From: an uncultured Pseudobdellovibrionaceae bacterium
GTDB taxonomy: Bacteria; Bdellovibrionota_B; Oligoflexia; Oligoflexales; Bog-1112
Length of the DNA stretch: 64,000 nucleotides
NCBI GenBank assembly: GCA_964611335.1
Contig: CAZSXR010000001.1
Location: 828,818 to 892,817 of the forward strand
Reading direction: 5' to 3'
Under the pieces are notes generated by a model. It was not told where the DNA came from, did not search any database, and saw only the letters and a list, made by a program, of their open reading frames with translations. Shown one piece after another: positions 1 to 64,000 of this stretch; within the stretch, counting starts at the first letter, position 1, and each line of letters begins with the position of its first letter. The position numbers and the translations under genes are program-made.

Positions 1-6
1 TCTAGA

Positions 7-1419
7 CTAGTCTTTTCCAGCAATTCTATCCATCACACGTTTTGCAAGATACTGCTCCAAAACAGGACGTTGCTGACCACTGATCTTTGCCTGAATACGT
101 CCCGTTCTAGGATTCTCTACAATTGCGATGGCTTGGTTTATAAGGTTTTGATAATCCTTTTCGTTCATTCCTTTCAACTCTTTTGGGTCCAATTTTCTGA
201 TCAAAAGTTCTAGATATGCAGCTGCCATTTCCGTAGCGCTGCGACCTTGTCCACTTTTACAATGCACGAAAGCTACATAACCAGCATCTAAAGCATCTGC
301 CAAATGTCGGGTGAGAGATGCAAAACCTGCTTCGTTTGTAATGGTCGAACGGTCTGGTGTATGAAGTGTTGTGTTTTCAGATCTTGAAAGTCTATTTTGA
401 ACAATAGGCAGTTGACCATGGAGAAAATCAACTTTCCAATTTACATTCATCTTACCTGTATTTCTTCTTTGAAACTCATTGATAAGTACTTCATTATCTA
501 AATAAATCATATCCATCTGTGCCTTTTGATGTTCTAACTCGAAAGGTTGTAGCAAAGCATATTCTGAAATATCCATACTTCTTATTTCTGCCTGTAAAGA
601 CTCGGGAGTAATTTTGCCAGGTACTAAGTTTCTGGGATCAACTGTTCCTTCACTTATAGCTCTGAAAAGTTCAGAGTCAGAATGCAGTTGAAGATCTCGA
701 CCTAACTCTCTTTTCACAATTCGGAATGCAGCAAGACTCATTTGTAAGTCCATAACCAAAGCTCGATCTGGCATATGACCCAATATGGGTTGTCCTTTTA
801 TTGTGAGTGGTATCTTGTTTCCTCTCAATGAAAATTCTATTTCATTGGGTAGTACATCAAAACCGCGGACATATTTTTCAACCGTTGTATGGGGATTCGA
901 TGGATCCACTTTGCTTTTTAGATCTCTATTGATCTCTTCATACTTTCTTCCTATAGCCTTTCTAAAATAAGCGACAGCATCTCGTATCGTCGCATTTGCA
1001 ATGCGGGAAGGAAGTGCAACAATCTGCTTTTTAATAGTGGCTTTAACATAAAAGATCATAGGACGAAGGGAGTTTAAAAAAGACCCATTTAGGTTTAAAT
1101 TTTTTGAATTTACGCTGCTATTTGCCTTCCATAGGATGTGAGCATTTAATTCCCCCGCATAGTTCGCAATATTGGCAGCAGCCTCTTCTTCTGTGAGCCC
1201 TTCTGTAAGAGCTTTGTTCACATCAGGATGCAAAATAAGTATACCCTCTTCCTCACCGAACGAATGCATTTCTACAAGGGCAATATTTTTTTGATCAGTC
1301 GTTTGGACTTCTGTTGAAGCTGTTGCATCTTCATGATGACGGGCAATGTCTGAAGAATGACTCTGTTTACAATTCAAAATCAACACAAAAGAAAAAGTAA
1401 ATAGAAAATAAGACCTCAT
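7..1419 (-). CDS. Exported (lipobox-like signal) protein with C-terminal Cys-based CX5R phosphatase domain (PTEN/Cdc14/DSP-like P-loop)
   Basis: 470-aa ORF. The N-terminus MRSYFLFTFSFVLILNC looks like a signal peptide with a lipobox-like Cys. Near the C-terminus, FVHCKSGQGRSA (HCKSGQGR encoded at 241-264, minus strand) fits the HCX5R(S/T) P-loop; compare PTEN HCKAGKGRTG and Cdc14 HCKAGLGRTG (from memory). The other ~380 aa carry no motif I recognise. Confidence 0.6.
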   Translation of the reverse strand: MRSYFLFTFSFVLILNCKQSHSSDIARHHEDATASTEVQTTDQKNIALVEMHSFGEEEGILILHPDVNKALTEGLTEEEAAANIANYAGELNAHILWKANSSVNSKNLNLNGSFLNSLRPMIFYVKATIKKQIVALPSRIANATIRDAVAYFRKAIGRKYEEINRDLKSKVDPSNPHTTVEKYVRGFDVLPNEIEFSLRGNKIPLTIKGQPILGHMPDRALVMDLQMSLAAFRIVKRELGRDLQLHSDSELFRAISEGTVDPRNLVPGKITPESLQAEIRSMDISEYALLQPFELEHQKAQMDMIYLDNEVLINEFQRRNTGKMNVNWKVDFLHGQLPIVQNRLSRSENTTLHTPDRSTITNEAGFASLTRHLADALDAGYVAFVHCKSGQGRSATEMAAAYLELLIRKLDPKELKGMNEKDYQNLINQAIAIVENPRTGRIQAKISGQQRPVLEQYLAKRVMDRIAGKD

Positions 1420-1533
1420 ACATTTTCCTTTTAAAAATCTAGGAACTTTATCGGTTTTTTTGAAAGATTCTTAATGTCTTGGGAAGATCATCTGTGAAAA
1501 ACTATGAGAATTTTTTAAGAATAGGATTTATTT

Positions 1534-1917
1534 CTAGAAGAAATCCGATGGGATGCGAATAGGAAAACCTCGATCATTGACGGTTACCAAATGTATAAGC
1601 CCCGTCACGAATTTATCTCCATCGCTGTGATGGTAAGCTGTGTGCTGACATTTCACAAGCACACCATGGTCGAAATCGATCTGTGTGTGTACACGGATCA
1701 AATCTCCATAGCGTGCTGCTTTATGAAAATCGAGATGAGCATCTTTGACGACAAAATGACGACCCTGTGTAAACATGTCTTGCAAATGCTTGCGTCCAAA
1801 AAGTTCTTCGCGAGCACGACTGAAATATTTCAAATAATTTGAGTGAAACACAAATCCTGAAAAATCAGTATCCTCATAGAACACAGGAACCATCAATTCA
1901 CCCGTCAGTGATCTCAT
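1534..1917 (-). CDS. 4HBT/YbgC-type acyl-CoA thioesterase (hotdog fold)
   Basis: VPVFYEDTDFSGFVFHSNYLKYF matches the N-terminal catalytic-Asp motif of YbgC/4-hydroxybenzoyl-CoA thioesterases. ATG at 1917 is preferred over the in-frame TTG at 1920 used by the ORF track. Confidence 0.75.
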   Translation of the reverse strand: MRSLTGELMVPVFYEDTDFSGFVFHSNYLKYFSRAREELFGRKHLQDMFTQGRHFVVKDAHLDFHKAARYGDLIRVHTQIDFDHGVLVKCQHTAYHHSDGDKFVTGLIHLVTVNDRGFPIRIPSDFF

Positions 1918-1929
1918 CAAGTGCCTCTC

Positions 1930-4617
1930 TTAGGGTCTGTTGTTAAACTTGTTCAACAAATCGCTCATGGAGAAATTCTTATCCTGAGAAGGTTTTCCAG
2001 GGATGCGAGGTCCTTTCGAACCCTGTTGAGGTCTCTGCGGTCTTGACTCATTGTGAGAGGCACCTTTGCGCTCTTTTATCATCACATTGTGTCTGTTCTG
2101 AGAGACGCTTGGTTCTGCAACTTGACTTTTATCTACAGGTTTTAACGCAAAACCTCCAGAGCTTGGTGTCAAAGTTGTTTTCGCCTGAGGACGACTCACA
2201 GGTGACAAAACAGGCCCATTGGATCTCTGAAGTACAGGTTTTGTAGGAGCCTCTTTTGCTTCAGCACTATCTTTGCGTGTGGAAAGACTGATGCGGTTGC
2301 GTTCAAGATCTACACCTTTGACATAAACTTCCAGAATCTGACCGACTGCGACAACGGATGCAGGATCTCCACCTGAACGGGGAAGTTCACTCACATGAAC
2401 GAGACCGTCTTGGTGTACACCGATATCAACAAAGCAACCGAATTTCGTTACGTTGGAAACGGTTCCACGCAAACGCATTCCGACTTTCAAATCGTTGATC
2501 GTTGCAATGTCGCTGGAGTAGTGTAGGCGCTCATTGTCCTGACGTGGATCTCGACCAGGTTTTGCAAGCTCTTTCACAATGTCGAAAAGAGTAGGCATAC
2601 CCACTTCCTCATCGACATACTTTTCAAGTGCAATCGTTTTTACAAGCTCATCTTTGCCTACCAGCTCCACAACAGGAACATGCAGATCTTCTGCAATTTT
2701 TTCCACAATGCTATAACGCTCAGGATGCACAGCAGAGTTGTCGAGTGGATTTTCACTCGCAGGTACTCTTAGAAAACCAGCAGCCTGTTCGAAAGTCTTT
2801 GGTCCAAAACCTGCGATTTCCAGCAGAGATTTACGATCTTTGAAAGGACCGCTTTGATCTCTGTGCGCAACTATGTTTTTCGCAAGAGTTGGACCTATAC
2901 CGGAAACATAACCGAGAAGTTTGAACGATGCCGTATTCAAATCCACACCGACATTGTTCACACAACTTTCAACCGTTTCCTGCAAACTTTTATCAAGTTT
3001 GGAAACTTCACAGTCATGTTGGTACTGACCTACACCCAAAGAGCGAGGATCGATCTTTACAAGTTCAGCAAGAGGATCTTGCAAACGACGTGCAATACTT
3101 ACAGCGCTGCGAATTGTAGGATCGAGGTCTGGGAATTCTTCACGTGCAATATCGTCGGTTGAATAAACACTCGCACCAGATTCATTGACTATGTAACGTT
3201 TGATATGCTCAAAACCTTCTGAACGTACAACCTTCAAAAGAACTTGGTCGATCTCTCGACTTCCTGTCCCATTGCCTAAAGCAATGCATGTGACTTTGTG
3301 TTTTGTAAACAGATTACGAAGGATGTGTTCTGCCTGAGTGATCTGATCTTGAGAATGTTCTGCAAGTTCTTTTGTTTCTTTAACTTCGATTTCACTCTCT
3401 TCTTTTTTGTTTCCGTTCACTTCTTCATCTTCGGGAGCTATCTCTACAGAAGCTTCTGCAGCTTTTTGCTTGCGTGGCATTTTAAGAAGTTTCGGATAGA
3501 GAACACAGTGTTCGAGTAAACTTCCTGTTTCCGAAACGATTGCAATTTTAGCACCTGTGCGAAGACCAGGATCGACACCGCATACAACATTGCGTGGAGT
3601 CGGAGGTAAAAGTAGGAGGTTGCGTAAGTTAGAAGCGAAAACACGAATGGCTTCGTTCTCTGAACGCATTTTGATTTCCATTCGTATTTCAGTTTCAATA
3701 GCAGGTGCTAACAGACGTTTGTACGCATCGCTCACTGTGCGTGTGAACCATTCGTCAAGTTCAGGTGCAAGTTCTTGAACGTGTTTTTCGTCTTTAATCG
3801 TTTGATACAATTCAGAACGAATCTTTTCTTCATCGACTTCGATGTTCACGATCAAAACTTTTTCTGCTTCTCCACGACGAACTGCCATGACGCGATGAGA
3901 AGGTGCACGCTGAATGTCTTCTCTGTATTCAAAATAATTTTCGTATTTGCTTGCAGCTTTGAGAGATTCGGAATCTGTAGGAAAACGTTCGTTCTTACGC
4001 GCAACGATAAAGCCTGAAGCCTGGCTGATGCGACGCACGATGTTTCTGTACTCCGCTGTTTCGTTGATCTGTTCTGCGTAAATATCAGCAGCTCCACGGA
4101 GAGCATCCTCTTCGTCAAGAACTTGCAAGTTTGCAGGAACACCCTCTGTTTTGAGGAAAGGATGAGCAAGAGCCTTCAAATCTATGGAAGCATTGGCCCA
4201 GTTTTCAAAAATAGCCTGGAGCAAAGGCTCAAGACCTTTTTCTCTTGCTGTCATAGCGCGTGTGCGACGTTTTGGTTTAAAGGGTAGGTATATATCTTCG
4301 AGTTCTTGTTTGCTTACACACTTCGCAATTTTTTCACGAAGCAGTGGAAGTTTTTCTTGAATCTCGGGCTTCTCTTTAGCGTGTTCTTCAATAACTTTGA
4401 GATAACGCTCTTTTGTTGCTTCGAGATCCTGCATATAGATGTAGCGATCACGCAACTTGCAAAGAACGACTTCGGACATTGAGCCGGTTTTTTCTTTGCG
4501 GTAACGGGTGATGAAAGGAATGGTTCCCTTCTCTTCGAAAAGAAGATGAATGGCATTCCGTGCATGACCTTCGTCAATTTGTAATTCTTCAGCTAACTGC
4601 TTGACAAGAACTGACAT
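1930..4617 (-). CDS. tex: Tex-like transcription accessory protein (S1 RNA-binding domain protein)
   Basis: 895-aa ORF. The N-terminus ...GTIPFITRYRKEKTGSM is the Tex hallmark. It has YqgF-like and helix-hairpin-helix segments and a C-terminal S1 domain (GMRLRGTVSNVTKFGCFVDIGVHQDGLVHVSEL). It carries an acidic insert and a long basic tail relative to typical Tex. Confidence 0.9.
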   Translation of the reverse strand: MSVLVKQLAEELQIDEGHARNAIHLLFEEKGTIPFITRYRKEKTGSMSEVVLCKLRDRYIYMQDLEATKERYLKVIEEHAKEKPEIQEKLPLLREKIAKCVSKQELEDIYLPFKPKRRTRAMTAREKGLEPLLQAIFENWANASIDLKALAHPFLKTEGVPANLQVLDEEDALRGAADIYAEQINETAEYRNIVRRISQASGFIVARKNERFPTDSESLKAASKYENYFEYREDIQRAPSHRVMAVRRGEAEKVLIVNIEVDEEKIRSELYQTIKDEKHVQELAPELDEWFTRTVSDAYKRLLAPAIETEIRMEIKMRSENEAIRVFASNLRNLLLLPPTPRNVVCGVDPGLRTGAKIAIVSETGSLLEHCVLYPKLLKMPRKQKAAEASVEIAPEDEEVNGNKKEESEIEVKETKELAEHSQDQITQAEHILRNLFTKHKVTCIALGNGTGSREIDQVLLKVVRSEGFEHIKRYIVNESGASVYSTDDIAREEFPDLDPTIRSAVSIARRLQDPLAELVKIDPRSLGVGQYQHDCEVSKLDKSLQETVESCVNNVGVDLNTASFKLLGYVSGIGPTLAKNIVAHRDQSGPFKDRKSLLEIAGFGPKTFEQAAGFLRVPASENPLDNSAVHPERYSIVEKIAEDLHVPVVELVGKDELVKTIALEKYVDEEVGMPTLFDIVKELAKPGRDPRQDNERLHYSSDIATINDLKVGMRLRGTVSNVTKFGCFVDIGVHQDGLVHVSELPRSGGDPASVVAVGQILEVYVKGVDLERNRISLSTRKDSAEAKEAPTKPVLQRSNGPVLSPVSRPQAKTTLTPSSGGFALKPVDKSQVAEPSVSQNRHNVMIKERKGASHNESRPQRPQQGSKGPRIPGKPSQDKNFSMSDLLNKFNNRP

Positions 4618-4680
4618 ACCTAAGTCCTATAAATGATTTATCATCGATACAATAAAGCGCCGATTAGGGGCTCGCATGGG

Positions 4681-5100
4681 TTAGTTACATATTTCTGTAT
4701 TTGCGAAGAAATAGTTTAACTCGCGTTGTGCGGATTGGGGAGAGTCCGAACCATGCACACTGTTTTCTCCAATGCTTTTTGCATAGAGCTTGCGAATGGT
4801 TCCGTCTGCTGCCTTAGATGGGTCCGTTGCACCCATCACTTCGCGATTCTTCAGAATCGCATTTTTCCCGCGTAGCGCGAGTAGAACGACAGGTGAAGAC
4901 GACATGAACTCGACAAGTTCACCAAAGAAAGGGCGAGCTTTGTGTTCAGCGTAAAAACCTTCTGCTTCTTGGCGTGTTACATGTTTCATCTTCATCGCTG
5001 CTATATGAAGACCATTCTGCTCGTAATGAGCAATGATCTTTCCAATCAGATTTCTCTGAACAGCATCCGGTTTGATAATTCCAAAAGTTAATTCTTCCAT
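4681..5100 (-). CDS. ndk: Nucleoside diphosphate kinase
   Basis: 139 aa. FGIIKPDAV near the N-terminus and the active-site His context NSVHGSDS; typical Ndk length. Confidence 0.95.
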
Positions 5101-5329
5101 TGTGTTTCCTCCATGTTTTGTAAGGGCCCATAGTACTCAATTTCTCCGAATTGACAAGCTAGTACCGCCGGTGCGGGGGATTCTTCGAGAAAATAAAGAT
5201 CGGCGAGCCATTCTTCCTAAAAACGGCGGTATCTGACTGTATTTGCAATTCTATCTCAAGAAATATTCAAGATTTTCGAGAGGGAGCCGAATCAAGGCTT
5301 CGAGGTTTAATAAGAGTGGAAAAGGGCTT

Positions 5330-6019
5330 ATGACGGAATCTTTGGTTGAATTTTTCAACAACAGCTTCGTGTATTATTGTGTTTTGGATTCAGAATATAA
5401 GTTTTTATTGGTGAATCCTGCATTCGAGCAAAGACTGGGTTATGCTTATAACGATATGTTAGGGAAGTCTTTTATAGATTTTTTACATGAGAATGATCGT
5501 GTTCAAACGTTAAAAGTCATGCAGTCCATTAAAGAGGACAAAGGATACGAAGTCCCTTTCGAAAGTCGTATATGCAGTAAGTTCGGTATTTATTTTAAAC
5601 TTTCATGGTCTTGTTTTTGCAGAAATGGAAAGACCTATGTGAGTGGTCGATATCTAAATGAAGACTCTTTCAATACCCCTGAAAAAAAAGCAAGACGCAT
5701 TGCCAATTTAAGTTTGCTTGCGATGAGTAAGATGGTGGGTGGTATTGCTCATGAGATCAATAATCCTCTTGCAATCATTCATGGCAGAGCCAATATGTTT
5801 AAAAATTTGATTAGTGAAAAAAACGATCTCAATAGAGACGACTTGATTTCTATGGTTTCAGCGATGGAAGAGACCTCTTTGCGTATTGCAAAAATATTGC
5901 AAAATCTTCGTGTGTTTGCACATGAAAGCAATCCTGATCTTTTGGAAGATTCTACTTTGAAAAAAAAGATTGAAAGCGCGTTGTCAGAAGAATTAAGGGA
6001 TTTTCAGAAAAAACAATAG
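5330..6019 (+). CDS. PAS + HisKA(DHp) protein lacking a catalytic HATPase domain
   Basis: The track ORF starts at TTG 5243; I use the first ATG at 5330. A PAS-like segment (YYCVLDSEYKFLLVNPAFEQRLGY) is followed by the H-box GGIAHEINNPLAII (His codon 5750-5752). The ORF stops 9 nt before the next gene with no N/G1/F/G2 ATP-binding boxes. Confidence 0.6.
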   Translation: MTESLVEFFNNSFVYYCVLDSEYKFLLVNPAFEQRLGYAYNDMLGKSFIDFLHENDRVQTLKVMQSIKEDKGYEVPFESRICSKFGIYFKLSWSCFCRNGKTYVSGRYLNEDSFNTPEKKARRIANLSLLAMSKMVGGIAHEINNPLAIIHGRANMFKNLISEKNDLNRDDLISMVSAMEETSLRIAKILQNLRVFAHESNPDLLEDSTLKKKIESALSEELRDFQKKQ

Positions 6020-6028
6020 AGGTGACCT

Positions 6029-6769
6029 ATGGATTCAAAATCATTTTCAATTTTAGTTGTCGATGATGAAGAGGGTATACGCTCCATGATTTCGGAAGTT
6101 CTTCGTTTAGAAGGTTACGATTGCATCACTGCAAAAGATGGAGAGGAAGCATACAAAGCCATCTGTTCACAGAAAATTGATGCGGTTATTTCCGATATTA
6201 TGATGCCGGAGTTAGGCGGTCTGGATCTTCTGGATAAAGTTAAAGATCGTAACCCTTTGCTTCCCCACTTAGCTTTGATTTCAGGTTTTACAGAGGCTTC
6301 GTTAGCAGATGTTTATGACAAAGGAGCGGAAGCCTTTCTTGCAAAACCCTTTGAAATACGTTCTTTAGTTAACCTCGTAAGACGTTTACTGAGTCCTATG
6401 GAAAATTTATGGAAGGATGAGTTAGAAGAGAATGAAAATAGATTTTTAAAATATAAATTTCCTTCTTTTAAAGAAAGTATACAGGATCGAAAACTTTTAC
6501 TAGGAAGGGGTGGATTCTTTCTCAATGCAGAGTGTCTTGAAAATATCCCTACCATAGGTTCTCAGGTTCGCTTTCATTTCGATTTCGAGAAAAAAGATCA
6601 CAGCCCCATTTACGGGCAAGGCACTGTGCGTTGGATTCGAAAAAAGGAACAACCTGAGTACAGCGCTGGTGTTGGTGTGGAATTTGATTTTCTAGATATA
6701 AACTCGCGTGCAGATTTTGTATACGATGTGAAAACATCAAAATCTAAAGCCTTCATCCCGAAGGGTTAA
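6029..6769 (+). CDS. Response regulator: receiver domain + PilZ-like C-terminal domain
   Basis: Receiver motifs are present: ILVVDDEEG, DAVISDIMMPELGG (phospho-acceptor Asp) and LAKPF. The C-terminal ~100 aa (GRGGFFL...GQGTVRWI...GVGVEFDFLD) resemble a PilZ-type beta-barrel with non-canonical RxxxR/DxSxxG motifs. Confidence 0.7.
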   Translation: MDSKSFSILVVDDEEGIRSMISEVLRLEGYDCITAKDGEEAYKAICSQKIDAVISDIMMPELGGLDLLDKVKDRNPLLPHLALISGFTEASLADVYDKGAEAFLAKPFEIRSLVNLVRRLLSPMENLWKDELEENENRFLKYKFPSFKESIQDRKLLLGRGGFFLNAECLENIPTIGSQVRFHFDFEKKDHSPIYGQGTVRWIRKKEQPEYSAGVGVEFDFLDINSRADFVYDVKTSKSKAFIPKG

Positions 6770-6771
6770 AT

Positions 6772-8133
6772 TCAACGTGATATAGGAATGGATAAATCTA
6801 GTGGGGAGGATTCTAATGGTTCATCTTCAATACTAGGTTTTAAGTCATAGGGATGCGATGCAAGCCCACTTCCTTTTTTGGGATTAAAAATAGCATGGTC
6901 GAAATGACGGTCATACGGGAGAAATAAATCACTGTCGAGATGATTTAAAAGTTCTGCACGTATTTCAGATGGGGATTTTGAAGGCGAGAATTCTAGAGAA
7001 GCATAGCGTAGAGCAAGAGGAGATGAATAACTTGTCCCTTTGCCCACTTTTAAAAAATTTCCTATGTAGCTCGTTACAATATCAGATCCTACTGCGTAAA
7101 GATCTACGCATTTACCGTAATTGCTAAATTTACTTCGGGTGTGAGGAATATCATAACTTCCAACTGAGAGAAAATGACGAGAGTGTGTGCAGTCGTAATC
7201 TTCCTTTTTTGAATTTGTGTCCAGGCCTGAGTTGCCTGATGCTCGGAAGGTTAAATATTTATTATCATCGTAAAAAAGACCTTCTTTTTTTGCAATCTCT
7301 TCCTCAATTGTTCTGATATTAGTAAAGTACTGAGACATTGGATCAATCAGCTTTGTATCGCAATGCTTCTCCTTTATCAGATCTTCGATGCTTTTTCGAT
7401 CTCGTCCATAACTTTTATTGACCAAAGTTACGTGATGTTTTTTTGCGATCTCATCCAGAATCCTCCATTCTGAAAGAATTCCTTTTTTAATTATAAGTTT
7501 TTGTACCGCTTCCTCTGCAAAAGCTGACCAAAAGGGGATCTTTCTTTCAAGTCCTGCGCAGTCAAGCGCCCTCTTCTTCCTGATAGATTTTTTTTCGATA
7601 AGTACAAATTTTACTTTTGGATTTTTATACGCAATAAGGGATCCCGTTTGCGTGCCGTGAGACTGGGAAGATATGGATTTCAAAAAATCTTTAACTTCTT
7701 CTAATTCAGGCCCTGCAAAACTCTTACCATTAATATAACTATTCCACTCTTTGCGGAGAGTTTGGATGTGTTCGGGAATGTCTATAGGATGAGATTGAAT
7801 TCCTTCACTAAGTTTACATTCTCTTCCAAAGATAAAAGAGTCTCGACTTTCTAATTCATTTTTAAGATTGCCAGCGGGTATATCTTCATATTCATTAATG
7901 GACTTACAAGCGAGAGTATAAGTAGCAATAATTTTATCTTTAAATACATTATTATGAGGATCTATCCCCCGATCAATCAGCATGACAATATGCTCATGAC
8001 GAGGTTCAGGTTCTGGATGAGGTTCATTCTTGTGCTGAGGTTTATGCTTGTGATCTAGGTTGGGTTGCGCATTCACGTTATCGTGTTTGCATCCATTGAA
8101 AATGAGCAATGAAAGAATAAGTGCTCTTTTCAT
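6772..8133 (-). CDS. Subtilisin-like serine protease (peptidase S8), lipoprotein
   Basis: The track ORF extends to 8352 and overlaps the upstream porin gene. I moved the start to ATG 8133, which gives the lipoprotein signal MKRALILSLLIFNGC. Subtilase motifs occur in order: D (LIDRGIDPHN), H (SHGTQTGS), N (VNKSYG), S (GKGTSYSSP). Confidence 0.75.
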   Translation of the reverse strand: MKRALILSLLIFNGCKHDNVNAQPNLDHKHKPQHKNEPHPEPEPRHEHIVMLIDRGIDPHNNVFKDKIIATYTLACKSINEYEDIPAGNLKNELESRDSFIFGRECKLSEGIQSHPIDIPEHIQTLRKEWNSYINGKSFAGPELEEVKDFLKSISSQSHGTQTGSLIAYKNPKVKFVLIEKKSIRKKRALDCAGLERKIPFWSAFAEEAVQKLIIKKGILSEWRILDEIAKKHHVTLVNKSYGRDRKSIEDLIKEKHCDTKLIDPMSQYFTNIRTIEEEIAKKEGLFYDDNKYLTFRASGNSGLDTNSKKEDYDCTHSRHFLSVGSYDIPHTRSKFSNYGKCVDLYAVGSDIVTSYIGNFLKVGKGTSYSSPLALRYASLEFSPSKSPSEIRAELLNHLDSDLFLPYDRHFDHAIFNPKKGSGLASHPYDLKPSIEDEPLESSPLDLSIPISR

Positions 8134-8152
8134 AGAGACTCCCATCCTAGAA

Positions 8153-9349
8153 TTAGAACTTAACGACGATCTCCGAAGTGATAATACTCGCCTGCTGCCC
8201 CGTTCCTCCCTCTGCTGTTCCATAAGCGATATCTCGAGCGTATTCAAATCTGAGTCCTGCTTCTTTCGTAAGTGGAAATGAATAATTGGCATAGTAACGA
8301 GACTTCGGCATTCCAATGGCATACAAAGAGCCATAAATGCCCTTCGTTTCATTCAGACTGGATCCAGGCACCTTACCTAATGCAACGGCTTCTGCAGTTC
8401 CTTGATAGCCGACACCTAAACGAGACCTGCAAGATTTTTCTGTATATCCCACATTAAAGCTCCAAGCAGCAGGGCGAGCGCCTTTCAATGTTGTACCACC
8501 ATCTGTCGTGTAGGGGATATCTGTCGCTGTAGATTCTCTCATACCACCAATATATTTTGCAGCAGCATCTATAGACGCTACATGGAAATCAGCGCTGAGA
8601 TCTAAAGCAGGAACTGTTTGTGTATAGGTTCCATTTTTTCCAAGTGTGCTGTTGTTTGCAACGGTACTTGTTGTGTAAATGCTTCCTAGCATGTTCTGAA
8701 TCCAACCTGCACCTAAGTGAAAGTGGGAATTTGCATTTGCATAATTATATTCTGCTTTGAATCCATGATTACGAACGCGTGTTGCATTTCCATCTTTTAC
8801 ACGGTCAGGACCTCGAAAGGTGTAAGCCTCTGCTGAAAATCCAGAATGTCTCATACCTATAGAAAGAGCGGTTGCTCGAAAGACGGAAAGAAGTTGCGTT
8901 GTGCTTTCAAGTAGGGAAGAAGAATCATAACCTCCGAAGTTAACAAATTGCCTTCCAAGTTTTGCATAGAAGGGAGTCTTCTCAGGGTTGGAATAACTTA
9001 TAAACATGTTGTTGACGAAAAGTACGTTCCCACCTCCAGCTGGACTGCGAAGAAATGCAGGTGAAGTTTGTGCATAACTCAGCATCATCAGAGTCGAGAA
9101 TCCGTGACTCAAAGTTGCTTCCGTATTTAAACTCGAAGTGTATATAACAAGGTCATTTGCGCTCGGGCTTTTATCAATCAAACCCATTGTCGTCGGTGTG
9201 CGGTCAGAACTAAACCCCGCAAGTCTCACCAACCCATAAACTTTAATTTTGTCATACCATTTTAAGTCGGGAGCAGCGGAAACTTCTGCATAAGAAAGAT
9301 GAGAGAAACCCACACATACTAAACTGGCTAATAAATTGCGAACTTTCAT
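8153..9349 (-). CDS. Outer-membrane beta-barrel protein (porin-like), family not identified
   Basis: Signal peptide MKVRNLLASLVCVGFSHLSYA. The sequence is Gly/Tyr/Asn/Thr-rich with alternating hydrophobicity and ends in ...SEIVVKF (terminal Phe). A strong SD (AAAGGAGG) precedes the ATG. Confidence 0.55.
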   Translation of the reverse strand: MKVRNLLASLVCVGFSHLSYAEVSAAPDLKWYDKIKVYGLVRLAGFSSDRTPTTMGLIDKSPSANDLVIYTSSLNTEATLSHGFSTLMMLSYAQTSPAFLRSPAGGGNVLFVNNMFISYSNPEKTPFYAKLGRQFVNFGGYDSSSLLESTTQLLSVFRATALSIGMRHSGFSAEAYTFRGPDRVKDGNATRVRNHGFKAEYNYANANSHFHLGAGWIQNMLGSIYTTSTVANNSTLGKNGTYTQTVPALDLSADFHVASIDAAAKYIGGMRESTATDIPYTTDGGTTLKGARPAAWSFNVGYTEKSCRSRLGVGYQGTAEAVALGKVPGSSLNETKGIYGSLYAIGMPKSRYYANYSFPLTKEAGLRFEYARDIAYGTAEGGTGQQASIITSEIVVKF

Positions 9350-9383
9350 TTACAACCTCCTTTTGTATACAAGTTTATGTGTA

Positions 9384-9860
9384 TCACAGAAGAAGTGAAA
9401 GAACTTTCAAACTTAGCAAAGCAAACATAGAGGCTATTAAATCATCAAATAAAGTGGAGAAAGCACTTTTCCAGCGAGAGTCAATCCAGGAAATAGGCCA
9501 TGGTTTCCAAATATCAAAAAGCCTAAATAGAATAAAACTGCATACGATATAAAAGGATGTGAGTGGAAAATACACACTTGCAAAATACTGTCCTGCAACT
9601 TCGTCTATGACAATGCGAGAGTCATCGTGTCTCCATGTCTTTTCCATGTTAACAATGGAAAGATGTGCGACAAAGCAAATGAAAATTCCGAAAGCGGTAC
9701 TCAAAAACAAAAATGTATCGAAATCTACCTTGTAAACATGGTTTAAAACGTAGTTAAGGCTTAAAGCTAAAGCAAGGCCAGGCAATGATCCGAACGTTCC
9801 AGGTGCTTTGGGAATGTGGCCAAGGCCACCTGCTGTTGCGAGAGATTCTACGAATTTCAT
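9384..9860 (-). CDS. pgpA: Phosphatidylglycerophosphatase A
   Basis: GLGHIPKAPGTFGSLPG, IDEVAGQ and FRLFDIWKPWPI are PgpA signature segments. ATG at 9860 is preferred over the in-frame TTG at 9863. Confidence 0.85.
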   Translation of the reverse strand: MKFVESLATAGGLGHIPKAPGTFGSLPGLALALSLNYVLNHVYKVDFDTFLFLSTAFGIFICFVAHLSIVNMEKTWRHDDSRIVIDEVAGQYFASVYFPLTSFYIVCSFILFRLFDIWKPWPISWIDSRWKSAFSTLFDDLIASMFALLSLKVLSLLL

Positions 9861-9871
9861 CAAGACTACTT

Positions 9872-10435
9872 CTAAGATTTAAGGGGGGAAGTTGAAAATA
9901 TCTCGTCACCCGCGTTGATTTTGCCAGACTCTATAGCATGGACCTGTTTGACTATACCAGTCATTTCTGAAAGGATTTTGTTTTCCATTTTCATTGCTTC
10001 AATCACAGCAATCTGCTCACCCTTACGAACAGGATCTCCCACTTTTATGAAAAGTTTAGTGACCTTCCCTGTCAGCGGTGAAACCTGTTTGTCGATGCGT
10101 TTTTTCTTGACCTTGCCTCGTACTGCACGTGATTGACTGAGTGTGAATACTAAGGCTTCCACCATCGAAGAATCTTTGCTCGCAACATGAAAGCGAACAC
10201 GTCTTTCATCTGTTTGTGAATCATATTCGATACTGCAATTGCGAATGCGAAAGCAACGTTCGAGCTTTATTTTTTTCCCATCCTGCTCACTTATGAAAAA
10301 AGTCTGATGCAAGGGGTTCCATCGTAAAAGCACCATTTTCCCATCGAGTTTTGCAGGAATAACAGTATTCGCAATCAGATACGCAGGAATGTCAATCTCA
10401 TGTTGCTTGTCATGTACACGCACTTTCCATTGCAT
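9872..10435 (-). CDS. Biotin carboxyl carrier protein (biotinyl/lipoyl domain) with ~110-aa N-terminal beta-rich domain
   Basis: The C-terminus carries the biotinylation motif GEQIAVIEAMKMEN. I moved the start to ATG 10435 (MQWKVRV...) because the track ORF (to 10504) overlaps the upstream biotin carboxylase stop. Confidence 0.75.
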   Translation of the reverse strand: MQWKVRVHDKQHEIDIPAYLIANTVIPAKLDGKMVLLRWNPLHQTFFISEQDGKKIKLERCFRIRNCSIEYDSQTDERRVRFHVASKDSSMVEALVFTLSQSRAVRGKVKKKRIDKQVSPLTGKVTKLFIKVGDPVRKGEQIAVIEAMKMENKILSEMTGIVKQVHAIESGKINAGDEIFSTSPLKS

Positions 10436-10445
10436 ATGAAAACTC

Positions 10446-11879
10446 CTAAGCTTGATTTGCGATAACGAGACCAGCAACAAGTGCAGAAAGATCTGCAGGA
10501 ACATTTCCTAAATGAGCTTGTAGACGCTGTTCAAAATACTCTTTTTCTGTATCTAAAAATGAAGTGCTATACTTGCCTTTCAAAAAATCGCGATGACGTA
10601 AAAGTGCTTCGTGAAAACTTGCAGTCGTTGGTGCTCCTTCGATCAACAATTCTTGCAAAGCTCTTCGTAAACGTGCGGCTGCTTCATCTCTGTTGCAACC
10701 ATGGCTGATCAATTTCATCAGCATGGAATCATAGTGCAGAGGAACTTCATAACCTACATACAAATGCGTATCGGCACGCACACTCGGGCCTCCAGGAATG
10801 TGCAATTTCGTAATACGTCCTCCTTGAGGGAGGAAACCTTTTGCAGGATCCTCCGCATTGATACGCGCTTCCATACTCCATCCTCGATGATGGATCTCTT
10901 CTTGTTTAAATCGCAGTAGCTCACCTGCTGCAATGCGGATCTGTTCGGCAACGATATCGAGACCTGTGATCATTTCTGTCACGCTATGTTCAACCTGAAT
11001 GCGTGTGTTCATTTCCATAAAATACAGTTGGTCCGGATTTTCACCTATGAATTCAATAGTACCAGTGCCTTCGTATTTTACAGCTTGTGCAACTTTGAGT
11101 GCCTCTTTTCCATAATGTGCACGCTGTTCTGCATTTAGAAAAACACTGGGTGCTTCTTCAAAAAGTTTTTGATGACGTCTTTGAATGCTGCATTCTCTTT
11201 CAAAAAGATGAACTCCGTTTCCATTCTTATCACACAAAATTTGAAATTCTATGTGACGTGAATTCTGCAAGTACCGTTCACAAAACACAGCAGGATTTGC
11301 AAAAGCAGCACCTGCTTCACGACGACAACTTTCGAACGCGTCTTTTAATTCTTCCGATTTGCGAACAATACGCATGCCTCGTCCCCCACCTCCACCGGAA
11401 GCTTTGAGTATGATGGGAAAACCAATAGTACGCACAACATTTTCAAGTTCAGAAAGGCTTTCTAAAGCATAATCGCAACCTGGAACAGTTGCGACACCAC
11501 TTTCTTTCATAAGTTTGCGTGCACCAATTTTATCTCCCATAGCTTCCATAGCAGCTGCGGAAGGGCCTATAAATTTAGCTTTCGTTTGACTTGCAATAGC
11601 AGCAGCAAACTTTGCATTTTCAGAAAGAAACCCGTAACCAGGATGCACTCCATCGGAGTTACTTTCATTTATGCATTCTATAAGTTTGGGAATGTTTAAA
11701 TAGGTATCGAGAGAATTTTGACCCTCCAGATGTATGGCATAATCTGCGAGAGAGACATGCAGAGAATCTCGATCTACATCTGAGTAAACCGCGACACTTT
11801 CAATGCCCATGTCTCGCAAAGTTCGGATCACTCGGATGGCTATTTCACCACGATTTGCTATGAGAACTCGTTTGAACAA
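10446..11879 (-). CDS. accC: Biotin carboxylase subunit of an acyl-CoA carboxylase
   Basis: FKRVLIANRGEIAIRVIRT, the GGGGRGMRIV glycine loop, EMNTRIQVEHSVTE and the full ATP-grasp layout. I chose TTG 11879 as the start. It lies 5 nt after a perfect AGGAGG (11885-11890, minus strand) and avoids overlap with the upstream gene. Confidence 0.9.
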   Translation of the reverse strand: MFKRVLIANRGEIAIRVIRTLRDMGIESVAVYSDVDRDSLHVSLADYAIHLEGQNSLDTYLNIPKLIECINESNSDGVHPGYGFLSENAKFAAAIASQTKAKFIGPSAAAMEAMGDKIGARKLMKESGVATVPGCDYALESLSELENVVRTIGFPIILKASGGGGGRGMRIVRKSEELKDAFESCRREAGAAFANPAVFCERYLQNSRHIEFQILCDKNGNGVHLFERECSIQRRHQKLFEEAPSVFLNAEQRAHYGKEALKVAQAVKYEGTGTIEFIGENPDQLYFMEMNTRIQVEHSVTEMITGLDIVAEQIRIAAGELLRFKQEEIHHRGWSMEARINAEDPAKGFLPQGGRITKLHIPGGPSVRADTHLYVGYEVPLHYDSMLMKLISHGCNRDEAAARLRRALQELLIEGAPTTASFHEALLRHRDFLKGKYSTSFLDTEKEYFEQRLQAHLGNVPADLSALVAGLVIANQA

Positions 11880-11937
11880 GGTTGCCTCCTCTTGGTTAGA
11901 AGAAGCATACCTTGTGAGATCTATTGGGGTAAACCTT

Positions 11938-12645
11938 TTAGTGAGAGCAAGAATCGGATGCGAATGAAGAATCGTGACGTGCAGGAACAAAGCTTACAGT
12001 GATGTCACCATTTTTAGGTTCTGCACTGTTTTTAACAAGCTCGTAAGCGACACCATTGTAGGAGTATGCGAGTGCAGGCCAAATGCTTCCTGCAACAATA
12101 GCTTCTGTTCCCGCTACTATCGGACGGTAGAGCAGAGAGGCTGTTGGTGCTGCTATAGCCCATACGGTTCCTGCACCGATGCCCCAAGCGCTTACGAGTA
12201 CATCTTCTAAACATGTGCCACAGAATTCAAGCCAGTTTTTTAATTGTGCAGCGTTGGATCCAAAACCATCAATCTCAGCATTCTTTTTTACAGTTGCGCA
12301 ATATTGATCAGGAATTGAACAAACACCATCCGTGCAACATTGGTGTGCATAGTTGACACCTTCCATAAAATGCTTTTGCATGACGTTGTGCCAAAATTCT
12401 TCTTTTTTTACGAGATCCGACATCAATGCTGCAGCATGATCCCATGCTTTTTTAGCATCGTGTTTAATATTCTCTGCACCAGGCATAAATCGCACTTCAA
12501 AATGCCCTTTTTTCGCGCCATTTTCATCGAGAACAGTAATGATACCCTTATCGTAGAATTCTTTCTTCTGTGCATCTGTGAGTGCAAAGGATTGCATAGA
12601 AAAGGAAAGACCCATGACGAGAGCAAAAGATTTGAAAATTTTCAT
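11938..12645 (-). CDS. Hypothetical exported Cys-rich protein with small-residue-rich hydrophobic C-terminal region
   Basis: Signal peptide MKIFKSFALVMGLSFSMQSFA. Eight Cys, and a C-terminal segment WGIGAGTVWAIAAPTASLLYRPIVAGTEAIVAGSIWPALA. I recognise no family. Confidence 0.45.
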   Translation of the reverse strand: MKIFKSFALVMGLSFSMQSFALTDAQKKEFYDKGIITVLDENGAKKGHFEVRFMPGAENIKHDAKKAWDHAAALMSDLVKKEEFWHNVMQKHFMEGVNYAHQCCTDGVCSIPDQYCATVKKNAEIDGFGSNAAQLKNWLEFCGTCLEDVLVSAWGIGAGTVWAIAAPTASLLYRPIVAGTEAIVAGSIWPALAYSYNGVAYELVKNSAEPKNGDITVSFVPARHDSSFASDSCSH

Positions 12646-12738
12646 ACTGTGTATCCTTCAAAAATTAATTTCAACAAAGTGAGCACAGTATAAAGAGTCT
12701 TTGGTGAGAATTTTATAAGCTTTAGAGAGTGTCAAAAA

Positions 12739-13239
12739 TCAAATCTTATCAGAGAATCTTTTCTTCAACTGCTCCTTCAATTCCAACCGTGCTTTGCGTC
12801 TTTGTATTGCATCATGATGGCGTCTTTTCTCATCCTCTGTCTTTACAATAAGGCTAGGCATTGTGCTTGGTTTTCCGTTGCTATCTAAAGCCACCATAGT
12901 CACATAAGCGCTTGCTGTATGATGACTTTCACGTGTCAAAGCATTTTCTGTTGTAATTTTCACTCCTACTTCACAACTCGAATGAGAAACATAATTGACA
13001 CAGGCTTTGATATTCACAATCCAACCCAAACGTATAGCTGCAAGAAAGTGAAGAGCGTCGATTGAAGCGGTGACTACTATTTTTTCACTATGCCTTTGCG
13101 CACATATAGCTGCTGCTATATCGACCCAAGACATAATGACACCTCCAAATACAGTGCCGAGTGCGTTGGTGTGTTGCGGAAAAACAAATTCCGACATTTC
13201 CACTACAGATTCGCTTGGTGATTTTTCTTTTTTTCTCAA
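12739..13239 (-). CDS. Acyl-CoA thioesterase (YciA/BFIT-type hotdog)
   Basis: FPQHTNALGTVFGGVIMSWVDIAAAI is the typical acyl-CoA hydrolase hotdog core; 166 aa. Confidence 0.8.
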   Translation of the reverse strand: MRKKEKSPSESVVEMSEFVFPQHTNALGTVFGGVIMSWVDIAAAICAQRHSEKIVVTASIDALHFLAAIRLGWIVNIKACVNYVSHSSCEVGVKITTENALTRESHHTASAYVTMVALDSNGKPSTMPSLIVKTEDEKRRHHDAIQRRKARLELKEQLKKRFSDKI

Positions 13240-13371
13240 GATTAGAATCCTCTAAGAATGTTATTAAAAATAAACTAAGTCCTCGCGAACTAATAATTCT
13301 TTCTTCGCCCTATAAAACAGTGTATCACGCCATATTGTCATTGATTTTAACGTGTTTTAGGAGAGAAAACA

Positions 13372-13932
13372 ATGTTGAGGAAGTTTCTGATCGGATCCAG
13401 TGTAGTTCTTGCAAGTAGCTCCGCATTTTCATTGATGGAAAATGAAAAATTTGAAGATGGTCTTGATTGGGAAGTCTTAGTACCTGCCCATTTAGATGGG
13501 TTTGAAGATGAATCTCTCATAGAAGACGAGGACTTCGAAAATGATAATCAGCAGCAGATTTTGAAAAATCATTACGAAGCAAACGGAAATGCTGAAGATG
13601 CAAGTTTTCATTTTGTAGAGGGAAAATTTGTCATGCTTGTGGATCTCAAGGAATGGGATTCTAAGCCTGAAATTCTTGTCTATCCTGAATTGGGTCATTT
13701 CACCATTAATTTTAACGGTGAGCCAGAATATATGGCACAAACTTTCGGAGCTTCTCGTGAACAGATTCATCCTGAAGTCAGCATGATGGAAAAAATTCTT
13801 ATGATTACGATTGATCTTCCTTCAGGTCCTGAAGCTCTTTCTGTATCCTATAAAGACAACTTTGAAGAATTGGAACTCTTCAAAGAGGAAGCGGCACACT
13901 TTGAAAAAGTTGAAATTAAAGAAGAACTCTAG
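13372..13932 (+). CDS. Hypothetical exported acidic protein
   Basis: ATG preceded by AGGAGAG. Signal peptide MLRKFLIGSSVVLASSSAFS; very Glu/Asp-rich; no recognisable motif. Confidence 0.5.
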   Translation: MLRKFLIGSSVVLASSSAFSLMENEKFEDGLDWEVLVPAHLDGFEDESLIEDEDFENDNQQQILKNHYEANGNAEDASFHFVEGKFVMLVDLKEWDSKPEILVYPELGHFTINFNGEPEYMAQTFGASREQIHPEVSMMEKILMITIDLPSGPEALSVSYKDNFEELELFKEEAAHFEKVEIKEEL

Positions 13933-15503
13933 AGCGGAATATTTCCGTGCTTTCTTTTTGGCTTGTTAAGCTGCTTTTTCTGCAAAGACTTTAACCCTTC
14001 CAAAAGATACTTGCGGGTTTCCGACGGAAAAATCACAGCATCGATATAACCTTTCGATGCGGCAACGTATGGGGTTGCAAACTTCTTTGCATACTCGTCC
14101 GTCTGTCGTTTTTCTTCTGCAACGGAATCTTTAGCAGCCTCTATCTCTTTCTTGAAAATAATCTGGCACGCAGCAGCAGCTCCCATCACTGCAATTTCCG
14201 CAGAAGGCCATGCTAAATTCAGATCTCCTCCGATGTGTTTAGATCCCATCACAATGTAAGCTCCACCATAAGCTTTGCGAGTGATCACAGTCAAACACGG
14301 TACTGTAGCTTCACAAAAAGCATACAAAATCTTAGCTCCATGTCTAATAATTCCACTCTCTTCCTGATCTCTTCCTGGATAAAAACCAGGAACATCCACA
14401 AGTGTAATAATAGGAATGTTGAAACAATCGCAAAAGCGTACAAAGCGAGCAGCTTTCACAGAAGCATTGATATCCAATGCACCAGCAGTATGATGAGGAT
14501 TGTTCGCTACAATTCCGACGCTATATCCACCTAAAAATGCAAAGCCTGTTACAATGTTCTTCGCATATTCTGGTTTGATCTCCCAAAAAGAATCAGGATC
14601 AACTATAGCTTGAATGATATCACGCACATCATAAGCCTCATTCGGATTCTCAGGAATCAAACGGTCCATGCGCAAAGTATTTTCACGTATAGTTTGAAGA
14701 ACGGTGGGATCGCTTTCAAAATCGAAGCCGCGTGGTGGAAGATCGTTATTGTTGGATGGAATGTAGGTGAGTAATTTTTTTACTCCGATGATAGCTTCTT
14801 CTTCGGAACGAAATCGTCGGTCGATCACTCCGCTTTTCGTTGCATGCGTACGAGATCCACCGAGATCTTCAAAGCTGACTTCTTCTCCTGTAACAGCCTT
14901 CACAACATTCGGTCCTGTAATAAACATATGACTTGTGTTGTCGACCATAAAGATGAAATCGGTCATAGCAGGAGAATACACAGCTCCTCCTGCGCAAGGT
15001 CCCAATATTAAGGAAATCTGTGGAACCACACCGCTCGCTTGCACATTCAAATAGAAAAAATCTGCATAGCCTGCAAGACTCGCAACACCTTCATGTATGC
15101 GAGCTCCTCCAGAGTCATTTAAACCAATAATAGGAGCGCTATTTTGAATCGCAAGGTTCACAATCTTGCAAATCTTCTTAGCAACCGTTTGAGAAACACT
15201 TCCTCCGAAGGTTGTAAAGTCTTGAGCGTATGCATAAACAATGCGACCACTCACTGTACCCCAACCCGTTATAACTCCGTCTCCAAACACATGCTTCTGT
15301 TCCATTCCAAAATCTGAGCACTCATGCATGACAAAAGCATCTGTTTCAATAAAAGATCCAGGATCAAATAACAAATCCAAACGCTCTCGTGCGGTCAGTT
15401 TACCTTTATCGTGCTGATCCTTTTTCTTGTCTTCTCCTCCCCCTTTCGAAGCGAGTTCGCGATTTGCAAGCAGGTCTTGGTAGGCCGATCGTTCAAGTTC
15501 CAT
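13929..15503 (-). CDS. Acyl-CoA carboxylase carboxyltransferase subunit (propionyl-CoA carboxylase beta / methylmalonyl-CoA carboxyltransferase family)
   Basis: 524 aa. KLTARERLDLLFDPGSF, GGARIHEGVASLAGY, GPCAGGAVYSPAMTDF and RKAYGGAYIVMGSK are hallmark segments of the PccB/12S family. Confidence 0.9.
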   Translation of the reverse strand: MELERSAYQDLLANRELASKGGGEDKKKDQHDKGKLTARERLDLLFDPGSFIETDAFVMHECSDFGMEQKHVFGDGVITGWGTVSGRIVYAYAQDFTTFGGSVSQTVAKKICKIVNLAIQNSAPIIGLNDSGGARIHEGVASLAGYADFFYLNVQASGVVPQISLILGPCAGGAVYSPAMTDFIFMVDNTSHMFITGPNVVKAVTGEEVSFEDLGGSRTHATKSGVIDRRFRSEEEAIIGVKKLLTYIPSNNNDLPPRGFDFESDPTVLQTIRENTLRMDRLIPENPNEAYDVRDIIQAIVDPDSFWEIKPEYAKNIVTGFAFLGGYSVGIVANNPHHTAGALDINASVKAARFVRFCDCFNIPIITLVDVPGFYPGRDQEESGIIRHGAKILYAFCEATVPCLTVITRKAYGGAYIVMGSKHIGGDLNLAWPSAEIAVMGAAAACQIIFKKEIEAAKDSVAEEKRQTDEYAKKFATPYVAASKGYIDAVIFPSETRKYLLEGLKSLQKKQLNKPKRKHGNIPL

Positions 15504-15676
15504 GGGAGCCTCTTTTTATAGCAATAAGATGATTTTTATCTAAGCCGATGCACCCATTCTCCTGAAGTCTTTTACGATTGCAAGCGATTCTTCTTTTTTA
15601 GATGTCAGTTTGACCCTCTAGTTTTGAGAAGCATCTTTTTCTAGAATGACAAATCGAAACAAAAAAGGGGTGTTCC

Positions 15677-16546
15677 ATGACAAACGTAGATTCCGAACAA
15701 CGTGTAATCAACAATGTATCCGATACAGCCTGGTTAGTCGCAACTCTGCGTGCACAGGAAAGTCAACGCAGCGATGCTTTATTCAAAGATCCTTATGCAA
15801 AAATCCTGGTTGGAGATAAGGGAACACACATGGTTGAAAAACTTGTGGGTTCTTACGATTTTTCATGGTTTATGGCTGTTCGTACCATCGTAATTGATAA
15901 GATGATTTCTTATGCAATTGAGAATTATGCGATAGATTGTGTAGTCAATTTGGCTTGTGGATTGTGCGCTAGACCTTATCGCTTAGAATTTCCAAAAAAA
16001 ATATCGTGGGTTGATGTCGATTTTGACGATGTCATTCAATACAAAAGATCAAAGTTAGAGAAAGAAAAACCTCATTGTGATTTGGAATATTTCTCCTGTG
16101 ATCTGAGAGAAACAACAGAAAGAGAAAGGTTGTGGAAAAACCTCAACTCACGGTCGCAAAATATACTTGTGATCACCGAAGGACTCCTCCTCTACTTGAA
16201 AGAAGAGAATGTCCAAGATCTTGCTCGTGATTTGAAAAGCATAAGTGGTGTGAAACTATGGATTACAGATTTATACCGAGGTGCCGGAGGAAAAACAACG
16301 AAGTGGTACAATTATATGGAAGCTTCTAACGCAGCATTTCGTTGGTATTGTGCAGATTATAAAAGTTTCTTTGAACAATTTGATTGGAAGTCTATAGACG
16401 AAAGAGATCTCTTGAAAGAAGCTGTCTATTACAAAAGATTGCCTTCCCAAGTCGTTCCAGAATCTTTTAAAAACTCTCCCGTATTTGATGAAGATTTTGA
16501 TGCGATGTGGGAGAAGTCTGGGATCTGGATGATGCAAAAAATTTAA
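15677..16546 (+). CDS. Class I SAM-dependent methyltransferase (leucine carboxyl / O-methyltransferase-like family)
   Basis: N-terminal DTAWLVATLRAQESQRSDALFKDPYA and the SAM-binding-like VVNLACGLCARPYRL resemble the LCM/putative O-methyltransferase family. Confidence 0.65.
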   Translation: MTNVDSEQRVINNVSDTAWLVATLRAQESQRSDALFKDPYAKILVGDKGTHMVEKLVGSYDFSWFMAVRTIVIDKMISYAIENYAIDCVVNLACGLCARPYRLEFPKKISWVDVDFDDVIQYKRSKLEKEKPHCDLEYFSCDLRETTERERLWKNLNSRSQNILVITEGLLLYLKEENVQDLARDLKSISGVKLWITDLYRGAGGKTTKWYNYMEASNAAFRWYCADYKSFFEQFDWKSIDERDLLKEAVYYKRLPSQVVPESFKNSPVFDEDFDAMWEKSGIWMMQKI

Positions 16547-16637
16547 ACAAAAAATGTAGATCCAACTTAGAATATTTACATCTTCCCTGTGAAATAATCC
16601 CCCTTAGTGATGCCTTAAAATTAAAGAAGGAGAACGT

Positions 16638-17411
16638 ATGCGTAAATCGTTTTCTGGTATTCTGTTTGCATTTTTGACTTTCTATGCAGAAATGTCTTTT
16701 TGTCAAAATAAAATATCTATCACAGGGATTCTCAATGCTATGGAAGAAGGCATCTCCGATTCCTATTACATGAAAGATGTTTTAGAAAAGATTTCAGTTA
16801 AAACCAAAGAATTTTATATTGAAAATGATATACATACTTCCGAACAAGAATATGCATTTCTTCTTACAGCTGCTAGTTTTGAAGTTTTATTTGAAGTAGT
16901 AAGAGATGCAGCGCTCGAAGCTTCAACCATAGCGGAATACACATCCCTTTCACGAAATCAGCTCTCTCTTTTAAGAAGGGAAATTATTAAAGAAGCACAG
17001 TCTAATCCCTTTCAATTCGCGAGAGAAACAAGATGCTTCAAGCAGGAACCAGATATCTACTACAGAGTTAAAAATATTATCAAAGAAAATATTTATGCCG
17101 CACTTTACCGTGATGTATATTGCAAAATTTTAGCAGAGCTTATAGAAAAAAAGGATGAAATTCCCTTTCCGCGTCTTGCAAAAACTGTTTATAAAATGGC
17201 GGAAATAGAAAGTTTCAACAGTTTCTTGTTGCTTACGAAATCGATATTAAGACTTGCTTATGATGAAGCGATGAAATTTCAAGCGAATGCCGTTATGGCA
17301 AATCCCTTTTTTATCGAATCTTTTGTAAAGGAGTACAGACATTCGAAATTTGAAAACCAAATTCCCAGCCTCAATCTCTACTTAACGCCATGGAAGTGTG
17401 CTTCAAACTAA
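16638..17411 (+). CDS. Hypothetical exported helical protein
   Basis: AAGGAG SD 6 nt upstream. Signal peptide MRKSFSGILFAFLTFYAEMSFC; no known motif. Confidence 0.45.
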   Translation: MRKSFSGILFAFLTFYAEMSFCQNKISITGILNAMEEGISDSYYMKDVLEKISVKTKEFYIENDIHTSEQEYAFLLTAASFEVLFEVVRDAALEASTIAEYTSLSRNQLSLLRREIIKEAQSNPFQFARETRCFKQEPDIYYRVKNIIKENIYAALYRDVYCKILAELIEKKDEIPFPRLAKTVYKMAEIESFNSFLLLTKSILRLAYDEAMKFQANAVMANPFFIESFVKEYRHSKFENQIPSLNLYLTPWKCASN

Positions 17412-18688
17412 AAATGAAAAAGGTGATTTAGGTTATTAAATGCATGATTTGCATGATGATCCAGTCCTAAGCCATCATGAATATTTGCAGTCAGATCTAA
17501 ATGATGACCGGCTATATCGGCTCCATGATGAAAGCCTGAACTGACAGCATCTGTCCAATGTCCAACATGACTTCCTATACTGTGCGTAGTATCCACCCAC
17601 AAACTTGCATGATGTGTTCCGTCATCTGAAGTTTCCTGGGAACTCATGCTATCATTTCCCGAAATAGAAGAAGTAGTATCAGGAGTTGTAGAACTCATAT
17701 AGTGGTTCAAAGTTGAATCTTGCGTTGAATTTGAACCTGTTAAAGTCAATCCATTACTAGGACCCGTTGCATTCATACAAACAGAAATAACAGGCAAATA
17801 AACAATAAGTGGCTTTCCTGAATTGAGTGCAACAGCTGTGTCTGGAGGTACGGGAGAAGGTGTTAAACAATTTGGATCTGCAGCCACTACCGTAGGGGTT
17901 GGAGAAGATGTAGGTGGTGTCGTATCAGGTATCGGAGTCGGTGGACTTACAAGAGTTGGAGGAGAAATAGGTTCAGGTTCAGAAGTGGGCGTAGGTGTAA
18001 GTGTAGGTGTTGTAGGTGTCTCAGAGCTTGTAGGAGTAGTACTAGGTGTTGGAGATTGCGCAGATACAGGTGTCTCTGGAGTATGAATAATAGGTGTCGA
18101 AATAACATCATGGTGAAATACAGTCGGCTCTTGTTGTGCCACCAAGATTTCCTTAGGAGTAGGATTGATAGCATCCACCTGTTGCACAACAGGGGAACTA
18201 GAAGCTAACGCCATTCCACCTCCGTTGTTTACTCCAGGAAAAGAGTGAGAATCTACAGGGTGATTGAGGTGAACAATAGGTGTAAGTCTGTGAGTTGTAT
18301 CCAGTGTAGGGAGACCGGAATCAACATGTGTAGACGCAGTCATGCGGTCCGTGTTTAGCTCAGTAAAATTCTTAACTTCTATAGAAGTCGAATGGAAAGC
18401 AACAGGAGCACTAACATTTACAGGAGCACCACGAATTTCTCCGCCTTCTGTCAGTGGTCTCCTTTCAACGATATCTTCTTTGTTCATAACACCGAGTACA
18501 GGATCACCCTCTGTGGGTTGTATATGGATTCTTTCAAATACCTTCGATTTGATGTCGCCTACTTCACTCTTTTTCTGCATGCTCATCATCTCAGATAACT
18601 TTTCAATCTGCTCATCAGAACTGCCTTCTTTGGTGTTGATAGGCTTTGTTTCGTCCATCATTTTTGCAATTTTTTCAGTCAGTTTCAT
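17408..18688 (-). CDS. Hypothetical leaderless low-complexity protein (Pro/Thr/Ser-rich core, His-rich C-terminal tail)
   Basis: 426-aa ORF with no signal peptide (MKLTEKIAKMMDETKP...). It has a PT-rich block TPTSSETPTTPTLTPTPTSEPEPISPPTLVSPPTPIPDTTPPTSSPTPT. The last ~75 aa contain many His (...GHHLDLTANIHDGLGLDHHANHAFNNLNHLFHF). Confidence 0.5.
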   Translation of the reverse strand: MKLTEKIAKMMDETKPINTKEGSSDEQIEKLSEMMSMQKKSEVGDIKSKVFERIHIQPTEGDPVLGVMNKEDIVERRPLTEGGEIRGAPVNVSAPVAFHSTSIEVKNFTELNTDRMTASTHVDSGLPTLDTTHRLTPIVHLNHPVDSHSFPGVNNGGGMALASSSPVVQQVDAINPTPKEILVAQQEPTVFHHDVISTPIIHTPETPVSAQSPTPSTTPTSSETPTTPTLTPTPTSEPEPISPPTLVSPPTPIPDTTPPTSSPTPTVVAADPNCLTPSPVPPDTAVALNSGKPLIVYLPVISVCMNATGPSNGLTLTGSNSTQDSTLNHYMSSTTPDTTSSISGNDSMSSQETSDDGTHHASLWVDTTHSIGSHVGHWTDAVSSGFHHGADIAGHHLDLTANIHDGLGLDHHANHAFNNLNHLFHF

Positions 18689-19068
18689 CTACTGATCCTA
18701 AAGATCGAAAGCCAAAACACACCACCGCATGAACGAAAGAATACAGAAATTGTTCCGACTCTCTTTCTTATATTGGTTTGAGATTTACTCAGGAGGCTCA
18801 TCGGAATTCGAGGGCTAAACTTTTGAAAATTTTATAGTAATGAAAATTATCAAGAATATAAGTATAAAATCATGTGGTTATATAAATTAAAAATGCAAAA
18901 AAAATCTTTCATTAGATCTAAAAAGCAGCTTGTTTTGAAAGTCTAGTCTAGGCCTAAGTTCTTAATTTTTCCAGTAAAGTACCGAAGACAGTGGAAGCGG
19001 AGTTTAACCATTTTAAGAATGTTGTGCTTATGTGGGTAAATTTAAATTTTCACTTAGTGAAAACGAAG

Positions 19069-20376
19069 ATGACTAAATATTTATTTCTATTCTTTTATTT
19101 TTCACTAACTGCTCAAGCAGTTTTGCTTCCTGAACAGGATGGGCGATCTAAATTTCTTTATAGAATTTTAAGAGCAGCTCACTTTAGTTCAGAGCATCTT
19201 GCGGATGAGATGGAAGTTGAAGCTGCCTATGCAGATAGGGAAGCAGCAAAAGGTTCAAATTCTTTTCAATTTTACAATAATACTTCAGCTGCAGAAGCTT
19301 ATCTTTTTACTCAGAATGGTGGTTGGTATCCTGAACTGAGTTCCTTCTTTGAGCTTAGAAAGAATTTATGGGGGCGTTCTTTGGACGCCCAGGTGAAATT
19401 GAAAGGTGCGGAACTTGCTGAACGCAAAGTCCTTTCGGAATCTGCAGAAAGCGCTTTGCTTCGAAGATTTTCTTTACTGTATATAGACTGGATTTACGCA
19501 GCTGAGACTGCAGATATTTTTGCAAAGCAAGTAGATGTTTTGAAAAAAATTACAGAATTGAGTGGAAAACGTTATGCAAAAGGTGATGATACTAAACTCA
19601 CTATGCAACAGGTGAAGATTCGACTTGTCAATGCTGAAACTCAAAAAACACAAACGCAAATGCGAGCAAAGTCTATTGCGCAACGAATTGAATTGGAATC
19701 ACGTGATCGAGTTAACGAACGAGCAGATTCCAAAGCCGTAGCAAGTATATTCGCATCTCTGTTGAAAAATGAAGTTGGAGAAAAAGAAGCTCTTGCCAAT
19801 CGTGTTCGAGAAGCACGCTTGAATACAGCAGATGCAAATGTGCAATCCGCAGATGATAATTGGGGACCTCGTCTGGACTTTATTGCAAGAGCAGGAGCGA
19901 CAAATTATACGACCTCGAACAGTTTTGCCTACTCGGGTAAAAATTTAGTTCCTGAGGTGGATATAGGTTTAGAACTGAATATACCCATTTATGATAGCCA
20001 TACTCATAACCATGCTTTGAGGTCTGCTTTGCTCAGACGCAATGCTGTCGAAGAACGCAACAAAGCGGAAAGTCTAAGCAACCAAGAACAGATCATCGAG
20101 TGGGAGTCGAATAAAAAATTGGGTGAACTTTCAGAAAAAAATTATGAAGAGATCGGAACTGTCGCAGTTGCTCGGAGGCAGGCTTTAGAGAAACAGTTTG
20201 CGATGGGAATGATTACACTCTTTGACCTTCTCAACGCTACAGAAGATGTTTTGATATATGAAAAACAGCGCATTTTTGATGCGCAACAGAGGCTTCAATC
20301 GTATGTGGAGTTAGCATTTTCGAAAAATCGATTGACGATTGATTCTTTGAAGAAAGTTCAAGAGGCTTCGAAATGA
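19069..20376 (+). CDS. TolC-like outer membrane efflux/secretion protein (OMF)
   Basis: I moved the start to ATG 19069, giving the signal peptide MTKYLFLFFYFSLTAQA. Two long helical repeats and beta segments fit the outer membrane efflux protein family. Its stop overlaps the next start in ATGA. Confidence 0.75.
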   Translation: MTKYLFLFFYFSLTAQAVLLPEQDGRSKFLYRILRAAHFSSEHLADEMEVEAAYADREAAKGSNSFQFYNNTSAAEAYLFTQNGGWYPELSSFFELRKNLWGRSLDAQVKLKGAELAERKVLSESAESALLRRFSLLYIDWIYAAETADIFAKQVDVLKKITELSGKRYAKGDDTKLTMQQVKIRLVNAETQKTQTQMRAKSIAQRIELESRDRVNERADSKAVASIFASLLKNEVGEKEALANRVREARLNTADANVQSADDNWGPRLDFIARAGATNYTTSNSFAYSGKNLVPEVDIGLELNIPIYDSHTHNHALRSALLRRNAVEERNKAESLSNQEQIIEWESNKKLGELSEKNYEEIGTVAVARRQALEKQFAMGMITLFDLLNATEDVLIYEKQRIFDAQQRLQSYVELAFSKNRLTIDSLKKVQEASK

Positions 20377-22094
20377 GCGAAATGAAACAAAATAAAGTTC
20401 TAACAGAGAATGCAAAAGAGCACGTAGTTGAAAAAGTCTCTCTGAGAAGTGCTCTGAAATCCTCACCGTCGAGTGTGGTGGACATAGTTCTCGGAACTCT
20501 TATTCTGAATATTTTAGCTTTGGCGCTCCCTCTTACATTGATGCAGGTCTATGATCGTATTATTGCGCAGCATGCAACTGAAACTTTATTTGTTCTCTCG
20601 TCTTCTTGTGCTTTGGCCGTAGTCTTTGAAACCATTGTCCATGTTTCCAGAGATCGTATTGCAAGTTGGTGCGGCTCTCGCTTCGAGTTCAATGGAATTA
20701 TGAAGGGCTTTGAGATGCTTCTTCACTCTCCTATATTTCGATTGGAGCAAGAACGTACTATAGAAAGATTAGAGCAGATGGAATCTTTTTCTGCGTTGAA
20801 ATCCACTTATTTTCTTAGAGCAATTCAAAATTTTATAGACATCCCCTTCGCATTCATCAACCTCTTTCTTGTCTATTATTTGCTTCCGAGAGTGGGGCTG
20901 TATCTCTCTTGTCTTGTGGTAATTATTTTAGTTTTTCATTTTATTCTTTTTGTTCTTTCTTATTTTTATCAGAAAAAAGAGCATTCCACGCATAGAAATC
21001 GAGACAAAAAAATTATTGAAACTTTTCGCCTCATAAATATGATTCGTTCTCTTTCAATGGAAGAAGCCATACTGCGTCGCATAGAAAAAGTTCAGGAGAA
21101 ATTTGCAAATTTACATTTAAAATCTATAGGGTTTGCTTCTCTCTCTTCGAGCTTTTTGCAAGCCGTACCTCAAGTTGCCATCTTCATAGTTCTTCTTGTT
21201 GGCTCTGAAGGGGTGCTTTCTCACAAGATCTCTATAGGTGTACTTACAACAGCGATGATGTTAGCGGGTCGATGTGTGTCCCCTGTTATAAGTTTGGTGT
21301 CAGGCTGGTTGCATTTTGAGGAAAAGAATATACAGGAGCGTAATGTTAATGAGTTACTTTCTATGGAAGAAGATCCATGGACGAACGAAGAGATGGGTCC
21401 AAAGTTAAACGGTTCTATACGTTTAGAAAATATTAGTTTTACTTATAATCCTGAATCAGAAGCAATTTTGAAGAAAATTTCAGTTAATATTATTGAAAAA
21501 ACTCTGTGTTATGTTCAGACGGATTTCGATAGATCCGCGAGTGTATTTATAGATATTCTCAACAGAAATCTGGAAGCAACAGCAGGTCAGATTTATTTTG
21601 ATGACAAACCTTTGAAAGATATTTTTGTAAATGAATTTTACAGAGATGTACATGCCATTTACAAAACACCTACATTTTTTCGAGGAACGGTTCTTGAGAA
21701 TCTTGCTTCTTTCGATGTTGCTCGTTTTGATGATGCTATTCGCGTTTCTAAAGAGTTGGGGCTTGAAGATGTCATCGCAAAATTCGAATTGGGATACAGT
21801 TCCATCTTCGATAGAGAGAATCTTCTTTCCATATCTCAAAATCTGCTTATGCAAATGGCAATTGCACGAGCGGTTGTTAAAAGTCCTTCAATACTCCTCA
21901 CAAACGGTATTGAATCAGGTATGGATGTGGATACGAAAAAACTCTTTATAAAAGTTCTCCGCTTATTGAAAGGAAAATGTACGATTATCTGCGTTTCTAA
22001 CGATCCTGTGACAGCAAGCATCAGTGATCGTATTTTATACTTACGAGAAGGAATAATGATAGACGATAGGGAAGAAGCGTTTAATGCTACTTGA
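20373..22094 (+). CDS. ABC half-transporter 1 (PrtD-like TMD, fully degenerate NBD)
   Basis: The first TM region LPLTLMQVYDRII is PrtD/AprD-like. The NBD fold is recognisable (IRLENISFTY...), but the Walker A position reads IIEKTLCYVQTDFDRSAS, the signature is LSISQ, the Walker B position is ILLTNG and the H-loop position is VSND. Confidence 0.8.
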   Translation: MSEMKQNKVLTENAKEHVVEKVSLRSALKSSPSSVVDIVLGTLILNILALALPLTLMQVYDRIIAQHATETLFVLSSSCALAVVFETIVHVSRDRIASWCGSRFEFNGIMKGFEMLLHSPIFRLEQERTIERLEQMESFSALKSTYFLRAIQNFIDIPFAFINLFLVYYLLPRVGLYLSCLVVIILVFHFILFVLSYFYQKKEHSTHRNRDKKIIETFRLINMIRSLSMEEAILRRIEKVQEKFANLHLKSIGFASLSSSFLQAVPQVAIFIVLLVGSEGVLSHKISIGVLTTAMMLAGRCVSPVISLVSGWLHFEEKNIQERNVNELLSMEEDPWTNEEMGPKLNGSIRLENISFTYNPESEAILKKISVNIIEKTLCYVQTDFDRSASVFIDILNRNLEATAGQIYFDDKPLKDIFVNEFYRDVHAIYKTPTFFRGTVLENLASFDVARFDDAIRVSKELGLEDVIAKFELGYSSIFDRENLLSISQNLLMQMAIARAVVKSPSILLTNGIESGMDVDTKKLFIKVLRLLKGKCTIICVSNDPVTASISDRILYLREGIMIDDREEAFNAT

Positions 22095-24183
22095 CGAGCA
22101 AAAAGCACAGAAAGCCGATTATACAGCGCTCAGACGCTGCTTAGTCGTTCTTTTGCAATCCATCGGGTGGAATGGAGATGTGAAATTTTTGCGCGAATTT
22201 TTCGAGAAGCATGATACAATGGAAACGATTCTGAATGGTCTCAGTCATATGAATTATGTTGCAGAGCCACTCAGAACACGTCTTAACGAGCTCGACGACC
22301 GTCTTCTGCCTTGTTTGTTTACTCCTGATGAAGGTGAGCCCTTCGTCGTCTTGAAACATTTCAAGAAGAAAAATACTTATAAAATTTATGTAGGAAAACT
22401 GGACTCTCATCTTGAGATTTCTAGCTATCCCTCATGGGGGCAAGCGCTTCTTGTAAAAGATCCTAAAGAGCAGTCGACAACTCTTCATGATCCGCAACCG
22501 CTGTGGTTCAGAAAAGTTCTCATGCGTTTTAAGAAACATATTATATACGGACTTTTTATTTCCTTCTTGCTGACTCTTCTTTCTTTGTCGATGCCATTTT
22601 TTATCAATTTGATTTTTAAGAAGATAGCAACTGAGCAAATAACCGTCGATTTTACCATGATCTTCTACGGTCTCTTGATATATCTTGGGACATCCATTGT
22701 GCTGACTCTGATACGAAGTAGCGTGCAAACAATTATCAGTGTGCGTATGGGTTACTTGGTGATCAATGAAGTTATTCGACGCATATTATTTCTCCCTTCC
22801 TCCTACACTGAAACAGCTCCTATCAGCAGTCAACTTGCTAGGGTCAAAGACTTTGAATCGGTTAAAGAATTCTTCTCGGGACCAGCTATGACAGCTCTGT
22901 TGGATATGCCATTCGTTCTTATTCTTTTAGGAGGTCTTGCTTGGATTGATCCTATTCTCGCTTCTATTCCTCTTATTTCTATTATGGCTTTTACTCTGAT
23001 GACTATTTCCATCAAACAGGTTGTAAAAATTACAAACCTAACTGCTGCACAAACAACCAAAGAGATGCAGGAGTTTCTACTCGATGCTTTAACGAATTTA
23101 AAATCCATTCGAAATTTAGGATACACCGAGATATGGATTAAACGCTTCAGAGATCTTTCTTCGAGAGCGATTGTTGCAAGTCGCGAATCTGCCGATGTAA
23201 CAGGATTGATTATCAATCTTGCCCAGGGGATTACATCGGTTGCAGGACTTTTAACAATGACGGTAGGTGTGCATCGTATTTTTGCTGGTATTCTCCAACC
23301 AAGTGCTTTGATGGCTGCTATGCTTTTAACTTGGAGAATTTTAGCTCCGATGAAAACCGGTTTTAGCGTGTTTTCACAAATCGACCGATTGCGTCGAAGC
23401 ATTGAACAGATTGATCGCCTCATGTCTATTGAAATTGAAAAGCATGATTTCACATCACGAAAAAGTTTTTCAAAAATTGAGGGACGTTTGATTGTATCTC
23501 AAGTCTCTTTAAGATATGGAAGGGATACAAATCCCGTTTTACTCGGTGTCAGTTTTGATGCAAAACCTGGAGAAACGATTGCAATTCTTGGTCATGGTGG
23601 TGCTGGAAAATCAACGCTTATCAAATTGATCATGGCTATGTATGCACCTCAAACAGGTCAAGTTCTTATAGATGGAAAGAATACAAGACAGATTGATCCT
23701 ATGGAATTGCGAAGATCCATTGCATACATGCCTTCAAATATCAGCTTTCTATCTGGAACTCTGCGTAGTCAGATTCAAATGATCAACCCTCATGCAAGTT
23801 CAAAAAGCATAAGACGCGCATTGGAAAGAGTCGGTTTAGATTCGGAAATAAAATCGTTGGAGAAAGGTCTTAACACAAGAACCAATCAGGATAACCTACA
23901 CATACTTACAGCTTCCTTTATGAGACGTTTTTACTTTGCTCTCGTATTGATGAAAGAATCAGGTTTGTGGATTTTAGATAACCCTGCTTTGGATCTTGAA
24001 AGTCATCATGAAAATGAAATGAAAAAAATAATAGAAGAACATAAAGGCAAATCAACGATTCTCATCGCAGCTCAAGATCCAAATTATGCTTTGCTCGCAG
24101 ATAGAGTTTTGATTTTGAATAATGGTCGTTCTATAGGTTTTGCATCTCCTTCGGCTTTAGAATCTTCGAAACCACCTATATAG
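22084..24183 (+). CDS. ABC half-transporter 2 (N-terminal C39-like domain, TMD, NBD with intact Walker A only)
   Basis: The N-terminal ~135 aa resemble a C39 peptidase-like domain without the catalytic Cys/His (PFVVLKH). It has a six-TM region. Walker A is GHGGAGKST (23590-23616), Walker B is LWILDN (23965-23982, Glu->Asn) and the signature position is LTASF. Confidence 0.85.
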   Translation: MLLDEQKAQKADYTALRRCLVVLLQSIGWNGDVKFLREFFEKHDTMETILNGLSHMNYVAEPLRTRLNELDDRLLPCLFTPDEGEPFVVLKHFKKKNTYKIYVGKLDSHLEISSYPSWGQALLVKDPKEQSTTLHDPQPLWFRKVLMRFKKHIIYGLFISFLLTLLSLSMPFFINLIFKKIATEQITVDFTMIFYGLLIYLGTSIVLTLIRSSVQTIISVRMGYLVINEVIRRILFLPSSYTETAPISSQLARVKDFESVKEFFSGPAMTALLDMPFVLILLGGLAWIDPILASIPLISIMAFTLMTISIKQVVKITNLTAAQTTKEMQEFLLDALTNLKSIRNLGYTEIWIKRFRDLSSRAIVASRESADVTGLIINLAQGITSVAGLLTMTVGVHRIFAGILQPSALMAAMLLTWRILAPMKTGFSVFSQIDRLRRSIEQIDRLMSIEIEKHDFTSRKSFSKIEGRLIVSQVSLRYGRDTNPVLLGVSFDAKPGETIAILGHGGAGKSTLIKLIMAMYAPQTGQVLIDGKNTRQIDPMELRRSIAYMPSNISFLSGTLRSQIQMINPHASSKSIRRALERVGLDSEIKSLEKGLNTRTNQDNLHILTASFMRRFYFALVLMKESGLWILDNPALDLESHHENEMKKIIEEHKGKSTILIAAQDPNYALLADRVLILNNGRSIGFASPSALESSKPPI

Positions 24184-24201
24184 GCTTGTTTAGAGGAATA
24201 T

Positions 24202-25182
24202 ATGATGAGGAAAAAAGCGAGACAAAAATGGTTGGGTGCAGCGAGCTTACTCGAAGAACAGTCGCATCTTCCGTGGGAGCGCACCTTGATTATTCTTGTC
24301 ATCGTTATAACCTTTGGCTTTATAGAGTGGGCTTCTCGTACTCCTGTAGATGAATTGGTCTCTGCAACAGGGGAATTGGTTCCTGAAAGTCATATCGTTA
24401 CAGTTCAAGCAGGTATTCCGGGAATAGTACAGGACATACTTGTAGGTGAAGGATCTGTCGTTAAAAAAGATCAAGTTCTTGTTAAACTCCAAATCGATGA
24501 CAACTTGGAAGACATCCGACGTTATAATATTCAAAGAAAAGGCTTAAAAAGCGAACTCTATTTTATCGAGAAAGAATTAAAAGCACGAAAAGAACTTGCA
24601 GATGAAGGTCTCTTTCCTTCTCTTTCCCTTTTACAACTTCAAGCAAAAAAATATGAAATACGGAATAAAATAGAAGAGTTGAATGAAACGTCGAAGTATC
24701 GTTTTGGAAGTGCACAACGTTCCATCATCGTAGCTCCAGTTTCAGGACAAATTCAAGAATTCCGAATTCCTCACAAACTTGCAAGTGTTCATGCAGGTGA
24801 AGCTCTGATGGAGATTGTTCCGCAAGCTGTTGATCAAATCGTATCATTGAAAGTTAAACCTTCCGACATCGGTCATATACATGTCGGGCAAGATGTGATC
24901 TTACGTGTAACAACTTTTGACCCTTCCCGTTATGGAGTCGTTGAAGGAAAGTTGACATATATTTCTCCCGCAACCATTGTCGGACGCGATGGCCTTCCTT
25001 ACTTTCAATGCAAGGTCCATTTGGGAAGACAATTCGTGACATCGTTAGTCACACGTAAACAGCATATTTTGAAAACAGGTATGATGGTCGATGCGGAAAT
25101 TAAAATCGGTTCCAAAACGGTCTTACAATACCTTCTCAAACCTGTTCTTGCAATCACTGCAGGTGCTCTGCATGAAAGATAA
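24202..25182 (+). CDS. HlyD-family periplasmic adaptor (membrane fusion protein), short form
   Basis: N-terminal TM anchor (LIILVIVITFGFIEW), lipoyl-like halves (GIVQDILVGEGSVVKKDQVL / VSGQIQEF), a short coiled coil, and the typical C-terminus KTVLQYLLKPVL...ALHER. It is 326 aa. Confidence 0.85.
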   Translation: MMRKKARQKWLGAASLLEEQSHLPWERTLIILVIVITFGFIEWASRTPVDELVSATGELVPESHIVTVQAGIPGIVQDILVGEGSVVKKDQVLVKLQIDDNLEDIRRYNIQRKGLKSELYFIEKELKARKELADEGLFPSLSLLQLQAKKYEIRNKIEELNETSKYRFGSAQRSIIVAPVSGQIQEFRIPHKLASVHAGEALMEIVPQAVDQIVSLKVKPSDIGHIHVGQDVILRVTTFDPSRYGVVEGKLTYISPATIVGRDGLPYFQCKVHLGRQFVTSLVTRKQHILKTGMMVDAEIKIGSKTVLQYLLKPVLAITAGALHER

Positions 25183-25869
25183 AAAAATCTTTCCCGGATA
25201 ATCCTTCCATAAACTGTTGATCAAAAGATCTTGAAGCAGCAAATTCCATTCCGGAAATAGAGTATATTCATTTCCGAACGTAGAGTTTTTCAAAGTTCGT
25301 TGACGTTGCGATGTCCAAATCAAATCTCCACTTTGAGTGTCTATAAGAAGTAAAATCAAACTCAGTGATCGTTTTGAATGCAAGAGTCCTCTGTCATTTT
25401 CTTTTTCTTCTTTTGCTAGATAAAGAAAGGGAATAAGCAAAGCATCCGTATGATGTGTATGAACACTGAAATCATCAAGCCAAGACAACCACTCTTTTTT
25501 CTTCTGAACATGCTCATCGTAAAATTCTGCTATGTTAGGCGTATCCTTATGAAGATTCCACGTGCTCAAAAGTGTACTCAGCAAAGGTTCTTTTTTTGCT
25601 TCTGCTAAAGCTTTGTCAACAGCTCGTGGGCTCAGTCCTCGCATGAAATTCTGCCCTCTAAAATTATCGAGAATATGAGCGTCCACACTAGCACAAAGCG
25701 TTGCTATATCGACAGTGTGCGGCCAAGAGCGGCATTTGAGAACCGCGGTGCGTGCGGGTATGTAAGAGCGATAGTTTGTTTGTATGCCCGACAGCAGCTC
25801 TGGGTGATAAGAGCTTGCGCAGGAATAAGATATAAATATGAGAAAGAAGAATACACGATTCATAATCAA
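25123..25869 (-). CDS. Hypothetical lipoprotein
   Basis: Signal/lipobox MIMNRVFFFLIFISYSC. No known motif. Its 3' end overlaps the HlyD gene by 60 nt (convergent). Confidence 0.45.
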   Translation of the reverse strand: MIMNRVFFFLIFISYSCASSYHPELLSGIQTNYRSYIPARTAVLKCRSWPHTVDIATLCASVDAHILDNFRGQNFMRGLSPRAVDKALAEAKKEPLLSTLLSTWNLHKDTPNIAEFYDEHVQKKKEWLSWLDDFSVHTHHTDALLIPFLYLAKEEKENDRGLLHSKRSLSLILLLIDTQSGDLIWTSQRQRTLKNSTFGNEYTLFPEWNLLLQDLLINSLWKDYPGKIFLSFMQSTCSDCKNRFEKVL

Positions 25870-25984
25870 ACCTTCTAAACATTCGGAAAAGCTACTACAC
25901 TAGCAAATCATAACGCATCTTATTTTTCTCTCATACATTTTCTTTTAAAGCTGCTAGGGGGTTCATTCTTTAAATAAGGGTATT

Positions 25985-27469
25985 ATGCTAAAAAATTATA
26001 TAGATGGCCGATGGCTTGCTTCTTCTGCGAAAACAAGTGTTGATGTCCTAGACCCTGCAACGGGAAGAATTCTTGATCAAACCCCGTTGGGAACAGCGAG
26101 TGATGTTGCTGCTGCGGCAGATGCTGCAACGAAAGCCTTTCCCCTTTGGAGACAAACTCCTGCTGTCGAACGTGTTCAATACCTTTTCCGATTGAAAATG
26201 AAAATGGAAGAGAGTGTGGAAGAGCTTAGTCACCTCATTACATCTGAACATGGAAAAACTTTGGTCGAAGCGAGAGGAAGTGTTCGCAGAGCTATACAGA
26301 TGGTGGAAACAGCTTGTGGAATTCCAACACTCATGATGGGTGAGCATTTCGAAGATATTGCTTCAGGAATCGATTCGAGCTCTGTGAGAAAAGCTATGGG
26401 AGTTTTTGGATGCATTGCACCTTTTAATTTTCCTGCAATGGTTCCTTTTTGGTTCTGGCCTTTTGCTATCGCATGTGGAAATACTTACATCTTGAAACCC
26501 AGTGAACGTGTACCACTTACATCTATGCGTATTTTTGAATTGCTTCACGATTTGAAATTACCCAAAGGTGTTATGAATTTGGTTCATGGTGGCAAAGATG
26601 TAGTCGACGCTTTGTGTACTCATCCACAAATCAAAGGCCTCTCTTTTGTAGGTTCCACTCCTGTTGCAAAACATGTCTACACTTTAGGAACTTCCAGTGG
26701 TAAACGTGTACAAGCCTTCGGTGGTGCCAAAAATGTAATGGTGGTGCTTCCTGATTCTCTCGAAGATTCTTCCTCCTGTGCACGTACCGTTTCAACAGCT
26801 GTCGAATCCATAACAGGATGTGCTGGTGAACGTTGTCTTGCAGGTTCTCTCGTTCTTTCCGTGGGCGAACACACTTACAAAGTCTTTCAAGACAAAGCCG
26901 TCGCTTATGCAAAAACTATTCGCGTTGGACCAGGTTCCGATAATAAAAACACAATGGGTCCGGTGATTTCACAGGAAGCGAAAGACAGAATACAGTCTTT
27001 AATCACTCGTGCCCTCGATGAAGGTGCTAAAATTCTTCTCGATGGTCGTGATAATATTGCTGATAAAAAACAAGGTTTCTTTCTGAAACCAACTGTTCTT
27101 TCGGATATCACACCCGAGATGGAAATTGCACAGACCGAAGTCTTTGGACCTGTCATTCTTCTTGGAAAGGTAGACACTTTAGACGAATCCATTTCATGGA
27201 TTAATTCTCTTCCCTTTGCAAATACTACAACCTTGTTTACAAACTCTGGAGCACACGCTCGACATTTTGCATACCACGTAGATCCAAGTATGATTGGGAT
27301 CAATATTGGTGTTCCTGCTCCCATGTCTTTTTTCTCTTTTGGTGGAAGTAAAGAGTCCTTCTTCGGGGACACCAAAGCCCATGGTAAGAGTTGTGTAAAT
27401 TTTTTCACAGATACTTACACGATTATTTATAGATGGAACAGTGAGGGAGATCTTTGGCAAAAGAAATAA
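25985..27469 (+). CDS. mmsA: CoA-acylating methylmalonate-semialdehyde dehydrogenase
   Basis: 494-aa aldehyde dehydrogenase with catalytic Cys context GERCLA and FPAMVPFW. The C-terminus HGKSCVNFFTDTYTIIYRW is typical of MmsA. Confidence 0.88.
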   Translation: MLKNYIDGRWLASSAKTSVDVLDPATGRILDQTPLGTASDVAAAADAATKAFPLWRQTPAVERVQYLFRLKMKMEESVEELSHLITSEHGKTLVEARGSVRRAIQMVETACGIPTLMMGEHFEDIASGIDSSSVRKAMGVFGCIAPFNFPAMVPFWFWPFAIACGNTYILKPSERVPLTSMRIFELLHDLKLPKGVMNLVHGGKDVVDALCTHPQIKGLSFVGSTPVAKHVYTLGTSSGKRVQAFGGAKNVMVVLPDSLEDSSSCARTVSTAVESITGCAGERCLAGSLVLSVGEHTYKVFQDKAVAYAKTIRVGPGSDNKNTMGPVISQEAKDRIQSLITRALDEGAKILLDGRDNIADKKQGFFLKPTVLSDITPEMEIAQTEVFGPVILLGKVDTLDESISWINSLPFANTTTLFTNSGAHARHFAYHVDPSMIGINIGVPAPMSFFSFGGSKESFFGDTKAHGKSCVNFFTDTYTIIYRWNSEGDLWQKK

Positions 27470-27597
27470 ATAAACAAATAAAAGCATGATATTAGCACAG
27501 TCAAGATTTCGAAGAAAAAGGTCTTCCCTATAAAGCTCACAGTCTTGATGAGTCTTCCGATACGCTAAAGGATGGGAAAGCGAGTCGGGGGCAAAGG

Positions 27598-29550
27598 ATG
27601 AGGAATCTTTTTGGAATATTGTCAATCGTAGGAATGGGTGTCTTTGCTTGTAGCAGAACCAGATCTACACCTAAACCTACTTCATCATCTGCGGATGCCG
27701 CAGCAGCAGCTGCAGCAGCAGGTGGGAATGTTGATCTTGCGTGTGGTCAGCTTGCAGTGACCGCAGCGAAGACTCCATCTTTTTCACTTGCTTCAAATTC
27801 AAGGGCTTTGTCTTTAATAGATCTCACGCCTGCAGATGTTTTTATGCAGGAAGCTGATAATTTTGTAGATGCTCAATTGAATCCTAATATTGTAGCAACG
27901 CCAAAAGGTTTAGGCTTGCAAGTTCAAGGTGAAATTGCTGTTCGTGATTACCAACTCAGTATACAAGGTGTGCCACTTTGTGGAAATGAACTGAGCATTT
28001 ATGGTCGACCTAATCAGGAACTTTGGATGAAAGGAAATGTGCCTTCTATTGAAGGTCTTGATTCAAGTGTTTTCGATAGTATTTCAAACTTGGAATTTCC
28101 TTCAGAATCTTTTGCAGTGTCCTCCGTTTATTCAAAATTGAATTTAAAAGGAGCTGTTTCAAAAGTAAAGACAACGAAGCAGTGTATTATTTTTGAAAAT
28201 GGATCTTTTATTCCTGCAAGAGAAATTTCTTTTACAGTCAATCGTAGACCTTACTATGGACTAGCAACCACTCAGGGTTACGGTCTTGTAGATAGCGACC
28301 CTGTGCGTGCTGCATCTCCTTCCTATTTGGAAGAAGTTTCTACATCAACGTCCACTTCTACAAATGTTGCAAATGGTTCTGCTGTAGGCACAGCCAGTGT
28401 GTCTTCCTTACAAGTGAATTCTCTCAATGGGAGTTCTCAAAATGTATATGTTACAAAAACTGTACAGCTTACAGGATTGAGTAATGGGGGATCTTTGTGT
28501 TCAGCCCCCTTTGTGCTGATTACACTGACGGGACCTTCTAGCGCTCCCGTTCTCAACCCTCCACCTTTTAGTACGAGTGAAAATTTTGTTTATCCCGATA
28601 AAACTTCCGGTTTTTATTCCGTCACAACGTTTTATAACGCGATGTCTCACGTTGATTGGCTTTTGAAAAACGGATACCTTTCCAACTGGCCAGGACCGCA
28701 AGTTCAAATTGTTTTGAATCTGATAGATTCAAATGGTGATGGGCAAAATTTGGGACGCAATAATATAGCGGTCTTCTTACCAAATGGAAACAGTCTTACA
28801 GATCCCCCACAAATTGAACTCGGTAATGGAGATGGAAAGTTACTTCAGAATCTTTGGTCTGATCCAGACGCTATTCAACACGAGACAGGTCACCATCTTG
28901 TCTATACACGTCTTACACAGATTTCAAATAAGATCTCTGTTGTCATTCATGAAGGTTACGCAGATAGTCAGGTTCTTTTGCAAAATCAAAGCCCTTGTTT
29001 GGGAACCACAATATGTCCAACAGGTGCAGCTGTGTGTATTTCAAATGCTTGTCTAAGATCCGCTGCTAATAACTTCACAATGGCTGCTCCTAATTGTCCA
29101 AGCGATGGGTCTGTAGGTCCTCCTCAATGTTTACCAACAGAAGTTCATCAACGATCACAGTTGATATCAGGATTAATGTGGGATATAGCGCAAGATATAG
29201 GACCCGCAAATGGTGGTTATGAAGCTGCATTGAAACTTCAAATGGATTCCATTCCCTATTTATCTTCGAGTAGTGAATACGGAGATTTGTTAGAAGCTCT
29301 CATAAAAGCAGATCAAGATCTTGGTGGAAGTCCAAGTGGAAAATACCAAGCACACTTAATAAAAGAAATGTGTGCTCGTGGTTTTGACAACGCAGCAAAC
29401 AGCACCAATGGGAAATCCTGGATGAGTCAGATCAGTGTTTCTTACACTTGTCCCGAAGGCAGTGGGGCAATACCCACAGGTGCTCTTCAGCCAGCTCCTT
29501 TGACAAGTGGAGCACTCAATATTCCTACCACTGTCACCGGTGGACAATAA
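27598..29550 (+). CDS. Exported zinc metalloprotease (gluzincin, thermolysin-like HExxH...E spacing), lipoprotein signal
   Basis: Signal/lipobox MRNLFGILSIVGMGVFAC. HETGH lies at 28879-28893, and a Glu in HEGYADS (28951-28953) falls exactly 20 residues after the second His, as in M4-type gluzincins. The remainder is unrecognised and includes polyAla and STSTSTS tracts. Confidence 0.6.
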   Translation: MRNLFGILSIVGMGVFACSRTRSTPKPTSSSADAAAAAAAAGGNVDLACGQLAVTAAKTPSFSLASNSRALSLIDLTPADVFMQEADNFVDAQLNPNIVATPKGLGLQVQGEIAVRDYQLSIQGVPLCGNELSIYGRPNQELWMKGNVPSIEGLDSSVFDSISNLEFPSESFAVSSVYSKLNLKGAVSKVKTTKQCIIFENGSFIPAREISFTVNRRPYYGLATTQGYGLVDSDPVRAASPSYLEEVSTSTSTSTNVANGSAVGTASVSSLQVNSLNGSSQNVYVTKTVQLTGLSNGGSLCSAPFVLITLTGPSSAPVLNPPPFSTSENFVYPDKTSGFYSVTTFYNAMSHVDWLLKNGYLSNWPGPQVQIVLNLIDSNGDGQNLGRNNIAVFLPNGNSLTDPPQIELGNGDGKLLQNLWSDPDAIQHETGHHLVYTRLTQISNKISVVIHEGYADSQVLLQNQSPCLGTTICPTGAAVCISNACLRSAANNFTMAAPNCPSDGSVGPPQCLPTEVHQRSQLISGLMWDIAQDIGPANGGYEAALKLQMDSIPYLSSSSEYGDLLEALIKADQDLGGSPSGKYQAHLIKEMCARGFDNAANSTNGKSWMSQISVSYTCPEGSGAIPTGALQPAPLTSGALNIPTTVTGGQ

Positions 29551-29657
29551 TACCTAACAATAGTCACGCACCTCAAGCTTGCATATGGGTGTAATATCTT
29601 GATTTTCTTTATCTTTCGCGATATATGAAGGTGAATGAAAACCTGTGGTATGTTTGA

Positions 29658-31606
<1,949 letters not shown>

Positions 31607-31647
31607 TAAAGTTAGGGAAGGGATTTCTTAGCTTATAGGAAATAAAC

Positions 31648-32292
31648 TTGGAACGTAAATTAACACCAAGTAGTTTTGTTATCCATTTCAATACTCGTAT
31701 GCATTATGCGGGACTTTTTCTTCTCAAAGAAATTTTAGAAAAAAACACAATTTTTTCTTTTCATCTTGAGGATGATGAATATGTGCTTGAACCAATTTTG
31801 AAATCTTTGGAAGAAGTTTCTTATATTCGTTTGAATCGGCACAAAGAATATGAAATTACAAAACGTGGGATCAAACACATCCATTCTTTCCTCACTCGTT
31901 ACGATTTTTTTAAAGATGAATATGATGTGTTTAGTGGCGTGGATTTAAAAACAAAGGATTTTGCAATACGCTACTATGACACTTTTGAGGAAGAAGCGGA
32001 ATGGTTTAAATTTCTACAAGAAGAACGTTGGGAAGATTTGCGAATAGCAATTGCTGAACTTCATGGATATGACGCGATAGAAATGACTTTTATGCGTTTT
32101 GTTTATGAGGATCGTTTTGGGTTTCACAATGGACGTTGGAATTACGAATATCTACTTGGTGGGATATGGGAAGAGATACAGGCTGTATGTAATAACGCTG
32201 TCCGTTTACACTCTTTCTCAAAGTCCTCTTTGCTTGAGGATGTACTGAAAAAAGGCCAGCGCCTCATGTTTGAACTCGGTGTTCCAAGGTAA
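31648..32292 (+). CDS. Hypothetical cytoplasmic protein
   Basis: 214-aa ORF (TTG start in the track; the start is uncertain). Composition is balanced and aromatic/acidic-rich. No motif recognised. Confidence 0.4.
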   Translation: MERKLTPSSFVIHFNTRMHYAGLFLLKEILEKNTIFSFHLEDDEYVLEPILKSLEEVSYIRLNRHKEYEITKRGIKHIHSFLTRYDFFKDEYDVFSGVDLKTKDFAIRYYDTFEEEAEWFKFLQEERWEDLRIAIAELHGYDAIEMTFMRFVYEDRFGFHNGRWNYEYLLGGIWEEIQAVCNNAVRLHSFSKSSLLEDVLKKGQRLMFELGVPR

Positions 32293-32314
32293 ATATCGCC
32301 TCTGAACTTAACTT

Positions 32315-32326
32315 GGAATTCGAATT
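32315..32326. promoter_or_regulatory. Palindromic box GGAATTCGAATT (copy 1; full 12-nt palindrome GAATTCGAATTC at 32316-32327)
   Basis: Read directly. It lies in the convergent intergenic region downstream of both 31648-32292 and 32372-32656. Confidence 0.35.
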
Positions 32327-32371
32327 CTTCCATGTTACAAACGCCCTCTTGAAGCGCATCCTTTGCCGACT

Positions 32372-32656
32372 CTAAATGTGTAGATCAAGCGTTTTGCTGA
32401 TTCCCACAATAGGGGCGCCTGTATACCAACCCTCAGTGAGTCTGCGTTCGTGAATAGTTGTCCAAGCTTTCCCTGCGAACACTTTAACGCGTTTGCTGAT
32501 GCCTAGAAGATGGGGGTCATCCATATTGCCTTCTTCACGTACAACGACATTGACCTGTTCACAATCCAGAGAGAGGTTCAGTATACGCTCGCGCGCAGCC
32601 CTTGCTTCACTGAAGGTGTCAAAGAATACAAGATTATATTTCTTAAAAGCTTCCAT
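32372..32656 (-). CDS. Hypothetical small protein (94 aa)
   Basis: ORF with protein-like composition and no obvious SD. It is flanked by two copies of a GGAATTCGAATT palindromic box. Confidence 0.35.
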   Translation of the reverse strand: MEAFKKYNLVFFDTFSEARAARERILNLSLDCEQVNVVVREEGNMDDPHLLGISKRVKVFAGKAWTTIHERRLTEGWYTGAPIVGISKTLDLHI

Positions 32657-32670
32657 CGAGGTATCGTTTC

Positions 32671-32682
32671 GGAATTCGAATT
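32671..32682. promoter_or_regulatory. Palindromic box GGAATTCGAATT (copy 2; palindromic core AATTCGAATT)
   Basis: Read directly. It lies 15 nt upstream of the 94-aa ORF start (minus strand) and 47 nt upstream of the ahcY ATG (plus strand). Confidence 0.35.
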
Positions 32683-32728
32683 AAAAATTTCGGACCACTA
32701 TTAAGACTTTTAACAGAGAGGATAGAAA

Positions 32729-34042
32729 ATGACAGCAAAAGGAACACATTATCGAGTCGCGGACATGAGCCAGGGTATGATTGACTGGGGCCGCAAGGAA
32801 ATTGAGATAGCAGAAAATGAAATGCCAGGTCTTATGGCGCTTCGTAAAGAATATGGTCTTTCTCAGCCTCTCGCAGGTGCTCGCATTGCTGGATGTTTGC
32901 ATATGACCATACAAACGGCAGTTCTTATTGAAACTCTCGTTGCCCTTGGTGCAAAAGTCCGATGGTCCAGTTGCAATATCTTTTCAACACAGGACCACGC
33001 AGCATCCGCGATTGCTGCAAAGGGTATTCCGGTTTATGCATGGAAGGGCATGACAGAAGCTGAGTTTGATTGGTGTATAGAGCAAACTCTTGTCTTTGAT
33101 GATCACAAACCTTTGAATATGATTCTTGATGATGGTGGTGATCTTACAAAAATGGTACATGAGAAATATCCGCAATACCTCGAAGGAATTCGTGGTATTT
33201 CAGAAGAAACCACAACAGGTGTACACCGTCTGTACAAAATGTTTGAAGAAAAATTACTGAAAACCCCCGCATTTAACGTTAACGATTCTGTAACTAAATC
33301 TAAATTTGACAACCTATATGGGTGTCGCGAATCTCTTATCGACGGTATCAAACGAGCCACGGATGTTATGGTTGCTGGAAAAGTAGCAGTTGTTGCAGGT
33401 TACGGAGATGTCGGTAAAGGTTGCGCTCAATCTTTGAGTCATATGGGTGCTCGAGTTCTGATCACAGAAATTGATCCTATCTGTGCATTACAAGCTGCGA
33501 TGGAAGGTTACGAAGTTGTAACTATGGAAGAAGCAGCTCCGATCGGTGATATTTTTGTTACAGCAACAGGCTGCTGTGATGTCATTACAGAAAAACACTT
33601 TTTAGAGATGAAAAATGAATCCATACTCTGCAATATAGGTCACTTCGATTCTGAAATCCGAATTGCTTGGTTGGAAAATCATCCAGAAGTTAAAGAAGTC
33701 AACATCAAACCACAAGTGGATCGTTTCATCCTTCCCAATGGACGTTCTCTCATCGTCCTTGCAAGAGGACGCTTGGTGAATTTGGGATGTGCAACAGGGC
33801 ACCCTAGCTTTGTAATGTCCAATTCCTTTACAAATCAGGTTCTTGCACAGATTGAATTGTGGAAAAATGCACAGAAGTACAAGGTAGGAATCTACACACT
33901 TCCTAAAAAACTCGATGAAAAAGTTGCACGCCTTCACCTTTCAAAACTCAATGTTAAACTGACACAATTGTCAAAAGACCAAGCTCAGTATTTGAATATT
34001 CCTGTCGAAGGTCCTTACAAACCAGAATACTACCGCTACTAA
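32729..34042 (+). CDS. ahcY: Adenosylhomocysteinase
   Basis: [29 protein letters not shown], the NAD-binding [10 protein letters not shown] and the C-terminus ...[10 protein letters not shown] are classic AhcY. Confidence 0.95.
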
Positions 34043-34062
34043 ATTAAGCCGAGACTAGACAA

Positions 34063-34100
34063 AGGTGGCATAAAACCCTTAAAATAATCTTATGCCACCT
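34063..34100 (+). promoter_or_regulatory. Perfect 11-bp stem / 16-nt loop hairpin whose 3' arm contains the start codon of the 34092 gene and whose 5' arm contains an SD-like AAGGTGG
   Basis: Read directly: 34063-34073 AGGTGGCATAA pairs with 34090-34100 TTATGCCACCT. ATG is at 34092-34094. It lies 21 nt after the ahcY stop, with no U-tract after the stem. Confidence 0.4.
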
Positions 34101-35051
34101 AAATTCTCTAAAAGAATGAATGCAATCACCATAGACTGTCTCATTATATGCTTAACAGTTTGGGGTGTTTTTTATTTTCGTAAAACAGCATTCCAAAACC
34201 TTATACAAGCGATTGCACCTTTAACTTTGGGACAACCCATACTCGTCAGCACAAAATTTATTTGTGCTGTTTTTCTTATTTCCCCTATTCCCCTTTTTCT
34301 CAGTTTTGCTTTTGCATCTGCATCTCCAGGGCAATATCTTATGAATATAGGAGAAAGAAGTTACATCACTCATGATCTTTTAAATGTGTTTAAATCTGCT
34401 ATTCACAGCTTACTTTTTGTTCCATCACTCTTTTTATTAAGTGGATTCCCCTATCTTTTTGCTTTACTCGATCCTGAAAGAAGAACTCTGATACAGGTTC
34501 TCACAGGAACGCATTCTCGAAGTTTAAAGAAAGGTGTTCGTGTCCAAAAATTTCCAAAGCCTGTAGCTATAATCCTCATCTTTCTCTCTCTCTATTCTGT
34601 CGGTTCTCTTGTATGGAGTGTTGCAAGAAATATGAGTGTGAGCGATCATGGGCTTATAATCGGTGGTACAGCTCAGTCTCGTGCCGATTACTTCAATGAA
34701 AAAAAACAGGAGTCTCTACATTTGGGCAATGTAACTCCTTACATTGCTTTTGAAGCTGCAAGAAAGGCTTTAAAAAATCGAAATTACAAAGAACTTCTTC
34801 AACAGTTGGATGCAAAAAGTCAACTCATAGTAAAAGCTATTCCTAGTGACATAGTTCTATTCGATGAACTACCTAATGATGTTCACTGGGTTCGTACAGA
34901 AGGTGATGAAAGAACCGGTAGCATAAAAGTATACTACCGCGAGGGGGCAGAAAACTCACCATCTAAAGAGCAAAGCAATCCTCTCGTTTTAGTTAAGGAA
35001 GGAAAAGACTGGAAATTAGACATCACCTCTCTTTTCCAGCTTAAAAAATAA
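34092..35051 (+). CDS. Membrane protein, RDD-like N-terminal domain plus soluble C-terminal domain
   Basis: KRMNAITIDCLIICL...RRTLIQVLTGTH resembles an RDD-family module (third Asp not conserved). It has 3-4 TM segments, and the C-terminal ~140 aa are soluble. Confidence 0.45.
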   Translation: MPPKFSKRMNAITIDCLIICLTVWGVFYFRKTAFQNLIQAIAPLTLGQPILVSTKFICAVFLISPIPLFLSFAFASASPGQYLMNIGERSYITHDLLNVFKSAIHSLLFVPSLFLLSGFPYLFALLDPERRTLIQVLTGTHSRSLKKGVRVQKFPKPVAIILIFLSLYSVGSLVWSVARNMSVSDHGLIIGGTAQSRADYFNEKKQESLHLGNVTPYIAFEAARKALKNRNYKELLQQLDAKSQLIVKAIPSDIVLFDELPNDVHWVRTEGDERTGSIKVYYREGAENSPSKEQSNPLVLVKEGKDWKLDITSLFQLKK

Positions 35052-35067
35052 TTACATATTTCTGTTC

Positions 35068-35886
35068 TTAAGCGAAAATACGATTTACATCTATGTTAGG
35101 CAACAACTTTGCTTTAAACCCCTCGCTAAGAAGTAATTGGATGGCTTCTAATCCTTTGTTCGATAAGTTACGGGTCTCCTCATTCACATACAAATCGATG
35201 TGTGTACGAAGGATATCTAAGTTTTTTTCCTGGCTATGCTCTAAAACATAATTCATAACTTCTGATGGATGCTTCTTTGCGTAATCATAAGATGCACAGA
35301 TTGCTTGTGACAAAGTGTTCAAAGTCTCCTTACCCAAATTGCGTTTAGCTACCAAACAACCAAGAGGCAAAGGCAGACCCGTTTTCTGTTCCCATAATTC
35401 ACCTAAATCACACACTTCATAGAGTCCCTGTTCCTTTAACATAAAACGTGTTTCATGAATGATAAGCCCATAATCTGCGCGCTTTTGCAGAAGCTTTGGT
35501 ATCTCATCATAACGGCAAAAACGTTCAACGCGAGCATGAGGTAAAAGAAGTCTGTAAAGCAAGTACGCAGTTGTATCTCGACCAGGAATCGCAAGGGTGC
35601 TTTTTGAAAGGTCATCGATAGAAAAGGGATTTGCACTCACAATTTTTGGCCCATTCCCTTTTCCAAGAGCAGAGCCTGAGGGAAGCAGACAGTAGTTATG
35701 CAAAACCTTTCCGAGAGTGAAGAAAGAAATTTTAGTGAGATCCGGAACAGATTCCATAGCTCTCTGATTGAGATATTGGATGTCTGCAAGCATCACTTCG
35801 AGTGGGAAGGGGTGATCTATTAAATTTTTGACAAAAGCATAAAAAAGAAAGGTGTCATTAGGGCAGGGGGAAAATGATATTTTCAT
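35068..35886 (-). CDS. mqnD: 1,4-dihydroxy-6-naphthoate synthase (futalosine pathway)
   Basis: The N-terminus MKISFSPCPNDTFLFYAFV carries the SPCPNDTF hallmark of MqnD; 272 aa. Confidence 0.82.
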   Translation of the reverse strand: MKISFSPCPNDTFLFYAFVKNLIDHPFPLEVMLADIQYLNQRAMESVPDLTKISFFTLGKVLHNYCLLPSGSALGKGNGPKIVSANPFSIDDLSKSTLAIPGRDTTAYLLYRLLLPHARVERFCRYDEIPKLLQKRADYGLIIHETRFMLKEQGLYEVCDLGELWEQKTGLPLPLGCLVAKRNLGKETLNTLSQAICASYDYAKKHPSEVMNYVLEHSQEKNLDILRTHIDLYVNEETRNLSNKGLEAIQLLLSEGFKAKLLPNIDVNRIFA

Positions 35887-35905
35887 TCGCTACCTATTTT
35901 ATAGT

Positions 35906-36730
35906 TTATTGTGCTGGTGGTCGTGGTTCTATATATCGCGTCATAAGCATCGGTTTTTGTTTATGTGCAGGGCTAATAAATTCTTTTACTTTGTTGTCGT
36001 TATTTGCAAGAGATTCACAGTGAAGAACAGGAGCAAGAACCAGATCAGGATTGCAAGGGCGCGAAATCGTACGACAGTGATCCGAACATGCAATGCCTAA
36101 TTTCGAATTCGTCAAAACTTCTGCATGACCATAACGACGACTGAATCCACAACTGGATTTCGCGTACAAATGAATAACACCTTCTTGCGAAGCAAGTTCA
36201 GGATGTTCTGTAACATTTGCAAGTTTAAGATTCTTACAAAGAGAAATAGGATTGTTGAGAGCCCACTTAATAAAACCCTCGGAGGACCTGCCTGCGTGCA
36301 CTTGTTTCTTTAAGTTGCTTCCAGGATCACTGGGAAGCGAGTTGAGATCCAATGAAGGATTACCCATAAGTTTAGAAATCGCTATACGTACCCATTTCAT
36401 GCATTGACGATTGGTTTTTTTATAAGGAGCTTTTTTTGCAATTTCTGAAAGTTTATTTGCGCGTACAGAATCAAAAATCAAAGATGCAGGCTCATAAATG
36501 GGAAAATAGCGCATAGCCATCAGGGTTTGTGGTGGCTTCAACAAAGGAACTTCAGTTGAATAAAATGTTTTGTTGTTGGTTAGACGCGACATTTGCTGCT
36601 GATCTCTGCCATAAGCATGGCTCGCTTCGAAGAGGGATAGGGAACAGAGTATTCCTAGAACCAGTAATCGAAGCGCTCGAGAAAAGCGCTTGGAGATCGC
36701 TTGTGATCGTCTAGAAGGTGGATTGACCAA
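35906..36730 (-). CDS. Exported protein with possible CHAP/NlpC-like cysteine peptidase core
   Basis: TTG start 8 nt after AAGGAG. Signal peptide ...LRLLVLGILCSLSLFEASHA. NRQCMKWVRIA (Gln-Cys) and a later YGHAEVL resemble the Cys and His blocks of CHAP-type amidases. This is a weak, motif-only call. Confidence 0.4.
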   Translation of the reverse strand: MVNPPSRRSQAISKRFSRALRLLVLGILCSLSLFEASHAYGRDQQQMSRLTNNKTFYSTEVPLLKPPQTLMAMRYFPIYEPASLIFDSVRANKLSEIAKKAPYKKTNRQCMKWVRIAISKLMGNPSLDLNSLPSDPGSNLKKQVHAGRSSEGFIKWALNNPISLCKNLKLANVTEHPELASQEGVIHLYAKSSCGFSRRYGHAEVLTNSKLGIACSDHCRTISRPCNPDLVLAPVLHCESLANNDNKVKEFISPAHKQKPMLMTRYIEPRPPAQ

Positions 36731-36929
36731 ATCATATACTCCTTATAGGTGCAATTGTATGACAACTCTAGTACATAGCAGTAAATGCTATTTTAGGGTA
36801 GCTGAAAACTTCGGAGAGTCATTTTCTCAAATGATATTAGAAGGATCAAGTCTAGATTTTGCGGCTTGAAAACGAAGCGCTATAAAGCATTCCGCCTTCT
36901 CTCCTGGATGAACCGCGGCTGGAGAACTT

Positions 36930-37766
36930 ATGAAAATTCCGTACATTATGGGTATACTCAATGTCACTCCCGATTCTTTTTACGATGGGAATCTATACAA
37001 CACCTTTGAAAGAGCCCTTGAAAGAGCCTGCACACTGATAGAAGCAGGGGTAGACATTTTGGACATTGGTGGAGAGTCCACGCGACCCTCTACCAGTTTT
37101 CATCACAAACATGGTTTTAGACAAGACGTACAATCCGATCACGAAATGCAACGTGTCTTGCCTCTTCTTAAAGTTTTACGTTTAGAATTTCCCTCTCAAA
37201 TTCTTTCCGTTGATACACGCAACAAAGAGCTTGCAAGCGAAGCTCTCAAACTGGGAGTTCATATAATCAACTGTGTGTGTGAAACTGTTTCAGAAGATAT
37301 AGCGAAACGAATTGCTAGTTTTCCTCATTCTCGTTGTGTCCTCTGTCACATGCGTGGAAATCCACAAGATATGCAAAATGGAAATTTTTATGAAGGCCCC
37401 ATCATTCCTTATTTGAAAGAGTGGTTTCTTCAAGAAATTGCAAAGATGAAAAGTTTCGGTGTCGATGAAAAACAAATCATTCTTGATCCGGGCATAGGTT
37501 TTGGAAAGAAAAAACCCGATCAGGATTTTGAAATCCTTCGAGGTATTTCGGAATTGAAGTCTTTAGAGTATCCTGTACTGATTGGACTTTCTCGCAAATC
37601 GTTTATGGGGAAAGTTCTCAATAAAAGTGCAGATCAACTTTTAAGCGCAACGCTTGCAATGAATACCTATGCCATTTTACAAGGTGCAGATATTATTCGT
37701 GTGCATGATGTTGATGAGCACAAGGAAGTGAGAGAACTGCTCTCACGCTTGACAGGCACAGGATAA
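36930..37766 (+). CDS. folP: Dihydropteroate synthase
   Basis: IMGILNVTPDSFYDG, DIGGESTRP, DPGIGFGK and RVHDV motifs. Confidence 0.9.
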   Translation: MKIPYIMGILNVTPDSFYDGNLYNTFERALERACTLIEAGVDILDIGGESTRPSTSFHHKHGFRQDVQSDHEMQRVLPLLKVLRLEFPSQILSVDTRNKELASEALKLGVHIINCVCETVSEDIAKRIASFPHSRCVLCHMRGNPQDMQNGNFYEGPIIPYLKEWFLQEIAKMKSFGVDEKQIILDPGIGFGKKKPDQDFEILRGISELKSLEYPVLIGLSRKSFMGKVLNKSADQLLSATLAMNTYAILQGADIIRVHDVDEHKEVRELLSRLTGTG

Positions 37767-37807
37767 AGTTATTAAAGGGAGAGTAATTTATACTACCAAG
37801 AGGATTT

Positions 37808-38095
37808 ATGAAGAAGATATCAATTTTATTGGCATTGCTAAGTTCAACTCTCCTCGCTCAAGGAGAACCTGATGAGCGAGAGCCCCAAATTCCCGCGGAA
37901 GAACTCCTGAATTTAACGGAACTAGAGCTTTCCCTGTTGCTAGGACATAGCAACTTGGCAGCTTCCAGCCCTATGGCTACAAGTGCTCAGCCCTTCTTTC
38001 CTCGACAACCGGTTGAAGGGGGATTGCAATTCGGGAATTATCATAACCTTCTTCAATTTCCACTTAGTCAAAATGATAATCAAAATTTGGATTAA
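37808..38095 (+). CDS. Small exported protein (95 aa), unknown
   Basis: Signal peptide MKKISILLALLSSTLLAQG with an SD-like AGAGGA upstream. No motif. Confidence 0.4.
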   Translation: MKKISILLALLSSTLLAQGEPDEREPQIPAEELLNLTELELSLLLGHSNLAASSPMATSAQPFFPRQPVEGGLQFGNYHNLLQFPLSQNDNQNLD

Positions 38096-38154
38096 CTTTT
38101 TTTCATAATCTTCGAAAGACTCAAATAGAAATCTCATTAAAGAAAGGATCTTCT

Positions 38155-38430
38155 GTGAAAAAATTATATGTATCTGTAATTTTGACTGTGTGTATGAGTT
38201 CTGCTGTACATGCGGATGAAGACGATTCAGATTCGAAGGAACTTGTTATAAATAAATGCGTTCAAGAAGTTCAAGAATACAGACTCTTGAACTTTTTACA
38301 AGCCATCGTGTCGGCATTGCTTCCACCTGAAGGACTCAATGACAATGTAGAAGCAGCAAGTCAGCAACGTGAAGACGAAATGAGACGTAGATATTACTCC
38401 GGGATATTTAGGTCAGAAGGTCTTCTTTAA
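38155..38430 (+). CDS. Small exported protein (91 aa), unknown
   Basis: GTG start. Signal peptide (M)[19 protein letters not shown]. The mature part is acidic. Confidence 0.4.
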
Positions 38431-40136
38431 TTTTTTCCTTGCACTTTTGTCCAGGTGTCTTTCAAAGACACTGTTCTGTTAAACACCAAATTTTCCATAC
38501 GGGAACTCTTATCCACTGTAAAATAACCTAGACGTTCGAACTGATAATGTGTTCCTGCTTCAGCATCCTTAACAGACCTTTCCACAACACTGCGTGTGTT
38601 GATTACCAAAGAATCAGGATTGATAAACGAGGTATACGGGATCCCTTCTTTTTCTTTTTCAGTAGGATCAGGAACATTGAATAGACGGTCATACAAGCGT
38701 ACTGTTGTTTTCAAACATTTTTCAGCGCTTACCCAATGAATAACTCCTTTCACCTTTCTTCCTTCGGGATTTTTACCTAAAGTGTCAGGATCATAGGTGC
38801 ACCGCAATTCTGTTATATTTCCCTTGGCATCTTTGATAACTTTATTGCAGCGTACTATATAAGCAAAACGTAATCGCACTTCACCACCTGGAATAAGGCG
38901 GAAAAATCCTTTCGGAGCATCTTCCATGAAGTCCTCTCGTTCAATGTATATTTCACGAGTAAACTCAAGAGAACGCTCACCCATTTCAGGTTTCTGAGGA
39001 TGATTGGGAACTTTTAAAGTCTCAACCTTTCCTTCTTCAAAATTCTCAATCACAAGTTTAATAGGATCGAGTACACAAAACACACGTTTTGCTTTTTCGT
39101 TAAGATCATTGCGTACACATTCTTCCAACATTCCGAAATCAAGAACAGTTTCTTTTTTAGTCACACCTACACGAGTACAAAAATCAATGATCCCTGTAGG
39201 CGTGAATCCTCTACGTCGCATTCCACTTAAAGTAGCCATGCGTGGATCATCCCAAGACTCGACAAAATTTTTGTCGACGAGTTCTTTCAACTTTCGTTTA
39301 CTTGTAATAGTGTAGTTTAAATTCAAACGTGCAAATTCAATCTGACGAGGGTGAGCAGGCGTTTTCAGTGTTTCTAAAATCCAGTCATACAAAGGCCTAT
39401 GATCTTCAAACTCCAAGGTACAAAGAGAGTGGGTGATCTCCTCGATTGCATCCGAAATACAATGTGCATAATCATACATAGGGTAAATACACCATTTGTT
39501 TCCGGTAACGGGATGGTCTGTTTTCAAAATCCTGTAAATGACAGGATCGCGCATGTTGATGTTTCCAGAATTCATATCGATTTTTGCACGGAGAGTATAC
39601 GTCCCATCCGCAAACTCACCCTTTCTCATCCTTGCAAATAAATCTAGATTCTCTTCTACGCTGCGCTTACGGTCAGGGCTTTCTTTGCCAGGTTCTGTAA
39701 GAGTTCCTCTGTATTCACGCATCTGCTCATTTGTAAGACTGCAAACATAGGCTTTCCCCATTTTAATAAGCTGGACAGCATAGTCGTGAAGTTGATCAAA
39801 GTAATCGGAAGCGTGGTGTATAGGTTCCTCCCATTTAAATCCAAGCCACTGAATATCTTCTTTGATAGCCTTGAAATAAATAGGATCTTCCTTGTAAGGA
39901 TTTGTATCGTCAAAACGCAAATTGCACGTTGCAACTTTGTAATCTTGTGCAATACCGAAATTAAGACATATAGACTTTGCATGACCTACATGAAGAAAGC
40001 CGTTTGGTTCTGGTGGAAAACGTGTTTTGATAACCTTATGTTTTCCAGACTTCAAATCTTCATCGATGATTTGCACTATGAAATTTGTAGGCTTCGAAGA
40101 CGTATTTACATTTTTTGAATCGTTGTGCATGTTCAT
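38427..40136 (-). CDS. glnS: Glutaminyl-tRNA synthetase
   Basis: [19 protein letters not shown]...[17 protein letters not shown] (HIGH motif) and the [11 protein letters not shown] (KMSKS-type) loop. Collinear with E. coli GlnRS as I recall it. Confidence 0.95.
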
Positions 40137-40148
40137 GAGATCTCCAGG

Positions 40149-41735
40149 TTAAAACAAAGCTTCTGCAGTTTTTGCAAATTTAATAGCAGGATGACGTTCT
40201 TCATAAAATTTCAAACGCCAGTCATGATCCAAAAGTAAAGTAGGATTTCCTCTTGAATCGAGAACGATATTTTGTGCTTGGTCTTCTTTGAATTTATCTA
40301 AAGCTTTTTTGTCCTCGGAATATATCCAACGAGCTGCTGTGTAAGCAAGCGGGCGCATTTGAACTTCGACACCATACTCTTCTTTGATTCTATACTTCAC
40401 AACATCGATCTGAAGCATACCAACCACACCCAAATATTGGTCGTTAGAATACATAGGTCGAAAAACTTGAACTGCACCTTCCTCGGAAAGTTGATCCAAA
40501 CCTTTGCGCAACTGTTTGGATTTGAGAGGATCTTTAAGTTCCACTCGCACAAAATGTTCAGGAGCAAAAACAGGAATATCTGTGAAATTGATACTTTCAC
40601 CAGAACTCAAAGTATCTCCAATGCGAAATATACCTGGATCATGTATACCAACAATGTCTCCTGCAAACGCTTCATCGACCAAACTCCGATCTTGGGCCAT
40701 GAAGTTCGTAGGTCGCCCTAAACGCATCGCACGACCCATACGCACATGATGAGCTTTCATTTCTCTATGGAAGCTGCCTGAGCAAATACGCAAAAACGCA
40801 ACGCGATCTCTGTGGGAAGGATCCATGTTGGCTTGAATTTTAAAAATAAAACCTGAGAATTTGTCTTCGAGAGGGTCTACTTCTCTCTGTATTGTATGAC
40901 GTTTCAAAGGAGGGGGGGCGAGTTCGCAAATATTTTTTAGCAAAGTTTCAATACCAAAATTATTGAGAGCACTCCCAAAAAATACAGGAGCAAGTTTTCC
41001 TTCCAAATAGGCGTTGTGGTCAAAAGAATCACCTGCATGATCGAGAAGACTGATTTCCTCTCTTAAAGTTTGTGCATATGCACTGCCTAAAACTTCATCA
41101 ACTTGAGGGCTATCCAATGAAATCCCCTGCAGATTTGCCTTACGCGAGCGGTCACCACTGTTGTCGTAGAGAAGAAATTCTTTCGTTTGTCGATCGTAGA
41201 CTCCACGAAATTCATCACCCATACCGATCGGCCATGTGATGGGATACGTTGCAATCCCAAGCACCCTTTCAATTTCTTCGAGAAGGGAGAAAGGGTCGCG
41301 ACCGGGTCTATCCATTTTGTTGATAAAGGACATGACAGGTGTTTTGCGAAGAGCGCAGACTTCAAAAAGTTTCTTTGTCTGTGTTTCCACACCATTGCTT
41401 GCATCGATCAGCATAAGAGCGCTGTCAACTGCGGTGAGCGTGCGGTAGGTGTCTTCGGAGAAGTCCTGGTGACCAGGTGTGTCTATAAGATTGATGGCAC
41501 AATCTTTATAAGGAAAACTCATGACGGAACTCGTTACGGAGATACCTCTCTGCTTCTCTAGCTCCATCCAGTCGGAAGTTGCAAATTTCTTTGAACGCTT
41601 TGCTTTTACGGTGCCCGCCATCTGTATGGCTCCACCGTAAAGAAGTAGTTTTTCAGTAATTGTGGTTTTTCCAGCATCGGGATGCGAAATAATCGCAAAA
41701 GTCCGGCGTTTTTTAATTTCTTGTTCCAATGTCAA
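40149..41735 (-). CDS. prfC: Peptide chain release factor 3 (GTPase)
   Basis: RRTFAIISHPDAGKTTITEKLLLYGGAI, DTPGHQDF and NKMDR G-motifs; 528 aa. Confidence 0.95.
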   Translation of the reverse strand: MTLEQEIKKRRTFAIISHPDAGKTTITEKLLLYGGAIQMAGTVKAKRSKKFATSDWMELEKQRGISVTSSVMSFPYKDCAINLIDTPGHQDFSEDTYRTLTAVDSALMLIDASNGVETQTKKLFEVCALRKTPVMSFINKMDRPGRDPFSLLEEIERVLGIATYPITWPIGMGDEFRGVYDRQTKEFLLYDNSGDRSRKANLQGISLDSPQVDEVLGSAYAQTLREEISLLDHAGDSFDHNAYLEGKLAPVFFGSALNNFGIETLLKNICELAPPPLKRHTIQREVDPLEDKFSGFIFKIQANMDPSHRDRVAFLRICSGSFHREMKAHHVRMGRAMRLGRPTNFMAQDRSLVDEAFAGDIVGIHDPGIFRIGDTLSSGESINFTDIPVFAPEHFVRVELKDPLKSKQLRKGLDQLSEEGAVQVFRPMYSNDQYLGVVGMLQIDVVKYRIKEEYGVEVQMRPLAYTAARWIYSEDKKALDKFKEDQAQNIVLDSRGNPTLLLDHDWRLKFYEERHPAIKFAKTAEALF

Positions 41736-41785
41736 GGACGTCTCTCCTAGGTTTGCTCGCCAGAACTTATACTGAATTCCGCCTC

Positions 41786-43747
41786 TTAGGTCAATTGCAC
41801 GGTTTTACTTCTTATAAATAAACGCGCCATAAGCACTAGAAGCAAAACTAGAGCAAGGGCAACGGAATAGCCCGTCCATTGTATCCATGTTGCATTTTTA
41901 AACAGAGAGAGGGGAGACAAACTTGCATCTTCTTTCATGGGAGGCATGAGAATCTCACCAGAAGTTGGAATCAACGGAAGTTTAGATTCAGGGTCTAGGC
42001 TCAAAGTATGTATGTAATCAAGCAGTGCCTTCCAACCTTTGTATTCACGAGAGACTCCTAGATGATCGGGAAGGGTGATAACAGCGTCTTTGATCTCTTT
42101 TAAGGGTGTTCCCTTTTCAGATTTGGGAAGAACATTAAACAAACCTTTACTGACTTCAGGAATAACCCAGAAAAATTTTCCGACGTAAGAAATGGTTCCG
42201 AAACTGTAAAGTTTCTGTTCATCTTTGAAATCGATAGGAATCTTCTTTCCATCGGAACCTTTTAAAAAGGCTTCGCTTACTCTATCGAGAGGAATGCGGT
42301 AAGGGTTGTATGTAAATTCTATTCCCGACAAACGAGGGTGATAATTTGAACCTTTAAGTTTGTAGGCAAGAATAAGTGTTTCGAGAATCTGTTTTAGTTC
42401 TTTCCCATTTACAAAAACTTTAATCATAGGATAACCTACATCTTCATCAACTTCACCCATACCTAAAGGAAGTAAACGAAATACGTCTGAAAAACTTTGT
42501 ATACCCGATTTTCCATGGAACATATCATCACGGATTACACCATCTGGACAAAATCCAATATCTGCATGAGTAGCTTCTTGAAAAGCAGCAGAAAGAAGAT
42601 GTCCTAAAGAGTTATCGTAGTATTCGCGTGTTGCATTGGATTGAATTTTGGCAGTTGCTTCATCGAAACGAACGTGAAAAGGTTTAAGTACACTCTCATC
42701 AATTTCCTTTTTGAGAGCGTCGACTTTTTTTGTGATTTCAGCATCTCCTATAATTTTGTCGTCAATAGGATGAAGTTCATAAGACAAAATTTTGCTTTCA
42801 TGCTTGTCATAATCCAATTGCAGTTCACCTAAATAACGCATTTCAGATCCTGCTTGGACTATGGTTGTTTTCCCAACTTTTAAAGGTTTCACAAGAGGTG
42901 TATGTGTATGTCCACTCACAATAACATCAATATCGGGAACAGCTTTTGCGAGTTCAACATCTTCTCCCATCCATTTCCCATCATCTCCCACATCGAGAAC
43001 TTCTGTGCCTTTCCAGTTAACATCTTTTCTATCGACCCCTGAATGAGAAAGAACGATGATCACATCTACTTTTTCTTGTTTTCTAAGTACTTCTACCCAT
43101 TTTTTCATACTTTCGATGTGATCAGTAAATGTGAGGGGATGATAATTGATAGTAACTTCGACAGCATCTTTACCGAGTATACCCAGTATGCCAAATTTGA
43201 TATTGCCCTTGTGTATCACAGCATATGGACTGATCACACCCTCTTGCGCAAGATCACGAAGGCCCTTGTCTGCTGCATCATTTTTTGTAAAATTCATATT
43301 TGAAGCAATAATAGGTGGCAATCTTCCTGCTTCACGTATAGCAGAACGAATCATGTTTGTGATCCCTTTAACACCAAAATCAAATTCGTGATTGCCAAAG
43401 GTAAAAGCATCGTAAGCTAAAAGTTTGAGGAATTGTATTTCAGCACCCTTCTCGCGAGAGATCATTTGAAAGAGGGTTCCCATTGAGAAGTCACCAGCTT
43501 CCAAAGTGAGTACAGGGCCTTTTTGACTGGCAAGATTTCGTTTCTCATTGAGCAAAGTTGCAAGACGTGCAACACCACCGATGGTTCCGTCTCCGCGAAT
43601 ATGCGGATTATATTCAGAATCTGGCGCAAAACCAAGAAAACGCGAATGTTCGTCATTGGTATGAAAAATGGTATAGGTTTCTGCATGACTCAACAAGGGA
43701 GCAAACAATAAAATGCAAAGCATTACACGTAGGACAACATTCATCAT
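41786..43747 (-). CDS. Bifunctional metallophosphatase/5'-nucleotidase (UshA-like) with C-terminal membrane anchor
   Basis: Signal peptide, then the metallophosphoesterase motifs TNDEHS, GDFSMG, GNHEFDFG and SGHTH, then a 5'-nucleotidase C-domain. A terminal TM helix (YSVALALVLLLVLMARLFI) follows. Confidence 0.85.
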   Translation of the reverse strand: MMNVVLRVMLCILLFAPLLSHAETYTIFHTNDEHSRFLGFAPDSEYNPHIRGDGTIGGVARLATLLNEKRNLASQKGPVLTLEAGDFSMGTLFQMISREKGAEIQFLKLLAYDAFTFGNHEFDFGVKGITNMIRSAIREAGRLPPIIASNMNFTKNDAADKGLRDLAQEGVISPYAVIHKGNIKFGILGILGKDAVEVTINYHPLTFTDHIESMKKWVEVLRKQEKVDVIIVLSHSGVDRKDVNWKGTEVLDVGDDGKWMGEDVELAKAVPDIDVIVSGHTHTPLVKPLKVGKTTIVQAGSEMRYLGELQLDYDKHESKILSYELHPIDDKIIGDAEITKKVDALKKEIDESVLKPFHVRFDEATAKIQSNATREYYDNSLGHLLSAAFQEATHADIGFCPDGVIRDDMFHGKSGIQSFSDVFRLLPLGMGEVDEDVGYPMIKVFVNGKELKQILETLILAYKLKGSNYHPRLSGIEFTYNPYRIPLDRVSEAFLKGSDGKKIPIDFKDEQKLYSFGTISYVGKFFWVIPEVSKGLFNVLPKSEKGTPLKEIKDAVITLPDHLGVSREYKGWKALLDYIHTLSLDPESKLPLIPTSGEILMPPMKEDASLSPLSLFKNATWIQWTGYSVALALVLLLVLMARLFIRSKTVQLT

Positions 43748-43829
43748 TCAGCCTCATTTGGATGGATTGTGTGATGAATGTGATCTTAGGAAAGAAAGAG
43801 CGTGAGAACAAGAGTAAATTTTTAGTGTG

Positions 43830-44738
43830 TTAAGGACTTGTTGGACAGTTGTTATTTTGAAGTAAAGCAATATAGGCATCATTTAATTGTATGGTGTTGT
43901 CTTGCCATGAAAGACCCTGCGATTTTGCATTCGCTTCCTTAGAATCATTTGCATTGAAAATATGATTGACAATTCCATTTGAGTACAACGGATTCCCATT
44001 AACATTGACTGTGAGACTCTTCAGTTCATAGCGTTCAACTTCGAGTATAGTTGCCAGAAGACTGCATCCCGTAATAGTTTTCCCGCTAGAATCGAGACAA
44101 AAATCTGTTTTTGTATAAGCAGGTGCGGTTTTCTTTACGGTAATAGAATTGATCGTATTGATAGGAATTCCCTGTCCTTGTGGAACAGAATAGGTGAAGT
44201 GTACTCCGTTTGCAAAAATAGGATTTTGCTGTTCATTATTTGTAAAACTGATGGCATTTGCTTGACTGGAAGTTCCTAATTCAAATTGAAAATTTGTCTG
44301 TCCTTGAACTGGTTGTGGCAAATATTGATCAGCTTGTTTCAATGCTGTCACATCATTGTCGTTAAGTTTTTGGCCCGTTATGATCACTTCCACCGTATTC
44401 ACAGTCATAGATCCCATGCATCCGGCACCTATGTTTGCCATAAGTTCGAGCATAAGATTGTCGCGTCTTGCTTTCTCTGCGTCAAGAATAGGTTTGCGAT
44501 TTTTGATCTGAGTTTCGAGATTTAAAAATGTAGAAATGTCAATTTGTTGCTGTGCTGCGAGGGCTTGTGATGCTTGAGGGCCTGTACTGTATATACTATT
44601 TCTTATGGGGTTATTGCCGTTCACACCCACACTAGATTGAGAATTTCGAGTGGAAATAACGGGAGCTTTGGGGCTGCATTGAATCGCGAAAACTACAATG
44701 TAAAATTGAAAAAAAATAATTTTAATAAACTTATTCAT
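43830..44738 (-). CDS. Hypothetical exported Asn/Gln-rich protein
   Basis: Signal/lipobox-like MNKFIKIIFFQFYIVVFAIQC. A helical segment is followed by a beta-rich region. The start overlaps the upstream stop (TAATG). Confidence 0.45.
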   Translation of the reverse strand: MNKFIKIIFFQFYIVVFAIQCSPKAPVISTRNSQSSVGVNGNNPIRNSIYSTGPQASQALAAQQQIDISTFLNLETQIKNRKPILDAEKARRDNLMLELMANIGAGCMGSMTVNTVEVIITGQKLNDNDVTALKQADQYLPQPVQGQTNFQFELGTSSQANAISFTNNEQQNPIFANGVHFTYSVPQGQGIPINTINSITVKKTAPAYTKTDFCLDSSGKTITGCSLLATILEVERYELKSLTVNVNGNPLYSNGIVNHIFNANDSKEANAKSQGLSWQDNTIQLNDAYIALLQNNNCPTSP

Positions 44739-45514
44739 TAGGGTGTACTCCCCGATAATGTGCTTTGTCGAATCTGATTGATTTCACTCATACTCACCAT
44801 ACAAGAACTGCTTTTTCCCATGAGTAAAATAGCTTGGGGATCTATTTGCAATTCCGTGAGATTTGTGGGGGAACTTGGTGCTTGTATGATGAGTGAACCT
44901 TTTCCAGTTATATTCTGACCATTTGCAATGATATTCAATTGCATGTTTTTGATCAGATAAGCTTGATCAGTAGCGTTCAGCACTTGAGTGCTTTGTATGT
45001 ACCCAGAACTGTTTATAACCGAACCTGCTGTGACAGATACAAGTTTGAGACTAACTATTTCTCGAAAGCGTGGAGCATTAACAGGTTGAGTATCATCGCG
45101 ATGAAAACGTACATTCCCACCGCCTTCGCCGAATTCATCACTTATATAGTGTGTATTTGCAACGATTCGGAATCGGTGCCCATTTAAATTTTTAGCAATC
45201 ACCTGAATGCTGGGCTCTATGTTCTTACTATTAGGACACGAAAGGGTGTTTGTAACAGGTGCGCTCAAATAGGCCTGTGTGGGACACTGATTGTTGAGTT
45301 TAGCAAGTCGAGCACACATAGCTGCATTAAATGCTTGAAGCTGTCGCAGTAGTGTAATCTCTTGATTATTTTCTGTCGTTAAATTTTGAATGGCTTGCTC
45401 TAAAGTTTCTATTGGGACTTGAGCAAGTTGACTGGCGTTCATGGTGGAAAGGTCGTTTTGTGAGAACGCAAGGCTACTTGTAAATGAGAAAATTGCTGGA
45501 AAAAGGTACTTCAT
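44738..45514 (-). CDS. Hypothetical exported protein
   Basis: Signal peptide MKYLFPAIFSFTSSLAFS. The layout matches the downstream neighbour: helix, Cys pair, beta-rich region, C-terminal Cys. Confidence 0.45.
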   Translation of the reverse strand: MKYLFPAIFSFTSSLAFSQNDLSTMNASQLAQVPIETLEQAIQNLTTENNQEITLLRQLQAFNAAMCARLAKLNNQCPTQAYLSAPVTNTLSCPNSKNIEPSIQVIAKNLNGHRFRIVANTHYISDEFGEGGGNVRFHRDDTQPVNAPRFREIVSLKLVSVTAGSVINSSGYIQSTQVLNATDQAYLIKNMQLNIIANGQNITGKGSLIIQAPSSPTNLTELQIDPQAILLMGKSSSCMVSMSEINQIRQSTLSGSTP

Positions 45515-45759
45515 TTTTTAAACTCTATGAAGATTAAAACTATAAAGGGTATCGGAAGACCTAGAAAAAAAATAAGAAGCTTTCAAGTAAGCTTACCATA
45601 ACCAAATTTAATCTTTTTAATTAAGAAGTAAATGATTTTTCACTGAATCTAATTAAAAGGAAGGGAGTCGACATTTCATCAAATCAAAAAGTTAAAGGTT
45701 GAATCTACATCCGACACGACTTAGAATTTTCCTAAGGTTATTTTTGGGAGTACGTATTT

Positions 45760-45897
45760 ATGAAAGAAGTGTCTGTGGAAAAAATCCCCTCCTTTGTCCC
45801 TGTTGGAGCTATTGCATTCTTTATCACACTAGTTGTGTTTTTTGCATTTGTGTGGTTTGGGTTTTATGCATTGATGCTTTTAAGACAGAATGGGTAG
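45760..45897 (+). CDS. ba3-type cytochrome c oxidase subunit IIa (single-TM micro-protein, 45 aa)
   Basis: Not in the ORF track because it is under 60 aa. My translation is MKEVSVEKIPSFVPVGAIAFFITLVVFFAFVWFGFYALMLLRQNG. GGGAG lies 9 nt upstream. It resembles Thermus CbaD ...LVFWLGVYAVFFARG (from memory) and ends 1 nt before subunit II. Confidence 0.6.
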   Translation: MKEVSVEKIPSFVPVGAIAFFITLVVFFAFVWFGFYALMLLRQNG

Positions 45898-46731
45898 GTG
45901 AGTATGTCAAAGCATAAAATTATTCCACTGGAAAAAAAGATTTTTATAGGCGCTATTTCTTTTTGTGTGCTTATGATGTTGATGATTGCTTATGCGTCTT
46001 GGCAATATGGGATCACAGTTCCAGGATGTGTGAAGGATCTCAAACCCTTCACGGTAGGGTCTCTTACGAAAAAATCGGATCTTCATTACGAATTGCATGT
46101 TGTTGCAAAAATGTGGTCTTTTGATCCGGCTCGTATAGAGGTTCCGACAGGTTCTACTCTCGACATTTTTCTTAGTAGTGTGGATGTCAATCATGGCTTT
46201 CATATAGATGGGACCAATGTGAATTTGATGGCAGTTCCAGGAGCTGTCAATTATGCACAAATCACACTTACAAAACCAGGTGATTACAACATTGTTTGTC
46301 ATGAATATTGTGGAACGGCTCACCATATGATGCACGCAATATTGCATGTAGGAGAAGGTGGAGGAGCGAATATTGCAAATCAATCAGCTGAATCTATTTC
46401 TGAAGCGCAAACTAAAAATACGTCTTCTCCGAATTTAGATCCTGCATTAGTTGAAAGAGGGAAGAAAGTTTATCAGGAAAAAATCTGTGCAAGTTGCCAT
46501 ACTCTTAATGGAGAAAAGAGTATAGGGCCTACCTTTAAAGGTCTTTATGGATCACAGGTAGCTATGTCTGACGACAGTGTTGTTACTGCAGATGATGCTT
46601 ACATCATAGAATCTATCAAATTACCTCAGGCAAAAATTGTAAAAGGCTATGAATCCGTTCCCATGCCACCTTTACCAGTGGGTGACGAAGACATCAAAGC
46701 ATTGATTGAGTTGATAAAGTCTGTTCGTTAA
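45898..46731 (+). CDS. Cytochrome c oxidase subunit II (ba3/B-family type) fused to a C-terminal mono-haem cytochrome c domain
   Basis: The start is GTG 45898 or ATG 45904. One TM helix, a cupredoxin with the CuA site HGFH...CHEYCGTAHHMM, then a linker and a CASCH haem-c motif (46486-46500) with ...VPMPPLP. Confidence 0.85.
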   Translation: MSMSKHKIIPLEKKIFIGAISFCVLMMLMIAYASWQYGITVPGCVKDLKPFTVGSLTKKSDLHYELHVVAKMWSFDPARIEVPTGSTLDIFLSSVDVNHGFHIDGTNVNLMAVPGAVNYAQITLTKPGDYNIVCHEYCGTAHHMMHAILHVGEGGGANIANQSAESISEAQTKNTSSPNLDPALVERGKKVYQEKICASCHTLNGEKSIGPTFKGLYGSQVAMSDDSVVTADDAYIIESIKLPQAKIVKGYESVPMPPLPVGDEDIKALIELIKSVR

Positions 46732-46746
46732 AAAGAAGGATAACTT

Positions 46747-48423
46747 ATGCAAATGAATGCGCTTATAAAAAAGATTGTACTTGCTGAAATTATAATACCG
46801 ATCGCTTTGCTGATATTCGGTATCTACCATGGTCTTATGCAAACTCTTTACAGAGCAGGCATACTGCATGCGACAAGTGCGCTAGGTATAGAGTATTACC
46901 AAGGGCTTACAGCACATGGTGTGATCAATGCGATTGTGTTGACAACGTTTTTCGCAGTTGCTTTTGGACACACTCTCGTCACTCAGTTTTTAGCAAAACA
47001 GGTGAATAATTTTTTTGCAGCGAGTGGGTTTTGCATTATGCTTTCAGGAGCATTGCTCGCTGCTGCTATGATTTTTTCAGGGCAAGCAAGTGTTTTGTAC
47101 ACCTTTTATCCACCGCTAAAAGCACATCCTATTTTTTATGTAGGGCTTGCTTTATTTGTTGTAGGTTCTTGGTTTAGTTTTTACAGCTGGATCCCTGCAT
47201 ACAGATCGTGGCGTCATGAAAATCCTAATAAAAAAGTTCCGTTGGGGGTGTTGGGAATATTTGTAACTTTTATTATTTGGCAAATCTGTACCATTCCTGT
47301 TGCGATTGAAGTTCTATGCATGCTTTTACCTTGGTCTTTAGGCCTCACTACCATCAATGTAACGCTTGCAAAAACTTTATTCTGGTTTTTTGGGCATCCT
47401 CTTGTTTATTTCTGGTTATTGCCTGCTTACATTATGTATTATGTCATGCTTCCAAAACTTACGGGAGGAAAGCTTTTTAGTGACTTCGCTGGCCGCTTTT
47501 CGTTTCTTTTGTTTTTAGTTCTTTCTTCTCCCTTAGGTTTGCATCATCAGTTTGCAGATCCAGGAATTTCATCAAATTGGAAAGCCCTTCATGCAGTGCT
47601 CACAGGATTGGTGGCTATTCCAAGTTTGATGACAGCTTTTACTCTTGCTGCATCGATGGAACATGGAGCGCGTCAAAGAGGGGGTAGTGGATACTTTGGA
47701 TGGTGGACTAAACTTCCCTACTTTGAATCCGATCGTTGGTTGTTCTCTTACCTATTTTGTGGGTTGTTTATCTTCATTTTTGGAGGTGTTACTGGCTTGG
47801 TGAACGCTTCCTACTCTATGAACATGCTTATACATAATACAGCATGGTTACCTGCACACTTTCATCTCACTGTAGGTGGACCTGTATTTCTAGCAATTTT
47901 AGGTATGAGTCTTTATATAAGTTCAGGTCTACTGAATAAGAATTTGGTTAGCAGTAAACTTGCGATTGCGGTTCCTTATCTTTGGACTCTAGGTGTGTGT
48001 ACGTTCTCTACAGGTCTTTTTATGGGTGGTTTGAATGGAGAACCACGACGCACCAATATGGGTTTGAGTTATACTAATCCTGAATCTCCGATGTACAGGC
48101 AGGATTGGTTGACAGGTGCTCATATAGGTGTAGGAGGTGGAATTTTGATGACACTCTCCGCTCTGATTTTTTTCTATGTATTTTTTGGAACACTTCTCTC
48201 TAAAAGTCCGAAGAGAATTTTTAATTTTGCTCTCCCTTCCTCTGAGAATTACCACGACGAGGACATTGATTTTGTGAAGAATCTTAAACCATGGATTATT
48301 GCAGCTGTGTTTGCGGTTATCTTTGCCTATGCTAAACCGCTCTATGACGTGACGGTAAACGATCAAGGAGCATCTGAAAGATTTCTTCCCAATTCCCCTC
48401 TTGCAGAACCGGCTCAAAGATGA
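46747..48423 (+). CDS. Cytochrome c oxidase subunit I, B-family (ba3-type)
   Basis: Long stretches are near-identical in pattern to Thermus ba3 subunit I as recalled: VLYTFYPPLKAHP, TLFWFFGHPLVYFWLLPAY, HHQFADPGI, PSLMTAFT, NASYSMN..IHNTAWLPAHFHLTV. Confidence 0.92.
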   Translation: MQMNALIKKIVLAEIIIPIALLIFGIYHGLMQTLYRAGILHATSALGIEYYQGLTAHGVINAIVLTTFFAVAFGHTLVTQFLAKQVNNFFAASGFCIMLSGALLAAAMIFSGQASVLYTFYPPLKAHPIFYVGLALFVVGSWFSFYSWIPAYRSWRHENPNKKVPLGVLGIFVTFIIWQICTIPVAIEVLCMLLPWSLGLTTINVTLAKTLFWFFGHPLVYFWLLPAYIMYYVMLPKLTGGKLFSDFAGRFSFLLFLVLSSPLGLHHQFADPGISSNWKALHAVLTGLVAIPSLMTAFTLAASMEHGARQRGGSGYFGWWTKLPYFESDRWLFSYLFCGLFIFIFGGVTGLVNASYSMNMLIHNTAWLPAHFHLTVGGPVFLAILGMSLYISSGLLNKNLVSSKLAIAVPYLWTLGVCTFSTGLFMGGLNGEPRRTNMGLSYTNPESPMYRQDWLTGAHIGVGGGILMTLSALIFFYVFFGTLLSKSPKRIFNFALPSSENYHDEDIDFVKNLKPWIIAAVFAVIFAYAKPLYDVTVNDQGASERFLPNSPLAEPAQR

Positions 48424-56466: not shown

Positions 56467-57231
56467 ATGCAAGAAAGCCATGTTCCGCACATAGCTGTGC
56501 GCAATTTAAACAAAACGTTCAAACACAAACCGGTGTTGAAAAACATCAATCTGAATGTGTTTAAAGGTGAACTTACGGCAATTATTGGCCGTTCAGGTTG
56601 TGGAAAGTCTACGCTCCTGCGTTGTTTAAATGGTCTAGAACCTTTTGACAGCGGTTCCGTTCAGTTGGGTTCCATAGTACTTGAACGCAAAGTGCATACC
56701 AAAAACGATAGCATGGCTGTTTCTTTAAGAAAGAACTTTGGTTTGGTCTTCCAAGGGTTCAATCTTTTCCCTCACCTTACTATCTTAGAAAATCTTATCA
56801 AAGCACCTATGGTCGTCAAAAAAATGAAGAAAGAGGAAGCTGTCAGCATTGCTTTACCCTTTCTTGAAAAAGTTGGTTTGCTTTCTCATGTTGACTATTA
56901 CCCCAATCAACTTTCAGGTGGGCAACAACAGCGTGCAGCCATAGCTCGTGCACTCACTATGGCACCTAGCGTTATGATGTATGATGAGCCTACTTCTGCT
57001 CTCGATCCATGGCTTTCTGAAGAAGTCTTTAGAGTCATGCGACAACTTTCTGAAGAAGAAATGACTCAGATTGTTGTTACACATGAAGTACATTTTGTTC
57101 GTGAACTTGCTGACAAAGTCGTTTTTATCGAAGAGGGAGAAGTCGTTGAAGTGGGAACACCTGAAGAACTTTTTGACAATCCCAAAGATCCACGAACACG
57201 ACAGTTTCTGAAAAGAGGTGCAAAGGCATGA
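56467..57231 (+). CDS. Polar amino-acid ABC transporter ATP-binding protein
   Basis: Walker A GRSGCGKST, Q-loop, LSGGQQQRAAIARAL, Walker B MMYDEPTSALD and H-loop VTHE. GlnQ/ArtP-like. Confidence 0.9.
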   Translation: MQESHVPHIAVRNLNKTFKHKPVLKNINLNVFKGELTAIIGRSGCGKSTLLRCLNGLEPFDSGSVQLGSIVLERKVHTKNDSMAVSLRKNFGLVFQGFNLFPHLTILENLIKAPMVVKKMKKEEAVSIALPFLEKVGLLSHVDYYPNQLSGGQQQRAAIARALTMAPSVMMYDEPTSALDPWLSEEVFRVMRQLSEEEMTQIVVTHEVHFVRELADKVVFIEEGEVVEVGTPEELFDNPKDPRTRQFLKRGAKA

Positions 57232-58736
57232 CTTCACGAAATTGTATTGTTTTAATTTTTCTTTGTTTGTCTTCTTTTTTAAAAGCTGAAACTCCCGTTC
57301 TCCGATGGGGTGGAGACGTAAGTGGAAGTGCACCGTATCTGCTTCTCGACCAACATCATCCCGAGGTGATGATAGGTTTTGAAGTAGAGATTGCGGAAGC
57401 CATAGCGAAAGAAATGGGAATGAAAGCCAACTTTGTTCAGAATCAGTGGGAAAATCTGATCCCAGGTTTGAACAGAGGAAACTATGACATCGTACTCAAT
57501 GCGATAGAGATCACGGAAGATCACAAACAGGAAGTCGATTTCTCCGATCCTTATTTTTATACTTTTGAACAATTGAGTTTGCGTAAAGACACAAACGACA
57601 TCACAGATTGGAAAGACCTTCTCGGAAAAAAAGTAGGTGTTACCAAAGAAACTTACGCTGAAAGACTTCTACGCGAACATGGTGGAATCGAAATCGCAAG
57701 TTACGATGACCAAACGCCTCTTTATGATGACCTTGCGTTTGGAAGACTCGATGCAGCTTTAATGGATCAACCTGTTGCAAAATACTATGCAGATATAGAT
57801 CCTCGTTTGAAATCTTTGAAAAAAAATTTCGGTAGCGTCGCTTACGGAATTTGTGTGCGCAAAGGAGAAACCGAACTCCTTCATAAAATAAACAGCGCTT
57901 TAAAGAATATCATCTCTTCTGGAGAGTTGCGTCATATCTACGAACGATGGGGTATTTGGAATGAAGATATGGCTAAAATTTTCCAGGATAATTCACCCAT
58001 TCATATGGCAGACAGCGCCTTCCAATCTTATGTTAAAGCATTTCAAACCCAAGACGCTTTCAAAAGCCGCATAGAACAGTATCAATCCTACATACCTTTG
58101 CTCATTGGCGGAGCTTTAATAACGTTAAAGTTATCTTCACTCGCCATGCTCTGTGCGATTTTACTCGGTCTTTTTATTGCACTTGCTCGTCTTTATGCTC
58201 CTCGACCTCTTGCTTTTTTAGCTTTTGCTTTTGTAGAAATCATAAGAGGCACACCTTTACTGATACAACTTTATCTCATCTACTACGGCTTACCAAACAT
58301 AGGTATTAAACTGGATCCTTTCACTGCTGCAATCATAGGCCTTGCTATGAATTACAGTGCCTATGAATCTGAAATTTACAGAGCTAGCATTGCCTCAATT
58401 CCTCACGCACAAATGGAAACAGCTCTTGCGTTAGGCTTGAATCGTTGGCAAGCTCTTGTTCACATCATCATTCCTCAATCTATCCGCATTGTGATGCCGC
58501 CTATGACCAATGATTTTATTTCTCTGCTTAAAGATTCTTCTCTTGTTTCTGTTATCACTTTGGTTGAACTGACAAAAGTCTATGGGCAACTTGCCGCAGC
58601 ATCTTACGACTACTTAGGTGTTGGGATTCTCACTGCAATCATCTATTTTCTTATGGGTGTACCGTTTGTACGGTTGTCACGTTGGATTGAAAAGAAATAT
58701 AGTTTTGATACCCACACTCTGCATGGAGTGCATTAG
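57228..58736 (+). CDS. Fused periplasmic substrate-binding domain + permease of a polar amino-acid ABC transporter
   Basis: Signal peptide, then a family-3 SBP (GFEVEIAEAIAKEMG...DIVLNAIEIT...DFSDPYF). This is followed by a HisM/GlnP-type permease with an EAA-like loop (YESEIYRASIASIPHAQMETALALGL). Confidence 0.85.
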   Translation: MTSRNCIVLIFLCLSSFLKAETPVLRWGGDVSGSAPYLLLDQHHPEVMIGFEVEIAEAIAKEMGMKANFVQNQWENLIPGLNRGNYDIVLNAIEITEDHKQEVDFSDPYFYTFEQLSLRKDTNDITDWKDLLGKKVGVTKETYAERLLREHGGIEIASYDDQTPLYDDLAFGRLDAALMDQPVAKYYADIDPRLKSLKKNFGSVAYGICVRKGETELLHKINSALKNIISSGELRHIYERWGIWNEDMAKIFQDNSPIHMADSAFQSYVKAFQTQDAFKSRIEQYQSYIPLLIGGALITLKLSSLAMLCAILLGLFIALARLYAPRPLAFLAFAFVEIIRGTPLLIQLYLIYYGLPNIGIKLDPFTAAIIGLAMNYSAYESEIYRASIASIPHAQMETALALGLNRWQALVHIIIPQSIRIVMPPMTNDFISLLKDSSLVSVITLVELTKVYGQLAAASYDYLGVGILTAIIYFLMGVPFVRLSRWIEKKYSFDTHTLHGVH

Positions 58737-58750
58737 ATAGGGATAAAAAG

Positions 58751-59959
58751 ATGAGTGCACGCAAAGAACTCTGGCATCAGCGTCGTCAAAAGCTTTGTCT
58801 TGCATCTGATTCGATCCCGCTCAATGCAGGAACCTGCTCCCCTCTCCCTAAAAAAATATTTGAACAAACACAAATATGGCGTGCGTTTCTAGCAAGCGAC
58901 CCAACTTATTTCCTCACCCAAGTCGCGCCCCTTCAAATTGAACTCTCAAGAAAAAAAACAGCTGAGTTTTTTTCAACTGGAGAAAACGATCTGCTGTTTT
59001 TTCCTAATGTTTCACATGCGCTTAATCTTATTCTGCAAAACTTTCCTTTCTATAAAGGAGCTGAGATACTCACTACAGATCAGGAGTATCCGCACTACTG
59101 GAATCTGTTTCAAGAAATAGAAAATAAGAAAGGATGTCGTTTTAAACGCATTCATATTCCGTTTGCCACAGAAGCGTCTCTTGATGCAAAACACATATTG
59201 GAACTCTTTCAAAAGCAATACACCTCTAAAACACAAGCCCTTTATCTCAGTCATGTAAGTTGTCAAACAGGTTTTGTGCTCCCTTTACAAGAGATCTGTG
59301 CGTGGGCAAACGAGAAAAATCTACAAACGATTATCGACGGAGCTCATGCAGTAGGGGCTCTTCCTGTGAATCTTTCAAATATAAACCCTACTTTTTACGC
59401 AGGAAATTTTCATAAATGGATGATGGGAGCCACAGGATCTTCGTTCTTATATGTTCATCCAGACTTTCGAAAAGATCTTAAACCTTTTTGCTGGACTCAA
59501 TATTATCCATGGAATGAAGAAGAAATTCTCGAACACAGGCATTCCACACATTTTGCAAATGCTTTTGAGTACCAAGGAACACGAGACCCAAGTCCCTGGA
59601 TGGTTATTTCAGATGTCATTGATTTCTTTAAAGAAATTCCTTTAAACGAACGCATGCAACATTCTGCTTATCTTCGTAATTTCTGCATAACGCGTTTAGA
59701 AAAAGAAGGTTTTGAACTCCTCAGCTCACGAAATCCCGAACAGTCTACATGCATGGTTTCTTTCAAATTACCGCACAAAGTGCGTGCCGCTTTTGCAAGA
59801 GAATCTATTCGCAACACTTACAATCTAGATGTGAGCTTTCCGGAGTTTGAAAACAAAGAAGTATGTTTGAGACTTTCAACAAGTTGGTTTAATACTGAAG
59901 AAGAAATCGTAACAGCTGCAGAGATTTTAAAAGACATAGATTGGTCTGAACTCACATGA
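58751..59959 (+). CDS. Class V aminotransferase-fold PLP enzyme (isopenicillin-N epimerase / cysteine desulfurase-like)
   Basis: Fold-type I layout with IIDGAHAVG and the PLP-Lys context GNFHKWMMGATGSSFLYV. Confidence 0.7.
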   Translation: MSARKELWHQRRQKLCLASDSIPLNAGTCSPLPKKIFEQTQIWRAFLASDPTYFLTQVAPLQIELSRKKTAEFFSTGENDLLFFPNVSHALNLILQNFPFYKGAEILTTDQEYPHYWNLFQEIENKKGCRFKRIHIPFATEASLDAKHILELFQKQYTSKTQALYLSHVSCQTGFVLPLQEICAWANEKNLQTIIDGAHAVGALPVNLSNINPTFYAGNFHKWMMGATGSSFLYVHPDFRKDLKPFCWTQYYPWNEEEILEHRHSTHFANAFEYQGTRDPSPWMVISDVIDFFKEIPLNERMQHSAYLRNFCITRLEKEGFELLSSRNPEQSTCMVSFKLPHKVRAAFARESIRNTYNLDVSFPEFENKEVCLRLSTSWFNTEEEIVTAAEILKDIDWSELT

Positions 59960-61368
59960 AAAAAAAACGTCTTGCAAAAAATCTCTTCGTTATAGCGCTT
60001 GTCGAAATTATTAACAAAGCTGTTCCTTTGATATTGCTTTATCTCGTTCCTAAACGTTTAGGTCTAGCAGGTTTTGGTTTTGCGCAAATCGGTTTGACTT
60101 TGATCGAAACAGCTATTCCTTTTATCACATTTGGCTATCAATATATTGCGGCGCAGGAAGTAGGTCGCAATGCAGAAAATAAAGTTTATATAGGATCTTT
60201 GAGTTCCAGTCTTATCTCTTTGAGAGCTATTCAAGCCTTGCTTACTTATATATTTCTTCTCCTTTTTTGCTGGTTTTCACCGCATTATATCGAATATGTT
60301 CCTTTTATAAGTTTTTGGGGGCTTGTTCTATTCACATCATCCTTAGAGATGATTTATGTACAAATGGGAGTTCAAAAATACCATTGGAACATGATCGTAC
60401 AAGGTCTTGCGAAAATTTTAGGATTATTTTGTATTTTTGTATTTGTTCATGATGCAAAAGATCTTATGCTCTATGGGTTTCTTTCTCTTTTGCCAAATAT
60501 GCTGATTTCCATTGTTTCTGTTTTTCTCAGTCAAAGTTCCTTGCGATGGTCCAAACCTCGTTGGGATCTTATGCAAATGTTGTTTAATAAAGGTTCTACT
60601 CTTGCCCTTGTATTTGTAACTCTTACATTGTTCGAAAGAATAGATGTTCTTCTAGTTGGTCGTATTTTCGATTTGGAAAGTGCGGGTATTTATGCAGGAG
60701 CAAGCCGTCTTGGTCAGGCTTTAAGCCAATCTCTGATTGCGATCACAAACCTTTTCTATTCGGAATTGGTTTCTATTTTCGATAAGAAAAAAATTACGGA
60801 GCACATAGAACTCGGTCTTTTCATACTCACGGCTTTGATGTTTCCCATCATGGTAGGTATACATTTTGTAGATAACGAGATTTTATCTTTCATGCTGACC
60901 TCTGGAGCTTCGAACCAAGGGAATATTTTGAGTGGCGTAGTATGGGGTGTCTTCTTCTATGGAATTATATTGAGTCTAGGGTTACAAGTTTTAGTTCTTT
61001 CTCAGAAGATAAAAATACTCGCTTATATTTTATTAGGTGGATCTTTGCTTCAAACATGTTTCTGTTATTTAGCGTCGTTGCATTCTATGAATGCTGTAGT
61101 CTTTGCCTCTATTCTTGCAAAAGCTTTAACAGCATTTTTTGTATATAGAGCGGCTACACAGAATCTTCATTCTTTGCACTGGACTCCTATTTTCAAAAAT
61201 GCCCTTGCTGCGAGTGTTATGCTTGTGTGTCTTCTCTGTTTTCGGGGTATTAAGATATTTGAAAATACAATCGTACAATCTATCGTTATAGCTGCGCCTG
61301 TTTATATTCTCATTCTTTTATTGTTGAACCATCAATGGGCTTTTCAAGTCTGGAAGAAACTAAGATAG
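59956..61368 (+). CDS. MOP-superfamily oligosaccharide/polysaccharide flippase (Wzx-like)
   Basis: 470 aa with ~12-14 TM helices. The N-terminus KNLFVIALVEIINKAVPLILLYLVPKRLG is typical of polysaccharide biosynthesis flippases. The start overlaps the upstream stop (ATGA). Confidence 0.65.
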   Translation: MKKKRLAKNLFVIALVEIINKAVPLILLYLVPKRLGLAGFGFAQIGLTLIETAIPFITFGYQYIAAQEVGRNAENKVYIGSLSSSLISLRAIQALLTYIFLLLFCWFSPHYIEYVPFISFWGLVLFTSSLEMIYVQMGVQKYHWNMIVQGLAKILGLFCIFVFVHDAKDLMLYGFLSLLPNMLISIVSVFLSQSSLRWSKPRWDLMQMLFNKGSTLALVFVTLTLFERIDVLLVGRIFDLESAGIYAGASRLGQALSQSLIAITNLFYSELVSIFDKKKITEHIELGLFILTALMFPIMVGIHFVDNEILSFMLTSGASNQGNILSGVVWGVFFYGIILSLGLQVLVLSQKIKILAYILLGGSLLQTCFCYLASLHSMNAVVFASILAKALTAFFVYRAATQNLHSLHWTPIFKNALAASVMLVCLLCFRGIKIFENTIVQSIVIAAPVYILILLLLNHQWAFQVWKKLR

Positions 61369-61429
61369 AATTTCTTCTATTTAAGTTTTTTTATCTCTTA
61401 CCGATGTCTATCCATGGGGGATTCCATCC

Positions 61430-62488
61430 ATGAAGATCTCATTTTATTTAAATTCTCTAATCCTAGTATACTCTTGCAACTCGCAACAGATTCCTGTTTC
61501 ATCATCAAGAAATGCTTTGGGTAGTGCTTCAGGTTATGTAGCCCCTCAAAATCCAAATTACAATTCGAATGCAAAATGGGATACGAATTCGAAATTGAAT
61601 TCGAAAAGTCCGCTCAATGCGAATACAAATAATTTGGGTCCACAAGGACAAATCCCATCATCTTCTTCTTCAGGATCGAATCTATACAATCGTAATAGAC
61701 TTATAAGTCAGGGGCCCGATACGGCACCTCCTGTCCAAGCTACACACATACCCGTTGGTGGAAGTGTTAGTTGCAGTGTGCATATCAATAGACCTTCGAC
61801 GGATCTTTGTGCCTATGATTTTTGTGGTTCTGCAGCTACGAATTCGCAAATTTCGAGTTCTCAGTATACAACAGCAACAGCACTTATTTCAGCGTTGAAA
61901 GCTCAAGGTCAGATGCCAAATCCTTGCACTAATGCATCTGTTATAAACGCTTTGGTGAATTTGCAAATATTAGATCTGAGTCATCAAAATATAAGCGATC
62001 TTTCTGCGCTCACTATGATGACAAATGTGCGTACTTTAAATTTAGACTTTAATTCCATTACAGATCTCAGCGCTCTTATGGGGATGACTCAGCTTCAATA
62101 TTTAAGTGCAAATAACAATCAACTCACGAATTTTACGGGAATTGCTACCCTTCCTCTTAAAGAAATCTATGTTGCGAATAATCAAATTACAAGTGTCAAT
62201 GAATTAGCTTCTATAAATACACTCAGCGTTTTAGATATAAGAAATAATCAGGTTTCATCTATCGTTGCCTTACTCACGCATAGCATTGAAATTTACGTTG
62301 CAGGGAACCCAGGAATTATAACAGAAGCAAGGTCTATGCCTAAACCTGTGCTTAGAAATGATGGTAATTGTACAACGCTACTGAATGATGCGGGAGGAAA
62401 TTTAGGTTCGAGTTGCTTCTTAGGGAGTCTTACAGTCATGTTCGGAGGCGGCATGCCCTCAAGGAAAAACATCATGAACGGAGATTGA
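61430..62488 (+). CDS. Leucine-rich-repeat lipoprotein (internalin-type ~22-residue LRRs)
   Basis: Signal/lipobox MKISFYLNSLILVYSC and an Asn/Ser-rich linker. At least 5 LRRs follow: LQILDLSHQNISDLSALTMMTN / VRTLNLDFNSITDLSALMGMTQ / LQYLSANNNQLTNFTGIATLP / LKEIYVANNQITSVNELASINT / LSVLDIRNNQVSS. Confidence 0.75.
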   Translation: MKISFYLNSLILVYSCNSQQIPVSSSRNALGSASGYVAPQNPNYNSNAKWDTNSKLNSKSPLNANTNNLGPQGQIPSSSSSGSNLYNRNRLISQGPDTAPPVQATHIPVGGSVSCSVHINRPSTDLCAYDFCGSAATNSQISSSQYTTATALISALKAQGQMPNPCTNASVINALVNLQILDLSHQNISDLSALTMMTNVRTLNLDFNSITDLSALMGMTQLQYLSANNNQLTNFTGIATLPLKEIYVANNQITSVNELASINTLSVLDIRNNQVSSIVALLTHSIEIYVAGNPGIITEARSMPKPVLRNDGNCTTLLNDAGGNLGSSCFLGSLTVMFGGGMPSRKNIMNGD

Positions 62489-62515
62489 AAAAAGGGGACA
62501 TGCACTTCTTTTCTT

Positions 62516-63802
62516 TTACAAATTAGCTTCTGTAAACTGCTCTTCTTCGGTTGAATCCTTCATGGCTCCTGTACTCATCTTTGCACCACCACTCAAAGTT
62601 GTGAGAACCTGATCAAAATAAGCTGCTCCCACTTCTCTTTGATGTCGAACTGCGGTGTAACCCTGTTCTGCGCTTTCGAACTCGGAAGCTTGAAGGCTTG
62701 CATAAGCAGACATTCCTTGGGTGAGGAATTTCGAAGCCAAGTCGAAAGAGTAGTAATTTAGAAGATGCCATCCTGCAAGGGTTACAAATTGAAATTTGTA
62801 ACCTAATTGAGCGAGATCTTTTTGGAAACTTGCAATAGAAGCTGCATCGAGATGTTTATTCCAGTTGAAAGAAGGAGAACAGTTGTAAGTGAGATATTTA
62901 CCAGGATAGTGTCTGTGTATACCTTCAGCAAAACGTTGAGCTTCCTTGATATCGGGAGTCGATGTTTCCATCCACAAAACATCGGCATAAGGTGCATAAG
63001 CAAGGCCTCTTGCTATTGCAGATTCGATGCCTGAATGAACGTAATGATAGCCTTCAGGGCTTTTTTCTCCTGTAAGAAATTCCTGATCGTATTCATCGCA
63101 GTTGTAAGTCATCAAACGAGCAGCGAGTGCATCGGTTCTTGCAATGAGTACTGTGGGAACACCACATACATCGGAAGCAAGTCTAGCAGCAGATAAAGTA
63201 CGTATAAAATGACTTGTAGGAACGAGAACTTTTCCACCCATGTGACCGCACTTTTTTTCACTTGCGAGCTGATCTTCAAAGTGTACAGCACCTGCACCTG
63301 CTTCGATCATATTCTTCATAAGTTCATAGGCATGTACAGGACCACCGAAGCCTGCCTCTGCATCTGCCATGATAGGCACAAACCAATCACGTGTGACACG
63401 ACCTTCTGATTTCTCAATCTGATCGGCTCTTATGAGTGCATTCTGTATGCGTTTGACCAGACTGGGGACACTGTTTACGGGGTATAAACTTTGATCAGGA
63501 TAGGTGTGAGAGCTGGTGTTTGCATCTGCTGCCACTTGCCACCCGCTGAGATAGAGGGCTTTTAAACCAGCTTTTACCATATTCACAGCTTGAGCGCCGC
63601 TGAGTGTTCCTAAGGCAACGGTGTAATCTGCATCGTTCAAAAGATTCCAAAACTTTTGAGCGCCAATTTGGGCAAGAGAGTACTCGATAGAAAGGGAAGG
63701 TCTGAGTTTGCAGACATCCTGTGCTGAATAAGACCTTTTACTGTGTTTCCAACGAGGGTTGCTTTGCCAATCATGAGATAAAAATTCTTGTCCTGTTCCC
63801 AT
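62516..63802 (-). CDS. aceA: Isocitrate lyase
   Basis: 428 aa with the [14 protein letters not shown] active-site motif, plus [11 protein letters not shown] and ARTDA segments. Confidence 0.95.
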
Positions 63803-64000
63803 TCAAAACTCCTTGTGAAGGGTGTGCTAGTCTAGGTAACGGTATGCAAGAAGTGTTAGAAAATCAGGGCACTCCTCGCATAGAACGAGCTCGTCGAGTA
63901 ATTGTGAAGCTTCATTATAGCGTTGAGAACCATCACTTTGTAAAAGTGTGTTAAGTATTTCATTTTTAAAATTTGTGTACATATCTGTTGTAATGGTTTT

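Follow-up and report, generated by a model that had tools for sequence, protein, structure and literature searches.

Neither ATPase activity nor secretion is retained by the E631 and H662 mutants of HlyB, the ABC protein of the haemolysin type I secretion system (T1SS), and RTX cargo is ratcheted outward by Ca2+-driven folding. In HlyB/D assemblies (PDB 7SGR/8DCK), six adaptors accompany three ABC dimers. Systems with two different ABC proteins have also been described. The NHLP/N11P export cluster (TIGR03794/03796/03797) combines an adaptor with one ABC protein carrying a C39-type domain and one without it (Haft 2010, PMC2887384), the Legionella LB2SS/LB3SS pair an ABC protein containing such a domain with one lacking it (PMC6959600), and the four-component MARTX system of Vibrio (RtxB/RtxD/RtxE/TolC) needs both of its two different ABC proteins (PMC3034196). 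The two-ABC arrangement is therefore not known mainly from MARTX, as an earlier note on this DNA had stated. In heterodimeric exporters, a degenerate site is structural and a consensus site energises transport (PMC7756269). The degenerate site of TM287/288, TmrAB, BmrCD, TAP1/2 and CFTR lacks the catalytic Glu and the H-loop His, with ATP in a structural role (PMC7756269, PMC7205462), and in TmrAB a single translocation stroke is driven by ATP binding alone (PMC7205462).

Here, we describe a chromosomal module of five genes, in which an operon encoding an outer-membrane factor (OMF), two ABC proteins (ABC-1 and ABC-2) and a short adaptor, hereafter the cassette, lies divergent to one upstream gene (Table 1). 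The window, i.e. the whole stretch of DNA that was analysed, spans 64 kb. Inspection of open reading frames and junctions confirmed the four tightly coupled same-strand genes as the earlier note had described them: OMF and ABC-1 overlap in ATGA (20376/20373), the ABC-2 ATG lies 11 nt inside ABC-1, and 18 nt separate ABC-2 from the adaptor ATG. This gap contains a Shine-Dalgarno sequence, AGAGGA. An alternative GTG start of the OMF at 18991 is less likely. A promoter scan of the divergent intergenic region gave a chance-level result.

Table 1. Features of the module, in window coordinates.
Feature	Position	Strand	Evidence or state
Candidate cargo gene, 426 aa	17408..18688	-	composition; conserved divergent position
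C-terminal 30 residues of candidate cargo, end ...NNLNHLFHF	17411..17500	-	similar tail in L003
N-terminal module of candidate cargo (M.LTEKIAKMM ... DIKSKV.E..IQP.EGDPVLGV..ED.VERR)	18389..18688	-	44 invariant columns, 4 lineages
Divergent intergenic (promoter) region, cargo gene versus operon	18689..19068	.	14 strain SNPs and one 1-nt indel
OMF, TolC family, 435 aa, signal peptide (MTKYLFLFFYFSLTAQA)	19069..20376	+	Pfam OEP 5e-16; orthologues found
ABC-1 half-transporter, 573 aa, without N-terminal accessory domain	20373..22094	+	Pfam, NCBIfam, alignments
ABC-1 NBD degenerate motif positions	21516..22004	+	HMMER alignment to HlyB 8DCK; same state in P0002-P0007
ABC-1 Walker A	21516..21542	+	QTDFDRSAS
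ABC-1 Q-loop	21654..21671	+	Q to K
ABC-1 signature	21831..21845	+	LSGGQ to ISQNL
ABC-1 Walker B	21891..21926	+	D-E to N-G; D-loop SGMD kept
ABC-1 H-loop	21990..22004	+	H to N
ABC-2, 699 aa	22084..24183	+	Pfam, NCBIfam, alignments, AF2/Foldseek
C39-like domain (CLD) of ABC-2	22084..22473	+	AF2 model, Foldseek, alignment
ABC-2 NBD motifs	23590..24078	+	alignment to HlyB; same pattern in 6/6 clade members
ABC-2 Walker A	23590..23616	+	intact, GHGGAGKST
ABC-2 Q-loop	23725..23742	+	Q to S
ABC-2 signature	23905..23919	+	LSGGQ to LTASF
ABC-2 Walker B	23965..24000	+	in LWILDN; Asp kept, catalytic Glu to Asn
ABC-2 H-loop	24064..24078	+	H to Q
HlyD-family periplasmic adaptor, 326 aa	24202..25182	+	TIGR01843 193 bits versus cutoff 208.65
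Adaptor coiled-coil hairpin remnant, ~aa 97-174	24490..24723	+	

Pfam and NCBIfam assigned OEP to the OMF, ABC_membrane plus ABC_tran to both ABC proteins and HlyD_3/TIGR01843 to the adaptor, with all NCBIfam scores below the family cutoffs (for the OMF, 49 bits with TIGR01844, well under the cutoff). ABC-1 consists of a TMD (~aa 31-335) and an NBD-fold domain (~aa 345-573), ABC-2 of the C39-like domain (~aa 1-130), a TMD (~aa 145-455) and an NBD (~aa 465-699). The CLD carries Ala15 in the catalytic Cys column and Pro86 in the His column, and its AF2 model (pLDDT 82.7) matched the HlyB CLD best (3ZUA, E 2.9e-6), together with 7SGR and 3B79. The adaptor has a TM anchor at aa 29-44, and its hairpin is shorter by ~125 residues than that of the nearest related (tier-2) systems, whose adaptors measure 441-476 aa. 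The missing accessory domain of ABC-1, the non-catalytic C39-like domain and the short hairpin had all been read correctly in the earlier note, which had, however, called ABC-1 PrtD/AprD-like and placed the two ABC proteins in different T1SS classes (PrtD versus HlyB). We rejected the PrtD-class identity, as ABC-1 scores best with LssB (229 bits, followed by HlyB with 178 and PrtD with 163 bits; NCBIfam) and the tree places it in the LssB/HlyB-type radiation. As judged from their sequences, ABC-1 and ABC-2 are ancient, co-inherited paralogous families inside this group. In 14/14 further related loci with enough flank, the orphan L012 excepted, both genes are neighbours or separated by a hemerythrin gene alone. 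The ABC-1/ABC-2/HlyD trio is widespread but uncurated, and the operon in the window is a streamlined, derived member of it; a characterised homologous cassette, as envisaged by the earlier note, was not found.

Among known systems, HlyB/HlyD/TolC of E. coli (7SGR, 8DCK, 3ZUA) combines, like the cassette, a TolC-family OMF and a HlyD-family adaptor with an ABC protein whose N-terminal C39-like domain is catalytically dead, and its structures are the best PDB sequence match of both ABC proteins (E 1e-43 and 6e-54). However, HlyB forms homodimers in which both ATP sites are canonical, and its CLD keeps the His, whereas the cassette encodes two paralogues with no canonical site and an adaptor much shorter than HlyD (~478 aa with a long hairpin), has no RTX cargo and includes the OMF gene in the operon. 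TIGR03375, which represents LssB/LssD (Legionella) and LapB/LapC/LapE-type T1SS, is the top curated model for both ABC proteins, and orthologues are annotated as ‘LapB’ by JGI. The scores (229 bits for ABC-1, 341 bits for ABC-2) nevertheless fall far under the 693-bit cutoff, and the cassette has two ABC proteins instead of one, degenerate NBDs and no LapG/LapD, di-alanine site or RTX repeats. The asymmetric two-ABC architecture is shared with NHLP and LB2SS/LB3SS. In contrast to these systems, the C39 domain is non-catalytic, the OMF gene is in the operon, the NBDs are degenerate and TIGR03796/03797 score only 111-182 bits, with cutoffs at 709-853; no genes for NHLP or Nif11 precursors were found here. 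The MARTX locus likewise has a toxin operon divergent from the transporter operon, but differs in its order B-D-E, an OMF encoded elsewhere and a giant RTX toxin as cargo. Neither of the MARTX ATPases is reported to lack its catalytic motifs.

Both NBDs lack the catalytic residues, which the earlier note had missed along with the conservation of the divergent upstream gene. Two independent alignments (with HMMER to HlyB 8DCK, and with MAFFT) provided the motif states. Every ATP motif is missing in the seven ABC-1 proteins of the clade; in ABC-1, Pfam ABC_tran passes its cutoff of 25 with 25.7 bits, and it is missing from the precomputed matches of 4/6 orthologues. At the same time, the ABC-1 NBDs share a mean pairwise identity of 48% with many invariant columns, showing, at sequence level, a domain whose ATP motifs are gone and whose fold is maintained under selection. 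In ABC-2, the alignments show that Walker A and the Walker B Asp are retained and that the catalytic Glu, H-loop His, Q-loop Gln and signature are lost; all six clade members keep GHxGxGKS[TS] and the Asp, with Glu replaced by N/A/T, His by Q and Gln by S/A. The H-loop of TAP1 also carries Gln. By sequence, the pair lacks every residue normally required for ATP hydrolysis, with ATP binding predicted in one protein only.

The relatives trace a path from two active sites over one to none. Both NBDs are competent in some tier-2 loci, while the closest ones (L006-8, L013, L015) pair a dead ABC-1 with a fully competent ABC-2 (Q, E and H kept) and match the pattern of heterodimers with one degenerate site exactly. 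Loss of the ABC-2 catalytic residues is confined to the clade of the window and, since the closest relatives keep all three elements, is specific and derived. Whereas TM287/288, TmrAB, BmrCD, TAP1/2 and CFTR retain one hydrolysing consensus site, this clade has none: one site is without a P-loop, and at the other, which has retained it, the catalytic residues are gone.

We propose an explanation for the five-gene module whose chance of holding as a whole we judge to be about even. The linkage and complementary degeneration of ABC-1 and ABC-2 lead us to infer an obligate heterodimer, whose only nucleotide site would combine the ABC-2 P-loop and the ABC-1 pseudo-signature xSxSL. Mg-ATP bound at this site would serve as a ligand for dimerisation or gating and be hydrolysed very slowly or not at all. 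Heterodimers, six short-hairpin adaptors and an OMF trimer would build an envelope-spanning duct, although the shortened hairpin and the lack of a periplasmic domain on the ABC proteins make contact with the OMF hard to explain. ATP binding would provide one gating stroke per cargo without a hydrolytic cycle, and direction would be set outside the NBDs, either by extracellular folding or metal binding of a His/Asp-rich cargo part (ratchet) or by proton-motive force. Secretion would then be independent of ATP hydrolysis, and the cassette represents a natural test of whether T1SS-like pumps require it. As points against this proposal, the ABC pair may retain residual hydrolysis via non-canonical residues, and a catalytically competent third ABC partner may exist beyond the window.

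Rather doubtful, in our assessment, is a conventional ATP-hydrolysing T1SS, whose unusual residues would allow a slow but sufficient cycle at the single ABC-2 site, comparable to that of other asymmetric heterodimers, without any new mechanism. ABC-2 is under selection for nucleotide binding, as its A-loop Tyr is strictly conserved along with Walker A and the Walker B Asp. Motif drift is also tolerated, as non-LSGGQ signatures serve the tier-2 family as a whole, and low activity persists after substitution of the catalytic Glu in some ABC proteins (ABCB1 double mutants, PMC7756269). However, Glu, H-loop His, Q-loop Gln and the partner's signature were lost jointly in 6/6 orthologues, a combination that marks the non-hydrolytic site in known degenerate sites (PMC7756269), and the ABC-2 of the closest relatives retains all three elements, which makes this a specific, derived loss.

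In the proposed gated heterodimer, the substrate would, with lower confidence, be the protein encoded upstream, recruited by the ABC-2 CLD and threaded with its C-terminus leading. A GGxGxD (RTX) protein was not found within the window, nor an RTX repeat, GG leader, LapG/LapD or di-alanine site for this system. The earlier view that no cargo is visible thus holds for RTX and double-glycine cargo, but overlooks the conserved candidate directly upstream on the minus strand. This protein is acidic (pI 5.2), with 2 Cys and 6% His; no signal peptide, TM segment or Pfam family was found in it. A conserved N-terminal module of ~100 aa is followed by a spacer rich in Pro/Thr, and the C-terminal third is rich in His/Asp/Ser; the single-sequence AF2 model (pLDDT 38) is uninformative. 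Strain differences (15 synonymous to 2 nonsynonymous) indicate strong purifying selection. The protein fits the typical T1SS cargo profile (acidic, Cys-poor, disordered, without signal peptide, conserved termini) and is a plausible cargo, assigned from gene adjacency. In L003/L004, L017 and L018, the OMF gene likewise has this protein's N-terminal module upstream in divergent orientation, so that the position is common to 4/5 lineages. The module shows 45-47% identity among them, and no relatives were found beyond the cassette clade. It is a possible recognition or, with an analogy to LapA-type cargo (N-terminal retention module, OMF-mediated display), retention element, a role proposed with lower confidence. 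The C-terminal 30 residues are a weak candidate for a C-terminal T1SS signal, from the comparison of two complete C-termini: L003, the only complete orthologue (1187 aa from the conserved start), ends similarly in ...FHNHFNFHF.

It is unlikely that the cassette handles another substrate (a small molecule, lipid, polysaccharide or distant protein) or forms a static or regulatory envelope complex, with the upstream gene a mere neighbour. Such a reading would account for L001/L002, where the cassette has no upstream cargo gene nearby, for the missing T1SS hallmarks listed above and for an adaptor as short as those of small-molecule pumps (weak TIGR02971 DevB and TIGR01730 matches). Adjacency could also reflect vertical inheritance, given the conserved housekeeping synteny of the flanks (PccB upstream; aldehyde dehydrogenase and a 248-aa protein downstream). 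On the other hand, the CLD binds protein substrates in HlyB-type systems (PMC8277102), the upstream protein has the cargo profile described above, and its divergent position is kept in four lineages despite differing other neighbours.

We consider it improbable that no heterodimer exists, i.e. that ABC-2 homodimers transport and ABC-1 homodimers are accessory, decoy or scaffold in the adaptor hexamer, comparable to idle HlyB dimers. The HlyB/D stoichiometry (PDB 7SGR/8DCK) would permit this, and in L012 an ABC-1-like orphan, its NBD dead, stands beside an adaptor but without ABC-2, the single case of an ABC protein alone with an adaptor, a situation the earlier note had raised. However, in the clade both genes are strict neighbours whose reading frames overlap, and the closest relatives pair a dead ABC-1 P-loop with a degenerate ABC-2 signature, a hallmark of heterodimers (PMC7756269). 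An ABC-2 homodimer would also lack the catalytic Glu, His, Gln and signature, leaving the main conclusion unchanged.

A decaying relic is strongly disfavoured and very improbable. Decay would be expected to bring motif loss and adaptor truncation, and NCBIfam scores fall under every family cutoff. However, the four reading frames are intact with conserved lengths, the ABC-2 Walker A is invariant, the TMDs show 58% and 75% identity, every clade adaptor (326-327 aa) carries the same in-frame deletions, and the conserved ABC-1 NBD together with strain polymorphism of 8 synonymous to 1 nonsynonymous argues that the cassette genes are not decaying. The earlier note's question of conservation was answered by five independent metagenomic lineages, which carry the four genes in unchanged order and with the same sizes at 41-69% identity. 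The uncultured source organism has a freshwater/wastewater habitat.

The four co-directional genes that the earlier note had described as tightly coupled were borne out by ORF calls, reading of the DNA and Pfam annotation, in both coordinates and junctions. The genes for the outer-membrane factor (OMF) and the first ABC protein (ABC-1) share an ATGA stop/start overlap at 20373-20376, the ATG of ABC-2 lies 11 nt within the 3' end of ABC-1, and the adaptor gene is preceded by an 18-nt spacer carrying the ribosome-binding site AGAGGA. For each component, the top NCBIfam match was a model of type I secretion systems (T1SS), every one under its curated cutoff. ABC-1 and ABC-2 matched such models with E-values of 1e-67 and 1e-101, scored 228.6 and 341.3 bits with the LssB model (TIGR03375; cutoff 693.1 bits) and both had HlyB as best PDB match. 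The OMF reached 59.4 bits with Pfam OEP (cutoff 22, two repeats) and 49 bits with the NCBIfam TolC model (cutoff 225). At the level of sequence, the cassette genes are divergent members of T1SS families.

Coordinates of the cassette, its candidate cargo gene and further genes (unprefixed positions refer to the window, prefixed ones to more distant two-ABC loci and the orphan ABC-1-like locus L012)
Feature	Position	Strand	Description
PAS-HisKA and receiver-PilZ region	5243-6769	+	
Methyltransferase and 257-aa protein region	15677-17411		
Candidate cargo gene	17408-18688	-	426 aa, divergent from operon
Outer-membrane factor (OMF)	19069-20376	+	435 aa, signal peptide; Pfam OEP
ABC-1	20373-22094	+	573 aa; Pfam ABC_membrane+ABC_tran
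ABC-2	22084-24183	+	699 aa; Pfam ABC_membrane+ABC_tran
Adaptor	24202-25182	+	326 aa; Pfam HlyD_3/HlyD_D23
248-aa protein gene	25123-25869	-	N-terminal signal or lipoprotein-like sequence; no Pfam family
650-aa protein gene	27598-29550	+	Lipoprotein-like (MRNLFGILSIVGMGVFAC...); no Pfam match
Hemerythrin gene	L007:11615-12988		SAR324
Hemerythrin gene	L008:11653-13029		Lambdaproteobacteria
Hemerythrin gene	L013:4170-5675		Desulfamplus
Hemerythrin gene	L015:11568-13439		Magnetococcales
1643-aa protein gene	L008:16483-21414		Lambdaproteobacteria
Adaptor and orphan ABC-1-like gene	L012:331-3321		Magnetococcales HHB-1
Short flagellin gene	L015:8799-9668	-	Magnetococcales; Flagellin_N + Flagellin_C, 289 aa

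Both nucleotide-binding domains (NBDs) are degenerate, a feature that the earlier note had overlooked. Based on alignment to HlyB (8DCK), ABC-1 carries QTDFDRSAS in the position of Walker A (GxxGxGKS/T); its Q-loop Gln has become Lys, LSGGQ reads ISQNL, the Walker B Asp-Glu pair is replaced by Asn-Gly and the H-loop His by Asn. In the HlyB alignment of ABC-2, Walker A is fully intact (GHGGAGKST), and both the A-loop Tyr and the Asp of Walker B are retained; the catalytic Glu is replaced by Asn (LWILDN), the H-loop His by Gln, the Q-loop Gln by Ser and LSGGQ by LTASF. Independent MAFFT alignments gave the same motif columns for the clade, i.e. the window and the metagenomic loci with an orthologous cassette. 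Every motif is gone in all ABC-1 sequences (7/7), and all ABC-2 sequences (6/6) keep GHxGxGKS[TS] and the Walker B Asp, with Glu, His and Gln, the three catalytic residues, replaced by N/A/T, Q and S/A. Pfam ABC_tran barely recognised the ABC-1 NBD (25.7 bits, cutoff 25) and is missing from the precomputed matches of four of the six ABC-1 orthologues.

Of the motifs behind the ATP-hydrolysing NBDs that are a hallmark of T1SS, ABC-1 therefore has none and ABC-2 only Walker A and the Walker B Asp. By sequence, ABC-1 and ABC-2 offer no canonical catalytic site at any subunit stoichiometry: composite site one would have no P-loop; composite site two would have a P-loop, but no general base, linchpin His or Q-loop Gln, and its partner signature reads xSxSL. 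Heterodimeric ABC exporters are defined by one consensus site, made up of intact Walker A/B, H-loop and Q-loop in one NBD and the signature of its partner; motif comparison found no such site in this pair. In known exporters, a loss of the catalytic Glu/H-loop His type marks a non-hydrolytic site (PMC7756269).

The cassette recurs with identical gene order and near-identical gene lengths in five metagenomic lineages from freshwater, groundwater and sludge, with identities to the window of 41-47% (OMF), 45-57% (ABC-1), 61-69% (ABC-2) and 60-66% (adaptor). Within the clade, mean pairwise identity was 58% for the transmembrane domain (TMD) and 48% for the NBD of ABC-1, and 54%, 75% and 66% for the C39-like domain (CLD), TMD and NBD of ABC-2; dozens of invariant columns remain in the ABC-1 NBD. 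Compared to near-identical strains represented by contigs from three public sequencing runs, the cassette differs at 9 positions, 8 of them synonymous. Conservation and polymorphism show the signature of a cassette that is not decaying and is under purifying selection.

ABC-1 had been described as PrtD/AprD-like, which did not hold. Its NCBIfam scores fall from LssB (229 bits) over HlyB (178) to PrtD (163; TIGR01842, cutoff 510), the tree places it with the LssB/HlyB types, and scores and tree together led us to reject a PrtD-class origin. In this distance tree, computed on the TMD+NBD core, ABC-1 and ABC-2 each form a separate old clade within the LssB/HlyB-type radiation. The motif MQVYDRI is common to the ABC-1 proteins of the more distant two-ABC loci (tier 2) and is not diagnostic. 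Since ABC-1 aligns to positions 135-682 of the LssB model, i.e. starting just past the CLD, it resembles an LssB-type core without this domain. The reading of the ABC-2 N-terminus as a C39-like domain without peptidase Cys and His stood up to profile comparison and structural modelling. Against C39/CLD-bearing ABC proteins, hhalign gave a probability of 74%, and an AlphaFold (AF2) model built from 21 family sequences (pLDDT 82.7) found the HlyB CLD 3ZUA as its top PDB match in Foldseek (E 2.9e-6, TM-score 0.60/0.62); HlyB/D 7SGR and the Vibrio CLD 3B79 (TM-score 0.72) came next, and PCAT1 matched more weakly. In alignments, Ala15 occupies the Cys column and Pro86 the His column. As modelled, ABC-2 thus has the N-terminal C39 fold without catalytic Cys that characterises the CLD type (HlyB group).

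The adaptor matched Pfam HlyD_3 (51.7 bits, cutoff 22.2) and came slightly below the cutoff of TIGR01843 (193 vs 208.65 bits) because its coiled-coil hairpin is truncated. Alignment confirmed the short hairpin proposed earlier: compared to adaptors from the systems most closely related (441-476 aa), ~125 residues are missing, all blocks lie inside the hairpin, and ~75 hairpin residues are left. Adaptor length is 326-327 aa in every clade lineage, and neither ABC-1 nor ABC-2 has a periplasmic domain.

The next relatives (~25-38% identity) are numerous and carry the same ABC-1/ABC-2/HlyD trio. Their hosts include Roseospirillum and other Alphaproteobacteria, a gammaproteobacterial MAG, SAR324, Lambdaproteobacteria, Desulfamplus, Magnetococcales and Latescibacterota (the family also extends to Desulfobacterota-like lineages). 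These tier-2 relatives score 413-521 bits with the LssB model, none of them reaches the curated NCBIfam ABC cutoffs, and their source annotations are generic. LSGGQ is found in neither paralogue (LPxG[IL] or LSQGV in ABC-1, LxxSF or LPGSV in ABC-2). Three grades were read from a locus-by-locus pairing table of the ABC-1/ABC-2 motifs. In grade 1 (L005, L009-L011, L014), Walker A, Asp-Glu and the H-loop His are mostly kept in both NBDs. In grade 2 (L006-L008, L013, L015), ABC-1 is dead, lacking the Walker A Lys and the His and carrying Lys/Arg for Glu, and ABC-2 keeps Walker A, Gln, His and Asp-Glu (Asp-Asp in L008). Each grade 2 locus hence pairs one degenerate with one consensus site, as the textbook layout has it (PMC7756269). 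Grade 3, in which ABC-2 has lost Gln, Glu and His too, is confined to the window's clade. Grade 2 is nearest to this clade by ABC-2 identity (34-38% vs 30-33%), and L013 has the OMF-first gene order, as in the clade. Given the three grades and the closeness of grade 2, the data fit a path from two over one to no active site, with adaptor truncation in the clade. The relatives with two, one and no site represent an evolutionary experiment on ATP binding versus hydrolysis in protein translocation, and they define a broad uncurated family of LssB-like two-ABC secretion systems that annotation now lumps under generic names.

Further genes were observed at the tier-2 loci. In four of them, a hemerythrin HHE protein (457-623 aa, 1-4 domains) is encoded between ABC-1 and ABC-2; these are loci where the ABC-1 NBD is dead, and the protein may be an O2/iron-sensing regulator or a partner of the exporter. 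At L012, the gene after an HlyD adaptor gene (439 aa) encodes an ABC-1-like protein (555 aa) whose NBD is fully degenerate; no ABC-2 lies beside it, and the same genome has a complete trio in L015. The locus might hold an orphan partner, stem from a partial duplication or be a system that works without ATP. Directly downstream of the L008 adaptor lies the gene for a 1643-aa protein (pI 4.1, no signal peptide, no Pfam family), likely a giant cargo of that system; it has no similarity to the candidate cargo of the window. Cadherin-like repeat proteins are encoded ~3 kb downstream at L005 (Roseospirillum). The short flagellin gene of L015, divergent and just upstream of ABC-1, is probably coincidental.

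Comparing the cassette to known systems, we found that its two-ABC architecture itself is already known. The MARTX precedent cited in the earlier note stands (RtxB/D/E/TolC; PMC3034196), whereas the statement that such pairs are known mainly from MARTX does not, since NHLP/N11P and Legionella LB2SS/LB3SS also pair ABC proteins. The three-gene NHLP/N11P export cluster combines a peptidase-domain ABC, an ABC without peptidase domain and an HlyD-like protein (PMC2887384), and the same pairing has been described for LB2SS/LB3SS (PMC6959600). The NHLP exporter (TIGR03794/03796/03797) shares only architecture with the cassette: the NHLP ABC models gave 111 and 182 bits (cutoffs 709-853) and the adaptor 38 bits (vs 156), the C39 Cys/His are absent, and the window showed neither a Pfam family of this kind nor a gene for a small leader peptide. 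MARTX RtxBDE has the order rtxB-rtxD-rtxE with a divergent rtxHCA toxin operon and MARTX cargo, in contrast to OMF-ABC-ABC-adaptor here, and the window encodes neither an RTX protein, as had been observed before (the one GGxGxD match is due to chance and outside any ORF), nor an acyltransferase. Among the large window ORFs scanned, none matched Peptidase_C93 or a LapD-type protein, and the first 130 residues of the candidate cargo contain no AA or TAAG motif of a LapA-like di-alanine site; a third ABC ATPase and LapG/LapD genes were absent among the ORFs scanned. In function, the cassette would most resemble a CLD-type (HlyB/LssB/LapB) T1SS; in build, it resembles NHLP-type two-ABC exporters, and it stays under the curated membership thresholds of all of these. 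According to the libraries and literature searched, three features are new: catalytic residues that are entirely lost while selection continues, the shortened adaptor and the type of candidate cargo.

The best cargo candidate is the product of the divergent gene upstream of the OMF gene, whose general profile fits a T1SS substrate. It has neither a signal peptide nor a hydrophobic segment; its pI is 5.2, it contains two Cys, aa 201-300 form a Pro/Thr-rich spacer and the C-terminal third is rich in His/Asp/Ser; no Pfam family matched, and a single-sequence model reached a pLDDT of 38. Its first ~100 residues (M.LTEKIAKMM...DIKSKV.E..IQP.EGDPVLGV..ED.VERR) recur at 45-52% identity in L003/L004, L017 and L018, where they open the gene that lies divergently and directly upstream of the OMF. 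This gene is present in four of the five lineages with upstream sequence and missing near L001/L002. The sole complete orthologue is 1177 aa long as called and 1187 aa when counted from the conserved MTLTEKIAKMM start; it has a pI of 4.6 and is more repetitive and richer in His/Asp/Ser/Asn than the window protein. The C-terminal tails of these two sequences read ...FHNHFNFHF and ...NNLNHLFHF, respectively, and share the ending FHF. Since strain differences in the cargo gene are 15 synonymous vs 2 nonsynonymous, the low-complexity ORF is considered a real, constrained gene. The N-terminal module seems confined to this rare clade because a word-indexed profile search and metagenome scans found no relatives outside it, and exhaustive phmmer returned the query itself and one weak match only, although the HMMER bias filter may hide low-complexity relatives. 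With this disordered protein rich in Pro/Thr and His, the cassette is linked to a candidate cargo of a new kind.

Against runs X2-X4, which contain near-identical strains, the density of synonymous and intergenic SNPs is ~10 times higher in the cargo gene and the divergent intergenic region (17 and 14 sites in 1.66 kb, 17408-19068) than in the cassette (9 in 6.1 kb, 19069-25182), a ratio that is approximate as contig coverage is patchy. One explanation may be recombination that exchanges alleles at a locus for a surface protein.

ABC-1 appears unable to bind ATP and therefore could not work alone. Overlapping genes, strict co-occurrence and the complementary degeneration in the sister group argue for an obligate ABC-1/ABC-2 heterodimer. 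Such a heterodimer would have a single nucleotide site that binds Mg-ATP and lacks the residues catalysing hydrolysis, ATP serving as a gating or dimerisation ligand. HlyB E631 and H662 mutants are dead for both ATPase and secretion. The disordered cargo would be recruited by the CLD, exit C-terminus first and be pulled or retained by processes outside the NBDs, its N-terminal module acting as a recognition or retention element. The driving force could be metal binding or folding of the His/Asp-rich part, for which the Ca2+ ratchet of RTX proteins offers an analogy, or the proton-motive force (PMF). We tentatively propose, as a possibility, a T1SS-derived trans-envelope machine without ATP hydrolysis, in which one non-catalytic ATP site gates or dimerises and a His-rich disordered protein is moved through the duct, or permanently anchored in it, by non-NBD energy (extracellular metal/folding ratchet or PMF). 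T1SS and ABC exporters are generally thought to need at least one hydrolysing ATP site. In TmrAB, one translocation stroke can be driven by ATP binding alone (PMC7205462). Every asymmetric exporter characterised so far draws its energy from the consensus site, with the degenerate site playing a structural role (PMC7756269). If true, the machine would be a single-stroke or passive "ATP-gated protein channel", a CFTR-like end point of ABC exporter evolution in bacterial secretion. The cassette would represent a natural two-ABC T1SS in which nucleotide binding is kept under selection but the general base, H-loop His, Q-loop Gln and both signatures are lost.

A slow but conventional hydrolytic cycle is rather unlikely. 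Should the sequence-based reading be wrong and the pair hydrolyse ATP, an alternative catalytic constellation in an ABC NBD would follow. Less probable still is that the cassette is unrelated to the upstream gene or exports something else. That ABC-1 and ABC-2 form separate homodimers is very unlikely, and this arrangement would likewise leave no catalytic site. The reading as a pseudogene or decaying relic was dropped as highly improbable, since it conflicts with both the conservation and the polymorphism of the cassette.

The window comes from an uncultured Gram-negative bacterium (GC about 40%) found in sequencing runs of freshwater, groundwater or wastewater metagenomes. Five housekeeping proteins were singletons in 90% clusters and yielded no close sequenced relative, a search among GTDB species representatives gave no close orthologue, and immediate experimental access is therefore limited. 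Promoter and terminator scans of the window stayed at chance level, and it contains no rRNA, tRNA or Rfam match. A search for transcript evidence gave no RNA runs. An apparent contig joint (17747->25401) in run X3 was rejected as spurious, its sides being 21 nt within an otherwise unrelated contig.

The gene for the 248-aa protein is convergent with the adaptor gene (60-nt overlap) and kept near the cassette in L001, L003 and L017 (42-46% identity). In L001 and L017, it is divergently paired with a TonB-dependent receptor gene, which, together with the His-rich candidate cargo, hints at a link to metal uptake. Between an acyl-CoA carboxylase gene and the cargo gene lie genes for a methyltransferase of the LCM (leucine carboxyl) type (289 aa, E 5e-31) and for a 257-aa protein without family; this region shows no synteny with L003, which has a gene for a small OMP beta-barrel in the position. 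The 650-aa protein, possibly a secreted zinc metalloprotease yet to be characterised, shows an HExxH motif (QHETGHH) and low-complexity stretches rich in Ala and Ser/Thr. At the other end of the window, a PAS-HisKA protein, apparently without an ATPase domain in the ORF, is followed by a receiver-PilZ fusion, an unusual two-component/c-di-GMP hybrid output.

Follow-up and report, generated by a model that had tools for sequence, protein, structure and literature searches.

The ABC-1 and ABC-2 proteins encoded in the window (the whole stretch of 64,000 nucleotides analysed here) are well supported by sequence evidence as the two halves of an obligate heterodimer, and alignment indicates that both composite ATP sites are degenerate in the window's clade. 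We consider it reasonably probable that this heterodimer is an engine that is switched by ATP binding and hydrolyses ATP little, if at all.

Organization of the operon

The two ABC genes occupy the middle of a type-I-secretion-like operon of four genes, ordered TolC-like, ABC-1, ABC-2, and short HlyD-like:

17408..18688, − strand: candidate cargo, 426 aa, divergent from the operon, no Pfam family
18991..20376, + strand: TolC-like outer-membrane factor (OMF), 461-aa ORF (Pfam OEP PF02321, E 6.9e-16)
20373..22094, + strand: ABC-1, HlyB-like half-transporter, 573 aa, without an N-terminal C39-like domain
22084..24183, + strand: ABC-2, HlyB-like half-transporter, 699 aa, N-terminal C39-like domain at about aa 1-125
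24202..25182, + strand: short HlyD-type membrane-fusion protein (MFP), 326 aa (Pfam HlyD_3 and HlyD_D23)

The stop codon of the TolC-like gene overlaps the ABC-1 start (ATGA), and the last 11 nt of ABC-1 are shared with the start of ABC-2. The true start of the TolC-like ORF is probably an internal Met ahead of the signal-peptide-like MTKYLFLFFYFSLTAQA. Its product scores 48.9 bits against TIGR01844, well under the cut-off of 225, and an OEP gene of 406-459 aa occupies the equivalent position in loci L002, L004, L005, and L007. The HlyD-type protein scores 193 bits against TIGR01843 type_I_hlyD (cut-off 208.65), with the match split over three stretches, and an MFP orthologue of 326-327 aa follows ABC-2 in every orthologous locus. 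The four-gene cassette (OMF, ABC-1, ABC-2, MFP) is intact and syntenic in five other metagenomic loci.

The 426-aa protein is without a signal peptide. The conserved module at its N-terminus spans about 100 aa, the middle is rich in Pro, Thr, and Ser, and the C-terminus is His-rich, its last residues reading ...NHLFHF. Homologues of its gene lie at the matching position in L004, L005 (1177 aa), L006, and L007; its N-terminal 80-104 aa are 51-60% identical to the homologues (E 1e-25 to 1e-29), and the C-terminus of the L005 homologue (...FHNHFNFHF) resembles its own. No RTX repeats were seen in the 426-aa protein. From the position of its gene we infer that it may be the exported cargo.

ATP-site motifs of ABC-1

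ABC-1 matches Pfam ABC_membrane (59.5 bits) and, just above the cut-off of 25, ABC_tran (25.7 bits, skipping the Walker A region). Its top PDB sequence match is HlyB (HMMER, PDB 8dck, E 1e-43), which is also the top Foldseek match (8dck_A, TM 0.82) of its AF2 model (pLDDT 91.3). The nucleotide-binding domain (NBD) retains its fold, but all of its ATP-site motifs are gone:

21489-21545, + strand: Walker A region, translating to IIEKTLCYVQTDFDRSAS(V)
21519..21545, + strand: Walker A-equivalent TDFDRSASV (aa 383-391), aligned with HlyB GRSGSGKST; no Gly-rich loop, no Lys
21831..21845, + strand: true signature position ISQNL (aa 487-491), from HMMER against HlyB and the MAFFT register
21891..21908, + strand: Walker B-equivalent ILLTNG, aligned with HlyB ILIFDE; Asp replaced by N511, catalytic Glu by G512
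21915-21926, + strand: D-loop SGMD, M517 and D518 invariant within the clade
21999-22001, + strand: H-loop N543, equivalent to HlyB H662, in CVSND at 21990-22004

Comparisons within the clade used five further ABC-2 (61-69% identity) and six further ABC-1 orthologues (45-56% identity). The ABC-1 Walker A region is variable and GxxGxGK is absent in 7/7 clade members; in the AF2 model the P-loop is collapsed, with the strand at 378-383 nearly abutting the helix that begins at 386. The Q-loop Gln equivalent is K431 in the HMMER alignment to HlyB.

The motif strings quoted in the original prediction are all encoded where it had placed them, and alignment to HlyB together with the strand and helix boundaries of the AF2 models bears out its assignments except for the ABC-1 signature. 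That motif had been read as LSISQ (21825-21839), partly resembling LSGGQ. HMMER and three MAFFT alignments place LSGGQ over I487-S-Q-N-L491, not L485-S-I-S-Q489, and the signature helix of the model begins at Q489 in agreement with this register; the resemblance of LSISQ is a chance effect of a two-residue slip. The key Gly at the fourth position is missing from ISQNL. In the orthologues the signature position reads TSTSL, SSSSL, APASL, TPNSL, MSSSL, and TSSSL, a pattern of x[SP]x[SN]L, where the wider family has LPxG[LIV]. Alignment of each protein to HlyB with HMMER revealed no canonical motifs elsewhere in ABC-1 or ABC-2.

ATP-site motifs of ABC-2

ABC-2 bears the sole intact Walker A of the pair. 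It matches ABC_tran (80.1 bits) and ABC_membrane (75.7 bits), with a sub-threshold match to Peptidase_C39 (17.1 bits against 22), and aligns with HlyB at E 6e-54 (HMMER, PDB 8dck). The AF2 model (pLDDT 83.6) matches HlyB 8dck_A with TM 0.85 over 695 columns, the C39-like domain (CLD) included. Its ATP-site positions are:

23515-23517, + strand: A-loop Tyr478, invariant in 6/6 orthologues
23590..23616, + strand: Walker A GHGGAGKST (aa 503-511), intact in the alignment to HlyB
23734..23736, + strand: Q-loop position S551, aligned to the HlyB Q-loop Gln, in YMPSNI at 23725-23742
23905..23919, + strand: signature position LTASF, aligned to LSGGQ; helix begins at A610 (AF2 model)
23965..23982, + strand: Walker B LWILDN, D632 retained, catalytic Glu replaced by N633
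24073-24075, + strand: H-loop Q664, equivalent to HlyB H662, in IAAQD at 24064-24078

G503, G506, G508, K509, and S510 are, like Y478, invariant in 6/6 orthologues, and in the model residues 503-508 form a loop that leads into a helix at 509-516. The A-loop/Walker A block has a mean pairwise identity of 83.6%, the maximum of the NBD, against 52-62% in the rest of the domain, and the ABC-2 P-loop is by this measure under strong selection. The equivalent P-loop block in ABC-1 is that protein's least conserved (33.5% identity).

The Q-loop Gln, the Walker B Glu, and the H-loop His are substituted in 6/6 ABC-2 orthologues. The original suggestion that Ser replaces the Q-loop Gln proved right: the clade has MP[SA] in 6/6, the sister subfamily described below has [ML]PE, and the wider family retains Gln. 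The residue after the Walker B Asp varies (N, A, N, T, N, N); all six have Gln at the H-loop position. LTASF, earlier called destroyed, is indeed not LSGGQ, but it is not unique to this protein, since L[PS]x[SG][FL] is the family-wide ABC-2 pattern, found even in relatives with every catalytic residue intact.

Heterodimer and composite ATP sites

The earlier proposal of an obligate heterodimer is well supported because the genes overlap, the cassette is conserved, natural fusions exist, and motifs co-vary across the composite sites. About 23 representative protein clusters are fusions whose N-half is ABC-1-like and whose C-half is ABC-2-like, the same order as the genes. Both sites show cross-subunit motif co-variation (Fisher p about 0.01 and 6e-4, without phylogenetic correction; the window clade is one 50%-identity cluster). 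HlyB, PrtD, and PCAT1 are homodimers, and this default is all that speaks for two separate homodimers here, an arrangement we regard as very improbable: an ABC-1 homodimer would be entirely without a P-loop, the fusions and the co-variation join the two proteins, and the two genes, overlapping by 11 nt in the window, are always adjacent in its clade.

Site 1 of the heterodimer combines the ABC-1 Walker A/B, Q-loop, and H-loop with the ABC-2 signature. It retains zero nucleotide-binding elements and is predicted, as had been proposed, to be dead on both sides. Of the binding elements, site 2 retains only those that ABC-2 supplies in cis (Tyr478 of the A-loop, Walker A GHGGAGKST, and Asp632 of Walker B), which are the most strongly selected in the domain. 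It has lost the Q-loop Gln (now Ser), the catalytic Glu (now Asn), and the H-loop His (now Gln). Its trans signature, ISQNL of ABC-1, is also degenerate, being without Gly4 and unconserved in orthologues. The original prediction had a preserved ABC-1 signature completing this site, so that the losses were exactly complementary and one site was left; neither point holds with both sites degenerate.

Conservation of the motif losses

The motif pattern is not due to chance because it recurs in the five further ABC-2 and six further ABC-1 orthologues. Sequence comparison places the pair within a broader family of LssB/LapB-like exporters, encoded by two genes or fused into one, whose ATPase machinery has been dismantled stepwise. 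A sister subfamily, which includes Oligoflexus tunisiensis (Bdellovibrionota) and the related metagenomic loci L172, L173, and L174, shares with the window the order OMF, ABC-1-like, ABC-2-like, and MFP (322-324 aa), and Oligoflexus likewise has a divergent large protein without a Pfam match upstream. The motifs LW[IL]LDN and [AS]TQN also occur in sister-subfamily ABC-2-like representatives (32-36% identity), so the loss of catalytic residues is old and maintained. In detail, the sister Walker B is LW[IL]LD[NS], and the H-loop is ATQN in L173 and L174 and ASKN in Oligoflexus. As in the window, Walker A is degenerate in the ABC-1-like proteins and their signature is without Gly4. The sister Q-loop has Glu where the window clade has Ser or Ala, and the Walker A Lys, retained in the window ABC-2, is gone in 2/3 sister members (GSGQTS, GSGTSS). 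Unlike the window, Oligoflexus has an extra 440-aa gene between the two ABC genes; in L088 the gene between the ABC genes is a hemerythrin-domain gene.

Losing many motifs together, in an ABC-1 whose NBD is barely or not at all recognised by Pfam ABC_tran, is also what decaying type I secretion remnants with random losses would look like. All four genes are nonetheless full length in the window and four orthologous loci, uninterrupted by stop codons or frameshifts, and dN is 0.17-0.65 across them (0.18-0.50 for the ABC pair) at saturated dS; they are therefore not pseudogenes. The proteins remain 45-77% identical at this saturation, and pairwise identities of 44-77% show that the loci are not one recent clone. 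All orthologues carry identical features (H-loop Gln, MP[SA], a retained Walker A), the LDN/TQN pair reappears in the sister subfamily, and the AF2 models are confident. Pseudogenisation in progress is largely refuted and scarcely credible, and the orthologue comparison supports the earlier view that the motif loss is a conserved design.

A proposed ATP-binding switch

The region would form the inner-membrane engine of a four-gene type-I-secretion-like apparatus. One MgATP would bind the ABC-2 P-loop and drive or stabilise NBD closure and the inward-to-outward switch. Hydrolysis would be very slow or absent, so that reset would depend on nucleotide release from the weakened dimer interface, and directionality would come from another source, such as the exported protein folding, or being retained, outside the cell. 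In TmrAB, the power stroke comes from ATP binding alone and hydrolysis resets the transporter (PMC7205462). Absence of the Walker B Glu is the hallmark of sites that do not hydrolyse ATP (PMC7756269, PMC7544095). The earlier expectation of ATP binding with slow hydrolysis is a reasonable one, and from its residues the pump is likely to bind ATP and to hydrolyse it only slowly, if at all.

As a counterpoint, the ABCC1 active site tolerates replacement of the H-loop His by Gln or Asn, and NBS2 so altered transports like wild type (PMC7756269). For HlyB, substrate-assisted rather than general-base catalysis has been proposed (PMC8277102). Some turnover could therefore persist. Site 2 might even be a working, unorthodox ATPase that hydrolyses enough for normal multi-turnover export, with the H-loop Gln, the Walker B Asp, Mg-ATP itself (substrate-assisted catalysis), and perhaps another residue sustaining the reaction; like ordinary heterodimeric exporters, the pair would then have a single degenerate site, the other being a variant consensus site. 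The very strong conservation of the ABC-2 P-loop block and of Gln664 (6/6) fits this, and the sister Q-loop Glu could coordinate Mg2+ or water. However, the residue replacing the catalytic Glu is unconserved, which leaves no substitute function at that position, the window-clade Q-loop has Ser or Ala, and the trans signature is without Gly4 and differs among orthologues. The joint loss of Glu, His, Gln, and signature Gly exceeds any combination shown to be active in the literature covered, and we consider a working ATPase at site 2 unlikely, though worth taking seriously.

The loss of the Walker A Lys in two sister members suggests that nucleotide binding itself is possibly dispensable in this lineage. 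This loss, and the degeneracy of both sites, would also suit an ABC pair that no longer transports and acts as a structural scaffold, for instance by anchoring the MFP/OMF channel and a surface-tethered protein in the inner membrane or by serving as the platform on which they assemble, or as a nucleotide sensor whose ATP occupancy would report the cell's energy state. Conservation is higher in the transmembrane domains (TMDs; ABC-1 TM1 especially) and in FFRGTxLENLASFD, the coupling region near the Q-loop, than at the ATP-site residues, and the conserved N-terminal module of the candidate cargo recalls, by analogy only, a retention domain. Yet the full type I secretion gene set is retained with a CLD-like substrate-docking domain, conservation of the NBD-TMD coupling region suggests that conformational coupling still matters, and no precedent was found in the literature searched. 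We regard a non-transporting role as doubtful and prefer the ATP-binding switch.

Comparison with known systems

LssB-type TIGR03375 is the top NCBIfam model for both ABC proteins, with scores (229 bits for ABC-1, 341 for ABC-2) far under the 693 cut-off. In gene content, the operon is like the Vibrio MARTX type I secretion system (RtxB, RtxE, RtxD, TolC), which also has two ABC genes, an MFP, and an OMF, and in which secretion requires both ABC proteins (PMC3034196). The MARTX system differs in its gene order, rtxBDE, and in exporting a huge RTX toxin; the literature surveyed contained no report that the motifs of RtxB or RtxE have degenerated.

HlyB of the E. coli HlyB/HlyD/TolC system (PDB 7SGR, 8DCK) is the best sequence and fold match of both ABC proteins. 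ABC-2 has the HlyB-like N-terminal C39-like domain, and the window also encodes an HlyD-type adaptor, which is short (326 aa), and a TolC-like OMF. HlyB is a homodimer with two canonical sites and the catalytic dyad E631 and H662 (PMC8277102), whereas the window has two different subunits and Glu and His in neither site.

Exporters of the TM287/288, TmrAB, TAP1/2, BmrCD, EfrCD, and CFTR/ABCC type, whose structures rank among the top fold matches of ABC-1 and ABC-2, are likewise built from two non-identical half-transporters. To one of their composite sites both subunits contribute degenerate parts (Walker A/B and H-loop from one, signature from the other), and as in the window pair the two sides co-vary. 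The degenerate site in the window is more extreme, with the entire ABC-1 P-loop gone rather than a single residue. TM287/288-type exporters retain one fully canonical hydrolysing site, whereas the second site in the window is without the Glu, the His, the Gln, and the trans Gly.

The operon and the folds of its products

The operon lies on the forward strand and holds two adjacent half-transporter genes between the genes for an outer-membrane factor (OMF) and a membrane-fusion protein (MFP):

18991-20376, +, TolC-like OMF (Pfam OEP, PF02321)
20373-22094, +, ABC-1, HlyB-like half-transporter of 573 aa (PF00664, PF00005)
22084-24183, +, ABC-2, HlyB-like half-transporter of 699 aa (PF00664, PF00005)
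24202-25182, +, short HlyD-type adaptor (MFP) of 326 aa (HlyD_3, HlyD_D23, TIGR01843)

The stop of the OMF gene and the start of ABC-1 share bases (ATGA), and ABC-2 starts within ABC-1, 11 nt of which it shares. In the Pfam search both ABC proteins contained ABC_membrane (PF00664), and the NBD match (PF00005) scored 80 bits in ABC-2 and 25.7 bits in ABC-1 at a cut-off of 25. HlyB was the closest solved structure by sequence (HMMER, E = 1e-43 for ABC-1 and 6e-54 for ABC-2) and the top Foldseek fold match for the AlphaFold2 (AF2) models of both proteins (TM 0.82 for ABC-1 and 0.85 for ABC-2; pLDDT 91.3 and 83.6). Both have the six-helix TMD and ABC NBD fold of ABC exporters (HlyB/T1SS type, type IV ABC fold), and with an HlyD-type MFP and a TolC-type OMF beside the ABC genes the tripartite T1SS gene set is present. 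Among the NCBIfam models, LssB (TIGR03375) gave 228.6 bits for ABC-1 and 341.3 bits for ABC-2, both under the 693.1 cut-off, and both proteins were likewise under the curated cut-offs of HlyB (TIGR01846) and PrtD (TIGR01842). The N-terminus of ABC-2 is a C39-like domain (CLD), over which the Foldseek match to HlyB extends; residues 9-98 scored 17.1 bits against Peptidase_C39 (PF03412, cut-off 22), so at the Pfam threshold ABC-2 does not classify as a PCAT. ABC-1 has no CLD. The adaptor scored 193 bits against TIGR01843, slightly under the 208.65 cut-off, and the model matches it in three separate stretches, suggesting a strongly shortened alpha-helical hairpin. Adaptor length is 322-327 aa in all loci of the window clade and its sister subfamily, as compared to 405 aa in L088, a less derived operon.

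Both composite ATP sites are degenerate

Motif equivalences were taken from residue-by-residue HMMER alignments of each protein to HlyB.

ATP-site motifs of ABC-1 and ABC-2 at the positions equivalent to HlyB
Walker A: HlyB GRSGSGKST; ABC-1 TDFDRSASV; ABC-2 GHGGAGKST (intact)
Q-loop: HlyB Gln; ABC-1 K431; ABC-2 S551
Signature: HlyB LSGGQ; ABC-1 ISQNL; ABC-2 LTASF
Walker B: HlyB ILIFDE; ABC-1 ILLTNG; ABC-2 LWILDN (D632 retained, Glu replaced by N633)
H-loop: HlyB H662; ABC-1 N543; ABC-2 Q664

ABC-1 has none of the five canonical ATPase motifs, and ABC-2 has just Walker A and the Walker B Asp. In the AF2 models the motif residues fall where they should, on strand ends and on helix starts, and neither the HlyB alignments nor the models place canonical motifs elsewhere in either protein, in keeping with the original prediction. 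In the ABC-1 model strand 378-383 passes nearly straight into the helix from residue 386, which indicates that the P-loop is absent.

Site 1, formed by the Walker A/B, Q-loop and H-loop of ABC-1 with the signature of ABC-2, is degenerate from both contributing subunits: all four ABC-1 elements are gone and the ABC-2 signature is LTASF. One dead site had been predicted, and this part holds. Site 2, the converse pairing, was not found to be a second consensus site with catalytic Glu, H-loop His and canonical trans signature, since ABC-2 contributes N633, Q664 and S551 and ABC-1 contributes ISQNL; the same loss is seen in all orthologues. The peptide strings quoted in the original prediction all translate at the coordinates given for them, and LSISQ (aa 485-489), taken there for the ABC-1 signature, is two residues out of register. 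The true signature is I487-S-Q-N-L491 (21831-21845), because HMMER, three independent MAFFT alignments and the model helix start at Q489 agree on this register. Register and orthologue comparison together rule out LSISQ as a preserved signature. The losses are thus not exactly complementary, with one site completed by ABC-1, as had been proposed; both composite sites are degenerate and, judged by its motifs, site 2 keeps cis binding elements only.

The substitutions are conserved among orthologues

Word-indexed searches returned five orthologues of ABC-2 (61-69% identity) and six of ABC-1 (45-56%), and the OMF/ABC-1/ABC-2/MFP cassette also occurs in five orthologous metagenomic loci. There were no stops or frameshifts in the 20 genes compared. 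Values of dN were 0.17-0.65 over the four cassette genes (0.18-0.50 for ABC-1/ABC-2), and dS was >2 or undefined (saturated) for every pair, so that omega (dN/dS) takes no meaningful value. Open frames in all genes, combined with saturated dS at this dN, exclude pseudogenisation. The recurring substitutions and open frames support the conserved design of the original prediction over decay.

The substitutions in ABC-2 are systematic within the clade. Its Q-loop is MP[SA] and its H-loop residue Gln in 6/6 orthologues, and the residue next to the invariant Walker B Asp is N, A, N, T, N and N in turn. Walker A reads G[HN][GS]G[AS]GKS[TS], with G503, G506, G508, K509 and S510 invariant, as is Y478 of the A-loop. 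The A-loop/Walker A block has a mean pairwise identity of 83.6%, the maximum of the NBD (rest of the NBD, 52-62%). An intact Walker A in the most conserved block of the domain supports the predicted retention of a P-loop in ABC-2. The matching block of ABC-1 has 33.5% identity, the minimum of the protein (remainder, 40-58%). Conserved in ABC-1 are the TMD, a Q-loop-proximal 'FFRGTxLENLASFD' and a D-loop xxMD, which argues that its NBD is still constrained, though not at the ATP site. In the correct register the signatures of the ABC-1 orthologues are TSTSL, SSSSL, APASL, TPNSL, MSSSL and TSSSL, a trans signature facing site 2 that is variable and has no fourth-position Gly.

Fusions, co-variation and the wider family

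We surveyed the family with phmmer, searching 1.84 billion cluster representatives exhaustively; the window clade forms one 50%-identity cluster. Scans of the 185,579 GTDB representative genomes with ABC-2 and with the clade alignment found no window-clade member. Natural fusions of 1257-1437 aa account for about 23 of the representatives; their N-terminal half is ABC-1-like, and their C-terminal half is ABC-2-like and includes a CLD-like region. The halves are ordered as in the operon, which is Rosetta-stone evidence for a heterodimer. Examples of these 'full-length' bacterial T1SS-type ABC proteins are P0232, P0233, P0235, P0237-P0239 and P0249; in most fusions Walker A, the D-E pair and the H-loop are intact in each half.

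Residues on opposite sides of each composite site co-vary in counts drawn from fused and operon pairs. At site 1 the Walker A Lys of ABC-1 was compared with the signature Gly4 of ABC-2 ([[9,4],[1,9]] in fusions; p = 0.0097, phylogeny-uncorrected), and at site 2 the Walker B Glu of ABC-2 with the signature Gly4 of ABC-1 ([[20,0],[3,5]]; p = 0.00057, phylogeny-uncorrected). Gene overlap, fusions and co-variation lend strong, though indirect, support to ABC-1 and ABC-2 acting as one transporter of two different half-transporters, the obligate heterodimer of the original prediction.

Family members with all catalytic residues intact do not have LSGGQ as their signature either: the ABC-1 half carries LPxG[hydrophobic]xQR and the ABC-2 half L[PS]x[SG][FL]. 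The ABC-2 signature, previously read as destroyed, is therefore the family norm and not a special event. The Walker B Glu is missing in 47 of 154 ABC-2-like sequences (148 search representatives plus six window-clade proteins). The nearest outgroup, at 32-36% identity, has LW[IL]LDN-PG and [AS]TQN in common with the window clade; unlike that clade it carries Glu in the Q-loop. One member of this sister subfamily is from Oligoflexus tunisiensis (Bdellovibrionota), the nearest named carrier, whose locus (L172) is ordered as a divergent 920-aa gene with no Pfam match, OMF, ABC-1-like, 440-aa ORF, ABC-2-like and a 324-aa MFP. In the ABC-1-like partners of three sister loci Walker A is degenerate, Walker B is D[HR], the H-loop is acidic and the signatures (FPLSL, LPNSF, LPRTF) lack Gly4. 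Two of the three sister ABC-2-like proteins, P0246 and P0380 of L172 and L173, have lost the Walker A Lys (GHGGSGQTS, GHGGSGTSS); the Gly pattern is kept, the genes are full-length and the cassette is intact. Loss of this Lys in intact genes hints that nucleotide binding may be dispensable in part of the family.

L088 represents the classical state with one degenerate site. Its ABC-1 has GKSSSGTST, LDK and N with the signature LSSGL, and in its ABC-2, whose signature is LSTSF, no catalytic residue is lost. An additional gene lies between the ABC genes in Oligoflexus (L172:8682-10004, the 440-aa ORF, no Pfam match) and in L088 (L088:8580-10004, a 474-aa hemerythrin-domain protein) and is missing from the window clade. 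The evolutionary picture is one of stepwise dismantling, from two catalytically canonical sites to one to none.

A candidate cargo and neighbouring genes

A 426-aa ORF is divergent from the operon at a conserved position, with homologues at the same position beside the cassette in 4/5 orthologous loci and none at this position in L002/L003:

17408-18688, -, 426-aa ORF, candidate cargo
L004:3-959, -, cargo homologue
L005:2751-6284, -, cargo homologue
L006:1-861, -, cargo homologue
L007:2-619, -, cargo homologue

No Pfam or NCBIfam family, signal peptide or RTX repeats were seen in the window protein. It and its homologues consist of a conserved N-terminal module of ~100 aa (51-60% identity; …DIKSKV[YF]E[KR][VI][HY]IQPxEGDPVLGV…ERR), a hypervariable Pro/Thr/Ser/His/Asp-rich middle and a similar His-rich C-terminus ending in ...HF, for total lengths of 426 aa (window) to 1177 aa (L005). 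By its position the protein is a candidate for the cargo or a surface fibre of the system.

Two ORFs lie downstream:

25123-25869, -, 248-aa ORF, lipoprotein-like N-terminus (…FLIFISYSCAS)
27598-29550, +, 650-aa ORF, signal-peptide-like or lipoprotein-like N-terminus

Neither had a significant match in Pfam or NCBIfam. In L002, L004 and L005 the first is likewise present near the cassette, with 42-45% identity, and it is possibly an accessory part of the system. Because of the overlap between its annotated TTG start and the 3' end of the MFP gene, translation probably begins at a more internal codon. The second contains the HExxH-like 'HETGHH' as well as runs of Ala and of Ser/Thr, and read by eye may be a secreted metalloprotease-like protein. 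Within the 64-kb window no Rfam family, rRNA and tRNA included, scored at its gathering threshold, and G+C is ~36-44%. PccB and GlnRS of the window have only ~57-62% identity to many different phyla among the 185,579 GTDB representatives, which thus hold no near relative of the source lineage.

ATP binding as a possible driver of export

The best mechanistic reading of the pair is a switch driven by ATP binding with little or no hydrolysis. ATP bound at the ABC-2 P-loop would act as the conformational switch, and hydrolysis at that site would be very slow or absent. This fits three published observations: in TmrAB ATP binding provides the power stroke and hydrolysis the reset (PMC7205462), the catalytic dyad of HlyB is E631 and H662 (PMC8277102), and non-hydrolysing sites are characterised by their missing Walker B Glu (PMC7756269, PMC7544095). 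On the main rival reading, the H-loop Gln and substrate-assisted catalysis would sustain some hydrolysis; ABCC1 tolerates replacement of the H-loop His by Gln or Asn (PMC7756269).

A further step from the binding switch, which we consider improbable, is a naturally hydrolysis-deficient and possibly single-turnover T1S engine, in which one MgATP at the ABC-2 P-loop would give one power stroke and the His/Pro/Thr-rich neighbour protein would be threaded through the MFP/OMF duct. An ATP-driven reset would then be unnecessary, because either the conserved N-terminal module of the cargo would stay lodged in the apparatus, a LapA-like retention, or folding or metal binding outside the cell would ratchet the chain outward.

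In this T1SS-type pair the catalytic Glu and His are missing from both sites, yet no part of the ABC-2 NBD is better conserved than its P-loop, and the state is maintained across orthologues with saturated synonymous sites and in the sister subfamily. If ATP is bound and barely hydrolysed, the pair would amount to an 'EQ/HA double mutant' made by nature and still in use. Its relatives would then form a comparative series, from fusions in which both sites are intact through operons with one such site to the window clade with none, that could test whether ATP binding alone drives protein export and what hydrolysis adds. Were single turnover correct, the series would separate the roles of binding and hydrolysis in ABC exporters. 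The finding draws attention, too, to a secretion system not characterised so far and to a neighbouring candidate for a surface or secreted protein.

Comparison with known exporters

To our knowledge ABC exporters are taken to require at least one hydrolysing site, and the asymmetric exporters that we know of, TAP, TmrAB, TM287/288, CFTR and Pdr5, each keep one. We found no report in the literature searched of a T1SS or ABC exporter without catalytic residues at both sites. In gene content alone, the operon resembles the T1SS of MARTX toxins (RtxB/RtxE), a four-component system of two ABC genes, MFP and OMF in which both ABC proteins are required (PMC3034196). Like the heterodimeric exporters TM287/288, TmrAB and TAP, the pair has one composite site that is degenerate on both subunits; those exporters keep a consensus site, whereas ABC-1/ABC-2 has no catalytic Glu, H-loop His or canonical trans signature. 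We rate the window pair as a variant of the heterodimeric ABC exporter/T1SS, set apart by the loss of catalytic residues at both sites.
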